From positions 214,837-278,836 of the forward strand of contig CBIMES010000001.1 in NCBI GenBank assembly GCA_966243015.1: a DNA stretch of 64,000 nucleotides. The letters run 5' to 3'. This document shows positions 1-64,000 of this stretch, one piece after another. The notes beneath the pieces were generated by a model. It was not told the DNA's origin and made no database searches. It was given only the letters and a program-made list of their open reading frames with translations. Within the stretch, counting starts at the first letter, position 1, and each line of letters begins with the position of its first letter. Position numbers and translations under genes: made by a program. The DNA comes from an uncultured bacterium (GTDB taxonomy: Bacteria > Patescibacteriota > Minisyncoccia > Phycocordibacterales > UBA6065).

Positions 1-1
1 G

Positions 2-514
2 CTCTGCCGCGCCTACAACAAGGAGTACGGCACGAATTACGTGTCGGTCATGCCTGCCAACCTGTACGGCCCGAACGACAACTTTGACCTGAGGACCTCG
101 CACGTCTTCCCGGCGCTCATCCGCAAATTCCACGAGGCCAAGGTTCGCGGCGACGAGAGCGTGACGATGTGGGGCACGGGATCGGCCCTCCGCGAGTTCA
201 TGCACGCGGACGATGTGGCTGCGGCCTGCCTCTGCGTCATGCTTAATCACAACGGCGACGATCTCGTGAATATCGGCACGGGACAGGACGTGACCATCAA
301 GGAGCTTGCCAACACCATGAAGAAGGTCATCGGCTTCCAGGGCGACATTGTCTGGGACTCAAGCAAGCCTGACGGCACGCCGCGCAAGCTTCTCGACGTA
401 TCGCGACTCAGGAGCCTTGGCTTCGAGCATTCGGTCGGCCTCGAGGAGGGAATCAGGAGGACCTACGAGTGGTACATGCAGTCTCTCGAGGACAAGAAGG
501 GGGCCCAGAAATAA
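2..514 (+). CDS. fcl: GDP-L-fucose synthase (GDP-4-keto-6-deoxymannose 3,5-epimerase/4-reductase), C-terminal part; 5' end lies outside the window
   Basis: The frame is open from nt 2. The translation (...CRAYNKEYGTNYVSVMPANLYGPNDNF...WGTGSALREFMHADD...) matches the conserved Fcl/WcaG short-chain dehydrogenase core. Stop at 512-514. Confidence 0.85.
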   Translation, partial: LCRAYNKEYGTNYVSVMPANLYGPNDNFDLRTSHVFPALIRKFHEAKVRGDESVTMWGTGSALREFMHADDVAAACLCVMLNHNGDDLVNIGTGQDVTIKELANTMKKVIGFQGDIVWDSSKPDGTPRKLLDVSRLRSLGFEHSVGLEEGIRRTYEWYMQSLEDKKGAQK

Positions 515-525
515 CATCTACATAC

Positions 526-1455
526 ATGAAAAAGGTAATCCAGTTCCTGACCAAGAAGAAAAATGGCCTCATCCTCCGCGGGCGACGCCTTAACCTCCGG
601 CTCAGGGGTAACCCACGACCGTCGAGCTATCCGATCGTGACAGGTGACTCGTTCCGCGCCCTCGCCAAGCACATTTATGACGAGACGGACGAGTTTATTC
701 CTGGCGCTGTCGCCGCGGGCGATATTGTCTTCGTCAGCCAGGCCAAGGCGCTGCGCTACCTTCAGGAGCAGCACCCGGACATTCCTGCACCGTACGTGCT
801 CATCGTCCACAACGGCGATCAGACCTTCGGCAAGCGACATACTGACCTTTTCGACGACAAGATCATTCACTGCTATGCCCAGAACACGGCCGTCAATCAC
901 CCGAAGGTGACGCCGCTGCCGATCGGCCTCTCGAATTTCCACAACTTCGAGCATACGGACGAGCTCTACTTCACCCCGCCCTCCCGCGTGCCCGAGTCAG
1001 AGTGGGCGACGCGGAAGGACCGCTTTTTCTACCGTTTCGCCAACGAGACGTGCCCGTCTGTCCGCGTGCCGCTGAAGGCCCTCTGCGACAAGATGCCTCT
1101 TGCCGAGACCGTGCGCGAGCGCGTCTCCCAGGAGCGTTTCAAGGAGATTCTTCGTAGCTACAAGTTCCTCGTCTCGCCGCGCGGGAACGCCATCGACACC
1201 CATAGGCCGTACGAGTCGTTCCATCTCGGCATCATTCCCGTGGTTGAGGACTCCGTCGCCCTTCGCTCGCTCCGTGACCGTGGCCTGCCGATCTGGATCG
1301 TGAACGACTGGAAGGACCTCGGGGGCCTCACCGAGAAGGACGTGGCGAAAAAGTACGCCGAACTCATGGGCAAGGCAAACTTCGAGGCCATGCACATGGA
1401 CTACTGGATCGCCAAGATCAAGGAAAGCCAGAAGAAGGCGCTCGCCGCCGCGTAG
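526..1455 (+). CDS. hypothetical protein (309 aa) next to fcl and the glycosyltransferase cluster; possibly polysaccharide-modifying, no domain recognised
   Basis: ORF-track ORF 469..1455. The internal ATG at 526 (MKKVIQF...) is taken as the start because it follows the fcl stop. GC-rich codon usage consistent with neighbours. A hairpin terminator follows at ~1477-1505. Confidence 0.5.
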   Translation: MKKVIQFLTKKKNGLILRGRRLNLRLRGNPRPSSYPIVTGDSFRALAKHIYDETDEFIPGAVAAGDIVFVSQAKALRYLQEQHPDIPAPYVLIVHNGDQTFGKRHTDLFDDKIIHCYAQNTAVNHPKVTPLPIGLSNFHNFEHTDELYFTPPSRVPESEWATRKDRFFYRFANETCPSVRVPLKALCDKMPLAETVRERVSQERFKEILRSYKFLVSPRGNAIDTHRPYESFHLGIIPVVEDSVALRSLRDRGLPIWIVNDWKDLGGLTEKDVAKKYAELMGKANFEAMHMDYWIAKIKESQKKALAAA

Positions 1456-1476
1456 GTTTTCGACGTTCGGGCAAGC

Positions 1477-1505
1477 AAAAAGGCTCCCTCGGGGGAGCCT
1501 TTGTC
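1477..1505. terminator. bidirectional intrinsic terminator hairpin (aggctccctcgggggagcct) between convergent genes
   Basis: Perfect GC-rich inverted repeat with A/T runs on both sides. It sits between the + gene ending at 1455 and the - gene ending at 1521. Confidence 0.5.
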
Positions 1506-1520
1506 TTTCCGTCGCTAACC

Positions 1521-1973
1521 CTATCTCGCCGTCGAGACGGGCGGACAGAAGTTCGGAGGGGCGAAGGGGGAGAGTCCGCCGGTCCGTATCAGTCTGTTGC
1601 GGAGCGCCCTTCTTCTCGAGAAGCCCGAGAGGACGGGGCTTGCCGTGCGCACGCTTCTGGCGTGCGCGGCGACCCGTCCCGCGTATTCCTTCACCCTCCT
1701 GAGGAGTTCGGGCTCGTCGAGGTTTGGCCAGATCGTCTTGATCCTTTCGAGTCTCGCCGTGATTGCGGCCTCGAGCGCCCTGCCGAACGGGTCGGCCTGA
1801 AACTCCGGGAGCTCTTTGGTGGCCGTGGCCTGGTCCACTATCTCGAAGAGAAGCCTCATGCCCTCTGTCCCGACATTCCGGGTGAAGCCCTCGTAATCGT
1901 GCCCGTGCGCCTGCTCGCCCTCGGGTTTGCTGCCCTGACGACTGTCGAAATCAAGCCTTCCTTGCGTTTCCAT
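1521..1973 (-). CDS. hypothetical protein (150 aa)
   Basis: ORF-track ORF with no compositional oddity. An AT-rich putative promoter region (1974-2075) lies upstream. The C-terminal tail is low-complexity, so the true stop or start may differ. Confidence 0.45.
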   Translation of the reverse strand: METQGRLDFDSRQGSKPEGEQAHGHDYEGFTRNVGTEGMRLLFEIVDQATATKELPEFQADPFGRALEAAITARLERIKTIWPNLDEPELLRRVKEYAGRVAAHARSVRTASPVLSGFSRRRALRNRLIRTGGLSPFAPPNFCPPVSTAR

Positions 1974-2075
1974 ACGTGCCTTTCATGGTGCGTGGTTGAT
2001 GTGCCTGTTTCTACCGATACTCTGAAGTGTCTATGTATATTTTGCAATATAAAACCTATTTACGCAAATAGTAAT

Positions 2076-2103
2076 CCCCACCGAGCCGAAGCTGGTGGGG
2101 ATG
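2076..2103 (-). terminator. intrinsic terminator (ccccaccgagccgaagctggtgggg) downstream of the small gene at 2115..2330
   Basis: 7-bp GC stem followed on the minus strand by a T-rich tract. Confidence 0.5.
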
Positions 2104-2114
2104 TACGCAGGTCC

Positions 2115-2330
2115 TCAGCGGTTGAAGACCTTTACTCGTTTGCCGCGGCCCATGGGGAAGTGACCCAGGAGGCGTGCGGCGCTGAGCCCATCGACGTTGT
2201 ATCTATGCTGTTCTGGTGCTGGTGAAGGGGACCTTTCGGAAGGTTCCCTGGCCGAATCGAGTTCGGCGAGCGCTTGCTTGAAGCCTTGCATCAATCCTCC
2301 GACGTGAACGGGATGTGAGATGGCGTGCAT
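2115..2330 (-). CDS. small hypothetical protein (71 aa, MHAISHPVHVGGLMQGFKQALAELD...GRGKRVKVFNR) with very strong expression signals
   Basis: This is the C-terminal in-frame part of the artefactual 600-aa ORF 2115..3917. Upstream on the minus strand lie a consensus TTGACA-17-TATAAT promoter (~2379-2407) and a GAAGGAGAAG Shine-Dalgarno 8 nt before the ATG. The terminator at 2076-2103 follows downstream. Confidence 0.5.
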   Translation of the reverse strand: MHAISHPVHVGGLMQGFKQALAELDSAREPSERSPSPAPEQHRYNVDGLSAARLLGHFPMGRGKRVKVFNR

Positions 2331-2378
2331 GGTTCTTCTCCTTCGACCGAAGCCTATCAAACAACTCTTACGTATATA

Positions 2379-2407
2379 ATTATACACCCAAGGGACACTT
2401 TTGTCAA
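2379..2407 (-). promoter_or_regulatory. consensus sigma70-type promoter (TTGACA-17 nt-TATAAT) driving the small gene at 2115..2330
   Basis: Minus-strand reading gives TTGACAaaagtgtcccttgggtgTATAAT, a perfect match to both hexamers with a 17-nt spacer. Confidence 0.5.
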
Positions 2408-2473
2408 TATTAGAAAACGCCGCGCTCCTTTTGGCAAGTGCGGCGTTTCCAGCACATCGAAAGGGAAGAGGGT

Positions 2474-2926
2474 TTAGGCGAAGAGGGAGTCTACGACCTC
2501 CTTGATGTCCGCTCCGTCGGCCTTGCCCTTGAGCTCTTTGTTGATGGCCCCGATGAGCTTGCCTGCGCCGGCCTTGTCGGCGACGCCGAGCTCCGCCTTC
2601 TTTGCCTCGGCGATTTTTCTGATTTCGTCCTTCGGCATGGTTGCGGGGAGATAAGCGACGAGGATGGCGAGCTCCTTCTGCTCGCTTTCGGCAAGCTCCG
2701 GTCGACCTCCTTTCACGAACTGGTCGATCGAGTCCTTGCGCTGCTTCACCAGTCGCTTCACGACGGCAATAACCTCGTCGTCGGTGCCCTCGGTCGCCGA
2801 GGACCCCTTGGCAATAAGCTCCTTCTGAATTTCGGCCGAGACGGCTCGCAGGGCGAGGAGTCGGTCCTGGTCCTTGGCGATCATGGCTTCCTTGGTGTGG
2901 GCTTTGATGGTTTGGTGTAGTGACAT
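2474..2926 (-). CDS. yqeY: GatB/YqeY domain-containing protein
   Basis: 150-aa translation with the characteristic YqeY-family Lys/Glu-rich sequence (…LRAVSAEIQKELIAKG…ILVAYLP…). A terminator hairpin lies downstream at ~2440-2470. Confidence 0.85.
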   Translation of the reverse strand: MSLHQTIKAHTKEAMIAKDQDRLLALRAVSAEIQKELIAKGSSATEGTDDEVIAVVKRLVKQRKDSIDQFVKGGRPELAESEQKELAILVAYLPATMPKDEIRKIAEAKKAELGVADKAGAGKLIGAINKELKGKADGADIKEVVDSLFA

Positions 2927-2966
2927 GCCAATACTCTAGCATATCTGCCTCTGGTATACTTGCTTC

Positions 2967-4070
2967 ATGAACACAACCCTTCTCGTCATTCTGATCCTCG
3001 CCCTGGTTGGCATCAACGGCGCGATTCTGTTCGTCGTCCTGCGCCGAAGACCCGCTGACGCCCCGAAGGCTGACGATACGGGACTCAAGCTCCTCCTGGA
3101 CCAGATGAACGAGCTTAATCGCACCGTTGACCGCAGAATCAACGAGACGAGTCGCACTATCACGGAGTCCATGCGTGACCAGCGTAACGAGTCGCAGAAG
3201 GTGGCGGGCGAGTCTCAGCGCCTCGTCGACCAGTTCCTTCGCGAGATCAAGTCCGTGACCGAGAAGGTGACCCGCGTCGAGGAGACCGGCAAGCAGATGG
3301 TGGGCTTCGCTGACCAGCTTCAGGGCCTCCAGGACATGCTCAAGAACCCGAAGCAGCGCGGGGTGCTCGGCGAGTACTATCTCGAGACGCTCCTCAAGAA
3401 CGTCCTGCCGCCGGGAAGCTTCGAGATGCAGTACCCGTTCAAGGACGGCGAAATCGTCGACGCCGTGGTGCGGATCAAGGATAAGATTATACCCGTTGAC
3501 TCGAAATTCTCGCTCGAGAATTACAATCGTATCGTCGAGACAAGGGACGAGGCCGAGAAGTCTCGCCTCGAGAAGCTTTTCGTCAACGACCTCAAGCTTC
3601 GCATTCAGGAGACCTCGAAATACATTCGCCCAAGCGAGAACACCATGGACTTCGCCTTCATGTTCATCCCGCACGAGGCCATCTATTACGACCTGCTCGT
3701 GAATAAGATTGGCGCTATTACCGAGGACACTGACAACCTGATTCAGCGTGCGGCCAATAAATACAAGGTCATCATCGTCTCGCCAACCTCGTTCCTCGCG
3801 TATCTCCAGACGGTGCTCCAGGGACTCAAGGCCCTTCAGATCGAGGAGGCCGCCAAGGACATCACCAAGCGCGTCGAGGAGCTCGGTAAGCACCTTCGCG
3901 CCTATGAGGAGTATCACGATAAGCTCGGCAACAACCTTCAGACGGTGGTAAATCAGTACAACTTCTCGTCAAAGGAGCTTAAAAAAGTAGACAAAGACGT
4001 GCTTCGCATCACGGGAAACGCGGCGGGTCTCGATCCGATGCTTGTCGCGGGGCCGGAGAGGGAGGATTAG
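2967..4070 (+). CDS. rmuC: DNA recombination protein RmuC
   Basis: 367 aa with an N-terminal TM segment, a coiled-coil region and the conserved RmuC C-terminal core (…FAFMFIPHEAIYYDL…VIIVSPTSFLAYL…). An extended -10 (ctcTGgTATACT) sits 6 nt upstream of the ATG. Confidence 0.85.
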   Translation: MNTTLLVILILALVGINGAILFVVLRRRPADAPKADDTGLKLLLDQMNELNRTVDRRINETSRTITESMRDQRNESQKVAGESQRLVDQFLREIKSVTEKVTRVEETGKQMVGFADQLQGLQDMLKNPKQRGVLGEYYLETLLKNVLPPGSFEMQYPFKDGEIVDAVVRIKDKIIPVDSKFSLENYNRIVETRDEAEKSRLEKLFVNDLKLRIQETSKYIRPSENTMDFAFMFIPHEAIYYDLLVNKIGAITEDTDNLIQRAANKYKVIIVSPTSFLAYLQTVLQGLKALQIEEAAKDITKRVEELGKHLRAYEEYHDKLGNNLQTVVNQYNFSSKELKKVDKDVLRITGNAAGLDPMLVAGPERED

Positions 4071-4176
4071 GGTGCCGCGATATCGCGGGACATAAGGCAA
4101 CTTGCCTTTTTTGGGGCCCTGTGTAATACTATCGGGACCCCAGCCCTTAACAGGGCTCTATATATTTAAAGATTTT

Positions 4177-4536
4177 ATGGCTACCACCAAAGCAAAGAAG
4201 ACCGAGACCTCAGCTGATACCTTCGCGGTTATCATGACCGGAGGCAAGCAGTACCAGGTTCGCGTAGGCGACGAGCTCAAGATCGAGAAGATCACGGGCG
4301 AGCACAAGGTCGGCGACAAGCTCACCTTCGACAAGGTTCTCCTCGTCGACGCAGCGGGTGAGACCAAGATCGGCGCTCCAGAGGTCAAGGGCGCAACCGT
4401 ATCTGCCGAGATCAAGGAGATCGGCCGACTCCCTAAGGTCACCGTTGTTCACTACAAGCAGAAGTCAAAGTACTTCAAGAAGTACGGCCACAAGCAGCCT
4501 TTCTTCAAGGTAGCGATCACCTCGATCGCAGCATAA
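4177..4536 (+). CDS. rplU: 50S ribosomal protein L21 with a short N-terminal Lys/Thr-rich extension
   Basis: Translation (FAVIMTGGKQYQVRVGDELKIEKI…VVHYKQKSKYFKKYGHKQPFFKV) is a typical L21. The internal ATG at 4177 is chosen over the ORF-track start at 4102. A terminator hairpin follows at ~4540-4567. Confidence 0.9.
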   Translation: MATTKAKKTETSADTFAVIMTGGKQYQVRVGDELKIEKITGEHKVGDKLTFDKVLLVDAAGETKIGAPEVKGATVSAEIKEIGRLPKVTVVHYKQKSKYFKKYGHKQPFFKVAITSIAA

Positions 4537-4602
4537 CAAAAAGCCCCGCTCAAGCGGGGCTTTTGCTGTGTACATTGATGGTCGATAGACTATAATCAAA
4601 TT

Positions 4603-5427
4603 ATGAATAATCGTAGGATCGGGTTCACGCTCATCGAGCTTCTCGTCGTCATAGCGATCATCGGTCTTCTTTCGTCGGTTGTCCTCGCGAGCCTTAACTC
4701 TGCCCGAGAGAGGGCTCGCCTCGCGGCGGCCCAGTCTTTTGCATCGCAGACGTATCGCGCCCTCGGGGCCTCTGCTGCGGGAGCCTGGAACTTCGAGGGC
4801 CAGTCCGCCTCAATCGCGACTGACTTGTCGGGAAACAATAACGGCGGCACGATCTCGGGTTCAGTCACCTATGTCAGCGGTCCCGTGTCCTCCTCCGTCG
4901 CGATTGGCCTCTTCTCGGACTCCTACGTGCAAATTGTCGATGATCCCTCGCTCAACATGGGCACGGGCGATTTCACCATCATGGCCTGGGTCCGCACCGC
5001 GGGCTACGTTGCCCACGGATCAGCCTGGAACATCCTTATCGGCAAGGGAGACTGTTGCATTAGCCCTGGGTACGCTATCGGGTACGGCGCCAACAATCTG
5101 CCGGGATTATTCCTCGGGTCAGCCCAGGTCGCCGTCGCGAGCACGGCAATCGGTGATGACAAGTGGCATCATATCGCGGCGGTAAGGAAGGGCACTGAAG
5201 TCAAAATGTACGTTGACGGCAGGGAAAGCGGCTCGGGCACAGTGAGCGGCTCCACGAGCGCTAGCCCGTCGTCAGCTTTGTTTATAGGGAAGGATTCAAA
5301 CGGCGTGGTGAGGGCGATACGGGGATATGTCGATGATGTCGTCCTCGTTCCTTCGGCGCTCACGGCGTCAGAGGTGTTTCTCAGGTATGCAGAGAGCTCT
5401 CCGGCCCCTGTCGTCGCTACTGAGTAG
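4603..5427 (+). CDS. type IV pilin-like protein (prepilin N-terminal methylation/cleavage motif) with a C-terminal LamG/ConA-like jelly-roll domain
   Basis: N-terminus MNNRRIGFTLIELLVVIAIIGLLSSVVLASLN is a class III signal peptide (G/FTLIE). The C-terminal region (GDFTIMAWVRT…KWHHIAAV…MYVDG…FIGKD…RGYVDDVVLVPSALTASEV) is a Laminin_G_3-type fold. TATAAT lies 6 nt upstream of the ATG. Confidence 0.8.
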   Translation: MNNRRIGFTLIELLVVIAIIGLLSSVVLASLNSARERARLAAAQSFASQTYRALGASAAGAWNFEGQSASIATDLSGNNNGGTISGSVTYVSGPVSSSVAIGLFSDSYVQIVDDPSLNMGTGDFTIMAWVRTAGYVAHGSAWNILIGKGDCCISPGYAIGYGANNLPGLFLGSAQVAVASTAIGDDKWHHIAAVRKGTEVKMYVDGRESGSGTVSGSTSASPSSALFIGKDSNGVVRAIRGYVDDVVLVPSALTASEVFLRYAESSPAPVVATE

Positions 5428-6565
5428 TGTTCGTTGCCGGTCCTTGTCTTTGAAGGCGCGACCTCAGCGCTTCCACGAATTTCTCGGTGTCAAAGTTTCC
5501 CGCTCGTTCCCTGCATGCGCGGTCGTATCTGCCGGGGTCTCGTGCGAGGTTGTCGGAGACTTCTCTCATGGCTGCCGCGAGCCGTCGCCCGTCGACGTCC
5601 TTTACGAGCAAACCTGTCTCTCCGTTGACAACGGTTTCCCTGTAACCTCCCTTGTCAGACGCGACGACTGGCTTTCCGGCGGCCATGGCCTCGACCGTCG
5701 ACATGCCGAAGTCCTCGTCGAGGGCCGTTGCGAGAAGGCCTTTTGCGCCCGCGTAGAGCGCGACAAGCTCTTCCTGGGGGACCCAGCTCCTGATGGACAC
5801 GTTGGATGGGCAGATTCTGTCGAGCTCCTCTTTGTAGCCCTCGAACTGTATCGCCCCTCGCTCGTAGCTGCCCACTATGACGAGTCTTTCCTCGGGCATG
5901 AGCGACAGCGCCTCCATTTGTATCTCGATGCGCTTGGGCCGCATGATTCTGTTTACCGACAGCCAGTATCCAGGCTTCTCGTTTGTCGCGGCTGTCGGCA
6001 GCTCAAACCTTTTCGTGTCCGTGGGCGGATAGGCTATCTCCGCCTCCTTTCGATAGTATCTTCTGATGCGATCCTGGGTGTTCGCGGAATTGCACATCCA
6101 GGCCCCGACGCTTTTCGCGTACCGCAGGGTGATTCTCCTGTTCATGTGTGCCCACAGGTCAAAAAGAGGCCTCTTCCATCGGGTCTTGACGATCTCGTCT
6201 CTGACGTAATCCTTGAATTCCCAGAGCTCGTTCAGGGGCGAGTGGGCGTACCACAGATTTGGCGAGTGGTTGACGGCGGCCGACATGGCCCAGTCGCCGC
6301 ATATGACGTACCTGTCATATGATTTTCCGAGGCTGAGCCTTCTGAAGCGCCAGAGCGTCGCCTGATGTCTGAAAGGGGCCTTCTTTGGCACCCGCCCGAT
6401 GGATTTGACGCGAGGGAGAACGTCCCCGAATCCCATGTTCCTAATATGCCCTTCGCTCACGTTCGTCGTGTAGACGTCCGCGCCCAGGGCTCGGGCAAGG
6501 GTGAGCGTGACGATTTCCGCCCCGCCGATGTTGTCCATGAAGCTGTGGAATATGGCGACTCTCAT
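5417..6565 (-). CDS. glycosyltransferase family 4 (GT-B, RfaG-like)
   Basis: 382 aa. The C-terminal EX7E-like region (…DEDFGMSTVEAMAAGKPVVASDKGGYRETV…) is typical of GT4. Confidence 0.8.
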   Translation of the reverse strand: MRVAIFHSFMDNIGGAEIVTLTLARALGADVYTTNVSEGHIRNMGFGDVLPRVKSIGRVPKKAPFRHQATLWRFRRLSLGKSYDRYVICGDWAMSAAVNHSPNLWYAHSPLNELWEFKDYVRDEIVKTRWKRPLFDLWAHMNRRITLRYAKSVGAWMCNSANTQDRIRRYYRKEAEIAYPPTDTKRFELPTAATNEKPGYWLSVNRIMRPKRIEIQMEALSLMPEERLVIVGSYERGAIQFEGYKEELDRICPSNVSIRSWVPQEELVALYAGAKGLLATALDEDFGMSTVEAMAAGKPVVASDKGGYRETVVNGETGLLVKDVDGRRLAAAMREVSDNLARDPGRYDRACRERAGNFDTEKFVEALRSRLQRQGPATNTTQ

Positions 6566-7722
6566 AGCTCCTGTATGCCAAGGGTGCTTATCATGAAGGA
6601 CGAGAAAATCGTCTGAACCCCGAGGGCGATGAGGGTGAGGGCGACGATCGAGCTCTTTGCGGCATCGAGCGATCCAAACCCGGACTGGGCCCAGGCGATA
6701 AAGACAGAGGCGTACACGGCCGTGCCGACCAGCGCGATCAGCATTCCGGCGACGCAGGCTCTCTCGAGGGTTACCACCCTGAGCGCCCTTTCGAAGAGGG
6801 GGCTTCTTTCACCGAGGTGCGCGAAAGCGTACGCCTTTGAGAAGGCGGAGAACAAGACGAGCTGATATCCGATGATTACCGTGGCGGCGAGGGGGAACAT
6901 GGGGTGGACGTAGAAATGCATGCCAAATATAGTTGGGTCTGAGAGCAAGAACACGATAAGGCCCAGCGCGCCCGTGAGCGACAGGGCAATGCCCGGCGCG
7001 AGAAAGAGGGCGACGGGGGAGCAGAGGAGTATGAAGCGGAGGTGCCTCCAGCCGTCGGAAAAGGACCTGAGCTTTGACGCACCGGTTCTCGCCCTGTATC
7101 TCACGGGTATTTCGGCCATGCGAAGTCGCTGTTTTGCGGATTTGACGATCATCTCAGAGGCAAACTCCATGCCGCTCGTCCTGAGTCCGATTGCTTCAAA
7201 CCCACGTCGCGTTATGGCGCGGGCGCCGCAGTGCATGTCGCCGAGAGGCGCCTTGAAGAGCACCCTTACCAGCGTCGAGAGAAGGGGGTTGCCCAAGAAT
7301 CTGTGGAGAGGCGGCATGGCGCCCGGATCTATGCCTCCAGAGAATCTGTTGCCGACCACCAGGTCGTTTCCCTTGCTGATCTCGTCTACGAAGCGGGGAA
7401 TGTCGGAAAAGTCGTAGGTCCCGTCCATGTCTGCCATATAGATAATCTCGCCGCGCGCCTCCCTGAATCCTCGCAGGCAGGCGCTTCCGTAGCCTCGTCT
7501 TTCTTCGCGGACGAGCCTGAGGCCGGGAAAGGCTCTTGCCTCCTCTTCTATAATGGGGGCGCTTCGGTCAGTAGAGCCGTTGTCGACGACTATCACCTCG
7601 GCGCTGATGCTCTCGCGCAGGATGGTCTCACGGAGTGCTTTCAGGCATTTTTGCGCGGAGTCCTCCTCATTCAGGCATGGTATGACCACGGAGACGAGCG
7701 GGCTGTTCGAAGTGGGGCTCAT
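6562..7722 (-). CDS. glycosyltransferase family 2 with C-terminal TM helices; polyprenol-phosphate sugar transferase (ArnC/DPM1-like)
   Basis: N-terminal SVVIPCLNEE…VVDNGSTD…DMDGTY motifs (DXD) are followed by 4 predicted TM helices. Overlaps the GT4 gene by 4 nt (ATGA). Confidence 0.85.
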   Translation of the reverse strand: MSPTSNSPLVSVVIPCLNEEDSAQKCLKALRETILRESISAEVIVVDNGSTDRSAPIIEEEARAFPGLRLVREERRGYGSACLRGFREARGEIIYMADMDGTYDFSDIPRFVDEISKGNDLVVGNRFSGGIDPGAMPPLHRFLGNPLLSTLVRVLFKAPLGDMHCGARAITRRGFEAIGLRTSGMEFASEMIVKSAKQRLRMAEIPVRYRARTGASKLRSFSDGWRHLRFILLCSPVALFLAPGIALSLTGALGLIVFLLSDPTIFGMHFYVHPMFPLAATVIIGYQLVLFSAFSKAYAFAHLGERSPLFERALRVVTLERACVAGMLIALVGTAVYASVFIAWAQSGFGSLDAAKSSIVALTLIALGVQTIFSSFMISTLGIQEL

Positions 7723-7736
7723 GTTATGATGGCTAA

Positions 7737-9488
7737 ATGTTTCAGGTGATTATGGGCCTCGTATGCACGGCTGCCCCCTTTGCTCTGGTCTCTCTTTTTG
7801 GGGATAAGAGGAGAGGAATTCTTTGGGTCGCCCTGGGTATCCTCTCGCTTCACGCCCTCGTTGGCATCGGGTCTCAGGCCCTCGGTGTCTTTTCCTATCC
7901 CGTTGTCGCGACAGTCCATGTCTTGGCGTCTCTCGGGGCCTTGGCTTACGCGCTCTCGCGCGGTGCGGTGCGGGGGTGGTCCTTTTCCCGAGAGGGCCTC
8001 ATCGTACTTTGGGCTGTGGCAATTATAGTATTCCAGCTCGCGTTGGTCCATTACGACTATTCGGGGCCGGTGGCGTCGATAAAGGGTGAATCAATAGACA
8101 GGGGGGTGAATTATCCGTACCCACTGTTCTCTGATGAGTGGGTCGCCTCGTCGCTCATCTCTCACACCGTGAAGACCGGTTCGCTCCCCCTGGCGAATTC
8201 GCTCTGGGAGGGTGAGCGGTCGGTCAATCTCCTTGTGCCGTTCCATTCGCTTGCCTCCGAGGTCTCCCTTTTCTTCGGCCTCGATCCCGTTGTCGGCGTG
8301 CCTGTGCTTGCCATCGTGTTCGGTGCGCTGGTGTCTGTCTCGGCCATGTTCTTGGCGTGGTCCATGGGAGGAGGGGTGCTTGCTTCGGTGCTCGCGGGCG
8401 TCTTCGTTCCCTTAATCACGAATGGGTCAAACCTGCCGGGAATCTGGTTTCTCATGCCTTTCGTCGTCTCGCTCTCACCGTTCCTCTGGTTTCTATCTGC
8501 GCTTTCCGTGGGACGTCGTGGCCTCGCCGTCGGGTGCGGGTCCGTTTCGGTGCTCCTGTATCCTCCCATGCTGGTTTTTGTCCTTCCCGCGGGCCTTGCC
8601 TCTGCCTGGGGTTCGGGAAATGCCTTTTTGCGACGCACGTTTTTAATATGTGGTGCCGCCGTGCTCGCGGTCGCTTCGGCGGCAGGGCTCTCGGTGCTCC
8701 TGGGGCCAGGTGATTTTTGGGCGCGCGTATCAAGCGCTGTATTCCACGGCAATCTTGATGGGGGTGTCGCCTCTTACTCCTTCTGGAAGGTGCTGCCTGG
8801 GGCGCTCGCGCCCTTTTTCGTTCTCGGCTTCTTCAGGGCGTGGGGCAGGGAGTCTCGTCACGTTGTCGCCGCCGTCATCGTCGGTGCCTTTGCGTGGGTC
8901 GCGTACTCTGTGTTGCCGGTCGTGTTTCTTATAGAGCACCCTCGCGTCGTCGTCATAACGGCTGTCCTACTTTCGGTTTTCGCCGCGTTTGGTTTCTCCG
9001 CCGTCTTGGACGGTCTTCTCGGCACTCGACTCAGGCTTGTTTCTTGTGTGGTCGCGCTGGCTCTCGCTTCCTCAGTCTCCTTTTTGTACCCGTGGGGAGA
9101 CTCGTGGCGAGACCTCACGTTGTCGGTTCGCGCGGGCGGCGATGTCGTCACGGTGAGGCCCGCGGCACCGGTAAACCGCTATCTGCACCCTGATGACCTC
9201 AGGTTGTTCGAGGGTGTAACGGGCTCTCGCTTCATAGCGCCGCCCTGGAAGGGTCTCGTCATTGGCGCCGCGACGGGGAATTACCCTCTTGAGTCAAAGG
9301 CCTCCACTATTACGAACAGATACGTTCTCTATGCTGACTTCATGTCTTCTGGTTGTGATGCCAAGGCATCGATTGCCCAAGAGTGGAAGGTGTCTGTGGT
9401 CTATTCTGAGCCGTTTGATTGTAACGGCTTCCGTTCAACGGCCACGAGTTCTGAGGGTCTGGTGTTCTATCGCGTTCGTGGCTTCTAG
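7737..9488 (+). CDS. polytopic integral membrane protein, probable GT-C-type glycosyltransferase (ArnT/PMT/YfhO-like) partner of the adjacent GT2
   Basis: 583 aa with ~12 hydrophobic helices in the N-terminal 450 aa and a soluble C-terminal domain. The GT2 plus GT-C gene pair is the classic polyprenol-phosphate-sugar glycosylation arrangement. An extended -10 (TGtTATGAT) sits 6 nt upstream of the ATG. Confidence 0.6.
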   Translation: MFQVIMGLVCTAAPFALVSLFGDKRRGILWVALGILSLHALVGIGSQALGVFSYPVVATVHVLASLGALAYALSRGAVRGWSFSREGLIVLWAVAIIVFQLALVHYDYSGPVASIKGESIDRGVNYPYPLFSDEWVASSLISHTVKTGSLPLANSLWEGERSVNLLVPFHSLASEVSLFFGLDPVVGVPVLAIVFGALVSVSAMFLAWSMGGGVLASVLAGVFVPLITNGSNLPGIWFLMPFVVSLSPFLWFLSALSVGRRGLAVGCGSVSVLLYPPMLVFVLPAGLASAWGSGNAFLRRTFLICGAAVLAVASAAGLSVLLGPGDFWARVSSAVFHGNLDGGVASYSFWKVLPGALAPFFVLGFFRAWGRESRHVVAAVIVGAFAWVAYSVLPVVFLIEHPRVVVITAVLLSVFAAFGFSAVLDGLLGTRLRLVSCVVALALASSVSFLYPWGDSWRDLTLSVRAGGDVVTVRPAAPVNRYLHPDDLRLFEGVTGSRFIAPPWKGLVIGAATGNYPLESKASTITNRYVLYADFMSSGCDAKASIAQEWKVSVVYSEPFDCNGFRSTATSSEGLVFYRVRGF

Positions 9489-9583
9489 GTATTTACTTTT
9501 TCCCCGGTGAGATGTAATCTGAAAAAGTTCCGATCGGTGTCGGACATTTCATACAACGTTAGTTCATTACAGAAGGAGAACAT

Positions 9584-9838
9584 ATGCTAGTCGCAGTCGT
9601 CCCTGCCACGTTAGACGGGGGAATCCCTCCCGTTGTCCATCAGAGCGAGGCCCATGTGCCTCAGGGTCAGAAGCCCGGCGGCTATGGTGCCAATGAATAC
9701 CTCGCTTTCCTTAAGGGGAATTTGGCGAGATCAAAGGCAGAAGCCGGTCAGAAGAAAGTGCTGTTGAATCGGTCGGGAGGCGTCGTCGCGCTGCCCTCCG
9801 ACGGCCTCGAAGTTGAAAAGGTGAAAGATGGTTACTGA
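9584..9838 (+). CDS. small hypothetical protein (84 aa)
   Basis: ORF with a strong Shine-Dalgarno (agaAGGAGaacatATG) and a downstream bidirectional terminator at 9850-9890. Confidence 0.4.
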   Translation: MLVAVVPATLDGGIPPVVHQSEAHVPQGQKPGGYGANEYLAFLKGNLARSKAEAGQKKVLLNRSGGVVALPSDGLEVEKVKDGY

Positions 9839-9849
9839 GACAGGCTAGG

Positions 9850-9890
9850 ACTAAATAAGCGGTCACCCTACAAGGTGGCCGCTTTTTGTT
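9850..9890. terminator. bidirectional intrinsic terminator (gcggtcaccctacaaggtggccgc + T-run)
   Basis: 8-bp GC stem flanked by A-run/T-run, between convergent genes. Confidence 0.5.
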
Positions 9891-10141
9891 TACTCGTCCC
9901 TGATCGACTTCACCTCGAGTTTTCTTCGAAGGGCCTTCCTTCGTTTCGCCTTTACCGGCACGGTGCCCGCGGCAATGTCCTGCATGAGCTTCCGCAGGTC
10001 CTCCTCCTTGTAGATGCGGTAGTTGCTCATCGGGTGCCTGGTGGTTGGCAACTTGCCGTTCTTGTCCCAGTTGCGCAGGGTGAGGGGAGTGACCCCGAGC
10101 ATTTCCGCCGCCTCTTTGATGGTGAGATACGTTCCTGACAT
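9890..10141 (-). CDS. small MerR/excisionase-family helix-turn-helix DNA-binding protein
   Basis: 83 aa. The stretch LTIKEAAEMLGVTPLTLRNWDKNGKLPTTRHPMSNYRIYKEEDL matches the HTH_17/excisionase (MerR-type) DNA-binding domain, and the C-terminal tail is basic. Confidence 0.7.
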   Translation of the reverse strand: MSGTYLTIKEAAEMLGVTPLTLRNWDKNGKLPTTRHPMSNYRIYKEEDLRKLMQDIAAGTVPVKAKRRKALRRKLEVKSIRDE

Positions 10142-10165
10142 GGTGTATAAACCTTGATAGATGAA

Positions 10166-10209
10166 AGTATACCAGAATTTCGGCGCATGCGGGTGAGTTC
10201 TGGTATACT
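10166..10209. promoter_or_regulatory. symmetric divergent promoter: two inverted 11-bp arms (gtataccagaa / ttctggtatac), each containing an extended -10 (TGGTATACT) facing outward, with a central cgcatgcg palindrome
   Basis: Perfect 11-bp inverted repeat with a 20-bp spacer. The right arm is the -10 for gap (ATG 10236) and the left arm read on the minus strand is the -10 for the HTH gene (ATG 10141). Confidence 0.5.
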
Positions 10210-10235
10210 GGACCCATCTAACTCACATCAACACC

Positions 10236-11279
10236 ATGTTCAGCACAAAGAAAATCCGCGTGGCAGTCAACGGCTTCGGCAGAATTGGCAGGGCTTTCGT
10301 GAAGGTCGCCCGCGAGTCAAAGGAAATTGAGGTCGTGGCGGTGAACGATCTTGGCAACGCGGCGAATCTGGCCTACCTTCTCAAGTACGACAGCGCCTAC
10401 GGAATTGCGCCGTTCGATGTGGAGGCGAAGGCCGACGGATCAGCCCTCGTCATCGACGGCAAGGAGATCAAGTTCATCCAGGAGAAAGACGCGACCAAGC
10501 TCCCGTGGAAGGCGCTCGACATTGACGTGGTTGTCGAGTCTACAGGCCTCTTCACCGCCTATGACAAGGCCCAGGTCCACATTACCGCGGGCGCCAAGCG
10601 CGTGGTAATCTCGGCCCCCGCAAAGGACGGCGACACCGCTTCTGTCCCGGGTGCGACCGTGCTCATGGGCCTTAACGAGGAGAAGATCGGCACCTGCCAG
10701 ATCACCTCGAACGCGTCGTGTACCACGAACGCAGGATCGCCCCTCATCGCTATCCTCGACGAGAAGATCGGCATCGCAAAGGCTCTCCTCAACACCGTGC
10801 ATGCCTACACCGCGACCCAGGCGCTCGTCGACGGGCCTTCCAAGAAGGATCTTCGCGAGGGCAGGGCGGCCGCGCAGAACATCATCCCGTCTTCGACCGG
10901 TGCGGCCATCGCCGTGACCAAGGCCTTCCCCCAGCTCGTGGGCAAGTTCGACGGCGTCTCGATTCGCGTGCCCGTCGTCGTCGGTTCTATTGTCGACATC
11001 ACTTTCCTCGCCAAGCGAAAGACGACCGCCGAGGAGGTTAACGCTATCCTCGTCGCGGCCTCAAAGGAGGATCGCTGGAAGAAGATTTTTGCCGTCTCCG
11101 ACGAACCCCTCGTCTCGACCGATATCAAGGGCAATCCGCACGCGTCAATCGCCGACCTCGAGTTCACCCGTGTCGTCGACGGCGACCTCGTGAAGGTTAT
11201 GGCCTGGTACGACAACGAGATGGGGTACACCCATACGCTGGTTGACCATGTCATCAAGGCAGGTCAGTCAATCAAGTAA
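10236..11279 (+). CDS. gap: glyceraldehyde-3-phosphate dehydrogenase (type I)
   Basis: 347 aa with the NGFGRIGR Rossmann motif and the SNASCTTN catalytic Cys motif. A terminator hairpin follows at ~11290-11325. Confidence 0.95.
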   Translation: MFSTKKIRVAVNGFGRIGRAFVKVARESKEIEVVAVNDLGNAANLAYLLKYDSAYGIAPFDVEAKADGSALVIDGKEIKFIQEKDATKLPWKALDIDVVVESTGLFTAYDKAQVHITAGAKRVVISAPAKDGDTASVPGATVLMGLNEEKIGTCQITSNASCTTNAGSPLIAILDEKIGIAKALLNTVHAYTATQALVDGPSKKDLREGRAAAQNIIPSSTGAAIAVTKAFPQLVGKFDGVSIRVPVVVGSIVDITFLAKRKTTAEEVNAILVAASKEDRWKKIFAVSDEPLVSTDIKGNPHASIADLEFTRVVDGDLVKVMAWYDNEMGYTHTLVDHVIKAGQSIK

Positions 11280-11336
11280 GTTATGTAAAAGGAAAAGCCC
11301 CGCATCATGATGCGGGGCTTTATGTTTCTGGCCTGG

Positions 11337-11876
11337 CTAGAAGGCCCGGCTGTAGCTGATGGACTTCATGCCTGACCACTTGAACTCGATTTTCTCGTGC
11401 CTGCTGACCTTCCACACGAGCCGTGACTGGACGTAGACGGTCACGTCCTGGCTCAGCACGGTGGTGTCGACGCCGCCCTTGAGGTCTCGGTAGAGCTCGT
11501 AGGTGCTGACGAACCTGTCTGCCACGTTGTAGAGCATGGACGTCTCGTCCCTGATCTTCGCTGTGAACTTGAACTGTCCGATGACCTCCATGGCGCTCGA
11601 CGAGTATGAGTGCCGGGGCGCGAACTTTTTTTCGAGATCGCGCAGACGGCGCTCGGTCTCCTTCGAGACCGTCGAGTAGTCGGTGAAGACAAGGACGACA
11701 GACGCCTCGGGCCGTCTTTCGTCGGTTGGGGTGGTTTGTTCTGCCTGTTTCGGTGTTTCTGATTTCTCCTCGGTCGTCGGCTCGTAGGGATACATCTCGA
11801 TGATGCGGTCCTTGGACGAGCCCGATGCCTCACTGGCTGCCGCAAGCGCTATGAGCGCGAACAACAGTGCTTTCAT
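11337..11876 (-). CDS. secreted hypothetical protein (signal peptide MKALLFALIALAAASEA)
   Basis: Internal Met of ORF-track ORF 11337..12047 chosen because it begins a canonical signal peptide. No domain recognised. Confidence 0.5.
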   Translation of the reverse strand: MKALLFALIALAAASEASGSSKDRIIEMYPYEPTTEEKSETPKQAEQTTPTDERRPEASVVLVFTDYSTVSKETERRLRDLEKKFAPRHSYSSSAMEVIGQFKFTAKIRDETSMLYNVADRFVSTYELYRDLKGGVDTTVLSQDVTVYVQSRLVWKVSRHEKIEFKWSGMKSISYSRAF

Positions 11877-12033
11877 AATCGTGTGCGTCGTGACGTTTCT
11901 GTGCGGGGTGGGGTACTCCTGACAAAGGTCCTTTGGGTATAAGTATCTGCCTTTTGCGGGGGAACGCCAGAAGGTTGTACACATGCTCCTCGGTACGGCT
12001 CTACAGGGCCCTTGGTCGTGATAGAATGAACAC

Positions 12034-12489
12034 ATGAGAATATTCATCGCAAGCGATCACGCCGGCTTCGAGCTCAAGAGGTTTCTCGTAGAGAGGCTCT
12101 CCCTCGCGGGACACGATGTGCGCGACCTGGGCGCGAAGGAGTTTGCCCCAGAGGATGACTATCCTGACTTCATATCTCTGGTGGGCAAGGAGATATCGCG
12201 CGAGCCAAGCTCGGTCAAGGGTATCGTCATCGGAGGCTCCGGCCAGGGCGAGGCGATTTGCGCCAATAAATTCTATGGCGTACGCGCCGTGGTCTATTAC
12301 GGCGGAAACACCGACATCGTGCGCCTCTCGCGCGAGCATAACGATGCGAATGTGCTCTCTCTCGGCGCACGGTTTCTCTCTGCGACTGACGCGCTCAACG
12401 CAGTCAATCTCTGGCTTGCCACGGCGTTCTCTGGGGACGAGAGGCACAAGAGGCGCATCCAAAAGCTCTATAACATCACCCATCTCTAG
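12034..12489 (+). CDS. rpiB: ribose-5-phosphate isomerase B (RpiB/LacAB family)
   Basis: 151 aa (MRIFIASDHAGFELK…GSGQGEAICANK…) typical of RpiB. An extended -10 (TGaTAGAAT) sits 6 nt upstream of the ATG. Confidence 0.9.
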   Translation: MRIFIASDHAGFELKRFLVERLSLAGHDVRDLGAKEFAPEDDYPDFISLVGKEISREPSSVKGIVIGGSGQGEAICANKFYGVRAVVYYGGNTDIVRLSREHNDANVLSLGARFLSATDALNAVNLWLATAFSGDERHKRRIQKLYNITHL

Positions 12490-12491
12490 GC

Positions 12492-12998
12492 ATGAGGACC
12501 AAGGGCTTTACTTTGATCGAGCTCCTCGTCGTGATATCTATTATCGCGCTCCTTTCGAGCGTTGTGCTGGCAAGCCTGAATACGGCGCGCGCCAAGGCGC
12601 GTGATTCCGAGAGGATCGCCGAGCTCAAGGCGGTTCAGACTGCCCTTGAGCTGTACCGAACTGACAACGGCTCCTATCCGTCCACGGGCGGCACCGGCAA
12701 CTGGCGGGGTATGTGCTCGAACTTCAACCCGGGCGGAACATATACGACCTCAGGCGCGTCCGGATACGTTCCTGGCCTCGCGCCGACCTACGTATCGGTT
12801 TTGCCACGCGATCCCAAGGAGGTGGCCGATTCGTGCTATGTCTACACCTCGAACGGCGTGGACTACATGATGCTTGCCTGGAGGACTGTCGAGGCGAACA
12901 TCGGTAACATTCCCGTCGCCTTGCAGAGGCAGAATACTTCATTTGGCTCGACTGACAGGACCTACGCGGTCTATTCGAGCGGCGCGGTCAGCTGGTAA
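12492..12998 (+). CDS. type IV pilin-like protein (short, 168 aa)
   Basis: N-terminus MRTKGFTLIELLVVISIIALLSSVVLASLN is a prepilin methylation motif. Paralogue of the gene at 17951..18436. Confidence 0.8.
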   Translation: MRTKGFTLIELLVVISIIALLSSVVLASLNTARAKARDSERIAELKAVQTALELYRTDNGSYPSTGGTGNWRGMCSNFNPGGTYTTSGASGYVPGLAPTYVSVLPRDPKEVADSCYVYTSNGVDYMMLAWRTVEANIGNIPVALQRQNTSFGSTDRTYAVYSSGAVSW

Positions 12999-13717
12999 TG
13001 CGTTATACTATTTCCATGAACGACATCATTCCCGCAATCCTTCCCAAGTCATACGCAGAGCTCGAGGACAAGCTCGGCTTGATAGCCTCGCACGCGCCCC
13101 TCGTGCAGATCGATATCTGCGATGGCGCGTACACGCAGTCGCGCACATGGCCGTACCTCAAGGGCGACTTTGACCAGATCTTCCAGGACATCATCGAGCA
13201 GAACCAGGCGCTTCCGGGCTGGGAGGAGATCGACTTCGAATTCGACCTCATGGTCAAGAATGCCCACGAGAAGATCCCTGATTTCATCTCAGCCGGCGCC
13301 TCGCGCATTGTCGTCCACAAGGACAGCCTGTCCGCGGACGAGCTCGAGGGCGTCGTAAGCGACTTCGGCAGGAAGTCGGAGGAACTGGGGCCCTTTGACA
13401 TCGAGCTGGGCGTCGCCCTCTCGAGCTCCGCGTCCGCGGGTGACATCGCCCCGCTTGTCGACAGGATTCACTTCGTCCAGGTCATGGGCATTGCGCAGGC
13501 GGGTTTCCAGGGCCAGCCGTTTGACCCTCGTGCGGTTGAGCTCGTGGCAGCCCTTCGCTCGGCATACCCCGATCTCCCGATATCGGTTGACGGGGGAGTG
13601 AATCTCGAGACCGCCAGGACTCTCCTTGATGCGGGTGCGGACCGCCTGGTCGTTGGTTCGGCACTTTTCAATGCGCCGAGTCTTATCGACGCGCTCGAGG
13701 GATTCCGATCCCTCTAG
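12998..13717 (+). CDS. rpe: ribulose-phosphate 3-epimerase-like TIM-barrel protein
   Basis: 239 aa with the Rpe-family pattern (…VQIDICDG…IVVH…FVQVMGIAQAGFQGQ…ISVDGGVN…LVVGSALF). Lies in a pentose-phosphate cluster with rpiB and tkt. Start overlaps the pilin stop. Confidence 0.75.
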   Translation: MRYTISMNDIIPAILPKSYAELEDKLGLIASHAPLVQIDICDGAYTQSRTWPYLKGDFDQIFQDIIEQNQALPGWEEIDFEFDLMVKNAHEKIPDFISAGASRIVVHKDSLSADELEGVVSDFGRKSEELGPFDIELGVALSSSASAGDIAPLVDRIHFVQVMGIAQAGFQGQPFDPRAVELVAALRSAYPDLPISVDGGVNLETARTLLDAGADRLVVGSALFNAPSLIDALEGFRSL

Positions 13718-13750
13718 AGTATCCGCGGCGCCATCTCGTCGTGGTAGAAT

Positions 13751-14617
13751 ATGCACATCACATCTATGGCCCTTTCAACCAAAAAAGTTCAGGAGCTCGA
13801 GCTTCAGGCGAACCAGATTCGCCAGTCCATCATCGAGATGCTGCTCGAGGCGGGCTCGGGTCACACCGCGGGACCGCTCGGCATGGCGGACATCTTCACG
13901 ACGCTCTATTTTTACACCCTCAATCATCGTCCCAAGGATCCGTCATGGGAAGGAAGGGACCGACTCGTTCTCTCGAATGGCCACATCTGCCCGGTGCTCT
14001 ACGCGACCATGGCTCACGCGGGATATTTTCCCGTTGAAGAGCTCAAGACCCTTCGCAAGTTCGGCTCGCGCCTTCAGGGGCATCCGCATCGCGAGTATCT
14101 GCCCATGCTCGAGACCTCGTCGGGTCCACTCGGCTCAGGCCTCTCTCAGGCCGTGGGTATGGCACTCGCCGATCGCATCGACAGCGGCAAGGCGTCGTCC
14201 CGCCGCATCTACTGCCTGACCTCCGATGGAGAGCATGACGAGGGTAATACATGGGAGGCGATTATGCTCGCGGGCAAGGAACGCCTCGGCAATCTCGTCT
14301 GCGTCATCGATCGCAACAATATTCAGATCGACGGTAACACGGAGGACATCATGCCTCTCGAGCCGTTCGTGAACAAGTACATCACCTTCGGTTGGCACGT
14401 CATCGAGATCGACGGCCACAACATGGAGGAGATTGCCGACGCCTTCGAGAAGGCTAAGGCCATTTTCGACAAGCCCGTCTGCATCATGGCCCACACAATT
14501 CCCGGCAAAGGCGTCGCTGAGTTTGAGAGGAAGTACGAGTGGCACGGCAAGCCGCCGAACAAGGAGGAGGCGGCGATGGCTTTGGCTGAACTTAAGGCGG
14601 CCGCGAAGAATATATAA
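13751..14617 (+). CDS. transketolase, N-terminal (thiamine-diphosphate-binding) subunit of a split transketolase
   Basis: Contains …AGSGHTAGPLGMADI… and GDG-type TPP-binding (…CLTSDGEHDEGNTWEA…). About 288 aa, which is subunit size. The ATG at 13766 (MALSTKK) is an alternative start, because the first ATG directly abuts an extended -10 (TGGTAGAAT). Confidence 0.9.
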   Translation: MHITSMALSTKKVQELELQANQIRQSIIEMLLEAGSGHTAGPLGMADIFTTLYFYTLNHRPKDPSWEGRDRLVLSNGHICPVLYATMAHAGYFPVEELKTLRKFGSRLQGHPHREYLPMLETSSGPLGSGLSQAVGMALADRIDSGKASSRRIYCLTSDGEHDEGNTWEAIMLAGKERLGNLVCVIDRNNIQIDGNTEDIMPLEPFVNKYITFGWHVIEIDGHNMEEIADAFEKAKAIFDKPVCIMAHTIPGKGVAEFERKYEWHGKPPNKEEAAMALAELKAAAKNI

Positions 14618-14620
14618 AAC

Positions 14621-14779
14621 ATGGCAATACAACCACGCTGCGATTTTTGCGGTAAGGAGCTCGTCGATTTCGGCGCGCTTCTCTTCAGCGCGCCTGACGC
14701 GAACAGCATGGTTCTCAAAGACCACGTCTGCAAGGCGTGTTACGCAAAGGTGATTGCCCTCAAGGAAACCAATTTTTAA
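14621..14779 (+). CDS. putative small zinc-ribbon protein (52 aa, CxxC…CxxC)
   Basis: Hand-translated ORF MAIQPRCDFCGKELVDFGALLFSAPDANSMVLKDHVCKACYAKVIALKETNF. It is too short for the ORF track. Starts 4 nt after the tkt-N stop. Coordinates approximate. Confidence 0.35.
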   Translation: MAIQPRCDFCGKELVDFGALLFSAPDANSMVLKDHVCKACYAKVIALKETNF

Positions 14780-14788
14780 TTTAATTGC

Positions 14789-15367
14789 ATGCAACCGCCA
14801 CGATCCCGAACGTACTGGCTTCACCGCATCATCCTGATCCTCGTGTCGGGGCTCTCTGTCGTTATTCTCTTTTCCGCTCTCGGCAAGTACGGCGGGGTAG
14901 ATGCGGGAGGCGTCCTGGGCTCTATCGCCCGGATGAAATACACGCCTCATGTGGCGCTAGCGGTCATGCTTATTGCCGCTTTGGTGACGGCCTACGACAT
15001 GGTCGCGACGCGGGCCCGCATGAGGAGGAGGGAAGCTGAGATTGATGCCCGCCTCGCGCCCTTCCGTCCCGAGGGTCAGCAGGGCGCCCCTGTGCCGTCT
15101 CAACCAGTCGCAGGCGGGTGGTCGTGGAAGAAAATCCTCGTCGAGGCCGTAGGATGGTACGGCGCGGCGGGCCTTCTTTCAGCCTATCTTCTCTCGAGCT
15201 TCGATATCCTCCACCCGAATCAGCCCCTTTACCAGATTCTCAATGTGACCGCGGCTCTCGGTATCGTTATCGTGTCCCTGAGCAAGAAAAACTATCAGCC
15301 GGCGGTTCTCGACATCATCTGGGCGACGATCGGAACCATCTCGCTTGTCAGGATGTTCGTGTCCTAG
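14789..15367 (+). CDS. hypothetical membrane protein (192 aa, 4-5 TM helices) inserted between the two transketolase genes
   Basis: ORF-track ORF with clearly hydrophobic segments at both ends. Confidence 0.55.
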   Translation: MQPPRSRTYWLHRIILILVSGLSVVILFSALGKYGGVDAGGVLGSIARMKYTPHVALAVMLIAALVTAYDMVATRARMRRREAEIDARLAPFRPEGQQGAPVPSQPVAGGWSWKKILVEAVGWYGAAGLLSAYLLSSFDILHPNQPLYQILNVTAALGIVIVSLSKKNYQPAVLDIIWATIGTISLVRMFVS

Positions 15368-15389
15368 TTGGTTGCGACGGTGTGGTAAA

Positions 15390-16403
15390 ATGAAAACCAT
15401 GATTTCTCCTTCCCAAAAACTCAATCCAAAGGTCTTCGAAAAGGACGTCGAGCAGGTGCCGATCCGCAAAGGCTTTGGCGAGGGTCTCCTCGCAGCGGGA
15501 GAGGCGGACAAGAACGTGGTCGGCCTCTGCGCGGACCTTACGGACTCGACGCAGATGAATCTCTTCCGCGACAAGTTCCCCGAGAGGTTTGTCCAGGTGG
15601 GCGTTGCCGAGCAGAACTTGGCCACTGTCGCATCGGGTATGGCGGCCATGGGTAAGGTGCCGTTTATAACCTCGTACGCCACGTTCTCCCCGGGGCGAAA
15701 CTGGGAGCAGATTCGTACCACCATCGCGTATAATGACGTGCCTGTTAAGGTTGTCGGTTCGCATGCGGGCGTATCTGTCGGTCCTGACGGAGGCACCCAT
15801 CAGGCCATCGAGGACATCGCGCTCATGCGCGCCATACCGAACATGACCGTTGTCTCGCCGTGTGACTCGATCGAGGCGAAGAAGGCGACCGTCGCCCTCG
15901 CGAAGACGGGCAAGCCCGCATACATTCGCCTTATTCGCGAGAAAACGCCTGTCGTGACTACCGTCGACACTCCGTTCGAGCTCGGCAGGGCCCAGGTCTT
16001 CTTCGAGCCTATAGCGGGACTGCCTGACGTGGCGATTATCGCCACGGGTGCCCTCGTCCACAAAGCTCTCGTTGCCGCACGCGACCTCGAAAAGGAGAAG
16101 ATCGGTGTCCGCGTCGTCAACCTCGCGACCATCAAGCCGCTTGACGAAGACACGCTCGTTCGGGCTGCCCGTGACGCTGGCGCTCTCGTTACCGTCGAGG
16201 AGCATCAGGTCGCGGGAGGCATGGGATCAGCCATCGCCGAGCTTCTGGCCGCAAAGTCTCCCGTGCCGATTGAGTTCGTCGGCGTCCAAGACAGGTTCGG
16301 GCAGTCGGGAACTCCGAGCGAGCTCGTCGAGCACTATGGCATGGGCGTCTCCCACATTGTTGCCGCAGCGAAGAGGGTGATTGCGAGAAAGTCGAAGAAA
16401 TAG
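15390..16403 (+). CDS. transketolase, C-terminal (pyrimidine-binding plus C-terminal domain) subunit
   Basis: Matches transketolase Pyr and C-terminal domains (…FGEGLLAAGEADKNVVGLCADLTDST…VGSHAGVSVGPDGGTHQAIEDIA…). An alternative leaderless start lies at 15399 (MISPSQ), 7 nt after TGGTAAAAT. A terminator follows at ~16418-16455. Confidence 0.9.
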   Translation: MKTMISPSQKLNPKVFEKDVEQVPIRKGFGEGLLAAGEADKNVVGLCADLTDSTQMNLFRDKFPERFVQVGVAEQNLATVASGMAAMGKVPFITSYATFSPGRNWEQIRTTIAYNDVPVKVVGSHAGVSVGPDGGTHQAIEDIALMRAIPNMTVVSPCDSIEAKKATVALAKTGKPAYIRLIREKTPVVTTVDTPFELGRAQVFFEPIAGLPDVAIIATGALVHKALVAARDLEKEKIGVRVVNLATIKPLDEDTLVRAARDAGALVTVEEHQVAGGMGSAIAELLAAKSPVPIEFVGVQDRFGQSGTPSELVEHYGMGVSHIVAAAKRVIARKSKK

Positions 16404-16451
16404 GGCTTTGAATATGATTTTAAAAAGGCTCACAACTGTGAGCCTTTTTTT

Positions 16452-17087
16452 CTAGAGAATGACCTCTTGCTTTCTTCCCAAGAGCGCGTTCTTGATGGTC
16501 TCGGCGTCTGAATACTCGAGTTCGGTGCCGGTGGAGAGTCCGCGGCCCAGGGTCGATACCTTGATGCCGTGTGCCTTCACGAGGGGTGCCACAAGACCTT
16601 CGACGTACTCGCGGGTGTGCTCTCCCTCTGTGTTGAGGGAGAGGGCAAGGATGATTTCCTTGAGCTCTCCCGCCCGCGCCTTGTGCTCGATAATTTCGAG
16701 GAGTTCCCGAGACCTGATTTTCGAGTCAGGGTCTTTCTCGATGAGGGAGAGGGCGTCTCCGAGCACAAAATAGAAGCCGTTGTAGACATGGCTTTTCTCG
16801 ATGGCGTCGAGATCGACGTCCTTGGCGACGACCATGAGCGCCGTCGTATCGCGGGTTGTGTCGCGACAGATAACGCAGAGGTCCGTGTCGACGCGCTTCT
16901 TGTCGAAGTAGCGATGGCAGGACGAGCACATGGACACGTGAGAGGCGAGATCGAGGATCTCGCGGGCGAGAGACGACCTGAGACTCTCGGGCGAGTTGAG
17001 GAGGAAGTAAACGAATCGGCGCGCCTGGCGCGGTCCGATGCCGGGGAACTTCTTGAAGATGTCGTGAAGGCGGTTGAGGCTGTCCAT
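16452..17087 (-). CDS. recR: recombination protein RecR
   Basis: N-terminal HhH (LNRLHDIFKKFPGIGPRQARRF), a C4 zinc finger (CSSCHRY…CVIC) and a Toprim domain. The internal Met is chosen as the start because a minus-strand extended -10 (TGcTATACT) sits 7 nt upstream. Confidence 0.9.
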   Translation of the reverse strand: MDSLNRLHDIFKKFPGIGPRQARRFVYFLLNSPESLRSSLAREILDLASHVSMCSSCHRYFDKKRVDTDLCVICRDTTRDTTALMVVAKDVDLDAIEKSHVYNGFYFVLGDALSLIEKDPDSKIRSRELLEIIEHKARAGELKEIILALSLNTEGEHTREYVEGLVAPLVKAHGIKVSTLGRGLSTGTELEYSDAETIKNALLGRKQEVIL

Positions 17088-17133
17088 GGCCACTAGTATA
17101 GCAAAACCAACCCTTACTTCGTATAATGGGAAC

Positions 17134-17940
17134 ATGCATCAGACTCGTCCCTCAAGGGGCTTCAACCTCATCGAGCTCCTCGTTGTCATCTCCATCATCG
17201 CGCTCCTCTCGAGCGTCGTGCTCGCGAGTTTGGGCACTGCACGAGAGCGTGCGAGAATCGCCGCTGCCCGCCAGTTTGGCTCTATGGTTGATCGCGTTGC
17301 GGGCGATCAGGCTGTTGGTATCTGGGATTTCGACGAATGTTCGGGTGCGACGGCCAATGATAGGTCTGGCAATGGCTACACAGGAACCCTGACGGGTTCG
17401 CCGTCATGGTCCTCCGACACACCTTCAGGTTCTGGCTGCTCCATACTCTTCAGCGGGGCAAATTGGGTCGCGCTCGCTAACAGTGCCTCGCTCGATGTCG
17501 GTCAAACCTTTACTATCTCCGCCTGGATTAAGCCTGACGCTCTCACGGCGGGCTGGCAGGATGTGCTTGCGGGTGGTATCAATGACGTGGGCTTTGGCTA
17601 CAATCCCACAAATGGGGGTGTCATGCGACTCACCAAGGTAAGCATCATTGATGCGACTCCGTCGCCGACAGTGGTTACGACGGGCGCTTGGCATCACGTC
17701 GCAGCAGTCTTCTCCTCGGGGTCTCTCACTTACTATCTTGACGGAAAGGAGGCGGGGAAATCGACGTTCGCCCAGACCTTTACATCTGGTCTCAAGCGCA
17801 TCGGTTCACGAGTATCGCTCTCAGGTTCGTTCGCCGGCCGCATTGATCAAGTCCGCGTCTTCACCAAGGACCTGACCGCGGCAGAGGTTAATCTTATATT
17901 CGCCTCGGAGAAAGCCTCGATTCATGTCGCCTCTAATTAA
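17134..17940 (+). CDS. type IV pilin-like protein with a C-terminal LamG/ConA-like domain
   Basis: N-terminus MHQTRPSRGFNLIELLVVISIIALLSSVVLASLG. The C-terminal region (…FTISAWIKPDA…AWHHVAAVFSSGSLTYYLDGKEAG…RIDQVRVFTKDLTAAEV) is LamG-like. TATAAT lies 6 nt upstream of the ATG. Confidence 0.8.
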   Translation: MHQTRPSRGFNLIELLVVISIIALLSSVVLASLGTARERARIAAARQFGSMVDRVAGDQAVGIWDFDECSGATANDRSGNGYTGTLTGSPSWSSDTPSGSGCSILFSGANWVALANSASLDVGQTFTISAWIKPDALTAGWQDVLAGGINDVGFGYNPTNGGVMRLTKVSIIDATPSPTVVTTGAWHHVAAVFSSGSLTYYLDGKEAGKSTFAQTFTSGLKRIGSRVSLSGSFAGRIDQVRVFTKDLTAAEVNLIFASEKASIHVASN

Positions 17941-17950
17941 TTTTGCTCTT

Positions 17951-18436
17951 ATGAAAACACGAAATCGCGGCTTCACCCTCATCGAGCTCCTTGTCGTCAT
18001 CTCCATCATCGCGCTCCTCTCGAGTGTCGTTCTCGCGAGCTTAAACGCCGCAAGGTCGAAGGCCAGGGACTCCGAGCGTCTCGCTGACGCCCGACAGCTG
18101 CGAAATGCCGTTGAGCTCTATCGCAACGACAGTGGTAGTTACCCAAGCACCTCGGGTAACTGGAGGGGGGTCTGCTCGAGCTTCGGTAGCCATGGCACGA
18201 CGGGATCAGGTGGCTATGTGCCGAATCTCGCCCCAACCTACATACCTGTTCTACCAACGGACCCAAAGCCGCTGGGGACGAACAATTGCTATCTCTACAG
18301 GTCGGACGGTATCGACTATATGATTCTCGTTTACGGGACAGTAGAGAACACGCCTATCAATCCCGCGCTTCTCCGGCCAAACTATCCAACGGAGCGTAAC
18401 TACGCCTTCTACAGTGAAGGGGCGAGGATGTGGTAG
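17951..18436 (+). CDS. type IV pilin-like protein (short, 162 aa)
   Basis: N-terminus MKTRNRGFTLIELLVVISIIALLSSVVLASLN. Paralogue of the gene at 12492..12998 with about 60% identity over the body. A terminator follows at ~18458-18500. Confidence 0.8.
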   Translation: MKTRNRGFTLIELLVVISIIALLSSVVLASLNAARSKARDSERLADARQLRNAVELYRNDSGSYPSTSGNWRGVCSSFGSHGTTGSGGYVPNLAPTYIPVLPTDPKPLGTNNCYLYRSDGIDYMILVYGTVENTPINPALLRPNYPTERNYAFYSEGARMW

Positions 18437-18634
18437 CCTGAGTCCTTCCAAATAAATAAAAAGGGCCCCGGACGCGCAAGCGCGTCCGGGGCTTTGTGTG
18501 AGGTGATGGTCGGGTGTCGGAATCCTCACGGCTGTCCTTGCTCCCTTCGTATTGTCGGGGTTTTACAAAGGAATGAAAGAGCAGGGCGTCAGCTCTTATA
18601 AGTATAGCAGAAAATATAGCCCAAGTCAAAAACG

Positions 18635-20014
18635 CTAGAACCCGCCGGCACCAAGGTTGAAGTCTCCGAAGTCGGCCTTCTCGGCCGAGAGGAAGGTTGA
18701 CTTGTCTGCGTCGAAGATGAGCTGGATTTCTCCGGTCGGTCCGTTTCGGTGCTTCTCGATGAGAATGGTGGTCTCGCGCGACCTGGCCTGCTCGCCGGAC
18801 TCGTCCTTCTCTCGGTGGATGAACATAACCACGTCGGCGTCCTGCTCGATGGATCCCGAGTCTCGGAGGTCGGAGAGTCGCGGCTTGCCTCCTCGGGTCT
18901 CCACGGCTCGCGAGAGCTGCGAGAGGGCGATGACGGGCACGTCGAGGTCTCGGGCGAGGTTCTTGAGGGAGCGGGAGATCTCGGTGACCTGCTGGACGAC
19001 GTTGTCTGTCTTCACGGACGACACGGGGGTCATGAGCTGGAGATAGTCCACGATGACGAGGCCGAGCGATTTCTCCGCCTTGAGGCGTCGCGCGATGGCG
19101 CGCATCTTGAGGATGTTGTTGCCCGGCTGGTCGTCGATATAGATAGGCGCCTTCGAGAGCTTGTCCATGGCGTCCCTGATGCGGGTGAAGTCATGCTCGA
19201 TGGAGAGACCCTTTCCGGTGCGGAGCTTCCAGGCGTCGACGCGGGCCTCCGCGGCGAGCATTCGGTCGACGAGCTGCTGCGAGGACATTTCGAGCGAGAA
19301 GATGCCGACGGGGATGTTGTGGTCGACCGCGGCCTTGCGGGCGAGGTCGAGGGCAAACGAGGTCTTTCCGACCGACGGTCGTGCGGCAAGGATGACGAGG
19401 TCTGACTTCTGGAATCCCGAGAGCTTGGCGTCGAGGGCGGGGAAGCCGGTCGGCACTCCGCGGATCTCGTCGCGGGTGTTGTGGAGACGGTCGAGTCGCT
19501 CCCATGCCTCGCCAAGGGTGTCCTTGATCTCAACAAACTTGTGGGTTCCGACGGAGTTTGTGACGTTGAAGAGCGTCTTCTCGGAGATGTCGATGATCTC
19601 CTCGAGCTCGCCCTCCTCCTGGAAGCTGATCTGGCTGATAGTCTCGCCGGCCTCGATGAGGCGTCGCATCATGCTCTTCTTTTGGACGATAGACGCATAG
19701 TGCCTGACGTTCGAGGCTGACGGCACGAGCTGGATGAGCTCGGATATGTACGAGGCGCCGCCGATGCGCTCGAGCTGGCCCTGGTCCTTGAGGCGGGCGG
19801 AGAGGGAAAGAAGGTCGATCGGCTCGGCCTTCTGCATCAGGGTGACGCAGGCGACCCAGATGATGCGATGCTTCTCGGAGTAGAAGTCCTCCTCCTTTAC
19901 GATGTCGGTGATCTCATGGATTGCCTCGGGACGAAGGCAGATTGATCCCAGGAGGGCCTGCTCGGCCTCGATGGACTGTGGTGGGACGCGAATGTGATCG
20001 CCGGTTCGTTTCAT
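18635..20014 (-). CDS. dnaB: replicative DNA helicase DnaB
   Basis: Has the N-terminal DnaB domain (PPQSIEAEQALLGS), Walker A (ARPSVGKTSFAL) and the RecA-like C-terminus. The internal Met (MKRTGDHIRVPP) is preferred over the upstream ORF start at 20143. Confidence 0.9.
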   Translation of the reverse strand: MKRTGDHIRVPPQSIEAEQALLGSICLRPEAIHEITDIVKEEDFYSEKHRIIWVACVTLMQKAEPIDLLSLSARLKDQGQLERIGGASYISELIQLVPSASNVRHYASIVQKKSMMRRLIEAGETISQISFQEEGELEEIIDISEKTLFNVTNSVGTHKFVEIKDTLGEAWERLDRLHNTRDEIRGVPTGFPALDAKLSGFQKSDLVILAARPSVGKTSFALDLARKAAVDHNIPVGIFSLEMSSQQLVDRMLAAEARVDAWKLRTGKGLSIEHDFTRIRDAMDKLSKAPIYIDDQPGNNILKMRAIARRLKAEKSLGLVIVDYLQLMTPVSSVKTDNVVQQVTEISRSLKNLARDLDVPVIALSQLSRAVETRGGKPRLSDLRDSGSIEQDADVVMFIHREKDESGEQARSRETTILIEKHRNGPTGEIQLIFDADKSTFLSAEKADFGDFNLGAGGF

Positions 20015-20134
20015 GGTGTGCCCATTGTATGTCATCAAGCGGACGTCAAGGAAGGGTAAAGGGAGGATAAAACTGGGGAGGGCATGTGGATAATTAATTT
20101 GATGCGGAAAAGCCGTGTTAATATCTACTATGAT

Positions 20135-23100
20135 ATGAAGCAAATAAAACGCGCGCTGGCGGGTCTTCTTGTTCTCGCAATGACCATCCCGCAGATTACT
20201 TTCTCACAGTCATCGGGAGAGACCCTTTACCTAAATGAGTTCGACGGCGCGGCGCCCGCCATATCGTATGCCTATGGTGAGGACTCGCCGTGGTACGACA
20301 CTACCTTCGGCTCCATCAGCGCCCAGGGCGGAATCCTGTCACTCTCGGGCATCACCGGCACGGATACGAGCGTCTTTTTCACCATTCCCGGGAGTGGCGA
20401 TGTCTTTCCGGGTGAAGTCAGCCCACTCGGGCTCATTGTTAGCGCACGGGTCAGGATCGTTTCCGATCTGCCTGACGTTGGCCTTACCCTTTTCACCGAC
20501 AATTGGCAGGGGGATAGCGCGTTTACCTCAGTCACGAATGAATGGGTGACCCTTGAGTTTAATGAGACGATTGATTTTACCGATTTTGGCTTTGAGCTGA
20601 GTTCTTACGACGGATCCTTCTCGCCGTCAGACACGATCGAGATCGACTGGGTCAAGGTTTCCAGCCCGGCCCTCGTACCAGGCGTCTATTTCAACGCGGC
20701 GTCTGACAATGACTGGTCAAACGTATCGAACTGGTGGGCAGACGCAGAGTTTACCGTCCCCGCAAACGTCCTTCCGGGTTCTGAGAGTGACGTCGTCATC
20801 TCTGGTCTCGTCTCGAGCGACAGCTCGGGCGCGGCAACCGTCAACTCGGCCGTATTCACGGACGGCTCGGAGCTGGTTGACATAACCCTTACCGCCGCCA
20901 CGACGACTTTCGAGGGGAGTGCCATCAACCGCGGTACCGTGGAAGGCAACGCCATATTTACTTCTGCCGAAGCGGGTACGCTCACTCTTGGGGACGGCAT
21001 GTACTGGGGGACTGTCAACGGATCCGTCTTTGGGTCGGACGACGCTCCTATAACCAGCTTTATCTTTAATGCGTCGAGCGTAAACGTCGGTACCGTTCCC
21101 GGCAATGCGACCTTCAACGCGGGCGCCCAGAATGACGGAACGGTGCAGGGCGACGCCCAGGTAAACTACCCCTTCGTCCTACCTCTTGGAGGAACTGTCG
21201 AGGGAAATGTCACGTACTCAGGCTACACAACCTATTATTACAACAACGCCGCCTCTGACGGAGACTGGGCAAATCTCGCGAATTGGTGGCTTGATTCGGG
21301 GCACACAACAAATCCGAGCGATTTGCCGGGAAATGAGAGCGACGTCTATATTCAGGCGAGCGTGTCTTCAAGCGGCGTTGGTCCCGTGGAAGTCGCCACC
21401 GCCACCTTCTCCTCGGGAGTAACCTGGGGCAGTGGCCTCTCGCTGACGGTTTCCGATGGGGCTGTGTTTAACGCCGCGCTTAATAGTGGATCGGTTACGG
21501 GATCGACCACGTTCAGCGGCAGCACGGCGAGGAACAATCTCGCGGGTTCCGTTACTGGAAACGTCACTTTCGACGATGGGTCTCGAAACTATGGATCGAT
21601 CACGGGCCCCGTTGTCTTTAACGGCGGTTCACGTCACGAGTTCGGCGCTCTTATCACGGGCAACGCCGTGTTCAACGACAGTTTGACTCAGTCGGGCTCA
21701 ACGATCGCGGGAGAGGCTGTCTTCAATAACAGCAATAACAGCGCAACCGTCGGTTCATCCACTTTCAACGGATCGAGCGCGAACCTTGGAGGAACGGTGT
21801 CGGGCGCCGTGTTCAATGATTCGAGCTACAACCAGCGCACCATCTCGGGCAACGCGGTGTTCAACGATTCGAGTTATAACAGCGGCGCGAGCATATATGT
21901 CGTCGTGACGGGAAACGCCACGTTCAACGGCAACTCGTATAACTCGGGAACGGTGCAGGGTAACGCTGAGTTCAATGATAGCTCTTCAAACGTTCTGCCC
22001 GCGAATCCTTCTCTGGGTCTCGTCGCTGGCGACGCGGTATTTAGGGACTCAAGCAGCAACACGGGTACGATACAGGGAAACGCTGACGTGTACTTCCCGG
22101 TCACCATGCCTCTCGGGGGAAGCGTCGGTGGCGCTTTGACCTATTACGACTACCCAGAAGGCGTGTATTTCAATAACGCGGCTGCTGACGGGGACTGGGC
22201 GAACATAGCCAACTGGTGGGCTGACGCCGGCTTCACCCAGCAGGCGGGATCCGTGCCAGGTGCGAACGCGGACGTCTTCGTGTCTGCTCCTGTTACGCAA
22301 AACACCGGCGACCCTGTCTCGGTCAACTCAATTCAGTTTTCCTCGGGGGCGTATAACGAGATCGAGGTTACGGTTGCCGACGGCGTGGTCTTTACCGGCG
22401 GTTCCTACAATAACGGCACGGTGAACGGGGCGGCCATTTTCGAGGATGGAAGCTACAATAGCAACACTGAGGGCGCCACGGTCAACGGTAGCGCGATTTT
22501 CCAGGGATCAGCCTATAACCAGGGCGTCATTACGGGTGATGCTATTTATGCATCTTCCACGGGTGGCACGTTGACCGTGCTGTCAGGCGGCGCCTGGAGC
22601 GGTTCTGTCGGCGGCACCGTGAGGGGCGGCGACGGCAACCCGATAACTGACTTCGTGTTCGAGGACGGGTCGTACAACAGCAGCGGCGTGACGGTTCCTG
22701 GCAACGCCACCTTCAGTGGATCGGCCTATAACTCTGGAACGGTGTCGGGCAATGCTACTTTCAACGGCTCGGCCTATAACGCCGGCGCCGTTCTTGGTGA
22801 CGCCACCTACTCATCCGCGTCAGGCGGCACGCTGACAATCTCTTCTGGGCTCTCCTGGACGGGCTCGGTTGGAGGGACGATCAGGGGCGGCGATAGCGAC
22901 CCTATAACCGACTTCGTCTTCGAGGACGGCTCGTATAACAGCTATGGTGTCACGGTTCCCGGTAACGCCACGTTCAACGGCTCGGCATACAACTCGGGAA
23001 CAACGACGGGTGACGCTGTCTTTAACGACAGTTCGTACAACTCTGGAACGGTGCAGGGTAACGCCATCTTCAATGGCTCTTCGTACAACTCAAATTTCTT

Positions 23101-25657
23101 CACTGTTGATGGTAACGCGACGTTCAACGACTCGTCTCATAACTCGGGTACCGTCATGGGCGACGCCGTCTTTAACGACAGCTCGTATAACGAGGGACTC
23201 GTGGAGGGTGACGCGACGTACTCCTGGGTCACGGGCACCTCTATCACGATCGAATCGGGCAACGCGTGGACAAGGACTGTCGCCGGCACCCTGAGAAATG
23301 TGAACGGCGATCCGGTGACACTCTTCATATTCGAAGACGGCTCGTATAACGATGGGGTAGTGTCTGGTGATGCCGTCTTTAACGGCACCGCGTACAACAA
23401 CGGAATCGTCACGGGTGACGCAACCTACGCTTCAACCACGGGAGGGGTGATGACGGTGACGGGCAGCTGGAACGGCAATGTGCTCGGCACGGTGAGGGGC
23501 GGCGATAACAATCCTATAAGCGACTTTGTCTTCGAGGACGGGTCGTACAACTTCGGAACGGCCCGGGGCAACGCGACGTTCAACGGGAATTCCTATAACA
23601 GGGGCACGACCACGGGCGACGCCATTTTCAACGACACCTCTTACAACTACTATGGTCACGTCGTCATGGGAGACGCCACCTTCAACGACGACTCGTTCAA
23701 CAGGGGAGCCATTCTCGGCGACGCGACCTATTCGTCCGCGTCGGGCGGCGTGATAACAATAAATTCGGGAATTTCCTGGATGGGTTCCGTGGCCGGAACT
23801 ATCAGGGGCGGCGACGGCAACCCGATAACCGACTTCGTGTTCGAGGACGGGTCGTATAATGCCGGAACTGTTTCGGGCGACGCGACCTTCAACGACGGCT
23901 CGTATAGCCAGGAAGGTGCGGTCGTCACGGGCAGCGCCACGTTCAACGGCTCGGCATACAACTCGGGAACGGTGCGGGGCGACGCGGTTTACGCCTCCTC
24001 GACTGAAGGCGTTATGAGGTTTGTTTCGGATGACGTGTATCTACAGGGTGTTGTTCAGGGGACGATCAGGGGCGGCGACGGTGTCGCGATAACCGACTTC
24101 GTCTTTGAGGATAACTCGCTGAATGCTGGCAATATAGTCGGAAACACTACTTTCGGCGGCAATTCGTCAAACCTGGGAACCACCACCGGTTCGACGGTCT
24201 TCAACGAGTCTTCTTCTAACGACAACGGGGGCGTCGTCTCGGGAGATATTTCCTTCAACGGGGAGGCCTCTAACAGAGGCAGGTTGATCGGCGATGCTGT
24301 CTTTAACGCGACCTCGACGAATCACGGCACGATAGTCGGAAACCCCGTCTTCAATGATTCGTCCTACGCCAGCGCAGGAGTTATACAGGGCAATGCCACT
24401 TTCAATGACAGCTCACATAACGCAGGGGATTCGACTGTCACGGGCGACGCCGTTTTCAACGACCAGGCTTTTAAACAGGGTACAGTGTCTGGCAATGCTA
24501 CCTTCTACGATGATTCCTTGCATCAGCATGGAACTATTGCAGGAAATGCCGTTTTCAACGGGCGATCATCAAACATCGCCACCGTCTCTGGCGACGCGAC
24601 CTTCAATGATGACTCTCGCAACGGTTCTGGCGGCACCGTCACGGGTGACGCTACCTTCAACAACGCCTCGATCGCTGCCACCGGATCCTTCGGCGACAGG
24701 GTTATCCGTCGCTTTACCATCGCAACGTCGACCGCTTTGAACTTCCTTACCGACGGTGGAAGGAATGACTGGGTAATCATCGCGGACGGTATCGTCCTGG
24801 ATCTGTCCGAAGCCACCTATAACGGAAGCAATGTGTTCCAGGCACGAAACGGCGGCTCCTTTGTCCCTGAGCTCAATCCGATTCTCGTCATCGCTCAGCC
24901 GAACTCATCAATCGTGACCTCGTGGTCGCCCCTGATATCGTGGGGTAACGCGTCGGTCTGTGAGTATTCGTTCTCAGGGGAGAACGCCTATGACGAGGTC
25001 GACTGTTCTCTTGCGGGAAGCGACATACCCGCTCCCGCCGACGGGTTGCGAACCCTGTTGGTCCGAGCGACAGGCGTCGAGGGAAACATAAACGAGAAGT
25101 CTTTCTCCTTTAGGTACTCTCCTCCGACCGCGCCCGTCTTTGCTTCGTCAAATCCGACGGTTCAGATGGGAACGAGTCTTTCCCGAAAGGTGGCGAACAT
25201 ACGAAGCCAGTCGGCGACAATTGTTTCGTCAGCCGTCGGAGTCTCCTTGGCCGGTCCAGGAAGCGTCGTCTCCTTCACGAAGTCTGTCCTCGAGCGCCTC
25301 ATCAACGTTCTTCGTGGACCATCGGCCGTGCCCGTTTCCATCGGCATTACTCCGGCGGGAATTGTGACCTCCTTCTCCCCGGCGGTCTTCCCTCCGGGCG
25401 AGAGGCTCTTGTCCTCGTGCCCTGACATGGTCACTGGTTCAGTCGGTCCTTGCGTGCAGTCCCTTCAGAAGTTTCTGAACTCTTCTGGATTTACCCTCGT
25501 GGAGGCTGGTCCAGGCTCGTCGGAGAATGAGACCACCTACTTCGGGCCTGCCACGCAGGCGGCACTGGTAAGGTTCCAGAAAGACAAGGGGATCTCTCCG
25601 GCCACCGGCCACTTTGGTTCAAAGACGAAGGCCTTCATATCGACCCTTGGACTCTGA
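20135..25657 (+). CDS. giant secreted repeat protein (~1840 aa): signal peptide, long array of 16-residue G(N/D)A(T/V)FN(G/D)S(S/A)YNxGxV beta-solenoid-like repeats nested in ~80-100-aa higher-order repeats, C-terminal peptidoglycan-binding (PG_binding_1-like) domain
   Basis: Signal peptide MKQIKRALAGLLVLAMTIPQITFSQ. There are hundreds of GNATFNGSAYNSGTV-type units and three copies of a ~60-aa YFNNAA(A/S)DGDWAN(I/L)ANWW module. The C-terminal …CVQSLQKFLNSSGFTLVEAGPGSSENETTYFGPATQAALVRFQKDKGI… fits the PG_binding_1 pattern. Confidence 0.75.
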   Translation: MKQIKRALAGLLVLAMTIPQITFSQSSGETLYLNEFDGAAPAISYAYGEDSPWYDTTFGSISAQGGILSLSGITGTDTSVFFTIPGSGDVFPGEVSPLGLIVSARVRIVSDLPDVGLTLFTDNWQGDSAFTSVTNEWVTLEFNETIDFTDFGFELSSYDGSFSPSDTIEIDWVKVSSPALVPGVYFNAASDNDWSNVSNWWADAEFTVPANVLPGSESDVVISGLVSSDSSGAATVNSAVFTDGSELVDITLTAATTTFEGSAINRGTVEGNAIFTSAEAGTLTLGDGMYWGTVNGSVFGSDDAPITSFIFNASSVNVGTVPGNATFNAGAQNDGTVQGDAQVNYPFVLPLGGTVEGNVTYSGYTTYYYNNAASDGDWANLANWWLDSGHTTNPSDLPGNESDVYIQASVSSSGVGPVEVATATFSSGVTWGSGLSLTVSDGAVFNAALNSGSVTGSTTFSGSTARNNLAGSVTGNVTFDDGSRNYGSITGPVVFNGGSRHEFGALITGNAVFNDSLTQSGSTIAGEAVFNNSNNSATVGSSTFNGSSANLGGTVSGAVFNDSSYNQRTISGNAVFNDSSYNSGASIYVVVTGNATFNGNSYNSGTVQGNAEFNDSSSNVLPANPSLGLVAGDAVFRDSSSNTGTIQGNADVYFPVTMPLGGSVGGALTYYDYPEGVYFNNAAADGDWANIANWWADAGFTQQAGSVPGANADVFVSAPVTQNTGDPVSVNSIQFSSGAYNEIEVTVADGVVFTGGSYNNGTVNGAAIFEDGSYNSNTEGATVNGSAIFQGSAYNQGVITGDAIYASSTGGTLTVLSGGAWSGSVGGTVRGGDGNPITDFVFEDGSYNSSGVTVPGNATFSGSAYNSGTVSGNATFNGSAYNAGAVLGDATYSSASGGTLTISSGLSWTGSVGGTIRGGDSDPITDFVFEDGSYNSYGVTVPGNATFNGSAYNSGTTTGDAVFNDSSYNSGTVQGNAIFNGSSYNSNFFTVDGNATFNDSSHNSGTVMGDAVFNDSSYNEGLVEGDATYSWVTGTSITIESGNAWTRTVAGTLRNVNGDPVTLFIFEDGSYNDGVVSGDAVFNGTAYNNGIVTGDATYASTTGGVMTVTGSWNGNVLGTVRGGDNNPISDFVFEDGSYNFGTARGNATFNGNSYNRGTTTGDAIFNDTSYNYYGHVVMGDATFNDDSFNRGAILGDATYSSASGGVITINSGISWMGSVAGTIRGGDGNPITDFVFEDGSYNAGTVSGDATFNDGSYSQEGAVVTGSATFNGSAYNSGTVRGDAVYASSTEGVMRFVSDDVYLQGVVQGTIRGGDGVAITDFVFEDNSLNAGNIVGNTTFGGNSSNLGTTTGSTVFNESSSNDNGGVVSGDISFNGEASNRGRLIGDAVFNATSTNHGTIVGNPVFNDSSYASAGVIQGNATFNDSSHNAGDSTVTGDAVFNDQAFKQGTVSGNATFYDDSLHQHGTIAGNAVFNGRSSNIATVSGDATFNDDSRNGSGGTVTGDATFNNASIAATGSFGDRVIRRFTIATSTALNFLTDGGRNDWVIIADGIVLDLSEATYNGSNVFQARNGGSFVPELNPILVIAQPNSSIVTSWSPLISWGNASVCEYSFSGENAYDEVDCSLAGSDIPAPADGLRTLLVRATGVEGNINEKSFSFRYSPPTAPVFASSNPTVQMGTSLSRKVANIRSQSATIVSSAVGVSLAGPGSVVSFTKSVLERLINVLRGPSAVPVSIGITPAGIVTSFSPAVFPPGERLLSSCPDMVTGSVGPCVQSLQKFLNSSGFTLVEAGPGSSENETTYFGPATQAALVRFQKDKGISPATGHFGSKTKAFISTLGL
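22560..24200 (+). repeat. tandem coding repeats (~240-300 nt period, 80-90% nucleotide identity) inside the giant gene
   Basis: Recurring DNA segments ggcggcgacggcaacccgataac(t/c)gacttcgt(g/c)ttcgaggacgg(g/c)tcgta(c/t)aac encode the repeated peptide RGGDGNPITDFVFEDGSYN, present at least 6 times. Confidence 0.6.
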
Positions 25658-25717
25658 TACATTTAGTTGCGGGAGCGCGGGTTGTGTATCGCGCAAACCT
25701 GCGCTAGGGTAGGGTCT

Positions 25718-27151
25718 ATGAAAAAGACCTTGATTGTGGCCCTGGCTATCCTTGCCCTGGCGCCATATGCCGCCGAGGCGGCGTGGTGGAACCCATTTGG
25801 TTGGGGTAAAAGCCCTCGCCCCGCCGTGGTTTCGGACAACGCGGATCAGGCGGCGACCTCGAGCGAGTCCACTGACGGCCTCTCTGTCTTGCCGACAACT
25901 GACGAGCTCTACAGGAGAATCGCCGAGCTCGAGGGAAAAATTGACGTTCTTCGCGCCCAGCTCGCCGAGGCAAGGGAAGGGAAATCAACGCCCGCCCCGG
26001 TCGTGGCTGTCGTCGATGTCGAGGCGGACAGCCCGCGTGACCTTTCCGCGAACGGCAAGGCGTCGGTTGTCCTCGTCGAGGGTCCGAAGGGTACCTCCGC
26101 GGGATCCGTCATTGATGCCAAGGGATTTATCGTCACTACCTCAAAGATATTGGGAACGTCGACGTCGGCGACGGTTGTCCTCTCGAGCGGCGCAAAGAGG
26201 CAGGCTCATCTGATTGGGCTTGAGGTGGCGAACAACGTGGCCGTCCTTCAGCTCTCTGACGCCAAGGCGTCATCTTATGCCTCGTACAGGACGGGTGCGC
26301 TACCTTCCGTTGGCGATACCTTGTACATGGTTGGATTCAATGTTGGAGGTGTTTCGGCAAGTGCGATTCCTGCCGTCGTCGCCCAGAACTCGGCGTCGTC
26401 GTTCCAGGTGACGGTCGAGTCAAAGCCTTTCGACACAAGCGTTCTCGTGACCTCAAATGGCTCTCTCGTGGCAATTCCATCGTCGTCGAGCTGTAAGGTG
26501 CTCGAGGAGGGGAGGACCTGTCTCAAGTACGCCGTTTCGGCGACGGTGTCATCCTCGCGCATACCACTTCTCGCGCAAGGCCTGAGGCTTTACGGCCCCT
26601 CGAAAGTCCCGACAAAGGAGGAGGAGGCCTTTCGCGGCTACATCGAATCACTCTATCGTGCGGTGACTGATGCCACTTCAGTTACGTCGGCCATCGACGC
26701 CGTGAGTGGAAAAAACTCTTTCGACTTCCTGAACGGCAGGCTCGCCGACGACGAGAACGGCAAGATCGCCAGACTCTACGCAACCAAGCTCAAGAACGCC
26801 GCTGACAGCCTTTCCCGCGCTTACGACTCGCTCAGGTCCGCGTCGTACACGTTCCGCACGGGGCTCATCAATGACAGCGCTCTTACCATCTATCTCAATG
26901 GCTATCAGAGGAAGACCATCCAGGCGCTTCAGGCAGAAAACGACGCGCGCCTCAAGAAGTATCAGGAGCAAATGGATTTCTGGACCAGGAAGAAGAACGA
27001 GTACGACTCGTACATCTCGGCGCCTGACAAAGCGACGCATGACCTGCTTATGACCGAAGGCGTCTTTGTCGAGAGTGGCGCGGGCACCCTCTCGAAGGAG
27101 AGGCAGAGGATTCTCGAAAGCCTGTCGAGCGACGTAAGGGGACAGTTCTAG
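25718..27151 (+). CDS. secreted protein with a degenerate trypsin-like (S1C/HtrA-type) fold lacking the catalytic His/Asp, plus a C-terminal coiled-coil region
   Basis: Signal peptide MKKTLIVALAILALAPYAAEA. The region GSVIDAKGFIVTTSKIL…ATVVLSSGAKRQAHLIGLEVANNVAVLQLSD…VGDTLYMVGFNVG parallels the DegP core (GSGFII…TNAHVV…DIALLKI…), but His is replaced by Ser and Asp by Asn. Confidence 0.55.
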   Translation: MKKTLIVALAILALAPYAAEAAWWNPFGWGKSPRPAVVSDNADQAATSSESTDGLSVLPTTDELYRRIAELEGKIDVLRAQLAEAREGKSTPAPVVAVVDVEADSPRDLSANGKASVVLVEGPKGTSAGSVIDAKGFIVTTSKILGTSTSATVVLSSGAKRQAHLIGLEVANNVAVLQLSDAKASSYASYRTGALPSVGDTLYMVGFNVGGVSASAIPAVVAQNSASSFQVTVESKPFDTSVLVTSNGSLVAIPSSSSCKVLEEGRTCLKYAVSATVSSSRIPLLAQGLRLYGPSKVPTKEEEAFRGYIESLYRAVTDATSVTSAIDAVSGKNSFDFLNGRLADDENGKIARLYATKLKNAADSLSRAYDSLRSASYTFRTGLINDSALTIYLNGYQRKTIQALQAENDARLKKYQEQMDFWTRKKNEYDSYISAPDKATHDLLMTEGVFVESGAGTLSKERQRILESLSSDVRGQF

Positions 27152-27501
27152 GATCCCGATTCGAGCGCGACGATTCGGGTCTCGTGATCCCTCCACATTC
27201 CTATCATCGTGTCACAGTGGTCCTCGACCTTGTCGAGCCTGATTTCAACCTTCCCCATTTTTATTTTGAGGTCAGTAACGTCGGATTGGAGGGTGTACAG
27301 CGCGCGTTCCGTATTGTCCTTGAAATCGTACATCTTTGTTTTAAATTCGCGCAATTCGGTTGTGAGCCCATTGATTTGGGATTGGGTGTCTGCGAAGCCT
27401 TGTCCGACGACGATGGCAAAAGCATCGATGGCCCGAGTGATGATGGTCTCGACATCTTTTTTCGTCGCAGGTATGCCTTGTGAAGCTCTCTTCCGCGTCA
27501 T
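27148..27501 (-). CDS. hypothetical coiled-coil protein (117 aa)
   Basis: Internal Met (MTRKRASQG…) of ORF-track ORF 27148..27564. Sits downstream of the cysS terminator, and its stop overlaps the stop of the convergent gene at 25718..27151. Confidence 0.4.
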   Translation of the reverse strand: MTRKRASQGIPATKKDVETIITRAIDAFAIVVGQGFADTQSQINGLTTELREFKTKMYDFKDNTERALYTLQSDVTDLKIKMGKVEIRLDKVEDHCDTMIGMWRDHETRIVALESGS

Positions 27502-27544
27502 GGAGAAAGTATAAATCACGCATGCCCGATTCCTCATAAATTGA

Positions 27545-27588
27545 AAATAAAATGCCGGCCGCAAATGCGGCCGGCATTTCTGCTTTAT
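27545..27588 (-). terminator. intrinsic terminator of cysS (gccggccgcaaatgcggccggc + TTTTATTTT on the minus strand)
   Basis: Perfect 9-bp GC stem followed by a T-tract, immediately after the cysS stop. Confidence 0.6.
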
Positions 27589-29001
<1,413 letters not shown>

Positions 29002-29036
29002 GGGTGTGGATTGGTGACTATAGTATAATGGCACCC

Positions 29037-30305
29037 ATGAATTCATCAAAGCGACCAATTATCGCGGCACTGATGGTTGTTGTCATCGCCGCATCGTACT
29101 TTGTCGGGTATCGCTCGGGAGTCGACTCGATCCCGGCCGAGTCCCTTGTGGCGTCTGTCGTTAACAAGGACGGCGAGATTGAGAACGTCGACTTCTCGAC
29201 CTTCTGGAAGGCGTGGAGGATTCTTGACGACAAGTTCTCGGGAACCTCGACCCCTGACCAGGACAGGGTCTGGGGAGCCATCAGCGGTATGACCGCGGCC
29301 CTCGGCGACCCGTACACGGTTTTCTTCCCGCCCGAGGAGGCCGAGCTCTTCAAGAGCGAGATCTCTGGCAACTTCGGCGGCGTCGGCATGGAGGTTGGCG
29401 TGAAGGACGGCAAGCTCGTGGTCGTGGCACCCCTCAAGGGAACTCCTGCCGATCGCGCGGGTGTAAAGGCAGGGGATTTCATTCTCAAGATTAACGATGA
29501 GGACTCAATCACCATGTCGACCGACAAGGCGGTGAAGCTCATCCGCGGCAAGAAGGGGACTACAGTCACCATCACCTTCGCGCGGGAGGGCGTCGAGAAT
29601 CCGTTTACCCTCAACATCGTCCGCGATATCATCGACATCCCGACCATCAAGACTGAAACCAAGAACGAGGACGGCACCGTGGCAAGCGGCACGGGTCTCC
29701 GCAAGGACGGCGTCTTCGTCATCTCGCTCTACAGCTTCAGCGCCAACTCCGCTAATCTCTTCCGCGGCGCCCTCAAGGACTTCGTGGCCTCTGGCTCGAA
29801 CAAGCTCGTGCTCGACCTTCGCGGCAATCCGGGAGGCTATCTCGACGCCGCCGTAGACATGGCTTCCTGGTTCCTGCCCGAGGGCAAGGTCATCGTCCGC
29901 GAGGAGAGCAGGTCTCACGACGGCGAGGACAAGACCTACCGCAGCAAGGGCTATAACATCTTTGCGGGCAAGGATCTCGACATGGTCATCCTCGTCGACG
30001 GGGGATCGGCCTCTGCCTCCGAGATCCTCGCCGGCGCTCTCTCCGAGCACGGCGTGGCGACTATCGTCGGTACCAAGACTTTCGGCAAGGGATCGGTCCA
30101 GGAGCTTATCCCGATTACCTCGGACACCTCCCTCAAGGTCACCGTGGCGCGATGGCTCACCCCGAACGGAATCTCCATCTCTCACGAGGGCATCAAGCCG
30201 GCCGTCGAGGTTCCTTTCACCGCGGCCGACACTGCGGCAAAGAAGGATCCTCAGATGGACAAGGCGATCGAGCTTCTCACTGGCAAAGCCACGGCGAAGA
30301 AATAA
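29037..30305 (+). CDS. ctpA: carboxyl-terminal processing protease (S41 family, PDZ domain) CtpA
   Basis: PDZ region (…GGVGMEVGVKDGKLVVVAPLKGTPADRAGVKAGDFILKIND…) and S41 catalytic region (…VLVDGGSASASEILAGAL…TFGKGSVQ…). TATAAT lies 7 nt upstream of the ATG at 29037. An alternative ATG is at 29028. Confidence 0.85.
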   Translation: MNSSKRPIIAALMVVVIAASYFVGYRSGVDSIPAESLVASVVNKDGEIENVDFSTFWKAWRILDDKFSGTSTPDQDRVWGAISGMTAALGDPYTVFFPPEEAELFKSEISGNFGGVGMEVGVKDGKLVVVAPLKGTPADRAGVKAGDFILKINDEDSITMSTDKAVKLIRGKKGTTVTITFAREGVENPFTLNIVRDIIDIPTIKTETKNEDGTVASGTGLRKDGVFVISLYSFSANSANLFRGALKDFVASGSNKLVLDLRGNPGGYLDAAVDMASWFLPEGKVIVREESRSHDGEDKTYRSKGYNIFAGKDLDMVILVDGGSASASEILAGALSEHGVATIVGTKTFGKGSVQELIPITSDTSLKVTVARWLTPNGISISHEGIKPAVEVPFTAADTAAKKDPQMDKAIELLTGKATAKK

Positions 30306-30387
30306 AACATAGAGGCAAAGATCTCCAGGGGAGTATCCGGGGGATATAACAAAAACATACTCACGAAGCTCGTTGTTTTTGTAAATA

Positions 30388-30425
30388 ATGAAAAACCCCG
30401 CCACAGAATGGCGGGGTTTGCTTTT
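30388..30425. terminator. bidirectional terminator (aaaaccccgccacagaatggcggggtttgctttt)
   Basis: GC stem with an A-run before and a T-run after. Confidence 0.55.
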
Positions 30426-30438
30426 GTCTCCAGGAGAC

Positions 30439-30675
30439 CTAATTGTCCGAGCTTCGGCTGTCCTCGTCGGCGGCGTGGCTGTGGGCTCGGTTGCTTTCGA
30501 TGACGGCGTGAAATATGCCCGTCACGATGGCTGTCACGACGCTGCCGATGATCAGGTAGAAGCAAAGCGGGTTATCCGTGATGCTCCCGCCTTTTGACGT
30601 GGCGGCAATGATGCCGCGAATGCCGAAGGCGAAGACAAGAAACGAAGCGAGGTAGGTGAGGAATACGTAGTGCAT
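30439..30675 (-). CDS. small hypothetical membrane protein (78 aa, 2 TM helices)
   Basis: ORF-track ORF with two hydrophobic helices. An AT-rich divergent promoter region (30676-30785) is shared with rplI. Confidence 0.4.
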   Translation of the reverse strand: MHYVFLTYLASFLVFAFGIRGIIAATSKGGSITDNPLCFYLIIGSVVTAIVTGIFHAVIESNRAHSHAADEDSRSSDN

Positions 30676-30785
30676 TTGAGTGGAAGGAGCGGGAAGGTTA
30701 CCTATATATTATACCACTTATATTATTACTGTCAATTACGTCAGAAGTGGCTCTGTTCGGCCACATATGCTAATCTAGTACCACT

Positions 30786-31229
30786 ATGAAAATCGTATTA
30801 CTGAAAGACGTTAAGGCAGTCGGAAAGAAGCATGATGTTAAGAACGTTGCGGACGGATTCGCCCTCAACAGCCTCATCCCACAGGGCCTCGCCGAGGTCG
30901 CGACCCCCAAGGTCCTCGCTCGCGTAGAGCTCCTCAAGAAGCAGGAGGAGGCAGACAGGAAGGTTCAGGAGGACCTTCTCGCCAAGAACCTTAAGGCCCT
31001 TCATGACGCGACCGTCGAGGTCGTAGCCGAGGCAAACGAGAAGGGTCACCTCTTCGCCGGGCTCCACGCCGCCGAGATCGCGCCTCTCGTAAAGGCTCAG
31101 ACCCAGATCGACGTGGCTCCAGAGTTCATCAAGATCGAGAAGCCTCTCAAGGAGGTGGGCGAGCACAAGATCGACGTGAAGGTGCAGGGCAAGTCAGCGA
31201 CCTTTACCCTCGTCATCAAGGCGAAGTAA
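30786..31229 (+). CDS. rplI: 50S ribosomal protein L9
   Basis: MKIVLLKDVKAVGKKHDVKNVADGFALNSLIPQGLA… is a typical L9 N-domain, and the length (147 aa) fits. A terminator follows at ~31250-31280. Confidence 0.85.
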   Translation: MKIVLLKDVKAVGKKHDVKNVADGFALNSLIPQGLAEVATPKVLARVELLKKQEEADRKVQEDLLAKNLKALHDATVEVVAEANEKGHLFAGLHAAEIAPLVKAQTQIDVAPEFIKIEKPLKEVGEHKIDVKVQGKSATFTLVIKAK

Positions 31230-31288
31230 GATCCCTTGTCGTATATCGAAAGACCGGCTTTGGCCGGTTTTTTCGTGGTTGGCTCACT

Positions 31289-31708
31289 CTAGATTCCTTT
31301 GCAATTCGCCGCTGCCGCGTACCCGGCCGCCTCTGCCTCTCCCTTGGTTTCGAACCACACCCTGTTTGCCTCTGAAATGGTCCTGGCGCCAGGGCAGGTG
31401 GCCAAATGGTACTTGGTGCCGCTTTTAGACGCCACATACTTACCAGACTGTTTTTGGGCTGTTGGCGCGGGGTCTGGTTGCTGCGCGGGCGTGGTAACAG
31501 GCTGTTCCGTGGCCGTTGGGATAGACGTCACGGGCATTTCCACGGTCTCTATCCGTACGGGCTGATGACCCGCCAAAACAGGGTCCAAACGGCCCAATAC
31601 ATAGCCGGTGGTGCCCGAAAGGCATATCATCGACACCGCCCAGACGTCCCTTCGGTCGAACAGGCTGGCCCAGGCCTTGATTTTTGCAGGGATATGCCTT
31701 ATACTCAT
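31289..31708 (-). CDS. membrane-anchored protein with a Pro/Thr-rich linker and a small C-terminal Cys-containing domain (KYHLATC…NRVWF…EAEAAGY…C motif)
   Basis: Internal Met (MSIRH…) followed by a TM helix (VWAVSMICLSGTTGYVLG). The linker is PVTSIPTATEQPVTTPAQQPDPAPTAQ. The C-terminal motif is recognised only at the pattern level. A TATACT box sits 8 nt before the ATG on the minus strand. Confidence 0.5.
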   Translation of the reverse strand: MSIRHIPAKIKAWASLFDRRDVWAVSMICLSGTTGYVLGRLDPVLAGHQPVRIETVEMPVTSIPTATEQPVTTPAQQPDPAPTAQKQSGKYVASKSGTKYHLATCPGARTISEANRVWFETKGEAEAAGYAAAANCKGI

Positions 31709-31763
31709 AGACCTAAGTATATAGCTCGATTCGAGAGAGGAGGGCTCAAATTTTCTTAAAACC

Positions 31764-32036
31764 ATGGCAACAAAAAAGGCAGCAGGTAAAACAAAGAACG
31801 GACGAGACTCAAACCCACGATACCTGGGTGTGAAGCTCTACGCCGGCGAGAAGACCAAGGTCGGCTCGATCATCATCCGACAGGAGGGTCTCAACACCCT
31901 CGCGGGACGAAACACCGCCCTCGGAAAGGACTACACCATCTACGCTCTCAAGGAGGGTACCGTGGCCGTAGGCACCAAGCGAAAGATCGGCTTCAACGGC
32001 AAGACCAAGATCAAGAACATCGTCTCGGTCAAGTAA
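31764..32036 (+). CDS. rpmA: 50S ribosomal protein L27
   Basis: [29 protein letters not shown]…IIIRQ matches the L27 N-terminus. 90 aa. A terminator follows at ~32058-32092. Confidence 0.9.
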
Positions 32037-32115
32037 TACTAGCGATCCCTCTCAGGAAAACCCGCCCTCCCGGCGGGTTTTCTTTTTGCCCGGGGCTCTC
32101 TGATATACTGTGCTT

Positions 32116-32712
32116 ATGATAATCGTAGACACCGAAACCACGGGCACCGACTGGCGACATCACGGCCTTGTATCTATAGGGGCGGTCGACTTCGACAATC
32201 CCGAGAATGAGTTCTACGGCGAGTGCCGCGTGTTCGACGGTGCCCATATCGAGCCGGGTGCCTTGGCCGTGAACGGCTTTACCGAAGAGGAGGTCCGTAA
32301 CCCGCAGGCTCGCTCCGAGAAGGAGCTTGTCGAGGCGTTCTTCGCCTGGGCGGCAAGGGTGGGGGATCGGACCATCGCGGGTGCCAATCCGTCCTTCGAT
32401 CGTGATTTCATCCGTGCCGTCGCTCTCCGCAACCATCTTGATTGGCCGTTCGCGTACCGGACCGTGGATCTTCATTCGGTTGCCTACGCAATCATGCTCG
32501 CCAAGGGGCATCTGCCGCCGTCAAAGAATGGCCACAGCGACTTGGATGTGCCGAAAATACTGGCGTACTGCGGAATTCCGACCAATCCGAGAGCCCATCA
32601 CGCCCAGGACGATGCCCTCTACGAGGCCGAAGCCTTCTCTCGTCTGATCTACGGTGTTTCTGCCATAGAGGACCTCGAACCACATCCAATCCCTGCTCAC
32701 CTAAAACGGTAA
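32116..32712 (+). CDS. 3'-5' exonuclease (DnaQ-like DEDDh family)
   Basis: MIIVDTETTG… (Exo I motif DxE) and the C-terminal H-x4-D (HHAQDDALYEAEAF, Exo III). The track start at 32110 is a GTG, so the ATG at 32116 is preferred. TATACT lies 6 nt upstream. Confidence 0.7.
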   Translation: MIIVDTETTGTDWRHHGLVSIGAVDFDNPENEFYGECRVFDGAHIEPGALAVNGFTEEEVRNPQARSEKELVEAFFAWAARVGDRTIAGANPSFDRDFIRAVALRNHLDWPFAYRTVDLHSVAYAIMLAKGHLPPSKNGHSDLDVPKILAYCGIPTNPRAHHAQDDALYEAEAFSRLIYGVSAIEDLEPHPIPAHLKR

Positions 32713-32773
32713 TTATACGGCTTAACAGGGCCGTATAAATGCATTGACATACCCCATTTTTATGGGATAACTA

Positions 32774-32802
32774 TTGACAATTCAATCGCAAGGTGCTACA
32801 AT
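32774..32802 (+). promoter_or_regulatory. consensus sigma70-type promoter TTGACA-17-TACAAT, followed by a ~100-nt leader before the gene at 32907
   Basis: Reads ctaTTGACAattcaatcgcaaggtgcTACAATat. The leader contains a 7-bp hairpin (atcagagttaatcctctgat). Coordinates approximate. Confidence 0.5.
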
Positions 32803-32906
32803 ATACCCACATCAGAGTTAATCCTCTGATTTTCTATTTAGGGGCAGATCTTCTCTCAAAGACGAAAGTCGATAGGGACTATCTCCTCTAAATCCGACCA
32901 AACCTT

Positions 32907-33365
32907 ATGATCGAGTTTACTACCGGCCTTCTGATGCTCGCTTCTGCCTTCTCGCCAGCTTCGACCAACACTGTCATCGAGTCTGATGAGACCGCGCAGG
33001 CTACTTCGACCGAGTCCTCAGTCGTTATCCCGCTCAGCATCGCCACCACCGAGGAGTACGTCCGACAGTACTTCAAGGAGACCCCGATTCTCGCGGAGAT
33101 CGCCAAGTGTGAGTCTTCGTTCCGCCAGTACGGCAAGGACGGAAAGGCTCTCCGAGGCATCGTGAACAGCGATGACGTGGGCGTGATGCAGATCAACACC
33201 CACTACCACGAGGATGATGCCGAGAAGCTCGGAATCAACATCTACACCCTTCAGGGTAACCTCGAGTTCGCCAAGGTCCTCTACGGCAAGTACGGCGACA
33301 AGCCTTGGGTCCACTCGTCTCCTTGCTGGAGCAAGACCCAGAACCAGTCGATCGCTCGGATCTAA
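32907..33365 (+). CDS. secreted lysozyme-like/transglycosylase-like small protein
   Basis: N-terminal hydrophobic signal, then …AKCESSFRQYGKDGKALRGIVNSDDVGVMQIN…, which resembles the E-S…GxMQ catalytic signature of SLT/lysozyme-like folds. A terminator follows at ~33398-33430. Confidence 0.5.
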   Translation: MIEFTTGLLMLASAFSPASTNTVIESDETAQATSTESSVVIPLSIATTEEYVRQYFKETPILAEIAKCESSFRQYGKDGKALRGIVNSDDVGVMQINTHYHEDDAEKLGINIYTLQGNLEFAKVLYGKYGDKPWVHSSPCWSKTQNQSIARI

Positions 33366-33448
33366 ACGAGAGGGTGAGTATCAAATCTAAAACGAAAGAC
33401 CGCCTCGCAAGGGGCGGTCTTTTGCTGTGCGTCTGGTACACTGTGCCT

Positions 33449-34231
33449 ATGTCATTTCGAACCATCGTATCAACAAAGGCTGACGGCAACCTCTCGTTTG
33501 TCTGGGGCGAGAGGCCGGTGGTCCAGGCCAATCGCGACAGGTTCTTCGCCTCTCGGGGTATCAGGGAGTCTGACGTGGTTTTTATCGACGCCAGGCATAC
33601 GGGAAGTGTTGCCGTGGTCTCAAGGACGGGCGAGGGGAGTGCGGGTGGGCCCGGCCTTGCGTTCGATCCTGTGATAAAAGCCCCTGTCATCGACGCCGAC
33701 TTTCCTGATTATCTCACGGCATGTGACGGTCTACTGACCTTCGATAAAAGCCTCTCTGTGGCTCTTCTGACCGCCGACTGTGTGCCTTTGGTCGTGGTGG
33801 ACGAGGAGACGGGGCTTCACGGCATACTCCACGTCGGCCTCCTCGGTCTTCTGAATGACATAACGGGGACTTTCGCCGATGTGCTGGCGAAGACGAGGGT
33901 TCCCATCAATCGTGTTCGATTCTATGTCGGCCCGCATATCGGTCCCGCCGAGTACGACCTCGGCAAATCAGGCATGTGGCACAGGGTAGGGGCTCAGGCT
34001 ACTGAAAGATGCCCGTGGATTGAGGGTTTCATTGAACGTAAGGAAGGTGGGTCTTTCCTCGACCTTGCCGCAGCAGTGGTGGCGAGGCTCGAGGCGATCG
34101 GCGCCCCTCGCGAGAACGTGACCGTGGACGAGCGAACTACGGCGGCCTTCGATTCAGACTTTTTCTCCCACTACCTCGCCCAGAGGAACGGTGCGGGTAA
34201 CGGCAGGTTCGTGACGGTCGTGGGAGTATAA
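33449..34231 (+). CDS. pgeF: YfiH/PgeF family (DUF152, purine nucleoside phosphorylase / peptidoglycan-editing factor)
   Basis: …LLTADCVPLVVVDEETGLHGILHVGLLGL… matches the conserved Cys/His region of the YfiH family. The internal Met (MSFRTIV) is taken as the start. TACACT lies 6 nt upstream (motif TAYACTGTGCYTATG, shared with the exonuclease gene at 32116). Confidence 0.75.
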   Translation: MSFRTIVSTKADGNLSFVWGERPVVQANRDRFFASRGIRESDVVFIDARHTGSVAVVSRTGEGSAGGPGLAFDPVIKAPVIDADFPDYLTACDGLLTFDKSLSVALLTADCVPLVVVDEETGLHGILHVGLLGLLNDITGTFADVLAKTRVPINRVRFYVGPHIGPAEYDLGKSGMWHRVGAQATERCPWIEGFIERKEGGSFLDLAAAVVARLEAIGAPRENVTVDERTTAAFDSDFFSHYLAQRNGAGNGRFVTVVGV

Positions 34232-34635
34232 AAAGGACCCACCTTCCGCAGTCATCGGCCCGAAGGCTCGTGAAGAGGGAAGGTGGGTCATATGTGCTCA
34301 TACGAGGGCCGTGAATCAACGGAGCGGGCCGTTGTAGCTGCTGTCATCACGACATGCGGCTCCTGCGATATGCGCCTGTCCGCATTGTGCGGATTTTTGA
34401 TCCACGCGGAACCTGGGCCAGAGCCCAGGCCTGCGTGGTGTTAGGAGCTGTCGAATTGGCCGGATTGGACCATTTCAAATATCACTATACTCTCGGGTCT
34501 TTATATTGCAAGGTTGATACGCATCCATTCATTGACTTAATGTATATTTATTGTATTGTAATTTCAGGCGTACATTTCGCCTCATTGAAATAAAGCCCAA
34601 AATAACTGGGCGTAAAACAGAAAGGATACTGTTAG

Positions 34636-35484
34636 ATGAACGCGTCAGAACAACAGGGTGTTCAGATTAAAGTAGGGAAAAAGCCTGTGAGCTGGAAGGA
34701 GTGGGCCGAGCGATGGAATCGCGACGATCTCTCTCATTTCGAGCGTATGGGCCTCTTGCATTACGGGTTCCATATTTTCTCCATGGCGAGTCAGGGCGGT
34801 TCGCTGACAGAGGACATGATCGATCGGCTCTCGCTTTATATCAGGCTCGCAAACACTGCCGGGTGCGAGGTTGTCTCGGACGAGCGAAGGGAGTTGGGGG
34901 ACAAGGCGCTCGCGATCCTTATCTCAAAAGTCGTGGGGGATAGCCAGAGGATCTCTCCCGGGCCAAACCTTTTCGCCATGACAAGCGGAAGCCTTCTGCC
35001 TCTTTTCGTCAGCTTGTTCTGTGACAGGGGTGCCGATGGCAGGTGCAATTGGTCATTCCGTAAGTCTGGAGGCGACGTGATTGATGTCGGCATGAGCAGT
35101 GTCTTCAGCTGGTTTTTCCGGCAGCGTTGCTTCGTGATGGACTCTCCGACAAGACTCGAGCTTGTGCAGTCAAAAGAGCTTGATCGCGTCGTTCAAACTG
35201 CATTCCTTGAGATGCCAGCAGAGTTTTCGATTATGATGAAGGCAATCATCGAAAGCGCTCCTGCGGCATTTCAGGAATCAAACCTGCGAGATCTTGTCAG
35301 GTGGGTGACATGGAACAGCGGCTACGACAAGTATCCACTTCCTGAGCTCCTTCTTGATGACGAGTGCAGGCAAGAGCTCACTGATCGGGTTTCGGAAAAG
35401 CTTTGCGGCCGGACGATTCACGGGCCCATAAATCACTGGCAGGCAATCGTGCTCGTGGGATCAGTCATCCATACGTATTCCTGA
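34636..35484 (+). CDS. hypothetical protein (282 aa), orphan; preceded by ~160 nt of strongly AT-rich DNA
   Basis: Clean ORF with host-like GC3. No domain recognised. A terminator hairpin follows at ~35500-35540. Confidence 0.5.
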   Translation: MNASEQQGVQIKVGKKPVSWKEWAERWNRDDLSHFERMGLLHYGFHIFSMASQGGSLTEDMIDRLSLYIRLANTAGCEVVSDERRELGDKALAILISKVVGDSQRISPGPNLFAMTSGSLLPLFVSLFCDRGADGRCNWSFRKSGGDVIDVGMSSVFSWFFRQRCFVMDSPTRLELVQSKELDRVVQTAFLEMPAEFSIMMKAIIESAPAAFQESNLRDLVRWVTWNSGYDKYPLPELLLDDECRQELTDRVSEKLCGRTIHGPINHWQAIVLVGSVIHTYS

Positions 35485-35727
35485 GGCGATTCGTAACAAG
35501 GCCGCGATGGCAACATCATCGCGGCTTTTTCTTCGGTGGTCTCTTAAAGGGAAGCGCTATTCGCCAGATTATATCAGTGTCGCACAATACACATTTTCGG
35601 TGATTAAGAAAGGGCGTAATAAAGCCTGTATCGTATATGGGCTTTGGGCCGCGACTCTCCTGTCTGTCTGATTAAAATAAAATCCTCGGACATACTCTGT
35701 CCGAGGATTTCAACGGTGTGTGCTTCC

Positions 35728-36222
35728 CTAGGCGCTACCGGATATCTTTTTCCTGACTATGTCCATGCTTTTCTTCATGGTCTCATCGAGAATCTGTCTG
35801 CCAAAGGTCTGCATTTGGATTGCGGCATCGAGAGGTTCCATCTCAGCCATCCTGGTGTCTCTTATCAGCTCATTTGCCAGTGACTCTGGTTTTTCGAGGT
35901 TGAGCGCCAGCTCGAGTTCTCGGTGTAAGCCCTGGTAGACCCTGATTCTCACGGTCTTGCCCCCGACGAGGTTTACGACCTCCTGGGTGCGTGTCTCGAA
36001 GACCTCCTTGGATATTACCGTCACCCGTTCCATCAAATCGATCGGGCCGCACAATTCCTTCTCAGATCGCTCGATGACAGCTTTGGATATTCTTCCTGGA
36101 TAGAGCCCGAATTCCTTCTGTATTGCCTGATAGAGGCAGAATGCGGCCATTTTCTGGGCTGTGGGATTACTGATGTCCAGTGTCTTTTGCATGTTAATGA
36201 ACATGGACGGTTGCGCCGTCAC
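35728..36222 (-). CDS. hypothetical protein (164 aa), convergent with the gene at 34636..35484
   Basis: ORF-track ORF. A terminator hairpin plus T-run follows on the minus strand at ~35680-35720, and an AT-rich region lies upstream (36280-36345). Confidence 0.45.
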   Translation of the reverse strand: MTAQPSMFINMQKTLDISNPTAQKMAAFCLYQAIQKEFGLYPGRISKAVIERSEKELCGPIDLMERVTVISKEVFETRTQEVVNLVGGKTVRIRVYQGLHRELELALNLEKPESLANELIRDTRMAEMEPLDAAIQMQTFGRQILDETMKKSMDIVRKKISGSA

Positions 36223-36369
36223 TTCCTGTAGAGGAAGATTTGATTCAGGACCCTCTCCGGCGTGTGCCGAATATCGAAAGGTCCCCTACTTAATATAATA
36301 CAATAAATATATAAAATGTAAAGTATATAAAAAGCCCCACACACGGGGCTTTTTACTGCGTCGCTTTCT

Positions 36370-36801
36370 TTAGTAGACCCTCGGCGCGCCCGCTGCATCG
36401 GCTTTCTGGATGCACTGAGCGAGCTCCGTGGTCTGGGTCCAGCCGCACTGACCCGTGGACTGTCGCTCACACTTAGCTCCGGTCGACTTATAGCATCCGT
36501 AGGCTTCTCGGTACTCGCAGGTCGACACCATGTCAGGCTGATCGCTGCAGATTTGCCCGCTGCAACCTCCTACGTAGCACCTTGCCTGGGTCACCGGCTT
36601 GGTCGAGGTCGCTGGCGTGACTGGGCTCACGGTCGTGCCCGTGGTCGATGTCGCCGTAGGCACCGTGCTGGTCGCCACGATCACCGTCGACGTGGCGGTC
36701 TGGCTCTGCTCGACCTGACGATTCCTTTCCATGCCGGCGCTCACGGCCGCCACGAGGCCGGCTGCGATGACGACTATGTAGATGAGGTTCTTTCTGATCA
36801 T
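36370..36801 (-). CDS. secreted/membrane-anchored protein with a Thr-rich (mucin-like) linker and a C-terminal 8-Cys domain
   Basis: Internal Met MIRKNLIYIVVIAAGLVAAVSA (signal/anchor). Linker TATSTVIVATSTVPTATSTTGTTVSPVTPATSTKPVTQA. C-terminal CYVGGCSGQIC…CEYREAYGCYKSTGAKCERQSTGQCGW…C. A bidirectional terminator follows at ~36331-36360. Confidence 0.55.
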   Translation of the reverse strand: MIRKNLIYIVVIAAGLVAAVSAGMERNRQVEQSQTATSTVIVATSTVPTATSTTGTTVSPVTPATSTKPVTQARCYVGGCSGQICSDQPDMVSTCEYREAYGCYKSTGAKCERQSTGQCGWTQTTELAQCIQKADAAGAPRVY

Positions 36802-36915
36802 GGTTTTTGGATATGAGCTAAATGACAATAGTTTGCATGTAATCGGGGACTGACTGACGCTGGTTTCGGGCTATCTGGAAACATCAAACGGGCCCGATGG
36901 CCCGTTGACGCTTTT

Positions 36916-37233
36916 CTATTCGGCTATGGGCTGGTATGGCTGATCCCCTATGTTCCAGAGTCTCTGTGCCGCGGCCTCGAGCTCGGTCGGTGCCCCCGAG
37001 TTGATTTTACCAAGGTTGTGGATGAAGGAGTTCCAGAGGAGGCCGATGAAGATGTTGTTCCAGAAGTATTTCACGGGATGCTCGAGATACTTTTCCCAGA
37101 CGGTGGTGATGCCGTCGCCGACATAGTGGAGGTTTTTCTGGGTCGCAGGGGCCTCGACGATGGTCTGGAGGTCATACCCGAGGAAACTGACGACGAGTAT
37201 GGCGATCAGGCCTATGATGATGTATTTGATCAT
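36916..37233 (-). CDS. small hypothetical membrane protein (105 aa)
   Basis: ORF-track ORF with an N-terminal TM helix (IIIGLIAILVVSFLGY) and a second hydrophobic segment. Confidence 0.45.
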   Translation of the reverse strand: MIKYIIIGLIAILVVSFLGYDLQTIVEAPATQKNLHYVGDGITTVWEKYLEHPVKYFWNNIFIGLLWNSFIHNLGKINSGAPTELEAAAQRLWNIGDQPYQPIAE

Positions 37234-37267
37234 ATAAAACTGTAGGTATGCAGGAATTATAGCATGC

Positions 37268-38563
37268 CTAGAGGCCTGGCAGGTACGAGAGCGGGTTGAG
37301 ATAGGCCTTCACGTCGGCGATTGGTATGACGACGTCCTTGCATCCCCTGCTGCTGCCGTATTTCTCGACTTTAACTCCCTGGCTCGCCAGGACGGTAAGG
37401 TGAAGGTGCGGTCCGGTCGAGTAGCCTGTGTTGCCGCTGTAGCCGATGCGCTCCCCTGTCTCGACCGTGTCCCCCGCCGACACGCTGATGACGGAGAGGT
37501 GCCCGTAAAGGCTCGAGAGGCCGTTTGGGTGTTTGATGAGGACCCACTTGCCGTACGAGTAGCAGCTCTTGGACAGATCGGTGTTCCCCGTCGCCTGGAC
37601 GGTTCCCGAGAGCACGGACATGACCGGTGTTCCTACGGCAGCGCGGAAGTCGACGCCGTTGTGCGTGCCCGACACGTAGAGGCGCTTTGAGTCGACGGTG
37701 GCACCGAAGTTCTGGGTGATGTAGACGTTCGCGAGCGGCCAGTCGAAGACTCCTGCGCGGGCACTTGGCACCGATGATGGGTCGATGACCAGCTTGAGTT
37801 GGGACTCGTACTCGAAGAGCTCCTTCTCGAAGGCTTCCTTCTCCTTGAGCTTCTGGCTGAGCTGTGCCTGGTACGCGGCGGCGCTGTTCTGGGTCGAGGT
37901 GAGAAGCTTGCTCTGCTCGGTCTTGCTGTACTCGACGGCCTGCTTCTGGCCCGAGAGGTTCTTCTGGAGGGTCACGAGGTTCGCCCTCTCCTTCTCGGCG
38001 CTCGACTTTTGGATGGTGAGGCTCTGGCGCAGGTCGCGGAGGTCGGCGAGGCTTCGGGTGACGCGGGCGTGGACGGAGCGAATGCCGTTCACGTAGTCCC
38101 AGGCCTCGGAGAGGGTTCGCTGATTGAGGAGTTCCTGCACGGCGCTCTGGTCCTCGGCCATTTGCATGTTGCGGATTCCCTGGGCCACGGCCTTGGCCGA
38201 GTTCTCTATCCTGCCCTCGGTTTCATCAATGTCGCCGGCGAGCTCGGTCAAAGTGAGTGAGGTTTTGGTGATCTTCGCCGTGGTGAGGGAGAGGTCCTTT
38301 TCGAGCTTGCTGCGGGTCAGCTCGAGGGATGCCAGGGCGTTCTTGAGGGTCTGGGCCTGTTTCGAGGTCGCGTCGAGGTTGGTGCTGAGGGCCGCGATTT
38401 CCTTTTCGAGGGCCTCTATGCGAGAGTTCGTGTCGGAAATCTGGTCGCGGAGGCTGTCCGCCGACTGCGCGTGCGTGGCTCTGGGCGCAAGTACAAACAT
38501 GCCGACCAGGACGAGGCCGGAGACGAGGGCGGCCAGGCTTGTGGTCTTATGAGTTGAGGGCAT
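37268..38563 (-). CDS. M23 family metallopeptidase (LytM/EnvC-like murein endopeptidase) with an N-terminal coiled-coil region
   Basis: Signal peptide at the internal Met (MPSTHKTTSLAALVSGLVLVGMFVLA). Coiled-coil heptads follow. The C-terminal M23 signature is …HNGVDFRAAVGTPV…GHLS…GNTGYSTGPHLHL…. Overlaps gltX by 17 nt. Confidence 0.8.
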   Translation of the reverse strand: MPSTHKTTSLAALVSGLVLVGMFVLAPRATHAQSADSLRDQISDTNSRIEALEKEIAALSTNLDATSKQAQTLKNALASLELTRSKLEKDLSLTTAKITKTSLTLTELAGDIDETEGRIENSAKAVAQGIRNMQMAEDQSAVQELLNQRTLSEAWDYVNGIRSVHARVTRSLADLRDLRQSLTIQKSSAEKERANLVTLQKNLSGQKQAVEYSKTEQSKLLTSTQNSAAAYQAQLSQKLKEKEAFEKELFEYESQLKLVIDPSSVPSARAGVFDWPLANVYITQNFGATVDSKRLYVSGTHNGVDFRAAVGTPVMSVLSGTVQATGNTDLSKSCYSYGKWVLIKHPNGLSSLYGHLSVISVSAGDTVETGERIGYSGNTGYSTGPHLHLTVLASQGVKVEKYGSSRGCKDVVIPIADVKAYLNPLSYLPGL

Positions 38564-40130
38564 GATCAGCGCATTTCTTGAGCGCCGCGTCGATTCGCCT
38601 GAGTACGGTCTCTTTGCCCAGAATTGCGGAGAGGGTGAACGGATTCGGCGACTTGTCCTTGCCCGACAGTGAGTAGCGAAGGGGCCACAGGACTGCTCCC
38701 CTGCCGTTCGCGTCCGCATAGGGCCAGACGGCGGCCTTGATGCCCTCCTCGGTCCAGTCCCCTGCCCTGACGCCCTCGATGACGCCGCGGACGTGCGTGA
38801 GGTGCTTCACGGTGTTCGAGAGGTCCGGCTCGTCCTTCCATTTGAGCGACAGCGCGTCGTAGTTTGGCTCGCTGAAATAGTAGTCGAGGTCCCGCTCGAG
38901 AATCATCTCGTCGATGTCGGAATACACCTCGATGCGATCGAGGATGACGGGCGCGATTGCCTTTACGGCTTCGTCGGTCACCTTCCAGCCGAGGTCCTTT
39001 GCCCGCTCGTTTGATTCGATGCGGTCCTTGATGGTCGCCTCGAGCTCGGCTCGCGGCAGGAGCTTGATGTGCTCCTTGTTCATCCAGCGGAGCTTCTCCT
39101 CGTTGAAGACGCCTCCCGCCTTGTGGATCTTCGAGATCTCGAACTCCTTCACGAGGCCTTCCTTGGTGAAGACCTCCTGCTCGGTGCCGGGATTCCAGCC
39201 GATGAGGGCGAGGAAGTTAACCATCGCTGACGAGAGGTATCCCTCCTTGCGGTACTCGAGGATATCCTTTGCGCCGTCTCGCTTGCCAAGCTTCTTGGTC
39301 TTGTCGCTGCGGAGAATCGGCGGAAGGGTTACGAGAACAGGAGGCTTGATGCCGAGAGCCTCGTAGAGGGCGAGGAACTTCGGGGTCGACGAGATGAACT
39401 CGTCGGCGCGCATGATGTGCGTCACGCCCATGAGGAGGTCGTCGATGATGTGCGCGAAGTTGTAGGTTGGGTAGCCGTCCTTCTTGATGAGAATGAAGTC
39501 GTCGAGAGCCTCCTCGCCCGCCTCGAGTCGCCCGCGTACCTCGTCCTTCCAGACGGATCGTCGCGGCGTACCTGAGTTAAAGCGGAGCGCCTGCGTACCG
39601 TCCCACTTCCCAAAGGTCTTTGGGCGATGGCGTCGGAAGAGGAAGGGCTTCTTGGCCGCCTCTGCCTGCGCGCGGAAGGCCGCGATCTCTTCGGTGGTGT
39701 ATGGGTCAGGATATGCGAGACCCTTGTCGACGAGCTCCTGCGCGTACTTGCGATAGGTGTCGAGTCGCTCGGACTGAATGCACGAGCCGAAAGGATTCTG
39801 CCTGTCCGGGCCGTAGTCCCAATTAATATCGAGCCATTTGAGTGTCTCCTGAATGTGCTCGATCGAGCCCTCGACCTCTCGCTCGGTATCGGTGTCCTCG
39901 ATGCGGAGGATGAAGGTGCCGCCGTGCTTGCGGGCCCAGAGATGCGCGAAGAGCGCGGTGCGTGCGCTGCCGATATGCATAAAGCCCGTCGGCGACGGCG
40001 CGAAGCGGGTCACCACGCCTGCGCGGTCGGCAGGAATACCCGAAAGGCTTTCGCTCGATGGTACTGACGGTTTTTTGCCGGTTTTGGTCGAAGGTTTCCT
40101 TGAAAAGAAGGCCTTGATGCGGGAAATCAT
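38547..40130 (-). CDS. gltX: glutamate--tRNA ligase with an ~40-aa N-terminal extension
   Basis: …VVTRFAPSPTGFMHIGSARTALF… (HIGH region) and …KKLGKRDGA… (KMSKS-like) with the GluRS catalytic-domain pattern. Confidence 0.9.
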   Translation of the reverse strand: MISRIKAFFSRKPSTKTGKKPSVPSSESLSGIPADRAGVVTRFAPSPTGFMHIGSARTALFAHLWARKHGGTFILRIEDTDTEREVEGSIEHIQETLKWLDINWDYGPDRQNPFGSCIQSERLDTYRKYAQELVDKGLAYPDPYTTEEIAAFRAQAEAAKKPFLFRRHRPKTFGKWDGTQALRFNSGTPRRSVWKDEVRGRLEAGEEALDDFILIKKDGYPTYNFAHIIDDLLMGVTHIMRADEFISSTPKFLALYEALGIKPPVLVTLPPILRSDKTKKLGKRDGAKDILEYRKEGYLSSAMVNFLALIGWNPGTEQEVFTKEGLVKEFEISKIHKAGGVFNEEKLRWMNKEHIKLLPRAELEATIKDRIESNERAKDLGWKVTDEAVKAIAPVILDRIEVYSDIDEMILERDLDYYFSEPNYDALSLKWKDEPDLSNTVKHLTHVRGVIEGVRAGDWTEEGIKAAVWPYADANGRGAVLWPLRYSLSGKDKSPNPFTLSAILGKETVLRRIDAALKKCADHALNS

Positions 40131-40244
40131 GGGTTAAGTATACCCCGACCGCCAGGCCTCTTATTATTGTAATAAGACAATTTTTGTGTCGTAATATACA
40201 GGGATATGCCTCGTTATCCTTCGAGAGTGGGCCTTTGTCAGAAA

Positions 40245-41378
40245 TTAATTTTCAATGATATACGCTTTATCCCGATTCAGAATTTTTTGGCTAATATCTT
40301 TAATCTGGGCCACCGTAACCCCTGAGAGACCCATCATTTCGGCGTATAGGTTCCCAGCCGTTCCTGTTTCCATGTAACTCTCCACAACCCAGTCCTGACG
40401 TGACATCGCTCCCGCCCAGTCGCTTTTCATTTCCGACAGCTTCTCCTTTTTGTATTTTTTGAGTTTATTACCGAGGGCCCTGTCTTCAATCACGGTTCTA
40501 ATTGTTGAGAAAAAAGTCTCGGCGAGAGCCTTCGGAAGCGCTTTGTCGGAGTGAATGCCGAACCACATGAATCCGTATCTCCTTTCAAGGCGGAGTTCCT
40601 GATACGGGCCGTGCATACCCTTTTCGGCAAATGTACTCGACAGTCTTCTTGATATCTCGCCGTGGATAAAATTAAGCGAGAACGCCGCCTCCCAGCCTTT
40701 TTCTATTCCGGGCACAGGAAACGCGATGCAGAACACATTGCCTCCCTGAGTCTTGGGTATGCGAATGTTTTTCTTTGCCGAGAACCTAACTTTTTCAAAT
40801 TCTCGTGTCGGAATGTGTCTTGGCGTCGATGTTGACCGCGAATGTCTCTCGCCAACGAATATGAGGGGCTTGGACGACAGCATCCTCTCTATCGTTCTTA
40901 TTGTCGACGCGAGATCGATTGAGTTCATGCTGTCGAGTTGGCCGAGTCTCCTGCGGGCCAAGCGCTTCGGCTGCTTGATGAGCTTGTTCTTAATGTATTC
41001 AGAAAACAACCCCGAAGCAGAGCCGTACTGGTTTTCGAGCTCTGTCCTTATGAGACCCTTCTCTTTTTTGACGTCCGCCTTCCCCGTCTGAAGAGAAATG
41101 TCGCGCAGTGTGTTTATTACTCCTTTTTTGGCGAGCTTTTCGTATTCAGGACGACTGAGTTTCATGTGTATGACGGTGCTCGTATCATCTATGTATCCTA
41201 ATATCTCTTTGGTCTGGAGGTTCTTCTGGATTGCCGCGCAGATACAGTGTTCCGCGAGGTGTCCGATTCCAAACTCCTTATCGCCGTCGTCCACGGTTCC
41301 ATAGGAAAAGGCGACGCTGACAATCACCTCGTCTTTCTTTGTGGGGATTTGTATGTAAATGGTTTTGTCTTCTACCAT
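40245..41378 (-). CDS. M16 (insulinase/pitrilysin)-like zinc peptidase candidate (HxxEH) on an AT-richer islet
   Basis: …FGIGHLAEHCICAAI… contains the inverzincin HxxEH motif near the N-terminus, as in M16. 377 aa. Codon usage is visibly more AT-rich than the neighbours. Confidence 0.55.
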   Translation of the reverse strand: MVEDKTIYIQIPTKKDEVIVSVAFSYGTVDDGDKEFGIGHLAEHCICAAIQKNLQTKEILGYIDDTSTVIHMKLSRPEYEKLAKKGVINTLRDISLQTGKADVKKEKGLIRTELENQYGSASGLFSEYIKNKLIKQPKRLARRRLGQLDSMNSIDLASTIRTIERMLSSKPLIFVGERHSRSTSTPRHIPTREFEKVRFSAKKNIRIPKTQGGNVFCIAFPVPGIEKGWEAAFSLNFIHGEISRRLSSTFAEKGMHGPYQELRLERRYGFMWFGIHSDKALPKALAETFFSTIRTVIEDRALGNKLKKYKKEKLSEMKSDWAGAMSRQDWVVESYMETGTAGNLYAEMMGLSGVTVAQIKDISQKILNRDKAYIIEN

Positions 41379-41442
41379 GCGTGACCTTATGGTACTTCCG
41401 GGTAGTAAAAATGGCCAATGGTATTTTGGCCATAGTGTGCGC

Positions 41443-41628
41443 TTAGCCTCGTCTTCCGAATATTGATCGGAGGCCTTTGGTTACGCGCGAATGTTCTTCT
41501 GATTTAGAGTGACCAACGTTTCGTTGTCGGCCGCCTCCACTGTTTGAACTGGGCGACGAGGAATCCCTTCGGCCTTTTGACCGTTGGAAACTGGCACCCT
41601 TGTCGGCGTTAACGTGTTTTTTAGGCAA
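41443..41628 (-). CDS. small basic Ser/Gly-rich protein (61 aa) with TTG start and a perfect Shine-Dalgarno
   Basis: The minus strand reads AAAGGAGGTGAtaagactTTG… and a downstream hairpin plus T-run terminator lies at ~41401-41440. The composition is low-complexity and KGG/stress-protein-like. Tentative. Confidence 0.45.
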   Translation of the reverse strand: MPKKHVNADKGASFQRSKGRRDSSSPSSNSGGGRQRNVGHSKSEEHSRVTKGLRSIFGRRG

Positions 41629-41732
41629 GTCTTATCACCTCCTTTCTGGGTTTGAGGTTATCAAAGGCGAGCTAAAATTCTCATAAAGAATTATTCAAGA
41701 AAAGTAAAAGCCCCACTCACTGGGGCTTCTGC

Positions 41733-42860
41733 TTACTTTGTATGGCTGAGTGCAATCCTGATGATCTCCCTCGCGATAGTGTCCGCCGCGTCCGTTCGGG
41801 CGAACGAGTTCGCACCCTTCTTCATGGCCTCGGCGATGCCCGGTTTCTCGATGATGCGGTCGATATCCGCCGCGAGCACGTGCGGGGTAAGGTTGAACTC
41901 CTCGATGACCGAGCAGGCGCCCGACGACGCGTAGGCGAAGGCGTTCGACTTCTGGTCGTGGCTGATGGCCTCGGGAATCGGGATGATGATGGACGGGACC
42001 TGCCAGAGGGCGATCTCGAAGATCGTCGAGCCGGCGCGGGAGATGATGACGCTCGCCTGCCCTGCCGCCATGCGGAGGGCGAGGTTGTTGAGGTACGCGA
42101 ACGGCCTGTAGCGGTTGGCGAACATGCTGTCGCCCAGGATGACCTTCGAGGTGTTGGTCATCTCCTCAATATTGTCCTTGCCCGTCTGGTGAATGACGTA
42201 GTACTTCTTCACGAGCTCGGGCAGAATGTCGATGATGGCGTCGTTTACCTTCCTTGACCCCTGCGATCCGCCGAGAATAAGAATCACCGGCACGGAGTCC
42301 TCGAGCCTGAGGAACTCGCGGGCGCCCTCTTTCAGGGTTTCGCGGATCTCCTTGCGAATCGGGTTGCCGGTGAAAGCCACCTTGTCTGCTGGGAAATACT
42401 TTGCGGCCTCGCGGTACGAGAGGGCGATCTTCTCGGCGAACTTCGCGGACCAGAGGCTCACGCGGCCCGGATGCGAGTCCGACTCGTGGATGATGACGGG
42501 GATGCGAAGGAGTCGCGCCGCCCAGAGAACCGGGAAGCTGACGTACCCGCCCTTGCTGAAGACCACGTCAGGGTAGATGCTCCAGACGTCCATAACGGCC
42601 GTGACGAGGCCAAGGGCCATCTTAAACATATCCACCACGTTCATGAGCGAGAAGTAGCGGCGAATCTTGCCTGCGTGGCTCTTCTGGTAGATGATGCCGT
42701 TCTCGAAGAGGGCTCGCTCGTCGTACTTTGACGGCGCCATGTAGTACATCGTTGCGTCGAGGAGCTTCTCCTCCTTGGCGATCCTGCGGATCGACTCGGC
42801 CACGGCGATGAGGGGATAGAAATGGCCGCCGGTTCCGCCTCCTGTGAGTAGTATCTTCAT
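41733..42860 (-). CDS. murG: UDP-N-acetylglucosamine--N-acetylmuramyl-(pentapeptide) pyrophosphoryl-undecaprenol N-acetylglucosamine transferase MurG
   Basis: MKILLTGGGTGGHFYPLIAVAESI… (the GT28 N-terminal G-loop) and C-terminal GT28 domain conservation. A terminator follows at ~41700-41732. Confidence 0.9.
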   Translation of the reverse strand: MKILLTGGGTGGHFYPLIAVAESIRRIAKEEKLLDATMYYMAPSKYDERALFENGIIYQKSHAGKIRRYFSLMNVVDMFKMALGLVTAVMDVWSIYPDVVFSKGGYVSFPVLWAARLLRIPVIIHESDSHPGRVSLWSAKFAEKIALSYREAAKYFPADKVAFTGNPIRKEIRETLKEGAREFLRLEDSVPVILILGGSQGSRKVNDAIIDILPELVKKYYVIHQTGKDNIEEMTNTSKVILGDSMFANRYRPFAYLNNLALRMAAGQASVIISRAGSTIFEIALWQVPSIIIPIPEAISHDQKSNAFAYASSGACSVIEEFNLTPHVLAADIDRIIEKPGIAEAMKKGANSFARTDAADTIAREIIRIALSHTK

Positions 42861-42881
42861 GCGTTCGGGTGTTTAGTCCCG

Positions 42882-43985
42882 TTATTTTAGCATATACCGG
42901 GATATGTTGAGCAGGATGCCCGCCTGGCCTAGGGCGAACAAGAGCGCCGTTCCTCCCTGGCTCACGAACGGCAGCGGGATGCCCGCGATCGGCAGGATGC
43001 CAATCATCGAGCCGATGTTGATGAATGCCTGGCAGATCATGAAGGTGGCGACGCCGACGATCACGTACGCGCCGAACGGGTGGCTCGACCTATTGGCGAC
43101 GACGAACGAGCGCAGGGTGAAGGAGACGAAGAGGGCGATGAGGGCGGTGCTGCCGATGAGGCCGAACTCTTCTGCTGCCACGGCGAATATCGAGTCGCCG
43201 ACAGGCTCGGGCAGATAGTTGAACTTCTGTATGCTCTGGCCGAATCCCCTGCCGTCGATGCCTCCCGACCCCACGGCGATGAGCGACTGCTGGATTTGGT
43301 ATCCCGAGCCAAGGCCGTTCTGGGCAGGATTAAGGAAGGTGTTCACGCGCGAGGCGATGTAGTCCGACGTCATGTACACCGCGCCAAGGCCAAGGGCGCC
43401 TGTGACGCCGAGGGCGATGACCCAGCGCCACTGCCCTCCCGCGGCAAGGTACATGGCCGTCAGGGCCACGATGATGACGGCAAGGGTGTCGTGGTCGGGC
43501 TGCGCCAGAAGGAGCATCGAGACGATGGCGATGATGATCAGAAGCGGCAGGAATCCCTCCTTGAATGTAGAGACCCTTTCCCGCACCGAGGAAAGCCATG
43601 CGGCAAAATAGAGGACCGCGCCGATTTTGAGCATCTCGGACACCTGGAACGTGAATCCGCCGAGGTCTATCCAGCGCGTCGCGCCTCCGTGCGAGAAGCC
43701 AATACCGAGCCACGGTATGAGGATGAGGATGTTGAGGATGATGGCGAGCAGGAATATCCAGAATGACATCTTTCGCCAGTAGAGGAAGTGAATCCTCGAC
43801 GTTGCGTAAAGGGCGACGAGGCCGGGCACGAGGCCGAAGAAGATCTGCCTGAAGGCGATCGAGCCAAACTGTACCGAGTCGCGCGACAGGAGGCCGAGCG
43901 ACGCCGAGAGAAAGATGAGGAAGCCCGCGCCCGCGAGGAGGAGGATCGATATAAGGAGCTGTCTGTCCATGCGGGCCTTTTTCAT
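42882..43985 (-). CDS. ftsW: SEDS-family peptidoglycan polymerase FtsW/RodA
   Basis: 10 TM helices with conserved SEDS segments (…GATRWIDLGGFTFQVSEMLKIGAVLYFAAWLS…, …PDHDTLAVII…). The internal Met start is supported by an extended -10 (TGaTATGAT) 7 nt upstream on the minus strand. Confidence 0.85.
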   Translation of the reverse strand: MKKARMDRQLLISILLLAGAGFLIFLSASLGLLSRDSVQFGSIAFRQIFFGLVPGLVALYATSRIHFLYWRKMSFWIFLLAIILNILILIPWLGIGFSHGGATRWIDLGGFTFQVSEMLKIGAVLYFAAWLSSVRERVSTFKEGFLPLLIIIAIVSMLLLAQPDHDTLAVIIVALTAMYLAAGGQWRWVIALGVTGALGLGAVYMTSDYIASRVNTFLNPAQNGLGSGYQIQQSLIAVGSGGIDGRGFGQSIQKFNYLPEPVGDSIFAVAAEEFGLIGSTALIALFVSFTLRSFVVANRSSHPFGAYVIVGVATFMICQAFINIGSMIGILPIAGIPLPFVSQGGTALLFALGQAGILLNISRYMLK

Positions 43986-44041
43986 GAGCATCATCATATC
44001 AGTGAGAGGCGAAATCAAAAAGTGTCTGCTAGAATATTTAC

Positions 44042-44440
44042 ATGAAAATCATCAATAACATTCTTCGAGTTTTGCTCGCTCTGCTTCTCGTAAGCCCTAT
44101 TCTCGGCACTCTCGGCGTCTTCCCCGCCCCGACCGCCGACATGTACAACACAGCGGCTGGCTGGAACTTTATCCAGGCGCTCTACGCGGTACCGTACATC
44201 ATGTACGTCATGGCCGCGGTCTTTGCCGTCGCCATCGGCCTTATCGTTACTAACCGTATGGCCCTCGCCGCGCTCCTCATTCTCCCTATTACGGTGAATA
44301 TCATTGGCTTCCACGCCTTCCTCGACGGCGGCCTTCTTACCGTGGGCGCCATCATGGCGAACGCCCTCGCCCTCATCAACATTTACTTCCTCTGGAGGAG
44401 CCGTGGCGTGTACCGCATTCTCCTCGCCAGGAACGGCTAA
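44042..44440 (+). CDS. hypothetical membrane protein (132 aa, 4 TM helices)
   Basis: ORF-track ORF. An extended -10 (TGcTAGAAT) sits 6 nt upstream of the ATG, and a terminator follows at ~44455-44490. Confidence 0.55.
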   Translation: MKIINNILRVLLALLLVSPILGTLGVFPAPTADMYNTAAGWNFIQALYAVPYIMYVMAAVFAVAIGLIVTNRMALAALLILPITVNIIGFHAFLDGGLLTVGAIMANALALINIYFLWRSRGVYRILLARNG

Positions 44441-44549
44441 GCATCATCTTGTCGTTAAAGGGCCCCGTCCGCATGCGGACGGGGCTTTTGTTGCTGCCTT
44501 TCGGTCATTATTTTCATAACCCCTCCCCTGTTTTCATAAAAAAGCCCGC

Positions 44550-44962
44550 GGATTATGTCCGGGGCTTTTCGAGGTTAGGATCGCTGTACAGGTGACAGGC
44601 GATCTGGTCTCATCGTCATTTTTCGCGGTGCGGAGCGTGGCATATGTCTATCCGCAGCGCGTACGATGGGTCTGGATTTTTAGTCCGGACACCTCCAGGA
44701 TGGGTCGCCGTTTGGCATACCTCGCCCTGCACAGAGTTGCTGCGTTTGCTTGCGTCGTGGTGTGACGCTGAGCAGCGCAAACTCAATGTGTACCAGTTTT
44801 TGTGTCTCGTTTTCCGTTGATGATGGCAATCTTAGGCCTCATTCTTTCATCGGTGCCGCGTCTTATCGCGGCCATCCATCATCATCCGTCCCTTTGGAGA
44901 GGCGCAAGTCATGAAAGATGACTCAGCGCGCTGCTTGCGGAAAACAATCTCAAAGAACCTAC
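44550..44962 (-). ncRNA. candidate ~400-nt non-coding RNA of unknown family, defined by a consensus promoter and an intrinsic terminator, immediately downstream of the dacA-like gene
   Basis: Minus-strand TTGACA-16-(TGc)TATAAT promoter at ~44970-44997. No ORF >35 codons on either strand between 44581 and 45001. Terminator hairpin (gccccggacataatccgcgggc + TTTTTTAT) at ~44547-44580. Confidence 0.35.
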
Positions 44963-44969
44963 AGTGAGT

Positions 44970-44997
44970 ATTATAGCATGACCATAAAAATTGTCAA
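44970..44997 (-). promoter_or_regulatory. full consensus promoter TTGACA-16 nt-TGcTATAAT on the minus strand
   Basis: Minus-strand reading gives ctgTTGACAatttttatggtcaTGcTATAATactcac, directly after the stop of the gene at 45002..45955. Coordinates approximate. Confidence 0.5.
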
Positions 44998-45001
44998 CAG
45001 T

Positions 45002-45955
45002 CTAGCGAGAGCTCTCGGTCTGGCCAAGGTATTCGACCGTAGAACCTACCAGTTGAGCCATATCCTGGAATCTCCCGTCGTAGGTCGAGCCGAGGACCGC
45101 GATGATGACCGGGTGGTTGAGGCCGGCGTCGAACGCCACGACCAGGTTGCCTCCCGAGAGGTCGGTGAAGCCCGTTTTGGACGCGATGACGTTGGGAATC
45201 ATGTTAATTGCCTTGTTGGTGTTCACGGCGCTGTGGCTCTCGGTCTGCGAGGACACGTTGATTTGGTCGAATGCGGTCGCTTCGAGAAGGTGGGGCTTGG
45301 TCCTGAGGATGTGGCCGACCAGGAGCGCCATGTCCTTGGCGGATCCGTACCCGCCCGAGAGCGTCGGCGACACGTCGAGGCCCGACTGGTTGAGGAAGTA
45401 GGTCTGGTAGAGGCCGAGCGACTTTGCGGTGTTGTTCATCTCCTTGACGAAGGCGCTCACAGCTGACGAGGTGGCGTCGACGGTGAGGAAGGCGCCGGCG
45501 ACCGACGCGAGGGCGCGCGACCCGTCGTTCGATGAGACTACGAGGCTAAAGTCGAGAAGGTCCTTCATAGCCCACTGCTCGTTCGGCACGAGGCCGCTGT
45601 CCCCTTCCTCGCCGAGGTCGCTTGGACTGATGCGGACGATGTCCTTGTCGGGCAGGAGGTTCGAGACTGTGAGCGCGGTCATGACCTTGGTAAGCGAGGC
45701 GAGCGGAAGCTGAAGGTCCGCATTCTTGTCGTAGATGACCTCGCCGGTCACTGTGTCGTAGACGTAGGCCGACGTCGCGAGGATCGCGGGCGGCGTGAAG
45801 GACGCTTTGGTCGATGTCGCGGCCTCGGTCGTGTCGACGAGTATGACGCCAGGTTCCACGGGCACTTTCTCGGGATATACCCACCACAAGAAAAGACCTA
45901 CGCAGAGGCCGAGGGCTCCGAGTTCTATGAAGGCTATGGTCTTAGGCTTGATCAT
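45002..45955 (-). CDS. dacA: D-alanyl-D-alanine carboxypeptidase (S11 peptidase, PBP5/6-like)
   Basis: SxxK (…LASLTKVMTAL…), SxN-type motif (…VVSSNDGS…) and KTG (…ASKTGFTDLSGGN…) motifs. N-terminal membrane anchor. Confidence 0.8.
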   Translation of the reverse strand: MIKPKTIAFIELGALGLCVGLFLWWVYPEKVPVEPGVILVDTTEAATSTKASFTPPAILATSAYVYDTVTGEVIYDKNADLQLPLASLTKVMTALTVSNLLPDKDIVRISPSDLGEEGDSGLVPNEQWAMKDLLDFSLVVSSNDGSRALASVAGAFLTVDATSSAVSAFVKEMNNTAKSLGLYQTYFLNQSGLDVSPTLSGGYGSAKDMALLVGHILRTKPHLLEATAFDQINVSSQTESHSAVNTNKAINMIPNVIASKTGFTDLSGGNLVVAFDAGLNHPVIIAVLGSTYDGRFQDMAQLVGSTVEYLGQTESSR

Positions 45956-46523
45956 GAGTTACGGGTGTCGCTTCTGGCTCTGTCTTGTCCTCGCCTTCTG
46001 CCGCCGCGAACGCCTCGAGCTCGGCGCGGGTCTTGTCGTAGTCGGGCAAGTCCTGGACCTTTGAGACGCCGAGATGCGCGAGGAGGTCGATGGTCGGGGC
46101 GTAGAGGAAGCCACGCTTGTCGCCCTCCCTTTCGGCGATGCGGCTGACGAGCCCGCGGACAAGGAGGTTTCGGACGATGAAGGACGAGTTAACGCCGCGG
46201 ATGTAGTCGATTTCAGAGCGTTTGACGGGCCCTTTGTAGAGGATGATGGAAAGGGTCTCGAGTCCGGCCTTGCCAAGGTCTCGCATGAGCTCCTCCTTAG
46301 TGAGGGCAGTGATGAGGTCGCTCGCCTCGGGCGCGGTGCGAAGCTCGAGCTCGCCCTCGTGTCGCATGAGGCGCAAGCCGCGGGTCAGTAAATTTGCCTC
46401 GAGGGCCTTGGATACCTCGGCGAGCTGCTCGACGGTGCAGCCGAGAGCGGCCACGATCTTCTTCTCGGCCATTGGCTCGCCTTTCCAGAACAGAAGCGCT
46501 TCGAGTTTTGAGTCCAGGTTCAT
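45942..46523 (-). CDS. scpB: segregation and condensation protein B
   Basis: …LEALLFWKGEPMAEKKIVAALG… and winged-helix repeats typical of ScpB. Sits in an operon with scpA. Confidence 0.85.
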   Translation of the reverse strand: MNLDSKLEALLFWKGEPMAEKKIVAALGCTVEQLAEVSKALEANLLTRGLRLMRHEGELELRTAPEASDLITALTKEELMRDLGKAGLETLSIILYKGPVKRSEIDYIRGVNSSFIVRNLLVRGLVSRIAEREGDKRGFLYAPTIDLLAHLGVSKVQDLPDYDKTRAELEAFAAAEGEDKTEPEATPVTHDQA

Positions 46524-46543
46524 GAGTGGTTTCTAGTATACGG

Positions 46544-47263
46544 TTAGTAGCGCGGAACGCCAAGGTTTTCCGTCTCCATCTGTATGTCGTCAAAGTGTTT
46601 CTCCTGACTGACGCTTATGACGCCCTGCTTCACGAGCTCGAGCATGGCGAGAAAGGAGACGATGACGTGCACGCGCTCGGCTTTGCCGGAGCCCGAGAAC
46701 TCCTTGAATCCCATCTTGAGGCTCGAGGTGATGCGCTCGGTGAGGTTGCCGATCATCTCCTCGAGGGACATGACCTTATCGACGACGACCTTCGGCAGGA
46801 ACTCCTTCTTCGGGAGGTGCGTGAGGACGCGGCCGATGGCGGCAAAGATGTTCGGCACGGTCATGTCGGCGTCGGGCGAGAACGTCGGAGGGAGGATGCG
46901 CTCGCTTCTGCCGAGCATGACCTGACTGCCGAACAGGGGCTTGAGCTTCGCGCCGAGCTCTCGGAATTTCTCATAGAGCTTGAGGCGTCGCTCGAGGTCG
47001 GCAACGCTCGCCTGCTCTTCCGTGGTCAGGGTGAGGGTCGGCAGGAGGGACTTTGACTTGATGAGAAGGAGGGTCGATGCCACGAGGACGAAGTGCGCGC
47101 TGTCCGCCACGGGAAACTCGCTCAGGCTACGGACGTACTCGATGTAGTCATCGGCCACTTGGGCGAGGGACACGTCGCTCACGAAAAGCTTCCTCTTCTC
47201 GATGAGGTCGAGGAGGAGCTCGAGGGGGCCTTCGAAATGGGTCTGCTTTACGGTAAAAGCCAT
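46544..47263 (-). CDS. scpA: segregation and condensation protein A
   Basis: MAFTVKQTHFEGPLELLLDLIEKRKLFVSDVSLAQVADDYIEYV… aligns with the ScpA N-terminus. The internal Met is chosen. An extended -10 (TGcTAAAAT) and a GGAAGGA Shine-Dalgarno lie upstream on the minus strand. Confidence 0.85.
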   Translation of the reverse strand: MAFTVKQTHFEGPLELLLDLIEKRKLFVSDVSLAQVADDYIEYVRSLSEFPVADSAHFVLVASTLLLIKSKSLLPTLTLTTEEQASVADLERRLKLYEKFRELGAKLKPLFGSQVMLGRSERILPPTFSPDADMTVPNIFAAIGRVLTHLPKKEFLPKVVVDKVMSLEEMIGNLTERITSSLKMGFKEFSGSGKAERVHVIVSFLAMLELVKQGVISVSQEKHFDDIQMETENLGVPRY

Positions 47264-47336
47264 GGCGGGTCGCTGTCCTTCCATTTTAGCACATCTGTGG
47301 TATTGTTCGGTGAGAGAAGTCTTTTGAGGTGAGATC

Positions 47337-47407
47337 GGTCGCGTTTGCCATCGGAAAGACCGGCGCCTTACCCGCGTTGGCCGGGGGTTCAATTCCCCTC
47401 GCGATCA
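47337..47407 (+). other. tRNA-like element: canonical T-arm (GGGGG-TTCAATT-CCCCT), 7-bp acceptor stem (GGTCGCG/CGCGATC), U8, A14 and GG in a D-loop-like segment, but no canonical D or anticodon stem
   Basis: Read by eye. The GGTTCAATTCC T-loop consensus is unique in the window. The central 37 nt cannot be folded into standard D and anticodon arms (position 37 would be C), so this may be a degenerate tRNA, a pseudogene or a tRNA-like structure. Confidence 0.25.
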
Positions 47408-47655
47408 TCACCAGCATACACGTGCCGGCGCCCGGGCCCTGCCCAGGTGTTAACCTCAGATAGAAAGTAGTAAGTCCATGTCCTTTGTAGTCATCATACA
47501 TAGTGACGGAACCGTGGAGCGAGTCGAGAGCCTCAAGGCGCTCGTCGCCGTCGCCGCGGACATCCGCACGTCACGCTAACGCGTGAAAAACACACCTCAA
47601 AGGACTTCTTGTCGAGCGCCCCTCCCCTCCGGGATCGGGCGCTTTTTCTTTGCGC

Positions 47656-48462
47656 CTACTGGCCGGGAACGGCTGCGTACACGCGAGCATTCGAGAGGTT
47701 GCCGTAGAGGGAATAGGTCCCACCGTACCCCATGCCGCCGAGCCCCATCTCGCCGGGCATTGTGGCGAGGGGCGCCGCGATGCTTCCGCTGCCGACCTGG
47801 GTTCCGTTTGCGTAAAGGGTTACCGATCCCCCGTTGCGAACTGCGGCGATATGAGTCCATTTGTTCAAAGGAGCCACGCCCGCCTGCGAAATCACCGAGG
47901 GCCAGGCGCTGCCCGTGAATACGCCAAACGACACCCCTCCGTTCGAGGTGAGTCCGAGGTTGTAGTTCATGTCAGAGTATCTTCCCCCACGAACCACGGC
48001 TGTACCCGCACCGCCGTATGCGGTAGGACGCACCCACGCGGACACCGTCACGTCACCTGTTATGCCGAGTTGTGGATTGGCGGTGCCAACGGGAGCGATT
48101 GCAAGACTCGTGTCGCCGCCAGAAAGAAGAAGGGAGCATCTGTTGTCGTAGGGGCCCTGGTTAGAGGACCATGATGCGGCGGCCTGAAGAGTTGCTGTGA
48201 CGCTCCTTCCCGATTTATCTGCCGCGGCCACGCCAGAGCATTCGTCAAAATCCCACCACCCCACAGCCCTGTCCCCGAGGGTTCTGTCGAGCATGGATGC
48301 GAACTGCTTGCCCGCGGCGAGACGGGCCCTGTCACGGGCCGCGTTCACGCTCGCCAAGACCACGCTCGAGAGGAGGCCGATGATCGATATGACCACGAGG
48401 AGCTCGATGAGAGTGAAGCCGTGTGAATCTCTTATGTTATCCAGTTTGATTAGAGTGGACAT
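47656..48462 (-). CDS. type IV pilin-like protein with a LamG/ConA-like domain
   Basis: N-terminus …DSHGFTLIELLVVISIIGLLSSVVLASVN. The C-terminal region (…VTVSAWVRPTAYGG…KWTHIAAVRNGGSVTLYANGTQVGSG…) is LamG-like. Confidence 0.8.
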   Translation of the reverse strand: MSTLIKLDNIRDSHGFTLIELLVVISIIGLLSSVVLASVNAARDRARLAAGKQFASMLDRTLGDRAVGWWDFDECSGVAAADKSGRSVTATLQAAASWSSNQGPYDNRCSLLLSGGDTSLAIAPVGTANPQLGITGDVTVSAWVRPTAYGGAGTAVVRGGRYSDMNYNLGLTSNGGVSFGVFTGSAWPSVISQAGVAPLNKWTHIAAVRNGGSVTLYANGTQVGSGSIAAPLATMPGEMGLGGMGYGGTYSLYGNLSNARVYAAVPGQ

Positions 48463-48472
48463 GCTTTGGGTT

Positions 48473-49237
48473 TTATTCGAGAGTTGGGTAATACACTCTC
48501 AACGAGTCAATTTGACCGACCCAGTACTCGCTTGGCAACGTCTGCCACGAGCGGGCAAAAGCCGTTTGGACGCCACCCATGTCGATAATGCTGGCGCTCG
48601 GCAGCGAGACCTCCTTGTCGAGCTTACCGTCGATGTAGAACTTGTAGCCGACGCCTCCCTCGAGCAGAAACGCGATGTGAGTCCACTTGTCGAGGGGAAT
48701 GGTCGCGTTCGACTGCGGCCAGTGGTTGCCGCCTGCGTTTATCATGAGCTGAAGCCTGCGCGATGGGTTGACCCCGAAGTAGAGAAAGCCCGGAAAGCCG
48801 TTCGCGATCATGCTATAGCCGCCGCTCACATACTGGGTCGGCTTGACCCATGTCATGAGCAGGATTTTACCGTTTGCCCCGCCGACCAGATCAATGCTCG
48901 ACCTCAGGTCTGGAACTGATACATAGCTATTCCCGTCGAAAGAGAGGGCTCCGCCGCTCGGGCCTGCCGTCCACTGGGGCGTTCCCGAGAAGGATCCGTG
49001 TCTTCCAGCGCCGGAAATATCCTGGGGAGCGCTACCGGATCCGTCGTTGAGCTCCCATATTCCGAGGGCGTTGTTGGCGTAGGCGCTGTGCATGCTTGCC
49101 GCAAAACGAATTCCCGAGGATATGCGCGCCTTCTCCCGAGCAGCGTTCACGCTCGACAGCACGACGCTCGAGAGGAGGCCGATGATCGATATGACCACGA
49201 GGAGCTCGATGAGGGTGAATCCGCGCGACGCTTTCAT
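48473..49237 (-). CDS. type IV pilin-like protein with a LamG/ConA-like domain (tandem with the gene at 47656..48462)
   Basis: N-terminus MKASRGFTLIELLVVISIIGLLSSVVLSSVN. The C-terminal region (…KILLMTWVKPTQYVSGG…KWTHIAFLLEGGVGYKFYIDGKLD…) is LamG-like. An extended -10 (TGGTATAAT) sits 8 nt upstream of the ATG. Confidence 0.8.
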   Translation of the reverse strand: MKASRGFTLIELLVVISIIGLLSSVVLSSVNAAREKARISSGIRFAASMHSAYANNALGIWELNDGSGSAPQDISGAGRHGSFSGTPQWTAGPSGGALSFDGNSYVSVPDLRSSIDLVGGANGKILLMTWVKPTQYVSGGYSMIANGFPGFLYFGVNPSRRLQLMINAGGNHWPQSNATIPLDKWTHIAFLLEGGVGYKFYIDGKLDKEVSLPSASIIDMGGVQTAFARSWQTLPSEYWVGQIDSLRVYYPTLE

Positions 49238-49301
49238 GTCCTCTGATTATACCAGAACATCTGGAGCGCATGGTGTATACTTTTCCCTGAAAACCCTTCC
49301 C

Positions 49302-49439
49302 ATGAAAAAACAGGCCATCTCCGTCCTTCTCGGGCTGTCCGGATTCGCGCTCTTTCTCCTCTGGGCCAGGCACAATATCGAGGCCGATCGTGCCGCCAAG
49401 GCGGCACGCGAGTCCCCGGTGACCGTCGTCGCCAAGTGA
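49302..49439 (+). CDS. putative small membrane protein (45 aa, MKKQAISVLLGLSGFALFLLWARH…)
   Basis: In-frame part of ORF-track ORF 49092..49439, which is otherwise antisense to the pilin gene. Has a single TM helix and is followed by a bidirectional terminator at ~49446-49478. Confidence 0.35.
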   Translation: MKKQAISVLLGLSGFALFLLWARHNIEADRAAKAARESPVTVVAK

Positions 49440-49491
49440 AAGACAAAGACCGCCATGGGGCGGTCTTTTGCTGTCTGGCCGGATTATCTCT

Positions 49492-50787
49492 TTACGGATT
49501 AAGCCTCTTCACGTCCCTCGGGAGGTAGGTTGCCTCGCGGACGTTCGGGAGGTCGAGCATCTTCATGATGAGACGTCCCGGTCCGATGCCCGCTCCGCCG
49601 TGCGGAGGGCAGCCGTACCTGAAGAAGTTGATGTAGTCCTTGAGCGACTCGAGCGACATGCCCTTGTCGAGGGCCTGCTTCTCGAGGATCTCGACGCGAT
49701 GCTCTCGCTGGGCGAGGGTCGTGACCTCGATGCCTCGGTAGATGAGGTCTGCTCGCTTCGAGCGGTCGTTGTCGTTCTCGTGGCGCATGTGGTAGAAGGC
49801 GCTCTTCGACTTGTGGTAGTCGGTGATGAATACGAAATCGTGATTGTGCTTCTCCTTCACGTACTCCGAGATGGCTCGCTCCTCCTCGGGCGAGAGGTCA
49901 TGATCCTCTCCCGATGCAATTCCCCTCTCGGCGAGGATCTTCTTTGCCTCGACAATCGGGATGCGTGGGAACGGCTGTGCCGGAACCTCGATGTTGAGGG
50001 TCGGGAACGCCTCCTTTACGGCCGCGAAGCCTGCGACGATCATGCCCTCCTCGGCATCCATGATGTCGTGGTGAGACTCGATGTAGCTGATTTCGAAGTC
50101 CCAGCCGGTGAACTCGGTGAGGTGTCGGGTGGTGTATGACTCCTCGGCTCGGAAGACGGGGCCGACCATGAAGGCCTTCTCGAAGCCCGACGCCATGGCC
50201 ATCTGCTTGTAGAACTGTGGCGACTGCGCGAGGTACGCCTTGCGGTCGAAGTAGTCTACGGCGAACACCTCGGCGCCCGTCTCTGACGGTGTCGACATGA
50301 ACGACGGCGAGTAGATCTGCATGTAGCCGTTCTTGTACCAGTAGTCGCGGAAGCCCTTCTCGAGCGCGGTCCAGACCTTGAAGATCTGCGCCTTCTCGGG
50401 CTTGCGGAGGTCGATCCAGCGGAAGTCGAAGCGGGTCGGCGCCTCGGTCTCCTCGCCGCCCTTGAGGGTGACGACAGGGATGGCGAGCTCGGGAGCCGCC
50501 TTCGAGAGAACCTCGATGCCCGTGATGTCCATCTCGGCTCCGCCCGGCGCCTGCGCAGCCGCCTTGACGGTTCCGGTTACCTCGACGACTGACTCGGTCG
50601 AGAGACCCTTCACGGTCTCGAAGGTCGGGCTGTCCTTCATGACGACGATTTGCACGAGGCCCTCGATGTCGCGGAGGACGAGGAAGGCGATTTTTGACTG
50701 AACGCGGAGCGCGTGCACGAAGCCGCGAACCATGACGGTCTCGCCGACGTGATCCTTGACCTTGCTGGTGTGTACGAATGCTTTCAT
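49492..50787 (-). CDS. aspS: aspartate--tRNA ligase, archaeal/eukaryotic type (class IIb; possibly non-discriminating Asp/Asn-RS)
   Basis: N-terminal OB fold, class II motifs (…FRAEESYTTRHLTEF…, …GGAGIGPGRLIM…). The internal Met (MKAF…) is taken as the start because the upstream 36 codons of the ORF-track ORF are the T-box terminator region. Confidence 0.85.
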   Translation of the reverse strand: MKAFVHTSKVKDHVGETVMVRGFVHALRVQSKIAFLVLRDIEGLVQIVVMKDSPTFETVKGLSTESVVEVTGTVKAAAQAPGGAEMDITGIEVLSKAAPELAIPVVTLKGGEETEAPTRFDFRWIDLRKPEKAQIFKVWTALEKGFRDYWYKNGYMQIYSPSFMSTPSETGAEVFAVDYFDRKAYLAQSPQFYKQMAMASGFEKAFMVGPVFRAEESYTTRHLTEFTGWDFEISYIESHHDIMDAEEGMIVAGFAAVKEAFPTLNIEVPAQPFPRIPIVEAKKILAERGIASGEDHDLSPEEERAISEYVKEKHNHDFVFITDYHKSKSAFYHMRHENDNDRSKRADLIYRGIEVTTLAQREHRVEILEKQALDKGMSLESLKDYINFFRYGCPPHGGAGIGPGRLIMKMLDLPNVREATYLPRDVKRLNP

Positions 50788-50789
50788 TG

Positions 50790-51180
50790 TGTTTGTAAAA
50801 ACGTTAATAAGGTTAATCGATGCGGGGTTGCCTGTATAAAACAAAAGCGCCCCTTCGAATACATCGCGTGGATACATTCGCAGGGGCGATTTCATCGCGG
50901 TGCCACCCTGTGTTCAGGCTGGCCTCAGGTTGCCCTGGGGCCAGCCTCTTTTGGTTTAGTCGTAATCGGACGACATCCGGGGGATTCTACTTGCCTCGGG
51001 CTGATTTGAGGCCCACGGAGGCTTTCCTTCCCCTACCTCGCCGGTGTCAGCCGGGTCAGTGGTATGCGAGTACTTTAGCTGATTTTCAGGGTTTGGGCAA
51101 ACTTTCTATCCTGACCAGCATAAGGGTTCTGATAGCTTGGCCTTCGGGCTCCAAGGCCCCGTTTTCGCGGGGTTTCGCTT
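50790..51180 (-). promoter_or_regulatory. T-box riboswitch leader regulating aspS
   Basis: The minus strand carries the T-box consensus AGGGUGGCACCGCG (~50896-50909). It is immediately followed by an 18-bp terminator helix (CGCCCCUGCGAAUGUAUC/GAUGUAUUCGAAGGGGCG) plus CUUUUGUUUU, about 50 nt before the aspS ATG. A ~270-nt structured region with a UUCG-capped helix lies upstream. Confidence 0.7.
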
Positions 51181-51185
51181 TTTCC

Positions 51186-51854
51186 CTAGCGTATGTATGC
51201 CATTGATGCGGCGACACCATCGATGTTTCGGTAGACCTTATCGGAAGGCTGATTCTTCATTTCCCAGGTCTCAGATACTATAAATCCCGGAAACTTTTTT
51301 GATTTAGTTTGTGCAAGAGCGGCAATCGTCCTGGCGCACGACTCCTCGGCGTAGGCGGGCTTGGTCACGCTCGCCATAATCCTGCGAATGAGGCCATATC
51401 CCGACGTGTCTACTGAGCATATTTCAATTATGGCGTACGGGACCCCATGTGCGCTTATTTTTTCCTCGCAGTTTATAACTGTAATGTCGTAATCTCCTTT
51501 ATTGAGAAATACTTCGGTTGAACACATTCCTTCGATTCTTTGTCCCGTGTACGATATTGGTCCAGAGGGACCCTCGTAGCTTTTTCCCTCGGTCTCTTTG
51601 TTTGTCGCCTCTAGGCGTGGTGAGTTAAGACCGGTTAACGCCCAATGCTCGTAGGGCATCTTTTCGTTGTCTGAAGGACGAACACTTTCAATGACAGCCT
51701 CTGGGCTGGGCACAGCAAAGGCTAGGCCGAGGATTTCTGAGCGGAAAAGGCCATCCGTGTCGAGGTTGTTTTTGACGGACCAATCTTTTGATAGGAAAAG
51801 ATATCCTGAAAAGAAGAGTGCGCCGAGAGTTGTAATTAAGATTATTTTTTTCAT
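51186..51854 (-). CDS. hypothetical membrane-anchored protein (222 aa), AT-richer than surroundings
   Basis: Internal Met MKKIILITTLGALFFSGYLF (N-terminal TM helix). No domain recognised. Confidence 0.5.
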   Translation of the reverse strand: MKKIILITTLGALFFSGYLFLSKDWSVKNNLDTDGLFRSEILGLAFAVPSPEAVIESVRPSDNEKMPYEHWALTGLNSPRLEATNKETEGKSYEGPSGPISYTGQRIEGMCSTEVFLNKGDYDITVINCEEKISAHGVPYAIIEICSVDTSGYGLIRRIMASVTKPAYAEESCARTIAALAQTKSKKFPGFIVSETWEMKNQPSDKVYRNIDGVAASMAYIR

Positions 51855-51924
51855 TATGCTTAGTTTATCACGATGGTTTTTATAGAAAGCCGCCCAATAA
51901 AAATCGGGCGGCAGAAACACCATT

Positions 51925-53064
51925 TTAAGGTGTGTTTGTTGAGGGAAAGCAAGAGTCAGCCGTCCTATTTCCCCATGAATCAACGTCAGTTTGATACTGT
52001 TTGAGGTGTATTCCTTCCATCTTCACATACGTTAGGGGACCGTTTGACGATGAACCGCCTCCGTCATACCTTACTCCAAAATGAAGGTGGACGCCTTGCG
52101 CGTCACCCGTGTCACCCATATAGCCGATAAGATCACCTTGGGCAATTGAGCTCCCTTGGGTCAGACCGGATGAATATTTAAGGTGTAGGTATCGAGTGGT
52201 GTATCCAGTTGTTTCGCTGTTGACTCCGCTATGGTTAATCACGACATAATTACCGTTTGCCGAACTCGTATCAACCTTCGCGACGATTCCGCTCGCCACG
52301 GCCCGTATTGGTATATCCCCAGAATAGGAGGGGTTACTTGAGGGGCCGAAGTCAATTGCGAAATAATTCGACCCGATATGTGATCCAAGTTGTTGTCCCG
52401 GATATTTTGCATCCCAACCTCCAATTTCAGTGGTCACCACCCAGCTTCTCCTTCCCGGCAGTGGAAGCTTGAGGCTCGGCGGCGTGACGGTCTCAGTATA
52501 TTGCAGATACAAATATGGCCGATACGCTTTGGAGGTTACGTCTGAGCTGTGGAGGCCATGGACTTGGTTAACCGTTCCCGTTGGAACAAAGAACAGTCCG
52601 CCGTTCGTGATGCTCCCTGATTTCCACTGGCCGTAGAGTGAGGTCATCCCGATTCCATTGAACGCGCCGGTCGTAGGCGCACCAATGTTTCCGAGGTTGT
52701 ATCCGCTCCATGCCGTGTTGTTCCAGGTCGACGTTTCGTCCCAGTTGTTCACCAGTGCGTAGAGTGTCGAGCCCGTCGGCGTGTATCCCGATCCAGCCGA
52801 ATACGCCCAAACATACAATCCGACGAATGAGGGACTCGCTGGCAGCCCCTCCAGGTCGAGCTTTAGGGCCGAGCAGTAGAGATTCGAGTCCTCGCCTATT
52901 CTGAGCTCCGATGCGTTGCTGGCGGTATTCGGAGTGTCTGGTGACACCGTGACGTCAGTTCCCCGGTAAGGGGAGGGTTGATAGGTTAGCGTTGCCGCCG
53001 TGACTACAGAGGAAAAGACGGCTGCCGCGAGGCAGGCCATTCTTGATGCGATTCCGACTTTCAT
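51925..53064 (-). CDS. secreted M23 family metallopeptidase with an N-terminal carbohydrate-binding-like (DNRLRE/CBM96-like) domain
   Basis: Signal peptide. The N-terminal region (LYCSALKLDLEGLP…WDETSTWNN) is recognised at the pattern level only. The C-terminal M23 signature is …NYFAIDFG…GNYVVINHSG…GYMGDTGDAQGVHLHFGV. An AAGGAT Shine-Dalgarno lies upstream. Confidence 0.75.
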   Translation of the reverse strand: MKVGIASRMACLAAAVFSSVVTAATLTYQPSPYRGTDVTVSPDTPNTASNASELRIGEDSNLYCSALKLDLEGLPASPSFVGLYVWAYSAGSGYTPTGSTLYALVNNWDETSTWNNTAWSGYNLGNIGAPTTGAFNGIGMTSLYGQWKSGSITNGGLFFVPTGTVNQVHGLHSSDVTSKAYRPYLYLQYTETVTPPSLKLPLPGRRSWVVTTEIGGWDAKYPGQQLGSHIGSNYFAIDFGPSSNPSYSGDIPIRAVASGIVAKVDTSSANGNYVVINHSGVNSETTGYTTRYLHLKYSSGLTQGSSIAQGDLIGYMGDTGDAQGVHLHFGVRYDGGGSSSNGPLTYVKMEGIHLKQYQTDVDSWGNRTADSCFPSTNTP

Positions 53065-53276
53065 TAGGTATCCTTTTGTTTGAAGATCGGGCTCACGTCA
53101 TGTAAGCCTCTGTAGAAAAGATAACAAATGGTGGGTAAAGTTTTGGTAAAGATTTGCTTTACAAAAATTTCCTTGATTTCCCTAAACCGCGCCGCGAATT
53201 CCTCGGTTTAACTCGATACATCTTTTCGTGCGTTGCCATAAAAAAGCCGCGCGTGGCGGCTTGCTTGTTCTCCGTC

Positions 53277-53600
53277 TCAACACTGTTTGAGGATGGAGAG
53301 CTGGAAGGTGGCATGCGGGAAATGCCTCGCGACCACGGCCCTGAAAGATTCCTCGAGCGAGCCTCTTGCGGGTCGACCGAGGCATCCGTCGGGTATCCCC
53401 GAGACTCGTATACAGAAATGTGCCTGTTTTGGCAGGGGGTTCGCCCTATGGATGACAGTTTGCACGGGTTGGCCGGCAAGGTTCTGCTTGACGCCGTGAT
53501 TCTTGATGAATTCGAGGGCGAGGTCTGTGACGAGGCCGTCGGTGCGCGCCGGTGCAAGGTCGGTCGTGGTGCGGGAATAGAATATCTCGAGGAGTGGCAT
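53277..53600 (-). CDS. hypothetical protein (107 aa, MPLLEIFYSR…)
   Basis: ORF-track ORF between the trpS terminator (~53660-53695) and its own terminator (aaaaaagccgcgcgtggcggctt, ~53240-53268). Confidence 0.4.
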   Translation of the reverse strand: MPLLEIFYSRTTTDLAPARTDGLVTDLALEFIKNHGVKQNLAGQPVQTVIHRANPLPKQAHFCIRVSGIPDGCLGRPARGSLEESFRAVVARHFPHATFQLSILKQC

Positions 53601-53700
53601 GGTTGTGGTGTGGGTTCAAGGTTCGTTTCTTGCTCCACGGTACTCTGTTGCCGGCATAAGTCAAACAAGGCCCCAGATTTCTCTGGGCCTTTGAGCGTAT

Positions 53701-54678
53701 CTAGAGTCTTACTCCCACCGCCTTCCGCACTATCTCCATGGTCTCCCCCGCCCTCTTCGCCGCCTTCTTTCCGCCCTTGGCGAGGATCTTGAGGACCTTC
53801 GCGCGGTTCTTGGCCAGCTTCTCGCGCCTTTCGCGGAGCGGCCTGATGAAGTTCTGCGCGTCGGCGACGAGCGCCTCTTTAAGGTCCTTGTATCTGCCCG
53901 CCTTCTCGGCATAGAGCTGGTCGAGGTACGCCTTGTCGCGGAAGAGCTCGTGTATCGCGCGCACGTTAACAGGAACAGACGGCGTGCCGTCGGCGTTCTT
54001 GCCGGAATCGGTGACGATGGACATGACGGCCTTCTTGATCTCCTCGTCCGAGGCGAAGAGTGGAATGGTGTTGCCGTACGACTTGGACATCTTGCGTCCG
54101 TCGGTGCCCGGAACAGTCTTTACGCTCTCGACGATGAGGTCGTTCGGGAGCTTGAAGGTCTCGCCGAAGGTGCCGTTGAACTTCTGGGCGATGTCGCGGG
54201 CGTACTCGATGTGCTGCTTCTGGTCGAGGCCAACGGGAACGACGTCGGTTCCGTAGAGCAGGATGTCTGCGGCCATAAGCACAGGATAGTTGAAGGTGCC
54301 GACGTTGATCTCCTTGTCCTTGGCCTCCGCGTCCTTGAAGGCGTGCGCCCTCATGAGGTACGGCATGGTGACGAGGGTGTCGAAGACCCAGCAGAGCTCG
54401 GTGTGCGCGGGCACGTCAGACTGCTTGAAGATGACGGCCTTCTTTGGGTCGAGGCCAATCGCCATGTAGTCGAGGGCGAGATCGACGATATGCTCGCGCA
54501 TTTGCGCGGCGTTCTGAATGAGATTGAGCGCGTGATAGTCTGCGATCATGACGTAGCACTGATAGTCGCCGGTGTTGAGGAGGTCGACGAACTGCTTCAT
54601 TGCCCCGAAGTAGTTGCCGATGTGCGGGCGGCCGGTCGGCTTCACGCCCGAAAGGAGGGTTTTCTGTGGCTTGGACAT
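53701..54678 (-). CDS. trpS: tryptophan--tRNA ligase
   Basis: …LLSGVKPTGRPHIGNYFGA… (HIGH-type) and KMSKS motifs. 325 aa. Confidence 0.9.
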   Translation of the reverse strand: MSKPQKTLLSGVKPTGRPHIGNYFGAMKQFVDLLNTGDYQCYVMIADYHALNLIQNAAQMREHIVDLALDYMAIGLDPKKAVIFKQSDVPAHTELCWVFDTLVTMPYLMRAHAFKDAEAKDKEINVGTFNYPVLMAADILLYGTDVVPVGLDQKQHIEYARDIAQKFNGTFGETFKLPNDLIVESVKTVPGTDGRKMSKSYGNTIPLFASDEEIKKAVMSIVTDSGKNADGTPSVPVNVRAIHELFRDKAYLDQLYAEKAGRYKDLKEALVADAQNFIRPLRERREKLAKNRAKVLKILAKGGKKAAKRAGETMEIVRKAVGVRL

Positions 54679-54763
54679 GACAAAAGAGTATCAGAGTTCA
54701 CGGCAATAAAAAAGAGCGCCGCTTTGACGGCGCTCTCGCTCTAACTTCGCGTGAAGGGTGTGC

Positions 54764-56215
54764 CTAGACGACGGTTTCGCCCTGATCCCGGAGGGCTGAC
54801 CAGTATCCCGGCTTTATCTTTCGGGGACCATAGCTCTCTCTGTTGAGGATTGCCACGTGGTACCCCTTCTCCATGCGCATGATGTCCTCGACGCGTCTCG
54901 CCTTATCGGGATAGGCCTCGCTCCAGGGCATTTCCTTGCCACCCACGGACACGTTCCAGTTTCCCGTCTTGCTCTTTGTGGCCGAGGGCCAGGCGTAGAT
55001 GAGGCCACAGAGCCTCGCGTTGCCCATCGTCGACAGGCGCACGTGGCACTGGGCTTCCTCGAGGGTCCTGAAGAAGTGAGTCTCTCCGTTTGCGCTGTGG
55101 TGAAACAGCCCGTCACGGAATCCCGTCTCTTCCTCAACCTTGTCCCAGATGATGTTGTCGATACCCCTTTCGCCGAAGAAGTCCTCGGGCGATATGTGGC
55201 CTCGATCCATCATGATCTTGATGAGTCGAACCGCCAGCATATACTCCACGTGCCGTGTCTGGCGGTGGTAGTAGAGGAGCTTGAACAGAAGGGCTCTTGC
55301 CAGAAGGAACTTGTGCAGGGCCTCGTGGTTGTCGATAACAATCGTATCGTTCTTCCCTCGCCTGACTGATTCCCAGACGCAGAATGCGTTTGGGTTGTCG
55401 GCGATGAAGACCAGCTCCTGCTCGAGAAGACGGTCGGATTCCTCTTCGTAGAACGAATAGTCCTTGGCGTGATACCCGTAGAGCATATGGAGGTCTCGCG
55501 ACACATACGCCACGGTGTCAGCAAGGTCTCGGATCGAGCACAGGATTCCGTCCTTCTCTTGGTCGATGCGGATTGGTTCCCGTGGGTCGATCCCGACTTC
55601 CGAGCACAGGTGTGTCCAGCGCTCGTCTTCGAGAAGCCTCGAGAGCATCTCGTCCTCGTCATATCTCTTCCTGTCGACGAACTTCATGAGGTCGCCACAG
55701 GCCGAGGTGAACATGTCGTGAACGAGAAGGCCCAGGCGCAATGCCATGAAGTCCCTGCCCTTTACGCCCAGATTGTGGGCGATGATCATACCGATTGCAT
55801 ACACGTCGTAGGTGTGCAGCAGTCGGTTGTGGTCAAACCCGAACGAGCTCTGACTGTGACCCTCGTCCTGTCTGACTGCGGGCGAGAGGAGGGCAAGCTG
55901 CCGAATCTCTCGAAGCCTTATCAGGCCCAGGACCCAGCCAAGCTGGTGCGCCAGGCCATTTACCGACTCAAACCAGGCTATGCCGCCGCTGTAGGGTATC
56001 CAGCATCTGCCGAGAACCGAATCGTCGTCGGTCACGTAGGCGCTTGGGCTTGAGTCGAGGGCGAAATCGCCCAAAGCGACTGCCCGTCTTTGAATGAGGG
56101 TGCGGGTGATCCGCTCCTCGGGACCGACGTCTTTGCCGATTCCGTTCCTGCGAATGGCCGCCTCTGCGTTTAGAAGGTCGGCGCGTGAGAATCTGTCATC
56201 TATGTTGGTGTTCAT
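54764..56215 (-). CDS. HD-domain metal-dependent phosphohydrolase family protein (483 aa)
   Basis: H…HD signature (…FDHNRLLHTYDVYAIGMIIAHNLG…LVHDMFTSACGD…). Internal Met start (MNTNIDDRF…). Confidence 0.65.
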   Translation of the reverse strand: MNTNIDDRFSRADLLNAEAAIRRNGIGKDVGPEERITRTLIQRRAVALGDFALDSSPSAYVTDDDSVLGRCWIPYSGGIAWFESVNGLAHQLGWVLGLIRLREIRQLALLSPAVRQDEGHSQSSFGFDHNRLLHTYDVYAIGMIIAHNLGVKGRDFMALRLGLLVHDMFTSACGDLMKFVDRKRYDEDEMLSRLLEDERWTHLCSEVGIDPREPIRIDQEKDGILCSIRDLADTVAYVSRDLHMLYGYHAKDYSFYEEESDRLLEQELVFIADNPNAFCVWESVRRGKNDTIVIDNHEALHKFLLARALLFKLLYYHRQTRHVEYMLAVRLIKIMMDRGHISPEDFFGERGIDNIIWDKVEEETGFRDGLFHHSANGETHFFRTLEEAQCHVRLSTMGNARLCGLIYAWPSATKSKTGNWNVSVGGKEMPWSEAYPDKARRVEDIMRMEKGYHVAILNRESYGPRKIKPGYWSALRDQGETVV

Positions 56216-56259
56216 TCTGAACACCAGACTACTTATTGCATAGTAAAAGTCAATTCTGG

Positions 56260-56655
56260 TCAATGCTTCCCCGCCACCCTAAAATTCACGTACAAATTCA
56301 TGAGGTAATTCCAGACGCCGACCGCGGCGGCGACGAGGATTCTCGACGGCACGTAATGCCAGTCGAGCACTGATACGAAGACTGCCATAAGCCCCGTGAC
56401 GGCAGTGAGCCCGACGCCTGTTATGAGGAGGTAGATCGCGTAGCCGTGATGAACGGGACGCTGGCTTCCTTTGAAGATGAGCGATCGGCTGAGGGCGTAG
56501 TTGATTGTTACCGCAACCAGGAAGGCTACTCCTGCCGAGAATATTGGGTTCCAGTGAAGGAGCTCGGTGAAAAGAGACAGCAGAAGAAGGTCGAAGGCGA
56601 AGGTTCCGACGCCTATGGCTGAGTACGACATAAACCTTCGAACTCCCTTTCGCAT
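56260..56655 (-). CDS. GtrA-family membrane protein (polysaccharide/glycolipid synthesis-associated)
   Basis: 131 aa with 4 TM helices and the GtrA-like pattern (…RFMSYSAIGVGTFAFDLLLLSLFTELL…NYALSRSLIF…). Overlaps the HD gene by 4 nt. Confidence 0.7.
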   Translation of the reverse strand: MRKGVRRFMSYSAIGVGTFAFDLLLLSLFTELLHWNPIFSAGVAFLVAVTINYALSRSLIFKGSQRPVHHGYAIYLLITGVGLTAVTGLMAVFVSVLDWHYVPSRILVAAAVGVWNYLMNLYVNFRVAGKH

Positions 56656-56667
56656 GCCTTGTTGCTT

Positions 56668-59600
56668 TTATCGCCCTATCGTCGCGCGCGTCTTCGGGCC
56701 AAAGTATCCGATGGATGGGGTGATGCCCTTTGACACCTGATACCCAGAAAGCGCCGACTGGGTCGCCAGGCCAAAGTAGAGAGTCTCGAGGCCGGGCGAT
56801 CCCGCGCCGGAGAGGGACACGACGAATCCCCTTTCGTTAAGATATCGCTGAAGAAGGAGCACGCAGTCACCCTTTGAGCCGAGGGTCATGTTTGGGCAGG
56901 ATGCCAAGCCCTCTGTCTCCTGACTCTCGTCAGACACAGGCTTATCTTCACCAAGCAGAACCGAGATAAGGCGCTGAAGAGTCCCTTGGTCAGCGTTCAC
57001 TGTCGCTTGATTTTGTCTCGCCTGTTGCCCTAGGGCGGCAAGATTGGACGCCCTTCGAGCTGCAGAGGTTCCAGAATGAGGAATCGGTCTCTGATTTTCC
57101 TCCTGCTGCGGCGCGGGTGCCGTCGTCACTGACGTGGTATCGGACGGGTCTGACTCACCCATGGCGTTAAACGCCCTGACGTAATATGAGTACTCGGTGC
57201 CGTTGGATAGGCCCGTAATCACGGCCGTTGACGATGACGTCGTGGCCACGAGTGCGTCCGTTCCCGTTTGATACACGCGGTAACCGAGTATCGTGGAGCT
57301 TCCGTTCTGCAAAGGGGTGTCCCACGACAGGCTCGCCGTCAGATCATCGAGCGAAATCTGCGGATTCAAAGGAGCCGATGGAACGGTGATAGAGAGTATT
57401 GCGTCCTCGAGAAGGCTGGCGACACGGTCGTTTCCCGCACCGTTCGGATGAAGGCCGTCAGTGGTTGTGTACCCACTTATAGTGCCCAAGTCTATAAGAT
57501 AAGTCTTGTCCGATGGATTCGACTCCATGTAAGCGTTGAATCCGGACGTTATGTTCGCACGACCCGTGCCGTTGAAGGGTACGTTGAGGTAGATGGCCGT
57601 AGACGTTGATACGGCTGATCGAAGGGAAGTTAGCCAGTTGGTAACCGTCGAGGCGGCAGAGACTCCCCCGTTGGTTCCCATGTTGATGAAAACCATGTCT
57701 GGGTTCGGCAGTATCTTTCCGTCGGTCAGCCTTGACCTTCCCGCCGAGTATAGGCTCCATGCGCTCACGAGTCCGGGAACGTTAGTCAGTCCGCCGCTCG
57801 TCCAGCCCTGCCCGCCGACGGCGGTGTTTCCGAACTCCGCGTCGAGAGCCTCGGCAAGTTGGGTGATATATACGCGTGTGCTGTTGGCGATAAGGGCGCC
57901 AACTCCCGATTGTCCCGTGTTGCCGCTCGAGGTCTGGTCCACCCACTGGCCCTCCGCTATGGAGTCTCCGTAGACGAGCATTCTCCTCGAGCGCACAGGG
58001 AAGGCGTTGAGTTCAGAGCCCTCCTCAAGCACAATACCTGTTATTTTGAGCTGCTGGACCGGTGTATTCCAGCTGTCGTAGTACATGTTTCGCTGGTAGT
58101 AGGCCTCTACGGTGTGGTTACCCTCGCTCAGACTCGAGGCCAAGGTCACGACGCTCGAAGTACCTGTGAGCTGGATCGTCTGGTACTCCCCGCCATCGAT
58201 ACGGTATTTAAGCACGGGGTACGCAATGGCGTTCATTGAAGCCGAGACCTGGGAGGAAACGTCAACCTCTAGCCCGAATCGAGGGCCCGTAAAGCCCACT
58301 TTGAAATAAGCGTTCGAGCCGCCCGCGCTGGTCACAAATCCGTCCCCTTTATACCAGACGTAAGGGCTGAGACCTGTTTCAAACGACGCGTCAGTAACGG
58401 GAAGGGTCACGGTCGCGAAGGGTGTCGCCGATACGACGCTTGATGAGGCGGACGCACCTGCGGCATTTGACGCGGTCACATAGTATGAGTATTCAGTACC
58501 GTTTGAGAGGCTCGGTATTGTTACCGAGGTCACAAGCGTTGTGGTCGCGAGTTCGTTCGACGGATACGAATATACCGAGTAGTGAGTTATTGCTGACCCG
58601 CCAGGGCTGGTCGGCGTGCCCCACGACAAAGCTATTTGCCCGTCACCAGGCGTCGCTGTGGGATTGAGAGGCTCTGAGGGGACCGTGGTAGAAGATGTCG
58701 CTGGGTCAAAAAGTGTTCCCACGCCGCCAATATCGAATTGCATTCCCAAAGGCGATGTTCCCCCGGAAGTCGTGAATCCTCCGATTCCCACGAGTCCACC
58801 GGCCTGGCTGTCGGTTCCCGTGGCTACCGCCATTCTCAGCGTGCTGTCAAAAGACCTTGTGTCTAGATTGAGCCACATGCCCGTAGACACGCGCTTTACG
58901 TACATTGAGTAGTTCGAGCCCGTCACTCCCACGACGATATAGTACTCGCCCGCGGGGAAAGAGAACCCTGTCGTCGCGCTGCTCGATGAGGTTATATAGG
59001 TTGAGCTCGAAAACGGTGTGTACGCCCTTCTCAATCCAACCGATCCCCTCCCTATGTCCACCTCGGCCCATATTCCGCTCGTGCCGGCCGGGTTGGTGCG
59101 AACGATCGGCGAAATGTAGTTGTTGAAGCCAACCGCTGAAGTCGTATCGATGAGCAATCCCACTTCCGTGTCTGATCCCGCGTTTGTCGAATTGTAATAG
59201 CGCAAAGCGCCACCAGTTCCCTGCCGAAGGCTCGATGACGTGGCGAAGAGCGTGTACTCCTGAGCGGTCAATGATTTCGTCCACGAGCTACCGTTCTCGG
59301 CCTGGTGGCTTTGGAGAAGGAACGGGGAACTTTCACTCACGCCCCTTGTGAATTTATCGATGACAATTGGCTCTGTGCTAGAGCGAGGCATCGCCAGAAC
59401 AGGACTCGATGACGCCGATTCTCCAACTGAATTCGTCGCGGTGACGTAGTATGAATAATAAATGCCGTTAGTCAGCCCCGTGAGGCTGATCGACGCGCTG
59501 GTGCTGCTTGCGATGAATGAGTTAGTTGAGCTGCTGTATACAGAGTAATGGGTTATCGTTGATCCCCCGTCTGAAATCGGTGCAAGCCACGAAAGCACCA

Positions 59601-60396
59601 CCTGTCCGTCGCCCGGTGTCGCGACGAGGGAACGAGGACGGGTGCTTGCGGAAAGGAGGGGGTCGGTGAGGGATCCAAGGTCACCAAGATCAATCTGTTT
59701 CGTGAGTGGCGATCCGGTCGAGGTAAAGCCTCCGATTCCTATAAGGTTTCCCGACTGCGTGTCGGTTGCGGAAACCACAGCGATTCGCGACGAACTGTCG
59801 AAGAGTTTGTTTGAGGGATTAAGCCACATGCCCGTCGAAATCTGCTTGACGTACATGTGGTAGGTTGATGAGCTTGCGCCGACAACCACGTAGTAGTCAG
59901 ATGAGGGAAAGGAAAAACCCGTGCTAGTACTCGTGTTGCTTATGTAGTTGAAAGGAGAGTACGCCTGTCGAAGCCGCACCGTGCCGGCCGAGAAATCAAG
60001 CTCGGCCCATATTCCGCTCGTGCCGGCCGAGTTGGTGCGAACGATCGGCGAAATGTAGTTGTTGGATCCGGTCGCCCCGTTTTTGTTCAGCAAAACACCT
60101 ACTTCGATGTCGTTGCTGACGGTCGTGCTGTTATAGTATCTCACCACGCCAGACCCCGACTGCGTGAGGCTCGTGCTGCTGGCGCTCAGTCGATAGTCGG
60201 CGGAACCCGTCGATTTGGTCCAAACCCCTCCGTTGTCAGCTTGGTGACCCTGCAAAGGAAAAGGGGTCGTCTCATTCTCCTGCCTTGTAAATCTATCGAA
60301 GACCACGGTTGAGGCGTGGACCGATGAGCCCGCAAGGAAAAAAGACGAGGATACGAAAAGCGCGGAAAATAGAAATCGTAGCTTGGGTCGATTCAT
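56668..60396 (-). CDS. giant secreted multidomain protein (1242 aa): two ~250-aa duplicated modules each followed by a fibronectin type III domain, an SGNH/GDSL-hydrolase-like domain, a third FN3, and a C-terminal PG_binding_1-like domain
   Basis: Signal peptide MNRPKLRFLFSALFVSSSFFLAGSSVHA. FN3 consensus (…LSWxxPxSxGGSxITHYxVY…NGxxYxYYVxAxNxxGxS) occurs three times. The GDSL block is MLVYGDSIAEGQ and the block V is DGLHPNGAGNDRVA. The C-terminal …CVLLLQRYLNERGF…YFGLATQSALSGYQVSKGI… is PG-binding. Confidence 0.75.
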   Translation of the reverse strand: MNRPKLRFLFSALFVSSSFFLAGSSVHASTVVFDRFTRQENETTPFPLQGHQADNGGVWTKSTGSADYRLSASSTSLTQSGSGVVRYYNSTTVSNDIEVGVLLNKNGATGSNNYISPIVRTNSAGTSGIWAELDFSAGTVRLRQAYSPFNYISNTSTSTGFSFPSSDYYVVVGASSSTYHMYVKQISTGMWLNPSNKLFDSSSRIAVVSATDTQSGNLIGIGGFTSTGSPLTKQIDLGDLGSLTDPLLSASTRPRSLVATPGDGQVVLSWLAPISDGGSTITHYSVYSSSTNSFIASSTSASISLTGLTNGIYYSYYVTATNSVGESASSSPVLAMPRSSTEPIVIDKFTRGVSESSPFLLQSHQAENGSSWTKSLTAQEYTLFATSSSLRQGTGGALRYYNSTNAGSDTEVGLLIDTTSAVGFNNYISPIVRTNPAGTSGIWAEVDIGRGSVGLRRAYTPFSSSTYITSSSSATTGFSFPAGEYYIVVGVTGSNYSMYVKRVSTGMWLNLDTRSFDSTLRMAVATGTDSQAGGLVGIGGFTTSGGTSPLGMQFDIGGVGTLFDPATSSTTVPSEPLNPTATPGDGQIALSWGTPTSPGGSAITHYSVYSYPSNELATTTLVTSVTIPSLSNGTEYSYYVTASNAAGASASSSVVSATPFATVTLPVTDASFETGLSPYVWYKGDGFVTSAGGSNAYFKVGFTGPRFGLEVDVSSQVSASMNAIAYPVLKYRIDGGEYQTIQLTGTSSVVTLASSLSEGNHTVEAYYQRNMYYDSWNTPVQQLKITGIVLEEGSELNAFPVRSRRMLVYGDSIAEGQWVDQTSSGNTGQSGVGALIANSTRVYITQLAEALDAEFGNTAVGGQGWTSGGLTNVPGLVSAWSLYSAGRSRLTDGKILPNPDMVFINMGTNGGVSAASTVTNWLTSLRSAVSTSTAIYLNVPFNGTGRANITSGFNAYMESNPSDKTYLIDLGTISGYTTTDGLHPNGAGNDRVASLLEDAILSITVPSAPLNPQISLDDLTASLSWDTPLQNGSSTILGYRVYQTGTDALVATTSSSTAVITGLSNGTEYSYYVRAFNAMGESDPSDTTSVTTAPAPQQEENQRPIPHSGTSAARRASNLAALGQQARQNQATVNADQGTLQRLISVLLGEDKPVSDESQETEGLASCPNMTLGSKGDCVLLLQRYLNERGFVVSLSGAGSPGLETLYFGLATQSALSGYQVSKGITPSIGYFGPKTRATIGR

Positions 60397-60462
60397 GCAC
60401 GTCTAGTATACCAGAAAGTGTCGTTGGTTTTCTTCGACAGAGTGCCATCGTCGCTCGAAACG

Positions 60463-61617
60463 TCAGGCTCGCGGCGCCTGCTTCGCGGTCACGCTCTCGT
60501 AGAGCCTGAGAAGCTTCCGCGCGATGACCTTGCTCCTGAAGCAGCGGGCGGTCTTTCTCGCCTCATCAGACATTCTCTCTCTCGCGGATCGGTCGCCCAT
60601 GAGCGCGCGTATCTTTTCCTCGGCCTCGCCCTGTGACGACACGACAAACCCGTTTTCGCCGTTCCGTATCGCCTCTGGGGCGACTCCTACGGAGTACACA
60701 ACGGGCACGAGCCCCTGGGACATGGCCTCGATCAGGCTGAGCGAAAAGCCCTCATACCGCGAAGGTATAAAAACGATCGACCCCCTAAGAGACCTGAGCA
60801 GGTTCGGTATCTCGTCCTTCTTTGCGTTTACGTGAATGAGGTGGTTTGGCAGCCGCCTCGTCATCCAGTCCACGAGTTTGCTGTTCGTGGTCATGCAGAT
60901 CGTTACCTTCGGCGCTTCGGGAAATTTCTCGTATATGTCCACCAAGCGATCGCACCCCTTGAGCTTGAGGGTAAAGGCGTCTGAGCCGAGCCTTCCGAGA
61001 AACACGAGCGACGGGTTTTCGACAAAGGCGCCCGGCCTACCCTCGAACCAATAGTCCTCGATGGCATTGTGTATCAGGTGTATTTTGTCTGGGCTCACGC
61101 CCGACGCCGTCAGCTCCGCTCGCACGTTCTCTGAGGTTGCTATGACCGCCTCGGCGCGGCTCGCGACAAAGGTCTCTATCTCAGCAATGTCTCTGAGGGG
61201 CTTTCTGGTGCGTATATTGAGCTCTCGTATCGCGCCCTCTTTCTTGAGTCGGTACCAGACCTGTCTGGGGCCGTCCTCCTCGATTCGCGTCGCGAGGGGC
61301 ACCCTGCTCAGAAATCCCTGTGTCGTCGAGCCGAAATGAGTGACCACGGGAATCTTTTCCTCGAGGAACGGCAGCGGCGTATAGGTCGTGCCCTGAATCA
61401 TGTCGAACTTGCTAATCTGACGCTTTTTCTCGAGAAGCGAGTGGAAGAAGAGGATGTTCTTTATACCCGAGAGTCTCGTGGGCGTGTCGAGCGACATCTC
61501 AGGGTAGAAGTTTTTGGTTTCGACATTCGCCTCCCTCAGTTTGAGGGACATGAGATCGTTTATGTAATGGGCTCCCGTGCCGAGTTTCTTCTCGTTGTGA
61601 ATGAATGCTACTTTCAT
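60463..61617 (-). CDS. glycosyltransferase family 4
   Basis: Internal Met MKVAFIHNEKKLGTGAHY… and the C-terminal …RYEGFSLSLIEAMSQGLVPVV… (GT4 EX7E region). Confidence 0.75.
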   Translation of the reverse strand: MKVAFIHNEKKLGTGAHYINDLMSLKLREANVETKNFYPEMSLDTPTRLSGIKNILFFHSLLEKKRQISKFDMIQGTTYTPLPFLEEKIPVVTHFGSTTQGFLSRVPLATRIEEDGPRQVWYRLKKEGAIRELNIRTRKPLRDIAEIETFVASRAEAVIATSENVRAELTASGVSPDKIHLIHNAIEDYWFEGRPGAFVENPSLVFLGRLGSDAFTLKLKGCDRLVDIYEKFPEAPKVTICMTTNSKLVDWMTRRLPNHLIHVNAKKDEIPNLLRSLRGSIVFIPSRYEGFSLSLIEAMSQGLVPVVYSVGVAPEAIRNGENGFVVSSQGEAEEKIRALMGDRSARERMSDEARKTARCFRSKVIARKLLRLYESVTAKQAPRA

Positions 61618-61688
61618 GAGCACTTTCTGTATTGTGCGCCGTGACAGGAGGTCGCGCGCGTTAGCTGGCAATGGAACCATACTCGCAG

Positions 61689-61707
61689 ATATTGACATGA
61701 TGTCAAT
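61689..61707. promoter_or_regulatory. perfect 9-1-9 palindrome TATTGACATgATGTCAATA (candidate operator containing TTGACA on both strands) in the intergenic region upstream of the GT4 gene
   Basis: Exact inverted repeat. It lies between the stop of the gene at 61732..62445 and the GT4 start. Coordinates approximate. Confidence 0.4.
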
Positions 61708-61731
61708 ACCCTTATGCCCAATCGGGCCAAC

Positions 61732-62445
61732 CTAGCTCTTGCTTAGGTGAAACCTAAGGGTGTAGATCCAATCCTCGTCCTTGTCGTCCGCGACGGTCTT
61801 CTGGTTGAGCAGCCACTCGAGATAACCTTTGTCGGTCTTGGCCACGTCCTCGATCTTCTTGCCCATGTATTTGCCGAAGTTGAAGGCACGGAAGAGCGAG
61901 GGCTTTGACGAGATGTCGATCATCTTGGCGATGGCCGCCTCGTCTGACGCCTCGCCCGCCCTGACCTTGGCGAAGAGCCTCTGGAAGACGGCGTGGAGTA
62001 CGTTCACGTCCCCTTCTGCGTCATGGGCGCTGCCCTCAACATCGAGGTCAAGGTAGTAGCGGAGGTACTGAAGCTTGTACTGAGGGATGACGCCCTCGAC
62101 ATCGAGGTGACGTGCCACGCGGAGGGTGCAGATGAAGCGCGGGACGACGAGCCCATCGTTCTCGAGCATGACTTTGTCGAACTTGGCGTTGTGAGCGACG
62201 AGGACACCGTCTTTGAGAAGTCCCTCGAGCTCTCGGTACATGTCGCTTCCCTTGAAAGCGGGCTTGCCCGCCACCATTTTGTTGGTGATATGGGTGACGC
62301 TCATGGCCTCGACCGAGATGGGCACGGCGGGCTTGAAGTACTCCATGCGGGTGCCGAGCCTGTCGGTGCGATAGCAGACCTGGCAGAGCCGATCCTTCAC
62401 GGGATCGATGCCTGTCGATTCGGTGTCCAAGAAGATGAGTTCCAT
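61732..62445 (-). CDS. DEDDh 3'-5' exonuclease with an ExoX-like C-terminal domain
   Basis: MELIFLDTESTG (Exo I), …VAHNAKFDKVML… (Exo II) and …HDAEGDVNVL… (Exo III). The C-terminal …FNFGKYMGKKIEDVAKTDKGYLEWLL… matches the ExoX C-terminal/DUF3820 pattern. Confidence 0.7.
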   Translation of the reverse strand: MELIFLDTESTGIDPVKDRLCQVCYRTDRLGTRMEYFKPAVPISVEAMSVTHITNKMVAGKPAFKGSDMYRELEGLLKDGVLVAHNAKFDKVMLENDGLVVPRFICTLRVARHLDVEGVIPQYKLQYLRYYLDLDVEGSAHDAEGDVNVLHAVFQRLFAKVRAGEASDEAAIAKMIDISSKPSLFRAFNFGKYMGKKIEDVAKTDKGYLEWLLNQKTVADDKDEDWIYTLRFHLSKS

Positions 62446-62478
62446 GGAAGCTAGTGTACTATGCGAACACCTGTAACC

Positions 62479-62949
62479 CTAGAGAGGATTAGCGATAAAG
62501 CGGAAGGCGTAGTCGGCGTCAGTGATGGTACCCGGGTTTTCTGGGTACGGCGTCACCTCGACGAGAGTGACAGCGTAGCCGCCCGCCGCAAAGTTTGCCG
62601 AAGATTCAACCTCGTGAATTGTCCTGCCGGCTGTCGACTCAACTTGTACCGATGCGCGGATGCGGCCCGCCTGAATACACTGGACGCTCGACGGGCAGCG
62701 ACTGTCTTCGATTACGTCAAGCACGGTAAGGCTCAGTGGTCCGACGACGACGGTCTGATTGAGCTTGGCGACGACTTGGATAAGGTCATCTGCCGTATCT
62801 CCAGAGGTATCGACGATCGGGCTTCCGGAATCGTAGCTTGTGTCCACGCCTCCCTTGGGCCCCTCTGCGGGCGTACGGAAAACGAGAGTGAAGGCAATGA
62901 CGACCGCCATGACGGCGACCGCGCCAATGATGATGTTCCTGGTTTCCAT
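62479..62949 (-). CDS. hypothetical membrane-anchored protein (156 aa)
   Basis: N-terminal TM (IIIGAVAVMAVVIAFTLVF) followed by a soluble domain. No domain recognised. Confidence 0.45.
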   Translation of the reverse strand: METRNIIIGAVAVMAVVIAFTLVFRTPAEGPKGGVDTSYDSGSPIVDTSGDTADDLIQVVAKLNQTVVVGPLSLTVLDVIEDSRCPSSVQCIQAGRIRASVQVESTAGRTIHEVESSANFAAGGYAVTLVEVTPYPENPGTITDADYAFRFIANPL

Positions 62950-62954
62950 GGTTT

Positions 62955-63371
62955 TTATATCTTATGTGGCGCCTCGGCGACCGAGACGATGCCCTCGAAG
63001 TCGTACCGCATCCATCTGTCGGAGCTCAGGGCCATGGCGGGGGTGAAATAGCCGGTGACCGAGACTCTCTCGCCAAGGCGGGGCGGCTCTACGAATGAGC
63101 CCGGTGCGGGCACAAAATCGATGACGTAGTGTTTTCCCTCTTCGGTTTCGATGCCCTCCACACACTCCTCAGTCTGCAGGCCCGACGTATCCCTGTGCGG
63201 AATGCAGACATACGCGCCCACGAGTGACAAGACGGGGCGCCCGTCTGTTGTACGTGCGTTGGTAATAGGCTTCTCTTTCGACGTCTGCACAAGAAAGACA
63301 AGGCCCACCAGAGCCAGGGTCACGAATACTCCGATAAGCAAATTCTTTCGTTTTGATGTGGCCATAAGCAT
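62955..63371 (-). CDS. hypothetical membrane-anchored protein (138 aa)
   Basis: N-terminal TM (LLIGVFVTLALVGLVFLV). Same architecture as the preceding gene. Confidence 0.45.
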   Translation of the reverse strand: MLMATSKRKNLLIGVFVTLALVGLVFLVQTSKEKPITNARTTDGRPVLSLVGAYVCIPHRDTSGLQTEECVEGIETEEGKHYVIDFVPAPGSFVEPPRLGERVSVTGYFTPAMALSSDRWMRYDFEGIVSVAEAPHKI

Positions 63372-63486
63372 GTCTACATGATATCACCGCTCGACACCGA
63401 CTGAAAACTATTTCATAGGTCTTATCAACATATTGACCTTTGCGAAGCGACGGGTGTACTCTCGAACGGTAACACTGTTCTCTCCT

Positions 63487-64000
63487 ATGAAATCACACGC
63501 GTCAGCTCAAACGTCAGTTCTCGAAGAGGATCCCCCGTCATGCGGCGGCGACCTCCAGGAAATCATGTTGATGGGGGCCTCCGTGGCCGACGTCTTCCAG
63601 ACCAGGGGACTTGGTGTGTCCGCCTGTATCACTGCCCCGGATGGCACGAGGCTCAACTACAGGGGCACTCTCTGCGATCTTGGCAATGAACCCGAGTGCC
63701 CTCGCGCCTCGTTTCCGTTCGGCGAAATCGTTCGCATCATGAGAGGCCCGACCAGGATGGCCCTCTCGGTTCGAGGGGCGCGCATGAGGCTTGCCGGCGA
63801 GATACGCGCCAAGCACCCCGTGTCATTGTCACTCAAGACGAGTGGCCTCCGCCTCGAGATGCCCCTGGGCATGCGAGACGGGTCGCGATTCTTGGTCTGC
63901 GCAAGCATGAGGCCCGCGACTCCTGCCACCGGCAGCTGCTCCGAGTGCCCCTACTTCGTGCAGTCTGACGAGGTGTCGAAGGCCCGCGCCGACGGCGAGA
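63487..64000 (+). CDS. hypothetical Cys-rich protein, 5' part only (continues past the window end)
   Basis: Hand-found open frame from ATG 63487 (MKSHASAQTSVLEEDPPSCGGDLQ…) with no stop to nt 64000. It is not in the ORF track. Host-like GC3. Confidence 0.4.
   Translation, partial: MKSHASAQTSVLEEDPPSCGGDLQEIMLMGASVADVFQTRGLGVSACITAPDGTRLNYRGTLCDLGNEPECPRASFPFGEIVRIMRGPTRMALSVRGARMRLAGEIRAKHPVSLSLKTSGLRLEMPLGMRDGSRFLVCASMRPATPATGSCSECPYFVQSDEVSKARADGE

What the first reader, a model, noticed from the sequence alone, without database searches (positions are those of the whole stretch)
40140..41740. AT-richer islet carrying an M16-like HxxEH peptidase candidate and a tiny basic protein with a perfect Shine-Dalgarno and TTG start
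The segment between gltX and murG is compositionally distinct. The 377-aa protein has GIGHLAEHCI near its N-terminus, the inverted zinc-binding motif of insulinase-family peptidases, but is shorter than typical two-domain M16 enzymes. Next to it is a 61-aa Lys/Arg/Ser/Gly-rich ORF with an AAAGGAGGTGA Shine-Dalgarno 8 nt before a TTG start and its own hairpin terminator. The ORF is KGG/stress-protein-like in composition. Both features are unusual in a genome that otherwise favours leaderless ATG starts, which hints at foreign origin or high constitutive expression.
Basis: partly seen in the sequence, partly recalled or inferred. Interest (0 to 1): 0.5.

Follow-up and report, generated by a model that had tools for sequence, protein, structure and literature searches.

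The report
Small basic peptide plus M16 peptidase
Between murG and gltX sits a low-GC two-gene cassette: an unannotated, strongly translated 61-residue basic protein followed by a divergent but catalytically complete M16B zinc peptidase. The same peptide motif lies next to a zinc peptidase gene in many other bacteria, including at the toxic tips of RHS toxins, which suggests an undescribed peptide/peptidase system.

Summary
Window 40140-41740 is the lowest-GC 1.6 kb of the 64 kb (0.475 vs 0.571, z = -3.9).

**The 377-aa ORF is a real M16B peptidase.**
- HxxEH, E106 and the zinc-ligand E113 are invariant in its family.
- The AF2 model (pLDDT 90) matches M16B structures over both domains.
- Pfam misses this sequence on its own.

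**The 61-aa ORF is a real gene.**
- Against a homologue, pN is 0.15 while pS is saturated.
- It is 79% identical where the peptidase is 39%.
- It has the only full Shine-Dalgarno plus TTG start in the window, and its own terminator.
- It is not KGG-like. It belongs to an unnamed family with the core RERNVGH-x5-EEHSR.

**The two genes are linked across genomes.**
- 23 of 35 informative loci have a zinc metallopeptidase gene next to the motif: M16 in 18, a small HExxH enzyme in 5.
- In Firmicutes and elsewhere the motif lies in the C-terminal toxin region of RHS or Tox-WTIP proteins, and the peptidase occupies the immunity-gene slot.

**Best reading:** the peptidase acts on the small protein, most likely to neutralise it. 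Maturation of the peptide is the main rival. Nothing has been tested biochemically, and no paper in the searched library describes the pair.

The parts
40131..41732 (.). Low-GC islet between gltX and murG that holds the two-gene cassette
   Evidence: GC is 0.475 vs 0.571 for the window, z = -3.9, the lowest 1.6-kb window. GC3 is 0.58 vs 0.80-0.86 in the neighbouring genes.
41706..41730 (-). Intrinsic terminator hairpin of murG, which isolates the small gene from upstream transcription
   Evidence: 10-bp stem with 5 GC pairs followed by a T-run; sequence read.
41635..41645 (-). Shine-Dalgarno AAAGGAGGTGA, 6 nt upstream of the TTG start
   Evidence: Only one other of 55 ORFs in the window has a full GGAGG. 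The same SD precedes homologues in L002, L025, L036 and L058.
41443..41628 (-). 61-aa basic (pI 11.9, net charge +11), disordered protein of an unnamed family; TTG start; absent from public gene calls for this genome
   Evidence: Against L002: pN 0.15, pS 0.85, and 79% identity where the neighbouring peptidase is 39-40%. The family has at least 210 clusters. AF2 gives pLDDT 65 with almost no secondary structure. No gene is called here in L005-L010. No Pfam, NCBIfam, PHROGs or PADLOC hit.
41473..41532 (-). Conserved core of the small protein (residues 33-52: GRQRNVGHSKSEEHSRVTKG; family consensus GRERNVGHxKxEEHSRVxKG)
   Evidence: R34, R36, N37, H40 and H46 are invariant; G33, E45, S47, R48 and K51 are nearly invariant. 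The same core lies inside RHS and Tox-WTIP proteins.
41406..41433 (-). Intrinsic terminator after the small ORF (ATGGCCAA-loop-TTGGCCAT plus TTTTT)
   Evidence: An equivalent hairpin plus T-run follows the small ORF in 9 of 12 distinct stand-alone loci.
40245..41378 (-). 377-aa divergent M16B-type zinc peptidase with both domains; no N-terminal signal sequence seen by eye (not checked with a predictor)
   Evidence: AF2 pLDDT 90.1, pTM 0.88. Foldseek top hit is 3hdi_A at E 3e-18, followed by other M16B/MPP-type chains. The narrow family profile hits MPP-beta at 1.6e-7 and 3hdi at 5.9e-7 over the full length. The broader profile hits 3hdi at 1.8e-23.
41247..41261 (-). HLAEH, the inverted zinc-binding motif (H40, E43, H44)
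   Evidence: Invariant in 34 family members. E43 and H44 are present in all 16 partner peptidases aligned, and H40 in the 15 that are complete there; L059 is cut by its contig end.
41040..41063 (-). EKGLIRTE (E106...E113), the M16 E-x6-E segment; E113 is the inferred third zinc ligand
   Evidence: E113 is invariant and E106 nearly invariant in the family. The segment aligns with EKERKVVFEE of 3hdi.

Best explanation
The islet is a two-gene accessory cassette.

- **Gene 1** encodes a 61-aa, highly basic, intrinsically disordered protein. It is made in quantity: it has a perfect Shine-Dalgarno, its own terminator, and is monocistronic.
- **Gene 2** encodes a divergent M16B zinc peptidase with a complete catalytic set. 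M16B enzymes work as clamshell dimers that enclose and cut unfolded peptides of up to roughly 70 residues.

I propose that the small protein, through its conserved core RERNVGH-x5-EEHSR, is the dedicated substrate of this peptidase. The peptidase most likely removes or neutralises it.

The pair is the minimal, stand-alone form of a wider module. In that module the same motif forms part of the C-terminal toxic end of RHS and Tox-WTIP proteins, and a zinc peptidase sits where the immunity gene normally sits. That peptidase is either an M16 or a small HExxH enzyme.

**Shown:**
- both genes are real;
- the M16B fold and catalytic residues;
- the gene linkage across phyla;
- the replacement of one peptidase type by another;
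- the immunity-slot position.

**Inferred:**
- that the peptidase cleaves the peptide;
- that the outcome is neutralisation;
- that the peptide is harmful or otherwise bioactive.
For: **The peptidase**
- HxxEH, E106 and E113 are invariant in the family.
- The AF2 model (pLDDT 90) matches M16B structures. Family profiles match PDB M16B chains.

**The peptide**
- pN 0.15 vs pS 0.85; 79% identity vs 39% for the peptidase.
- Predicted disordered; 47-73 aa across the family.

**Linkage**
- Of 35 distinct, informative motif loci, 18 have an M16 gene and 5 have an HExxH gene within 400 nt.
- This holds in Paceibacterota, Saccharibacteria and a UGA-recoded lineage, with unrelated flanking genes.
- It also holds in Clostridia and Eubacterium MAGs and in human-gut metagenome contigs.

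**Displacement by a different enzyme**
- L043, L061, L048, L060 and L062 carry a 153-201 aa HE[IL]GH protein instead of an M16.
- Two of these (L048, L062) have a weak Lit / Peptidase_U49-like active site.

**Immunity slot**
- In L048 the HExxH gene lies 12 nt after an RHS gene whose tip carries the motif. It is followed by an orphan RHS tip with its own small downstream gene.
- In L045, L050, L053 and L023, M16 genes lie 8-nt-overlapping to 13 nt after RHS genes.
- L053 is an orphan RHS tip plus an M16 gene.

**Shared architecture**
- SD, then small ORF, then terminator, then peptidase is seen across the stand-alone loci.
Against: - No biochemical or expression data exist.
- Twelve informative loci carry the small gene with no peptidase nearby. 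These are Proteobacteria-like or of unknown origin, often next to integrase, TraG, TrbC or resolvase genes. The peptide is therefore not obligatorily paired and may not be toxic on its own.
- In this window the peptide has no membrane-spanning or delivery part, unlike the RHS and Tox-WTIP versions.
- A strong SD on a 'toxin', with a terminator before its 'immunity' gene, is the reverse of the usual toxin-immunity dosage.
- The peptide is far more conserved than a mere protease substrate needs to be. That points to another conserved target I could not identify.
- In three Firmicute partners (L030, L031, L045) the zinc-ligand Glu is Gln. Catalysis may therefore not be universal.
Confidence: 0.55

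Rival explanations
1. **Maturation rather than neutralisation.** The small protein is a pro-peptide. The M16B enzyme cuts it at a defined site to release an active fragment, as M16B enzymes do for some ribosomal peptide natural products and as mitochondrial processing peptidase does for basic presequences.
For: - The arrangement is abundant precursor gene, terminator, then lower-expressed enzyme. From my own knowledge this resembles operons in which a peptide precursor gene precedes its processing enzymes.
- The peptide has two conserved blocks separated by a variable Ser/Gly/Pro linker.
- M16B proteases are reported as leader peptidases for lanthipeptides (PMC8960859, found).
- The catalytic residues are strictly kept in all Patescibacteria partners.
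Against: - No modifying enzyme, exporter or other maturation gene lies in the cassette; the flanks are murG and gltX.
- There is no Cys or other obvious modification site.
- RHS tips are released by the RHS protein's own autoproteolysis (established knowledge), so a downstream processing protease is not needed there. No other immunity candidate lies between the RHS gene and the peptidase gene.
Confidence: 0.2
2. **The small protein is a ligand, not a substrate.** It acts as a regulator, plug or pseudo-substrate of zinc peptidases. Its conserved His/Glu core binds in or near the active site. It is kept next to the enzyme it controls, or the enzyme acts as a non-catalytic trap.
For: - The invariant H40, E45 and H46 could bind metal.
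- Two unrelated zinc peptidase families are partners.
- The zinc-ligand Glu is Gln in three Firmicute M16 partners, which suggests binding without cutting.
Against: - Patescibacteria partners keep every catalytic residue.
- The motif occurs at the tips of delivered toxins, where regulating the producer's own peptidase makes little sense.
- No structure of the complex could be computed with these tools.
Confidence: 0.12
3. **No functional link in this genome.** The small protein is a general stress, hydrophilin or nucleic-acid-binding protein. The M16B enzyme is a housekeeping peptidase. They are neighbours through shared descent or co-transfer.
For: - The small gene has its own terminator, and the peptidase probably has its own promoter.
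- The small gene occurs without a peptidase in 12 loci.
- Its composition is hydrophilic and basic.
Against: - Adjacency recurs in at least 18 distinct loci with unrelated flanking genes and in several phyla.
- It survives replacement of M16 by an unrelated HExxH enzyme.
- No KGG match appears even at E <= 10.
Confidence: 0.1
4. **The 61-aa ORF is not a gene.** It is a chance ORF or an RNA element.
For: It is not called in the public annotation of this genome, and it starts with TTG.
Against: - pN 0.15 vs pS 0.85.
- More than 200 protein clusters share the core.
- Homologues start with ATG behind the same SD.
- No Rfam family matches.
Confidence: 0.01

Closest known systems
M16B peptidases (e.g. 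Bacillus halodurans BH2405, PDB 3hdi; Thermus TTHA1264/1265; Sphingomonas Sph2681/2682; mitochondrial processing peptidase beta)
   Same: - The HxxEH plus E-x6-E zinc site.
- Two alpha/beta domains in one chain of about 400 aa.
- Full-length profile and fold matches.
- A single gene, which implies a homodimer as in 3hdi (my own knowledge).
- MPP recognises basic, unstructured peptides.
   Different: - About 15% sequence identity to solved structures, and below Pfam detection on its own.
- About 10% shorter.
- Tightly paired with one specific small-protein gene, which to my knowledge has not been described for these enzymes.
Polymorphic toxin / immunity cassettes (RHS C-terminal tips; Tox-WTIP pore-forming toxins; Zhang et al. 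2012, PMC3482391)
   Same: - The peptide's core motif is found within RHS C-terminal tips and just N-terminal to Tox-WTIP or other hydrophobic tails.
- The peptidase gene lies immediately downstream, where immunity genes lie.
- Orphan tip-plus-partner units exist.
- The cassette has low GC and variable genomic context.
   Different: - In the window the peptide stands alone, with no delivery domain and no hydrophobic tail.
- The 2012 paper lists no immunity protein for Tox-WTIP and never mentions M16 or insulinase. I found no description of a zincin acting as an immunity protein there.
- Immunity proteins usually bind rather than cut.
M16B leader peptidases of ribosomal peptide pathways (PqqF/G for PqqA; class III lanthipeptide M16B proteases, PMC8960859)
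   Same: A small precursor-like gene lies next to, or works with, an M16B enzyme. The precursor is expressed more strongly than the enzyme.
   Different: There are no modifying enzymes or exporter, and the peptide family is different.
Resistance or immunity by proteolysis (nisin resistance protein NSR; MccF for microcin C; Abi/CAAX-type bacteriocin immunity proteases; from my own knowledge)
   Same: Self-protection by cutting a toxic peptide.
   Different: The protease families are unrelated, and none is reported with this peptide motif.
Lit phage-exclusion protease (Peptidase U49)
   Same: The small HEIGH partner proteins of L048 and L062 weakly resemble Lit around the HExxH site (NCBIfam E 6e-5 to 1e-4; Pfam U49 E 0.04).
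   Different: The scores are far below the family thresholds, and the similarity covers only about 40 residues. It concerns relatives' partner genes, not the window's gene.

Membership tests
Peptidase family M16 (inverzincins), subfamily M16B | HxxEH zinc-binding/catalytic motif near the N-terminus | tested here: met
   H40-L-A-E43-H44. Invariant in 34 family members. E43 and H44 are present in all 16 partner peptidases, and H40 in the 15 that are complete there.
Peptidase family M16 (inverzincins), subfamily M16B | Third zinc ligand Glu about 70 residues downstream, in an E-x6-E segment | tested here: met
   E106 and E113 (EKGLIRTE) align with EKERKVVFEE of 3hdi. E113 is invariant in the family.
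Peptidase family M16 (inverzincins), subfamily M16B | Two homologous alpha/beta domains (M16 plus M16_C) in one chain of about 400 aa | tested here: met
   AF2 pLDDT 90.1. Foldseek full-length matches to 3hdi, 3eoq, 7v4y and 3ami, with TM about 0.7. The profile covers residues 16-369 of the query and 23-392 of 3hdi.
Peptidase family M16 (inverzincins), subfamily M16B | Score above the Pfam gathering threshold for Peptidase_M16 / M16_C | tested here: not met
   The window protein alone gives no M16 hit at E <= 1. 20 of 34 aligned relatives hit Peptidase_M16 and 15 of 34 hit M16_C. Membership therefore rests on profile and fold evidence.
Peptidase family M16 (inverzincins), subfamily M16B | Dimeric clamshell with an enclosed chamber; peptidase activity | not testable with these tools
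   Only a monomer model could be made, and no assay is possible.
KGG stress-induced repeat proteins (Pfam PF10685) | Match to the KGG repeat profile | tested here: not met
   None of 28 small-protein family members hits KGG at E <= 10. The window protein gives no Pfam or NCBIfam hit.
Polymorphic toxin / immunity cassette | Toxin module at the C-terminus of a delivery protein (RHS etc.), or homologous to one | tested here: inconclusive
   The window protein stands alone. Its core is homologous to a segment inside RHS tips and Tox-WTIP proteins. Whether that segment is itself the toxic part is unknown.
Polymorphic toxin / immunity cassette | Partner gene immediately downstream, forming a swappable unit with the toxin tip | tested here: met
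   M16 or HExxH genes start from an 8-nt overlap to 25 nt after RHS/Tox-WTIP genes. Orphan tip-plus-partner units are present. In the window the gap is 64 nt and contains a terminator.
Polymorphic toxin / immunity cassette | Toxicity of the module and protection by the partner | not testable with these tools
   Needs expression experiments.
Ribosomally synthesised, post-translationally modified peptide (RiPP) cluster | Modifying enzyme(s) and usually an exporter encoded alongside the precursor | tested here: not met
   The only neighbours are murG and gltX. Related loci share no other gene.

The most novel reading that the evidence does not exclude
A previously unrecognised conflict module that spans several phyla. 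A roughly 40-residue disordered basic motif (KRKGxxxRQ...RERNVGH-x5-EEHSR-xPKG) is the conserved working part of a set of RHS-delivered and Tox-WTIP-type toxins. Producers protect themselves with dedicated zinc peptidases that destroy or trap the motif: M16B clamshells or small Lit-like HExxH enzymes. This would be proteolytic immunity. Patescibacteria, including this genome, would carry the minimal stand-alone version as a highly expressed effector or growth-control peptide together with its peptidase.
Probability: 0.3. Interest if true: 0.8.

Novelty: new variant of a known kind. Interest (0 to 1): 0.62.

Why it matters
- **An M16B enzyme with a named candidate substrate.** M16B peptidases are widespread in bacteria, yet few have a known substrate. 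This one has a candidate encoded right next to it, so its function can be tested with one synthetic peptide.
- **A possible immunity protein for Tox-WTIP and a new immunity type.** If the peptidase proves to be a proteolytic immunity protein, Tox-WTIP-type toxins would gain an immunity partner; the founding survey lists none for them. A clamshell peptidase would also be added to the known kinds of immunity protein.
- **A function for a cassette in a reduced genome.** For Patescibacteria, whose small genomes hold few accessory genes, it would define a conserved, highly expressed small protein that current gene callers miss.

Tried and rejected
- **Single-sequence family scans.** The 377-aa protein gave no M16 hit in Pfam, and only a weak sub-threshold YfmH_fam match (an M16-type model, E 0.0018) in NCBIfam. 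A single-sequence PDB search was also uninformative. Family profiles and a structure model were needed.
- **KGG / stress-protein idea.** Rejected by Pfam scans of 28 members at E <= 10.
- **Phage and defence libraries.** PHROGs and PADLOC gave nothing for either protein.
- **RNA element.** No Rfam family matches 39900-42000; the one hit is noise at 17 bits against a gathering score of 59.
- **Insertion scars.** No flanking direct or inverted repeats, and the only tRNA in the window is 5.6 kb away.
- **Annotated plasmid and phage records.** tblastn with a proteobacterial family member found nothing. The low-complexity filter may have contributed.
- **Locus search with the peptidase alignment.** The search for related loci with the peptidase alignment or the full small-protein alignment failed because no stretch was conserved enough. 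A trimmed small-protein alignment worked.
- **Literature.** Searches for M16 with Patescibacteria, M16 with Rhs and immunity, and the motif strings themselves found nothing relevant.
- **Acidic peptidase idea.** I asked whether the peptidase is overall acidic, to match the basic peptide. It is not: pI 9.5 here and mixed in partners. Whole-protein charge says little about the chamber, so this is uninformative.
- **HExxH partner identity.** A PDB sequence search with the L061 HExxH protein gave only noise.
Full report
**1. What is in the sequence**

All genes in 38.5-44 kb lie on the - strand. In order they are: ftsW (42882-44018), murG (41733-42860), a terminator hairpin (41706-41730), the Shine-Dalgarno AAAGGAGGTGA (41635-41645), and 6 nt later a TTG that opens a 61-codon ORF (41443-41628). 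A second hairpin with a T-run follows (41406-41433), then a 377-codon ORF (40245-41378), then gltX (38547-40130).

GC of 40140-41740 is 0.475. The window mean is 0.571 and the sd of 1.6-kb windows is 0.025. This is the lowest such window in the 64 kb, z = -3.9. GC3 of the 377-codon gene is 0.58, against 0.80-0.86 in gltX, murG and ftsW; the window mean is 0.71, sd 0.10. Two other patches (about 34.2-36.6 kb and 50.5-53.4 kb) fall to about 0.49-0.51, so the dip is extreme but not unique.

Only this ORF and one other of 55 long ORFs have a full GGAGG upstream. Many genes instead have a TATAAT/TATACT-like box 6-10 nt before the ATG.

**2. The 377-aa protein is an M16B peptidase**

On its own the sequence gives no M16 hit in Pfam. 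NCBIfam gives only a weak match to YfmH, an M16-type protein. A word-indexed search found a single other cluster, at 39% identity, from a Candidatus Paceibacterota MAG.

An exhaustive profile search found 54 relatives. Proteins of 367-399 aa grade into ordinary 400-440 aa M16 proteins. Of 34 aligned members, 20 hit Pfam Peptidase_M16 and 15 hit M16_C. G37, H40, E43, H44 and E113 are invariant and E106 is nearly so. This is the HxxEH motif plus the E-x6-E segment that supplies the third zinc ligand.

A profile restricted to the 16 closest relatives still hits MPP-beta (1.6e-7) and the Bacillus halodurans M16B enzyme 3hdi over the full length (5.9e-7). The broader profile gives 1.8e-23 against 3hdi.

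The AlphaFold2 model is confident (pLDDT 90.1, pTM 0.88). Its best structural matches are M16B enzymes and MPP/core proteins; 3hdi_A scores E 3e-18 with TM about 0.72.

The protein is a complete two-domain M16B unit, about 10% shorter than usual. I saw no signal peptide by eye and did not run a predictor.

**3. The 61-aa ORF is a real, unannotated gene of an unnamed family**

A homologue lies directly upstream of the peptidase homologue in the Paceibacterota MAG. It has an ATG start behind the same SD and is followed by a similar terminator. The two small proteins are 79% identical, whereas the peptidases are 39-40% identical. Non-synonymous divergence is 0.15 while synonymous sites are saturated at 0.85. 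For the peptidase, pN is 0.43.

The family has at least 210 clusters at E <= 10. Most members are 47-73 aa. R34, R36, N37, H40 and H46 are invariant, and the consensus core is GGRERNVGHxKxEEHSRVxKG.

The protein has pI 11.9 and net charge +11. It is predicted to be disordered (pLDDT 65). It matches nothing in Pfam, NCBIfam, PHROGs or PADLOC, and in particular not KGG. No Rfam family matches the region.

Public gene calls on contigs carrying this locus skip it. The exact protein is also absent from the 5.8-billion-protein collection.

**4. The two genes are a conserved pair**

I collected 62 loci and reduced them to 35 distinct loci with enough flanking sequence to judge (tallies).

- **M16 partner, 18 loci.** An M16-type gene lies within 400 nt of the motif-bearing gene.
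  - In 16 of these it is directly downstream on the same strand. In L024 and L059 the two genes are convergent.
  - Named sources include Paceibacterota, Ca. Paceibacter, Saccharibacteria and 'Patescibacteria group' MAGs.
  - One source is a lineage whose peptidase gene reads through only if UGA is a sense codon (L022).
- **Flanks differ.** They are murG/gltX here, ABC transporter/purD in L002 and L011, and other genes in L013. The pair therefore moves as a unit.
- **Partners are very divergent.** HMM E-values against my family profile range from 1e-111 to undetectable. E43 and H44 are present in all 16 partners aligned, and H40 in the 15 that are complete at that position. Several were confirmed by Pfam above threshold.
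- **Shared layout.** SD, small ORF, intrinsic terminator, often a TATAAT box, then the peptidase gene. This recurs in 9 of 12 distinct stand-alone loci.
- **GC.** The pair has lower GC than its flanks in 13 of 15 loci.

**5. Link to polymorphic toxins**

In a Eubacterium MAG (L023) the same core lies inside the region after the RHS core end (YNDPVNYYDYDGY). A hydrophobic tail follows it. The next gene overlaps by 8 nt and is a 407-aa M16+M16_C protein.

In human-gut contigs (L045, L049, L050, L052, L053, L055), RHS proteins of at least 1,100 aa carry the core about 60 residues from their C-terminus. A 428-430 aa M16 gene follows each. L053 is an orphan RHS tip plus an M16 gene.

In Clostridia MAGs, proteins of 100-126 aa place the core just N-terminal to a Tox-WTIP domain or another hydrophobic tail. 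An M16+M16_C gene again lies immediately downstream (L030, L031). Tox-WTIP is listed in the founding survey as a two-helix pore-forming toxin with no known immunity protein. That paper never mentions M16.

**6. Replacement by a different peptidase**

Five loci lack an M16 gene. The next gene instead encodes a 153-201 aa protein with HE[IL]GH and a downstream Glu.

- L043 and L061 are stand-alone small proteins. Their partners are 54% identical to each other.
- L048, L060 and L062 are RHS or RHS-like proteins whose tips end in the motif (Pfam confirmed RHS repeats in L048). The L048 and L060 partners are 42% identical, and those of L048 and L062 show a weak Lit / Peptidase_U49-like active site.
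- In L048 the HExxH gene sits between the main RHS gene and an orphan RHS tip that has its own small downstream gene. This is exactly where an immunity gene is expected.

Two unrelated zinc peptidase families occupy the same position next to the same motif. This is the strongest argument that the partner's role is to act proteolytically on, or at least bind, the motif.

**7. What does not fit**

- Twelve informative loci carry the small gene without any peptidase nearby. They are alphaproteobacterial or of unknown origin. Several have a short tyrosine-recombinase gene directly upstream, or TraG, TrbC, resolvase, PAAR/RHS or TPR genes around them.
- The window's peptide lacks a hydrophobic tail and a delivery domain.
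- Its expression signals suggest much more peptide than peptidase.
- Its conservation across phyla exceeds what a protease recognition site needs. It probably binds some conserved cellular component that I could not identify.
- In three Firmicute M16 partners the zinc-ligand Glu is Gln. Those partners may trap rather than cut.

**8. Interpretation**

| Claim | My confidence |
|---|---|
| The 377-aa protein is an M16B peptidase with an intact active site | about 0.95 |
| The small ORF is a real gene | about 0.99 |
| The two genes are functionally coupled | about 0.85 |
| The peptidase takes the small protein as substrate or ligand | about 0.7 |
| The purpose is neutralisation (immunity-like) rather than maturation | about 0.45 vs 0.2 |

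The last judgement rests on the immunity-slot evidence. It is tempered by the expression architecture and by the peptidase-less loci.

Foreign origin of the islet is plausible, given its composition, variable context and the mobile-element company kept by relatives. It is unproven. I found no scars, no adjacent tRNA and no integrase at its borders.

**9. Novelty**

The peptidase is a divergent new member of a known family. None of the four family libraries has a model for the small-protein family. I found nothing in the searchable literature on its pairing with zinc peptidases or its presence in RHS/Tox-WTIP tips. Subscription-only papers are not covered by that search. I rate this a new variant of a known kind (a toxin/immunity-like or peptide/peptidase cassette) that is directly testable.

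Noticed in passing
L048 3133-3633; L060 547-1047; L062 3109-3570; L043 3231-3833; L061 4257-4853: Two small families of HE[IL]GH proteins (153-201 aa) have no Pfam model. Two members (L048, L062) show only a weak Lit / Peptidase_U49-like active site. All five replace the M16 gene downstream of the motif-bearing gene. In L048 and L062 the gene sits directly after an RHS gene.
   Followed up: partly
L030 4388-5674; L031 4350-5603; L045 3329-4615: In these three Firmicute M16 partners, the residue aligned with the third zinc ligand (E113 of the window protein) is Gln, while HxxEH is kept. They may bind without cutting.
   Followed up: partly
window, upstream of many ORFs, e.g. gltX start 40130, 48473-49237, 56668-60396, 44042-44440: Most genes lack a Shine-Dalgarno and have a TATAAT/TATACT-like box 6-10 nt before the ATG. 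This suggests leaderless or very short-leader mRNAs as the norm in this genome.
   Followed up: partly
window about 34200-36600 and 50500-53400: Two further low-GC patches (about 0.49-0.51). The second holds low-GC3 genes at 51186-51983 (GC3 0.48) and 51925-53064 (0.56). They may be other accessory or acquired segments.
   Followed up: no
window 37268-38719 (-): A coiled-coil M23 peptidase ORF. From its first ATG it overlaps the 3' end of gltX by 173 nt. The public annotation uses a later start (431 aa). The true start is uncertain.
   Followed up: no
L022 3773-4684: The peptidase gene next to the small ORF is broken by TGA codons in table 11. It reads through as one HLLEH protein of about 300 aa if UGA is a sense codon (table 25 or 4). 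The contig (33% GC) probably comes from a UGA-recoded lineage such as Gracilibacteria or Absconditabacteria.
   Followed up: partly
L014 3352-4189; L018; L034 2326-3186; L026 and L028 1181-4180; L019 915-2954: Peptidase-less copies of the small gene sit directly after a short (193-201 aa) tyrosine-recombinase gene in L014, L018 and L034. In L026 and L028 they are the last gene of a conserved set that begins with a 609-612 aa TPR protein. In L019 a 680-aa TPR protein lies downstream instead. TraG, TrbC, resolvase or PAAR/RHS genes lie nearby.
   Followed up: partly
L050 4801-6006: Downstream of the RHS-M16 pair are three paralogous small proteins with hydrophobic, signal-peptide-like N-termini and a shared RWESEYPRMYID... 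block. Their function is unknown. They could be alternative immunity candidates in that locus.
   Followed up: no
window 41443-41628 and L005-L010: The small ORF is missing from the public gene calls on contigs carrying this locus, and its exact protein is absent from the protein collection. The likely reasons are its TTG start and short length. Homologues with ATG starts are called.
   Followed up: yes

Follow-up and report, generated by a model that had tools for sequence, protein, structure and literature searches.

A candidate structured non-coding RNA gene at the dacA-ftsW locus of Paceibacteria

Large structured RNAs of bacteria and the dacA-ftsW locus

To our knowledge, only about a dozen of the known bacterial RNA classes run to several hundred nucleotides and also have a multi-junction fold that is conserved. 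The large multi-junction classes that have been solved are ribozymes or scaffolds of ribonucleoproteins (RNPs). The CPR (Patescibacteria) account for much of bacterial diversity and have tiny genomes, and we know of almost no experimentally characterised non-coding RNAs from them beyond rRNA, tRNA and a divergent RNase P RNA. The RNA considered here is encoded between the cell-wall genes dacA and ftsW, in the cluster scpAB-dacA-ftsW-murG of the window (the whole 64,000-nt stretch of DNA that was analysed). It resembles OLE, the raiA motif RNA, ROOL and GOLLD, all of them Rfam entries, in being a stand-alone RNA of several hundred nucleotides with covarying helices, multi-way junctions, conserved unpaired nucleotides, a narrow taxonomic range and no obvious function. 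It differs from these four in that it matches none of them in Rfam 15, belongs to Patescibacteria and to a dacA-ftsW context, and is more variable in size, a whole 5' domain being gained or lost. With 6S and Ms1 RNA it shares a strong housekeeping-type promoter, presumed abundance, fast sequence drift with retention of structure, and dispensability in some genomes; unlike them, it has no covariance-model match and is branched instead of forming a rod with a bubble, and it is longer than 6S. RNase P RNA is similar in length and likewise combines a conserved core and long-range helices with variable peripheral helices, and the GGU/ACCA element of the RNA described here is reminiscent of CCA recognition; however, this RNA has neither CR-I nor CR-V (P4), matches no RNase P model and is not universal among relatives. 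RNAs of the RNAIII type are also several hundred nucleotides long, with many hairpins, a promoter and terminator of their own and pyrimidine-rich motifs able to pair with ribosome-binding sites, but the present RNA lacks an embedded ORF, and structure prediction does not place its CU motifs in accessible loops.

The first-pass annotation of the window had proposed a promoted and terminated non-coding structural RNA, either a divergent member of a known family or a new one. This proposal is supported, as the promoter and terminator are conserved and no known family matches, and we consider it very likely that the locus is a novel structured non-coding RNA gene. It is also probable that the gene is independent and specifies a highly transcribed, stable, folded RNA of a family that had not been described before and is confined to a clade of Paceibacteria (Parcubacteria, CPR). 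Literature searches turned up no account of an RNA of this kind. The position of the RNA behind one of the strongest promoters in a minimal genome suggests importance to the cell, and makes it a concrete target for testing.

Transcription signals and gene neighbourhood

The promoter that had been noted by eye on the minus strand behind a PBP5-like gene (TTGACA-16-TGcTATAAT, 44997-44970) scores 12/12 and has the extended -10; the upstream gene is indeed a carboxypeptidase-type PBP by its Pfam match, and the terminator, placed about 410 nt downstream in the first-pass annotation, is found about 426 nt from the predicted start site (Table 1). The promoter is not unique in the window as had been claimed, since another (30735-30708, minus strand) likewise has the TG and a score of 12/12 and stands in front of a 78-aa ORF, which it drives; that at 2407-2379 (minus strand) scores 12/12 without TG. 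A near-identical promoter pattern has an expected frequency of 0.14 per window, and the promoter, the terminator and the intervening RNA are found again at the same place in related genomes, which together argue for more than chance. The TGnTATAAT or TGnTATACT element is conserved across about 20 loci, and equivalent terminator hairpins (-15.7 to -24 kcal/mol) are present in all four alignable homologues (L085, L086, L088 and L176, where L denotes a locus). The terminator of the window was overlooked by a simple terminator scan because of one bulged C in its stem. With a very strong promoter and a protective 3' hairpin, the RNA would be expected to accumulate to high levels; its transcription, its abundance and both of its ends are predictions.

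Table 1. Predicted features of the RNA gene and its surroundings in the window
Feature	Position	Strand	Remarks
dacA, PBP5/6-type D-Ala-D-Ala carboxypeptidase	45002-45955	-	Pfam PF00768; upstream of RNA
-35 hexamer TTGACA	44992-44997	-	kept in L085, L086, L088, L176 and positional analogues
Extended -10 TGcTATAAT	44970-44978	-	TATAAT 44975-44970; 16-nt spacer; score 12/12 with TG
Predicted RNA, about 426 nt	44538-44963	-	start site inferred to +/-2 nt; 3' end is the U-tract
5' peripheral domain	44802-44952	-	multi-branch insertion within P2; absent from L176, where a 3-nt loop caps P2
Helix P2	44796-44958	-	GUUCUU (44958-44953) with AAAAAC (44801-44796); third pair U-A in three sequences, A-U in two
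Helix Ha	44605-44795	-	UGGU (44795-44792) with ACCA (44608-44605); closes 3' domain; RNAalifold
Helix Hb	44730-44790	-	CACAU (44790-44786) with CUGUG (44734-44730); contains apical hairpin Hb3 (44768-44752, loop ACACCAC)
Hairpin He	44690-44702	-	CAUC[CUGGA]GGUG; mutually exclusive alternative GAGG with CCUU
Hairpin Hf	44671-44689	-	UCCGGA...UCCAGA; three outer pairs all change on both sides; missing in L088
Helix Hg	44611-44668	-	CAUCGU (44668-44663) with ACGAUG (44616-44611); inner helix Hg2 (CGC/GCG), variable interior
Hairpin Hh	44580-44603	-	AUCGC...GCGAU; both-side changes at 5/5 pairs, each in one or more sequences
CUA of conserved CCUAAC motif	44576-44578	-	proposed partner of 5' UAG (44961-44959), forming tentative helix P1
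Intrinsic terminator	44538-44570	-	A-tract, 12-bp hairpin with one bulge (44570-44544), U6 (44543-44538); -18.2 kcal/mol, z = -5.0
Mechanical ORF, 58 aa	44644-44820	+	ATG start; not conserved
132-aa ORF	44042-44440	+	next gene after RNA, convergent

The first-pass annotation had also named a simpler alternative, that of a dacA operon 3' UTR with a fortuitous promoter-like sequence. This fails, as the promoter is conserved and in L086 the RNA is detached from dacA by an intervening 447-aa gene and yet retains its own promoter, so that it is not a 3' UTR of dacA. An improbable reading is that the RNA is a cis element for ftsW-murG, either as a long leader or riboswitch, or through conditional read-through that occludes an ftsW promoter lying 20-50 nt behind the terminator. 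Consistent with this are the position of the terminator directly upstream of ftsW in about 20 loci, the L016 RNA, which stays with ftsW at about 2 kb from dacA, and the two mutually exclusive pairings of UCCUU, which could be a switch. However, ftsW carries its own extended -10 (TGnTAnnnT) 5-8 nt before its ATG, a leaderless distance, in loci that have the RNA and in loci that lack it, and on this ground the ftsW leader reading is rejected. Read-through mRNA would moreover be poorly translated because no Shine-Dalgarno sequence precedes the ftsW ATG, the terminator, which ends in a perfect U6, is strong, and in the window, L085 and L088 the RNA and ftsW are separated by other genes and a second terminator. 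The arrangement of a riboswitch or attenuation leader (5' UTR position, with the terminator as expression platform) is not seen, given the convergent next gene and the separate ftsW promoter; no riboswitch family of Rfam 15 matches the region or L176 at E<=10, and none of the alternative pairings within the RNA (He versus GAGG/CCUU) takes in the terminator stem.

In 14 related loci dacA and ftsW are adjacent with no RNA between them, and in three others a protein gene is in its place; the RNA is thus dispensable at the dacA-ftsW site, or has been relocated. In some relatives it is replaced or preceded by a protein of 414-452 aa that matches nothing in Pfam; a PDB search, made with the L086 copy only, likewise gave no match.

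The region between promoter and terminator had been described as free of anything longer than about 30 codons. This is not the case, as both strands contain mechanical ORFs of 49-58 codons; none of the sense or antisense ORFs compared across the homologues is conserved, however, and the small conserved gene that the first-pass annotation had allowed for is absent from them. It is hardly credible that the transcript is a small-protein mRNA, or a non-functional remnant behind a fortuitous promoter, even though other consensus promoters in the window drive small ORFs, mechanical ORFs here reach 58 codons and the conserved UUG of the 5' motif can be read as a start codon. Peptides started at this UUG have unlike sequences in different homologues and run from 2 to 69 codons, the RNA has no Shine-Dalgarno sequence, and indels are not multiples of three. 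Translated similarity extends to the closest homologue only and falls in several overlapping frames of both strands, which indicates nucleotide conservation and not coding. The protein-coding reading is therefore rejected, on the lack of ORF conservation and on similarity that is frame-unspecific and confined to the closest relative, and a remnant is contradicted by covariation and by conservation above the neutral level.

Homologues and consensus fold

Searching with the window RNA as nhmmer query identified L085 (3e-31), L086 (2e-17) and L088 (4e-7), and the profile aligns to 44963-44538. With L176, these make four related Paceibacteria contigs that carry alignable homologues with matching promoter and terminator. 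The same order of segments could be parsed in 5/5 sequences, which range from 262 to 462 nt; L176 retains only a 262-nt core, so that the 5' domain of about 150 nt is a dispensable expansion. Purifying selection on the RNA is demonstrated at the level of sequence comparison: identity between the window and L085 is 0.67 for the RNA, whereas the four-fold degenerate sites of scpB, dacA and ftsW reach only 0.42-0.51. Between relatives with a dacA protein about 50-70% identical to that of the window, the RNA has diverged too far for sequence searches to recognise it, and such searches detected no alignable copy in the 80 loci of a protein-anchored genome scan (dacA <=68% identical). A mobile or viral origin was considered and rejected, as blastn of the RNA against phage and plasmid collections found no similarity and the one IMG/VR pattern match is attributable to chance.

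About 17 further loci have a structured RNA of 240-390 nt at the same position, with similar promoter and terminator. We propose a family on the basis of an own TTGACA-16/17-TGnTATAAT promoter, a UAGGUUCUUUGA-like 5' motif, CUAAC before an intrinsic terminator, and the dacA-ftsW position. This combination is found in the window, L085, L086, L088, L176, L171-173, L020, L094, L095, L021, L024 and L018, and also in L019, L012, L015, L016, L010, L092 and L022; L178 shows the promoter and 5' end, at which point the contig ends. The putative breadth of the family is judged from synteny, promoter and short motifs, and homology of the positional RNAs to the window group is not proven: nhmmer profiles gave no cross-group match linking them, and the other groups share with the window group just a general plan of a 5' hairpin domain followed by a 3' domain.

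The window RNA has a minimum free energy of -153.8 kcal/mol (z = -5.47 relative to shuffled sequences) and the minimal homologue L176 a z of -6.06; all 20 of the RNAs folded, both window-group members and positional analogues, have z between -1.6 and -6.7. The consensus consists of a core of about 220 nt, in which P1, P2, Ha and Hh meet in a junction and a multi-helix 3' domain is closed by UGGU/ACCA, with lineage-specific peripheral domains added onto it. The first-pass annotation had suggested testing syntenic relatives for conservation and covariation, and the four homologues provide both. Covariation was assessed for a 44-pair model of eight helix blocks that was built by hand from the same five distinct alignable sequences, so that its statistics are biased in favour of the model: pairing holds in 93.1% of cells and 20/44 pairs changed on both sides, as compared with 0/500 shuffles reaching the model and slid controls with 26-43% of cells paired and 1-2 both-side pairs.

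Support differs between helices. The merged Hb and Hb3 block is the site of both-side changes at seven of its ten pairs (98% of cells paired). The sixth pair of Hg alternates between U-A, C-G and U-G, and Hg2 has U-A in L176 as against C-G in the other four sequences, while two pairs of He have both-side changes, in each case via L088. The Hb3 loop may also form a pseudoknot with GGUG. P1 and Ha show no covariation. Ha lies within the invariant blocks CACAAAAACUGGUACAC and AAUGACGAUGAGACCAG, and as it is itself invariant, covariation says nothing for or against it; Ha, Hb, Hg and Hh also emerge independently from RNAalifold. P1, of 3 bp, is tentatively regarded as a weak closing helix of the four-way junction. 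The 5' strand of P2 belongs to the 5' motif UAGGUUCUUUGA, which runs through the whole family and is present in all groups.

Relation to known RNA families and possible modes of action

No Rfam 15 model matches anywhere in the window at the gathering score. The earlier inability to place the RNA by eye among RNase P RNA, tmRNA and SRP RNA agrees with Rfam 15 and ARAGORN, and the model comparison that had been proposed as a check, covering RNase P, tmRNA, SRP and 6S, gave no match at E<=10 (44350-45150 and L176) or at E<=5 (nine related loci). Matches to Rfam at relaxed thresholds are chance hits that trace back to the terminator hairpin.

That the RNA is one of the universal RNAs (RNase P RNA, tmRNA or SRP RNA) in a strongly diverged CPR version is very improbable. 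Its size would fit rnpB or ssrA, Rfam places none of these RNAs elsewhere in the 64-kb window, and divergent CPR RNase P RNAs that lack helices and fall below Rfam thresholds have been described, but these are still detectable with RF00010 at lowered thresholds (Lui et al. 2021, PMC8172020), whereas no weak match of that kind was found here in the window region, L176 or the nine loci. The RNase P regions CR-I (GAGGAAAGUCC) and CR-V (ACAGAA..GGCUUA), which form P4, are absent from the homologue alignments, in which the invariant blocks are instead CACAAAAACUGGUACAC, AAUGACGAUGAGACCAG and CCUAAC. The RNase P-like strings GUCCGG, AGGGCGAGGUAUGC and GCACCGCG fall in varying or covarying segments (Hf, v3 and the interior of Hg), and since they vary among homologues they are not equivalents of the RNase P conserved regions. 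ARAGORN found no tmRNA, its sole find in the window being tRNA-Val at 47337-47407, and the RNA has no tRNA-like ends: where a tmRNA would have an acceptor or T arm at its 3' end, there is a terminator hairpin. SRP domain IV (helix 8) is not matched either, as GUCCGG lies in Hf, a hairpin of unconserved sequence. Furthermore, the RNA is missing from the locus in many close relatives and diverges past detection, unlike universal RNAs.

It is also improbable, if less so, that the RNA works in the manner of 6S or Ms1, as an abundant RNA which binds RNA polymerase and modulates global transcription. The very strong housekeeping-type promoter would suit such a role, retention of structure with poor sequence conservation is typical of 6S, and the literature searched describes no 6S RNA for Patescibacteria. 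Against it, neither RF00013 nor a related model matches (E<=10 for the window region and L176, E<=5 for the nine loci), the supported consensus fold is multi-branched, with several junctions, rather than rod-shaped around a central bubble resembling an open promoter, and the 262-462 nt of the window group exceed the typical size of 6S.

Conserved junction nucleotides, together with gain and loss of whole peripheral domains, suggest that the RNA functions by its three-dimensional shape and not by a linear seed; if so, action in trans as a protein-binding RNA is the most likely mode. The RNA would then bind one or more proteins or act as their scaffold, as an RNP or sequestering RNA in the manner of 6S, OLE or raiA-type RNAs. 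We favour this mechanism tentatively, at somewhat below even chances. No obvious RNA-binding protein is encoded in the neighbourhood of the RNA. With a lower probability, the RNA may be the founding member of a new CPR-specific class of large, complex-folded RNAs whose core does a biochemical job, as a ribozyme or an essential subunit of an unknown RNP, and which is not a simple regulator; because of its fixed place in the scpAB-dacA-ftsW-murG cluster, a tie to envelope growth or division is possible.

About equally unlikely is a regulatory RNA like RNAIII, long and acting by base pairing, in which the UAGGUUCUUUGA 5' end or pyrimidine-rich stretches would pair with target mRNAs (for example at Shine-Dalgarno regions) and the fold would serve mainly for stability. 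If it were only a clade-restricted riboregulator, the RNA would still be the first described for the group, although of modest general interest. The 5' terminal stretch of about 15 nt is the only sequence element common to all groups, as with many sRNA seeds, and the RNA is lineage-specific, fast-evolving and dispensable at the locus. CU-rich 4-mers (CCUC, CUCC, UCCU) are enriched (156 versus 97.6 expected, z = 5.6), and no such enrichment is seen for their complements. However, the predicted accessibility of the CU tract is 0.35, against an average of 0.36, and the complement of the 5' motif occurs 9 times in the window, against 11.4 expected, its sole perfect match being the RNA gene itself. 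Part of the 5' motif is also the 5' strand of the covarying helix P2, and L176 lacks the UUGA part of it. The many covarying helices and conserved junctions would be unusual for an RNA that acts purely by seed pairing.

Promoter, terminator and surroundings of the RNA gene

A minus-strand RNA gene is predicted directly downstream of dacA, in the local gene order scpA-scpB-dacA-RNA-(132-aa membrane ORF, other strand)-ftsW-murG-gltX. Relatives of the window dacA protein carry the labels Candidatus Paceibacterota, Parcubacteria or Taylorbacteria. The promoter begins 4 nt past the dacA stop codon and, as the first-pass annotation described, has both consensus hexamers with an extended -10; the intrinsic terminator noticed there is also present, its hairpin being overlooked by a simple terminator scan because of one bulged C in the stem. 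Promoter position and the terminal U6 give a predicted RNA of about 426 nt (44963-44538). Two details are amended: a whole-window scan finds a second 12/12 promoter with TG, so that this one is not the only such promoter in the window, and the interval, described as holding nothing longer than about 30 codons, contains mechanical ORFs of 49-58 codons on both strands. Besides the two further 12/12 promoters in the table, a third near-consensus promoter lies at 32774-32802 (+).

Features of the RNA gene and its surroundings (window coordinates; L-numbers are related loci compared, each around a dacA homologue)
Feature	Position	Strand	Remarks
PBP5/6-type carboxypeptidase gene (dacA)	45002-45955	minus	Pfam PF00768
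-35 hexamer TTGACA	44997-44992	minus
Spacer of RNA promoter		minus	16 nt, ending TGc
-10 hexamer TATAAT	44975-44970	minus
Intrinsic terminator	hairpin 44570-44544, U6 44543-44538	minus	hairpin -18.2 kcal/mol, z = -5.0
Bidirectional terminator hairpin	44461-44486		second terminator after RNA
132-aa hydrophobic ORF	44042-44440	plus	between RNA and ftsW; no Pfam match; also in L088
Putative conserved extended -10 before ftsW	43985-44005	minus	also L005-L009, L012, L020, L021, L085, L088, L093, L176
12/12 promoter with TG	30735-30708	minus	drives 78-aa membrane ORF 30439-30675 with own terminator
12/12 promoter without TG	2407-2379	minus	drives small ORF with clear Shine-Dalgarno sequence

Immediately 3' of the RNA terminator, at 44455-44517 (-), is a mini-ORF of 20 codons, MKIMTERQQQKPRPHADGAL, whose Shine-Dalgarno sequence, GGGGAGGGG, is strong; the bidirectional terminator makes up the 3' half of this ORF, and no such ORF was seen at the equivalent site in L085 or L088. 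The dacA-ftsW gap of some relatives holds a protein of 414-452 aa (L086 4061-5404, L005 5004-6362, L089 4073-5317, L174 2156-3457), which stands in place of the RNA in L005, L089/L091 and L174, and upstream of it in L086. Pfam matched none of these four copies, and a sequence search of the PDB with the L086 one also gave nothing. This gap looks like a hot spot of gene insertion.

Homologues, coding potential and fold

The window RNA folds with a minimum free energy of -153.8 kcal/mol (z = -5.47). Searched with nhmmer, it matches L085 (E = 3e-31; dacA 87% identical), L086 (E = 2e-17; 77%) and L088 (E = 4e-7; 71%). L176 (dacA 66% identical) carries a 262-nt version (z = -6.06), in which a 3-nt loop caps helix P2 where the others have a 5' domain of about 150 nt, all other elements being kept. 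Promoter and terminator are kept in all three of L085, L086 and L088, and the L086 RNA retains its own promoter despite a 447-aa gene separating it from dacA, so that it is not a dacA 3' UTR; this rules against a fortuitous promoter in the 3' UTR of the operon, which had been raised at first pass. Between the window and L085, RNA identity is 0.67, against 0.42-0.51, near saturation, at four-fold degenerate sites in the genes scpB, dacA and ftsW, a comparison that places the RNA under purifying selection.

No conserved ORF, as a small coding gene would have, is found among the homologues compared, and a small-protein mRNA is rejected: peptides begun at the UUG conserved within the 5' motif are unrelated among homologues (2-69 codons), the peptides of all window ORFs have matches in L085 only, spread over several overlapping frames of both strands, and indels are not multiples of three. 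A coding or non-functional locus is the least probable of the readings weighed.

One segment order parses in all five alignable sequences (the window, L085, L086, L088 and L176, here the window group): P1 (UAG/CUA), P2 (GUUCUU/AAAAAC, with the optional 5' domain inside it), Ha (UGGU/ACCA, closing the 3' domain), Hb (containing apical hairpin Hb3), a segment with GAGG and a GCC/GGC hairpin, then He, Hf, Hg (inner helix Hg2), Hh and the terminator. P1, P2, Ha and Hh are separated from one another by no more than a single linker nucleotide and so are predicted to form a four-way junction. The first-pass annotation had suggested looking for conservation and covariation in relatives, and both were found. 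In an alignment of concatenated helix strands from the five sequences (ten named helices merged into eight blocks), standard pairs occupy 93.1% of 216 cells and both sides change at 20 of 44 pairs, values matched by none of 500 shuffles and biased towards the model by the hand-picking of helices from the same sequences. In a slid control, with partners moved 1-3 columns, 26-43% of cells pair and both sides change at 1-2 pairs only. Best supported, by both-side changes, are Hb/Hb3 (7/10 pairs), Hh (5/5), Hf (3/3), He (2/4) and Hg/Hg2 (2/9), together with P2 through its U-A versus A-U alternation; Ha and P1 are invariant and thus uninformative. Ha, Hb, Hg, Hh and Hf also emerge independently when MAFFT alignments are folded with RNAalifold. 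UCCUU can pair in two mutually exclusive ways, as hairpin He or as long-range GAGG/CCUU, and the Hb3 loop (ACACC; CUCC in L086) has a complement in GGUGU (GGAG in L086), a possible pseudoknot read off the sequences by eye. Gene and fold are both well supported: the locus is a genuine gene for a structured RNA that is conserved among relatives.

Positional analogues and relation to ftsW

Further loci (dacA 51-68% identical to that of the window) carry a similar RNA at the same position: a promoter TTGACA-16/17-TGnTATAAT or TGnTATACT, lies after dacA or 280-470 nt upstream of ftsW, and beyond it come 240-390 nt that contain no conserved ORF and then an intrinsic terminator. All 16 complete analogues (L171-173, L020, L094, L095, L021, L024, L018, L019, L012, L015, L016, L010, L092, L022) fold better than shuffles (z -1.6 to -6.7); L178, where the contig ends after promoter and RNA start, was left out of folding. 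They have in common the 5' motif UAGNUCNUUGA, a CUAA(A)C motif ahead of the terminator, and a plan of 5' hairpin domain, GGU-containing single strand and 3' domain; CCCAUCCUUGAGGU is common to L012 and the window group. Homology to the window group is regarded as probable rather than proven, because nhmmer profiles found no similarity across groups. The RNA is absent in 14 related loci where dacA and ftsW are less than 60 nt apart; some relatives thus do without it at this site.

As the RNA terminator lies 20-50 nt upstream of ftsW in about 20 loci, a leader or riboswitch was considered. However, ftsW always has TGnTAnnnT 5-8 nt ahead of its ATG, without a Shine-Dalgarno sequence, whether or not the locus carries the RNA; in the window the arrangement is TGATATGAT-7-ATG. 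This would be an extended -10 at leaderless distance, which suggests that ftsW-murG may be transcribed as a leaderless mRNA in the clade. In the window, L085 and L088, further genes and a second, bidirectional terminator also intervene. With this putative -10 of ftsW and the intervening elements, the leader is rejected and the RNA is its own transcription unit; a cis effect on ftsW is very improbable.

Known families and possible roles

At the gathering score, Rfam 15 recognised no RNA in the whole window. At E<=10, 44350-45150 gave only chance matches, caused by the two terminator hairpins, and likewise only chance matches came from the minimal homologue L176 (E<=10) and nine related loci scanned entire (E<=5), which agrees with the initial failure to place the RNA in a known family. 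ARAGORN found no tmRNA in the window. RNase P RNAs of CPR bacteria are divergent, yet they retain conserved RNase P features and are recovered by RF00010 at lowered thresholds (Lui et al. 2021, PMC8172020). In contrast, CR-I and CR-V of RNase P RNA have no counterpart among the invariant blocks of the window group (CACAAAAACUGGUACAC, AAUGACGAUGAGACCAG and CCUAAC), and the RNase P-like strings noticed at first pass lie in varying or covarying segments and are not conserved regions. A divergent universal RNA is hardly credible. Phage and plasmid collections showed no similarity to the RNA, and the searched literature no description of one like it; we regard it as a new non-coding RNA family, large and structured, in Patescibacteria.

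The predicted promoter is very strong, as stable RNAs typically have, a protective hairpin forms the 3' end, and the core combines many covarying helices with conserved junction nucleotides, while entire peripheral domains are gained and lost and sequence drift is fast. A shape-dependent, protein-binding role, as RNP scaffold or sequestering RNA, is tentatively the most likely of the readings weighed; a 6S/Ms1-like polymerase binder is improbable. A long base-pairing regulator is doubtful: the 5' end is conserved, and in 21 candidate RNAs compared with dinucleotide shuffles CU-rich 4-mers (CCUC, CUCC, UCCU) are enriched (156 versus 98 expected, z = 5.6), but the CU-rich motifs lack predicted accessibility, and target sites are not enriched in the window. 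Complementary GGAG-type words are not enriched in the same RNAs. GGUUU is over-represented in them too (24 versus 7.2, z = 6.9); both z values are inflated by the relatedness of the sequences.

Two other RNA elements were noted. The flank of L020 has a weak T-box leader match at 693-830 (+), with 35.4 bits (E = 3e-4) where the gathering score is 93. The sole tRNA of the 64-kb window, tRNA-Val (anticodon TAC; 47337-47407, +), sits where the stretch readable as an scpA ORF has its 5' end, on the other strand.

Follow-up and report, generated by a model that had tools for sequence, protein, structure and literature searches.

The gene aspS in the DNA analysed here (a stretch of 64,000 nucleotides from an uncultured bacterium, hereafter the window) is preceded on the minus strand by a sequence that an earlier reading, made from the letters alone (the sequence-only reading), took for a T-box riboswitch. 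Is this a genuine T-box, which tRNA would it read, and by what route would it act upon the gene? The features needed to answer these questions are listed here in the direction of transcription.

51095..51100, minus strand: promoter-like −35 box TTGCCC, inferred, at a position conserved among relatives and under the threshold of a consensus scan
51072..51077, minus strand: promoter-like −10 box TAAAGT, separated by 9 nt from the element downstream and by a 17-nt spacer from the −35 box
50838..51062, minus strand: complete T-box leader, beginning with the K-turn and ending with the U tract of the terminator (RF00230 and R1 matches)
51036..51062, minus strand: K-turn and ultrashort Stem I (RF00230/R1 alignment and hand parse)
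51046..51048, minus strand: specifier codon GAC (Asp), followed by a conserved purine, A51045; register set by the family
50980..51033, minus strand: Stem II (RF00230 alignment, folding and hand parse)
50959..50979, minus strand: Stem IIA and IIB pseudoknot strand (hand parse)
50917..50946, minus strand: Stem III, a 13-position helix (GGCUGGCCCCAGG, loop GCAA, CCUGAGGCCAGCC)
50896..50909, minus strand: T-box sequence AGGGUGGCACCGCG, also written AGGGTGGCACCGCG, an exact match
50882..50909, minus strand: antiterminator, with helix A1 (AGGG/CCCU), the 7-nt bulge UGGCACC, helix A2 (GCGAU/AUCGC) and loop GAA
50838..50888, minus strand: predicted intrinsic terminator, a 17-bp hairpin (50888–50848) followed by CUUUUGUUUU (50847–50838)
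50788..50895, minus strand: 36 codons wrongly added to the N-terminus of the called ORF, without counterpart in relatives
49492..50787, minus strand: aspS, 431 aa, archaeal-type aspartate--tRNA(Asn) ligase (NF003483, TIGR00458)

The aspS gene, its T-box and the extent of the leader

The gene downstream of the element does encode an archaeal-type AspRS, as had been proposed: the 431-aa protein scores 460 bits against the Asp-tRNA(Asn) ligase model NF003483 (cut-off 353) and 379.5 bits against TIGR00458 (cut-off 368.4), and AsnRS models fall well short of their cut-offs on the same protein. Its closest protein relatives, 70–81% identical, belong to MAGs of Paceibacteria, Zambryskibacteria and other Patescibacteria, and the source organism is a Paceibacteria-like CPR (Patescibacteria) bacterium; the G+C content of the window is 56–58%. 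An exact-protein look-up of the 431-aa product in public records gave no match, and public gene calls carry a 467-aa overcall. This called ORF (49492–50895) begins at an AUG at 50895, within the antiterminator loop. The alignments of relatives begin only at MKAF... (query residues 1–18), and the ATG at 50787 aligns with all of them. The suspicion that the N-terminus of the called ORF is an artefact was thus well founded, since its first 36 residues lack a counterpart in any relative, and no start upstream of the hairpin is better supported.

Relatives of the leader were gathered with a metagenome scan whose pattern consisted of the T-box (UGGC fixed) and the antiterminator 3′ strand, which yielded 120 loci. 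From these and from genome loci we parsed 42 non-redundant leaders having a K-turn-flanked Stem I of 3–5 bp and an apical loop.

The conserved 14-nt T-box AGGGUGGNACCGCG is matched exactly at 50909–50896 on the minus strand, as the sequence-only reading stated, and this is the sole match in the 64-kb window at one mismatch or fewer (chance expectation 0.10). Within it, the bulge UGGC (50905–50902) is the predicted pairing partner of the tRNA 3′ end GCCA. The antiterminator, whose 3′ strand is AUCGCCCCU, folds alone at −10.7 kcal/mol and agrees with the consensus of RF00230 and of R1, a covariance model that we built from 14 relatives with the window left out. Directly past the T-box comes the stable hairpin that had been described: a 5′ arm CGCCCCU-G-CGAAUGUAUC (50888–50871), the loop CACGC and a 3′ arm GAUGUAUUCG-A-AGGGGCG (50865–50848) form a helix of 17 bp with one G/A mismatch, and the U tract follows. 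The core helix has a predicted energy of −23.5 kcal/mol, and the 59 nt from 50896 to 50838, with extra A-U pairs to the U tract, reach −26.9 kcal/mol (z=−4.8 versus shuffles). The U tract ends at 50838 and the aspS ATG lies at 50787, 50 nt on, which agrees with the earlier estimate of that distance. Antiterminator and terminator cannot coexist because the antiterminator 3′ strand and the terminator 5′ arm share the same seven nucleotides, CGCCCCU, and the suggested check of mutual exclusivity is borne out. A hairpin reusing the antiterminator 3′ strand and joined to a U-rich tract occurs in 39 of the 42 leaders; two others end at a contig edge.

Many members (L006, L020, L054, L057, L100 and others) carry CUCC a few bases past the U tract, complementary to GGAG of the terminator 3′ arm, and at 50831–50815 the window has a CCCC counterpart to the GGGG of its own 3′ arm. 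Such segments may mask the freed Shine-Dalgarno-like arm in read-through transcripts.

We propose a promoter for the leader from positional conservation only, a consensus promoter scan having found no site there. Nearly all 42 relatives have a box of the TTGCAT/TTGACA type where the window has its −35 box, the promoter-like pair ends 8–10 nt ahead of the element in nearly all members, and the −10 box of L057 agrees with that of the window in both sequence (TAAAGT) and placement. Transcription would start at about 51065–51069, at the 5′ edge of the K-turn. The promoter-like boxes at 51100–51072 exclude positions 51069–51185 from the leader, and this interval is the 3′ region of the upstream gene plus the promoter. 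It follows that the leader is shorter than the ~270 nt, reaching 51180, that had been ascribed to it: the element begins at about 51062 and the boxes lie between. The UUCG-capped helix that was said to precede the T-box does not hold up either, for UUCG occurs on the plus strand only, the leader strand reads CCCGAAGG, and the position is outside the leader.

Just past the stop of the upstream ORF (51143–51185, minus strand) there are two overlapping hairpins, AAACCCCG-CGAAAA-CGGGG and then GGCCUU...AAGGCC, which are probably the 3′ end or terminator of the upstream gene. We set aside as chance-level two matches located upstream of the proposed promoter, one to c-di-GMP-I-GGC (51143–51187, E=0.13) and one to Hammerhead_II (E=1.5, reaching 51073).

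Decoding modules and covariation

The 5′ half of the leader contains the modules of a T-box decoding domain in reduced form. A predicted K-turn, CC-ACU-GA ... C-GA-GG, aligns to the K-turn columns in both RF00230 and R1; its C-stem pairs CC (51062–51061) with GG (51037–51036), the GA elements lie at 51057–51056 and 51039–51038, and the C-stem covaries in an alignment of 30 members (CG 25, GC 4, UA 1). Stem I consists of four base pairs, CCGG (51054–51051) with CCGG (51044–51041), closed by the apical hexaloop CUGACA (51050–51045). The sequence-only reading had not noticed how short this stem is. Among the 30 relatives this stem covaries, with examples such as CCGG/CCGG, CCAG/CUGG, GCAG/CUGU and UCGG/CCGA. 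Across the family the two opening bases of the loop vary; the next three are GAC in 34 leaders and AAC in 8 (and in L092), and the base after them is A without exception. That no other codon appears is partly by design, for a codon for Asp or Asn was a condition of the hand parsing of the 42 leaders, and UGGC was fixed in the metagenome pattern. We considered reading the loop as CUG, UGA or ACA and rejected all three, since conservation and agreement with the regulated gene are confined to the GAC/AAC register.

Stem II follows directly. Its proximal helix pairs GGGGA (51033–51029) with UCCCC (50984–50980), its S-turn strands are AGGAAA (51028–51023) and AAGUAGAA (50992–50985), with a GAA/AGUA S-turn in the RF00230 alignment, and its distal helices are GCCUC/GAGGC and GGGC/GCCC; compensatory changes are found at all five proximal pairs and at three distal pairs. 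Stem IIA (CGGA 50979–50976, loop UGUCG, UCCG 50970–50967) is followed three bases downstream by the IIB strand ACGAC (50963–50959), which pairs with GUCG of the loop. A short IIA loop occurs in 24 relatives, and 20 of these have a IIA-loop/IIB pairing of 4–6 bp, mostly starting 2–4 nt past IIA, and the paired sequences differ between members in a covarying manner (AUUUGC/GCAAAU, GCGUC/GACGC, CAUGU/ACAUG). Stem III is absent or shortened in most relatives.

A scan with RF00230, proposed as a check of the original claim, gave an end-to-end match (model positions 1–219, 51068–50879) of 37.1 bits, with an E-value of 1.1e-6 when the region is searched and of 1.2e-4 when the entire window is. This is well short of the gathering score of 93, so that the match is visible only at an E-value threshold, and an Rfam scan of the whole window at the gathering threshold gave no hit of any kind. 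The low score has a single source, namely 4 nt where the model has 74 consensus positions of Stem I; every other module aligns. Of 20 family members, not one attains the gathering score. With R1, the window scores 84.2 bits (E=2.8e-18, 51062–50881), and this is the sole match in the 64 kb. Members with the full architecture score 64–137 bits with R1, and canonical long-Stem I T-boxes of the same loci mostly 22–40.

In the 30-member alignment 97.3% of cells are in standard pairs, compared with 82.9% in shuffles and 42–50% when partners are slid by 1–3 columns; fitting the alignment to the model biases it towards the structure, yet both the slid controls and the counts of double changes remain well separated. 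Compensatory changes occur at 17 of the 25 pairs, and the covariation score of 0.446, versus 0.170 in shuffles, was equalled by none of 500 shuffles. The invariance of UGGC, of the antiterminator and of the loop provides no independent evidence because the search pattern and the loop filter fixed those parts. Taken together, these data indicate that the element is almost certainly a functional T-box riboswitch.

tRNA specificity of the leader and of the enzyme

It had been suggested that the specifier codon would reveal whether the enzyme is charged with Asp, Asn or both substrates. Read from Stem I, the codon is GAC (Asp), and the predicted ligand in the window is tRNA-Asp(GUC); orthologous leaders carry AAC (Asn) instead, which favours a non-discriminating enzyme family. 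AAC and GAC leaders are interleaved within the window's own orthologue clade in a neighbour-joining protein tree, where L006 (AAC) is sister to L054 (GAC) and L020 (AAC) stands beside L012 and L014 (GAC), and AAC specifiers occur at orthologues 72–75% identical to the window protein. An AspRS gene turned on by uncharged tRNA-Asn makes sense only with tRNA-Asn charging, so the AAC leaders constitute indirect evidence for non-discrimination and support an AspRS family that would serve both Asp and Asn. As to the genes that would make or bypass Asn-tRNA, no gatA, gatB or asnS is present among the ten ORFs of 411–600 aa in the 64-kb window, a small fraction of the genome.

The proteins encoded downstream of the leaders are of a consistent type. 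Where an ORF can be called it is AspRS-like class IIb except in L057 and L129 (three leaders are without a callable ORF), and seven proteins that we tested were all AspRS and none AsnRS. An archaeal-type Asp-tRNA(Asn) ligase lies downstream of AAC leaders (L172, L149) and of GAC leaders (L098, L139, L154) alike, and a bacterial-type AspRS is found behind L083 (AAC) and L073 (GAC). Against the 590-aa models, the L073 and L083 ORFs (465–468 aa) align in two stretches and fall ~120 aa short, and it is the insertion (GAD) domain that they apparently lack.

A precedent from another lineage is of interest here. Saad et al. are said to have described, in 2012/2013, an Asn-specific T-box of the long-Stem I Firmicute type upstream of a non-discriminating aspS2/gatCAB operon in Clostridium acetobutylicum. 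The resemblance lies in an AspRS serving tRNA-Asn under T-box control and in the possibility of an AAC specifier, which is realized in the window's orthologues only, the specifier of the window itself being GAC.

The bulge UGGC calls for a G discriminator base, and tRNA-Asp generally has a G73 discriminator. Neither the window nor 60 loci that we scanned contain a tRNA-Asp gene; the only relevant tRNA gene found was tRNA-Asn, in L033. This tRNA-Asn(GUU), from a related MAG, ends in CUCGGCA-G-CCA and fits the UGGC bulge. The bulge would thus suit both tRNAs, and one may ask whether a GAC leader senses both, tRNA-Asp(GUC) by perfect pairing and tRNA-Asn(GUU) by a G-U wobble at the first codon position. 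For a non-discriminating AspRS, and the enzyme does match the Asp-tRNA(Asn) ligase equivalogs, a single leader would then report on both substrates, and the repeated swapping of GAC and AAC among orthologous leaders would mean that either tRNA is acceptable as a signal. We nevertheless regard dual sensing as unlikely: if GAC served both tRNAs the AAC variants would have little reason to arise, and the inspection of codon–anticodon geometry reported for the S-turn of Stem II-containing T-boxes (PMC7778990, PMC7583486) should disfavour a first-position wobble.

Output of the switch and its place among T-boxes

Our preferred reading, which we consider highly probable, is that a tRNA-Asp-sensing T-box controls aspS by transcription attenuation. 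From the observed sequence elements, exclusive helices, covariation, conservation and gene identity we infer that the tRNA binds, which way the regulation runs, where the transcript begins and that the hairpin acts by termination, in the following order of events. Transcription would begin a few bases upstream of 51062, and the nascent leader would fold into the K-turn and the 4-bp Stem I, whose hexaloop would offer GAC and its purine. The adjacent Stem II S-turn and the IIA/B pseudoknot would complete an anticodon-binding groove as in Class III, with no distal platform contacting the tRNA elbow, and the anticodon GUC of tRNA-Asp would pair with GAC. An uncharged tRNA would pair through its 3′ GCCA with the UGGC bulge and stabilize the antiterminator, which would occupy CGCCCCU and let polymerase continue into aspS. 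With a charged tRNA, or with none, CGCCCCU would instead pair with AGGGGCG to form the 17-bp terminator, and transcription would halt at CUUUUGUUUU, 50 nt ahead of the start codon.

Certain considerations count against attenuation. We know of no demonstration of intrinsic termination in these (CPR) bacteria. The T-box is lacking in about 37 of the 45 orthologous CPR aspS loci with upstream sequence (it is present in 8), which implies that such control is dispensable. In reviews, moreover, fast capture of tRNA during transcription is said to require of transcriptional T-boxes a distal Stem I that binds the elbow (PMC7583486), a part that the window element lacks.

This last point raises the question of where the element belongs in the current classification. 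Four classes of T-box have been distinguished (PMC10482949): Class I with a long Stem I and Stem II; Class II, represented by glyQS, without Stem II; Class III with a short Stem I that lacks the platform, the specifier in an apical loop of 5–6 nt and a required Stem II; and Class IV with an intermediate Stem I. Class III T-boxes mostly control the start of translation, by Shine-Dalgarno sequestration (PMC10482949), a "mostly" that leaves room for known exceptions. As relayed from Sherwood 2015 by PMC10482949, PMC7583486 and PMC11297988, they are ileS leaders of Actinobacteria (Mycobacterium tuberculosis, M. smegmatis, Nocardia farcinica), and the TBDB database sought the short-stem class in Actinobacteria only (PMC7778990).

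The window element shares with the Class III ileS leaders the short Stem I without the elbow-binding double T-loop platform, the specifier in a 5–6 nt apical loop followed by a purine, the K-turn, Stem II with its S-turn, the IIA/B pseudoknot and a standard T-box bulge and discriminator domain; structurally it reads CCGG-CUGACA-CCGG, with the Stem II S-turn and IIA/B directly after the K-turn. It differs in specifier (Asp here and Asn in relatives, rather than Ile), in gene (aspS rather than ileS), in host (Patescibacteria rather than Actinobacteria) and in predicted output, which here is a hairpin with a U tract 50 nt ahead of the ATG in place of a Shine-Dalgarno sequestrator. In its 3′ half it resembles the transcriptional Class I T-boxes (Bacillus subtilis tyrS type; RF00230), which include Firmicute aspS leaders (PMC2494555): antiterminator and terminator share one strand, and the 14-nt T-box, Stem II S-turn, pseudoknot, Stem III and K-turn are all present, as is an aminoacyl-tRNA synthetase gene under what is here predicted to be its own tRNA. 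The distal Stem I of Classes I and II is missing, however, with 4 nt in place of the 74 consensus positions that comprise the internal specifier loop, the AG bulge and the distal loop, and the specifier is apical. In those classes the AG bulge and the distal loop make up an interdigitated double T-loop platform, which stacks on the elbow of the tRNA. With Class II glyQS it has in common a reduced architecture and the transcriptional mode, but the reduction is reversed: glyQS keeps a long Stem I and drops Stem II.

As the class with the Stem I/II architecture seen here is held mostly to regulate the initiation of translation (PMC10482949), the switch might act post-transcriptionally, on translation or mRNA stability, with the hairpin serving as a sequestrator or as a processing or stability element, and the lack of any visible Shine-Dalgarno sequence ahead of the aspS ATG means that the translation start is atypical anyway. 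This we judge very improbable, since the hairpin ends 50 nt short of the ATG and covers no ribosome-binding site, and since the U-rich tract directly after it, here and in 39 of the 42 relatives, is the signature of an intrinsic terminator. That the element is a decaying or chance T-box-like sequence, or codes for a genuine N-terminal extension of AspRS, is scarcely credible and close to refuted: the Rfam score is under the gathering threshold, the element is missing from most orthologous loci and an ORF does run through it, but the modules are intact without exception and show covariation across 30 relatives, the class model R1 gives E=2.8e-18, and the extension is without counterpart in any relative.

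T-box control of aspS would be patchy among the genomes that we surveyed: the same leader type occurs upstream of aspS in 8 of 55 genome loci. In the remaining loci aspS mostly lies directly behind a trpS-like gene or has an unrelated leader. Specifically, in L002, L004, L009–L011, L019, L021, L022, L024, L026 and others, aspS begins less than 30 nt past the trpS-like gene (...GVKLY stop) and there is no T-box. Some 120 nt upstream of aspS, a further group (L032–L042 and L050, Falkowbacteria-like) has in common a promoter-like TTCTTGCTAAAA...TAAAAT box, together with a ~70-nt leader that contains a covarying hairpin ~15 nt ahead of the ATG; the leader is no T-box, and may represent another kind of motif in front of aspS.

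The pairing of a very short decoding stem with a transcription terminator is one that standard annotation misses and that is not described in the searchable literature. An incomplete literature search found no paper on a T-box in Patescibacteria, Parcubacteria or candidate phyla, or with a non-discriminating AspRS. What emerges is a conserved, covarying and previously unannotated family of short-stem T-boxes, of predicted terminator type, that belongs to CPR aspS genes. A bolder proposal, to which we give slightly less than an even chance, is that the patescibacterial aspS leaders constitute an undescribed T-box lineage in which Class III decoding is wired to an intrinsic terminator, so that the decision would be made co-transcriptionally without the supposedly essential platform, that the GAC/AAC flips within one orthologue group would be a natural reporter of a dual-tRNA AspRS, and that the sister leaders lacking Stem II (L001, L012, L093 and others) would be the smallest T-boxes known.

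The family would extend T-box regulation to the candidate phyla radiation, where we found no published report, and would provide a compact natural counter-example that challenges the rule that terminating T-boxes need an elbow-binding distal Stem I. For annotation, it means that a whole leader class goes unseen by Rfam-based methods, with the result that synthetase genes are over-called at their 5′ end. The toggling between GAC and AAC would offer sequence-level evidence on Asn-tRNA synthesis in reduced genomes, and short modular tRNA sensors are attractive engineering parts.

Two variant leader types were encountered among the aspS loci. Leaders without Stem II (L001 2807–2923, L012 535–645, L062, L073/L087/L168, L093, L101/L150, L111, L126, L139 and L141) keep the ultrashort Stem I, the T-box and the terminator, with 29–55 nt from K-turn to T-box and no IIA/B pseudoknot, and score 34–52 bits with R1. 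These may represent a still smaller architecture, in contrast with the requirement for Stem II that the literature attaches to the short-stem class. L067, L069, L156, L159, L162, L171, L173 and L175 form a third short-stem Asp/Asn T-box type (GAUGCGA-CUGACAA or UUAACAA-CCGCGGAG) ahead of a bacterial-type aspS (MLSLKSKYRTHTCGEL), often just past a tRNA gene. This type has no hairpin with a U tract; a GGUGCY...RGCACC hairpin adjoins the AAGGUG ribosome-binding site, which suggests that it acts as a translational relay.

Elsewhere in the window, two tandem genes directly downstream of aspS (47656–48462 and 48473–49237, both minus strand) have a prepilin-type N-terminus (FTLIELLVVISIIGLLSS), and public annotation assigns N_methyl and Laminin_G_3 domains to their products. 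The minus strand also carries cysS (27589–29058), gltX (38547–40130) and dnaB (18635–20143); scans of the window with RF00230 and R1 detected no T-box at cysS or gltX. Finally, at 47337–47407 on the plus strand ARAGORN calls a tRNA-Val(UAC) with the anticodon loop CUUACCC and a pyrimidine at position 37; the Rfam tRNA model scores under its gathering threshold at this site, and the best match within the clan is tmRNA, at 20.7 bits.
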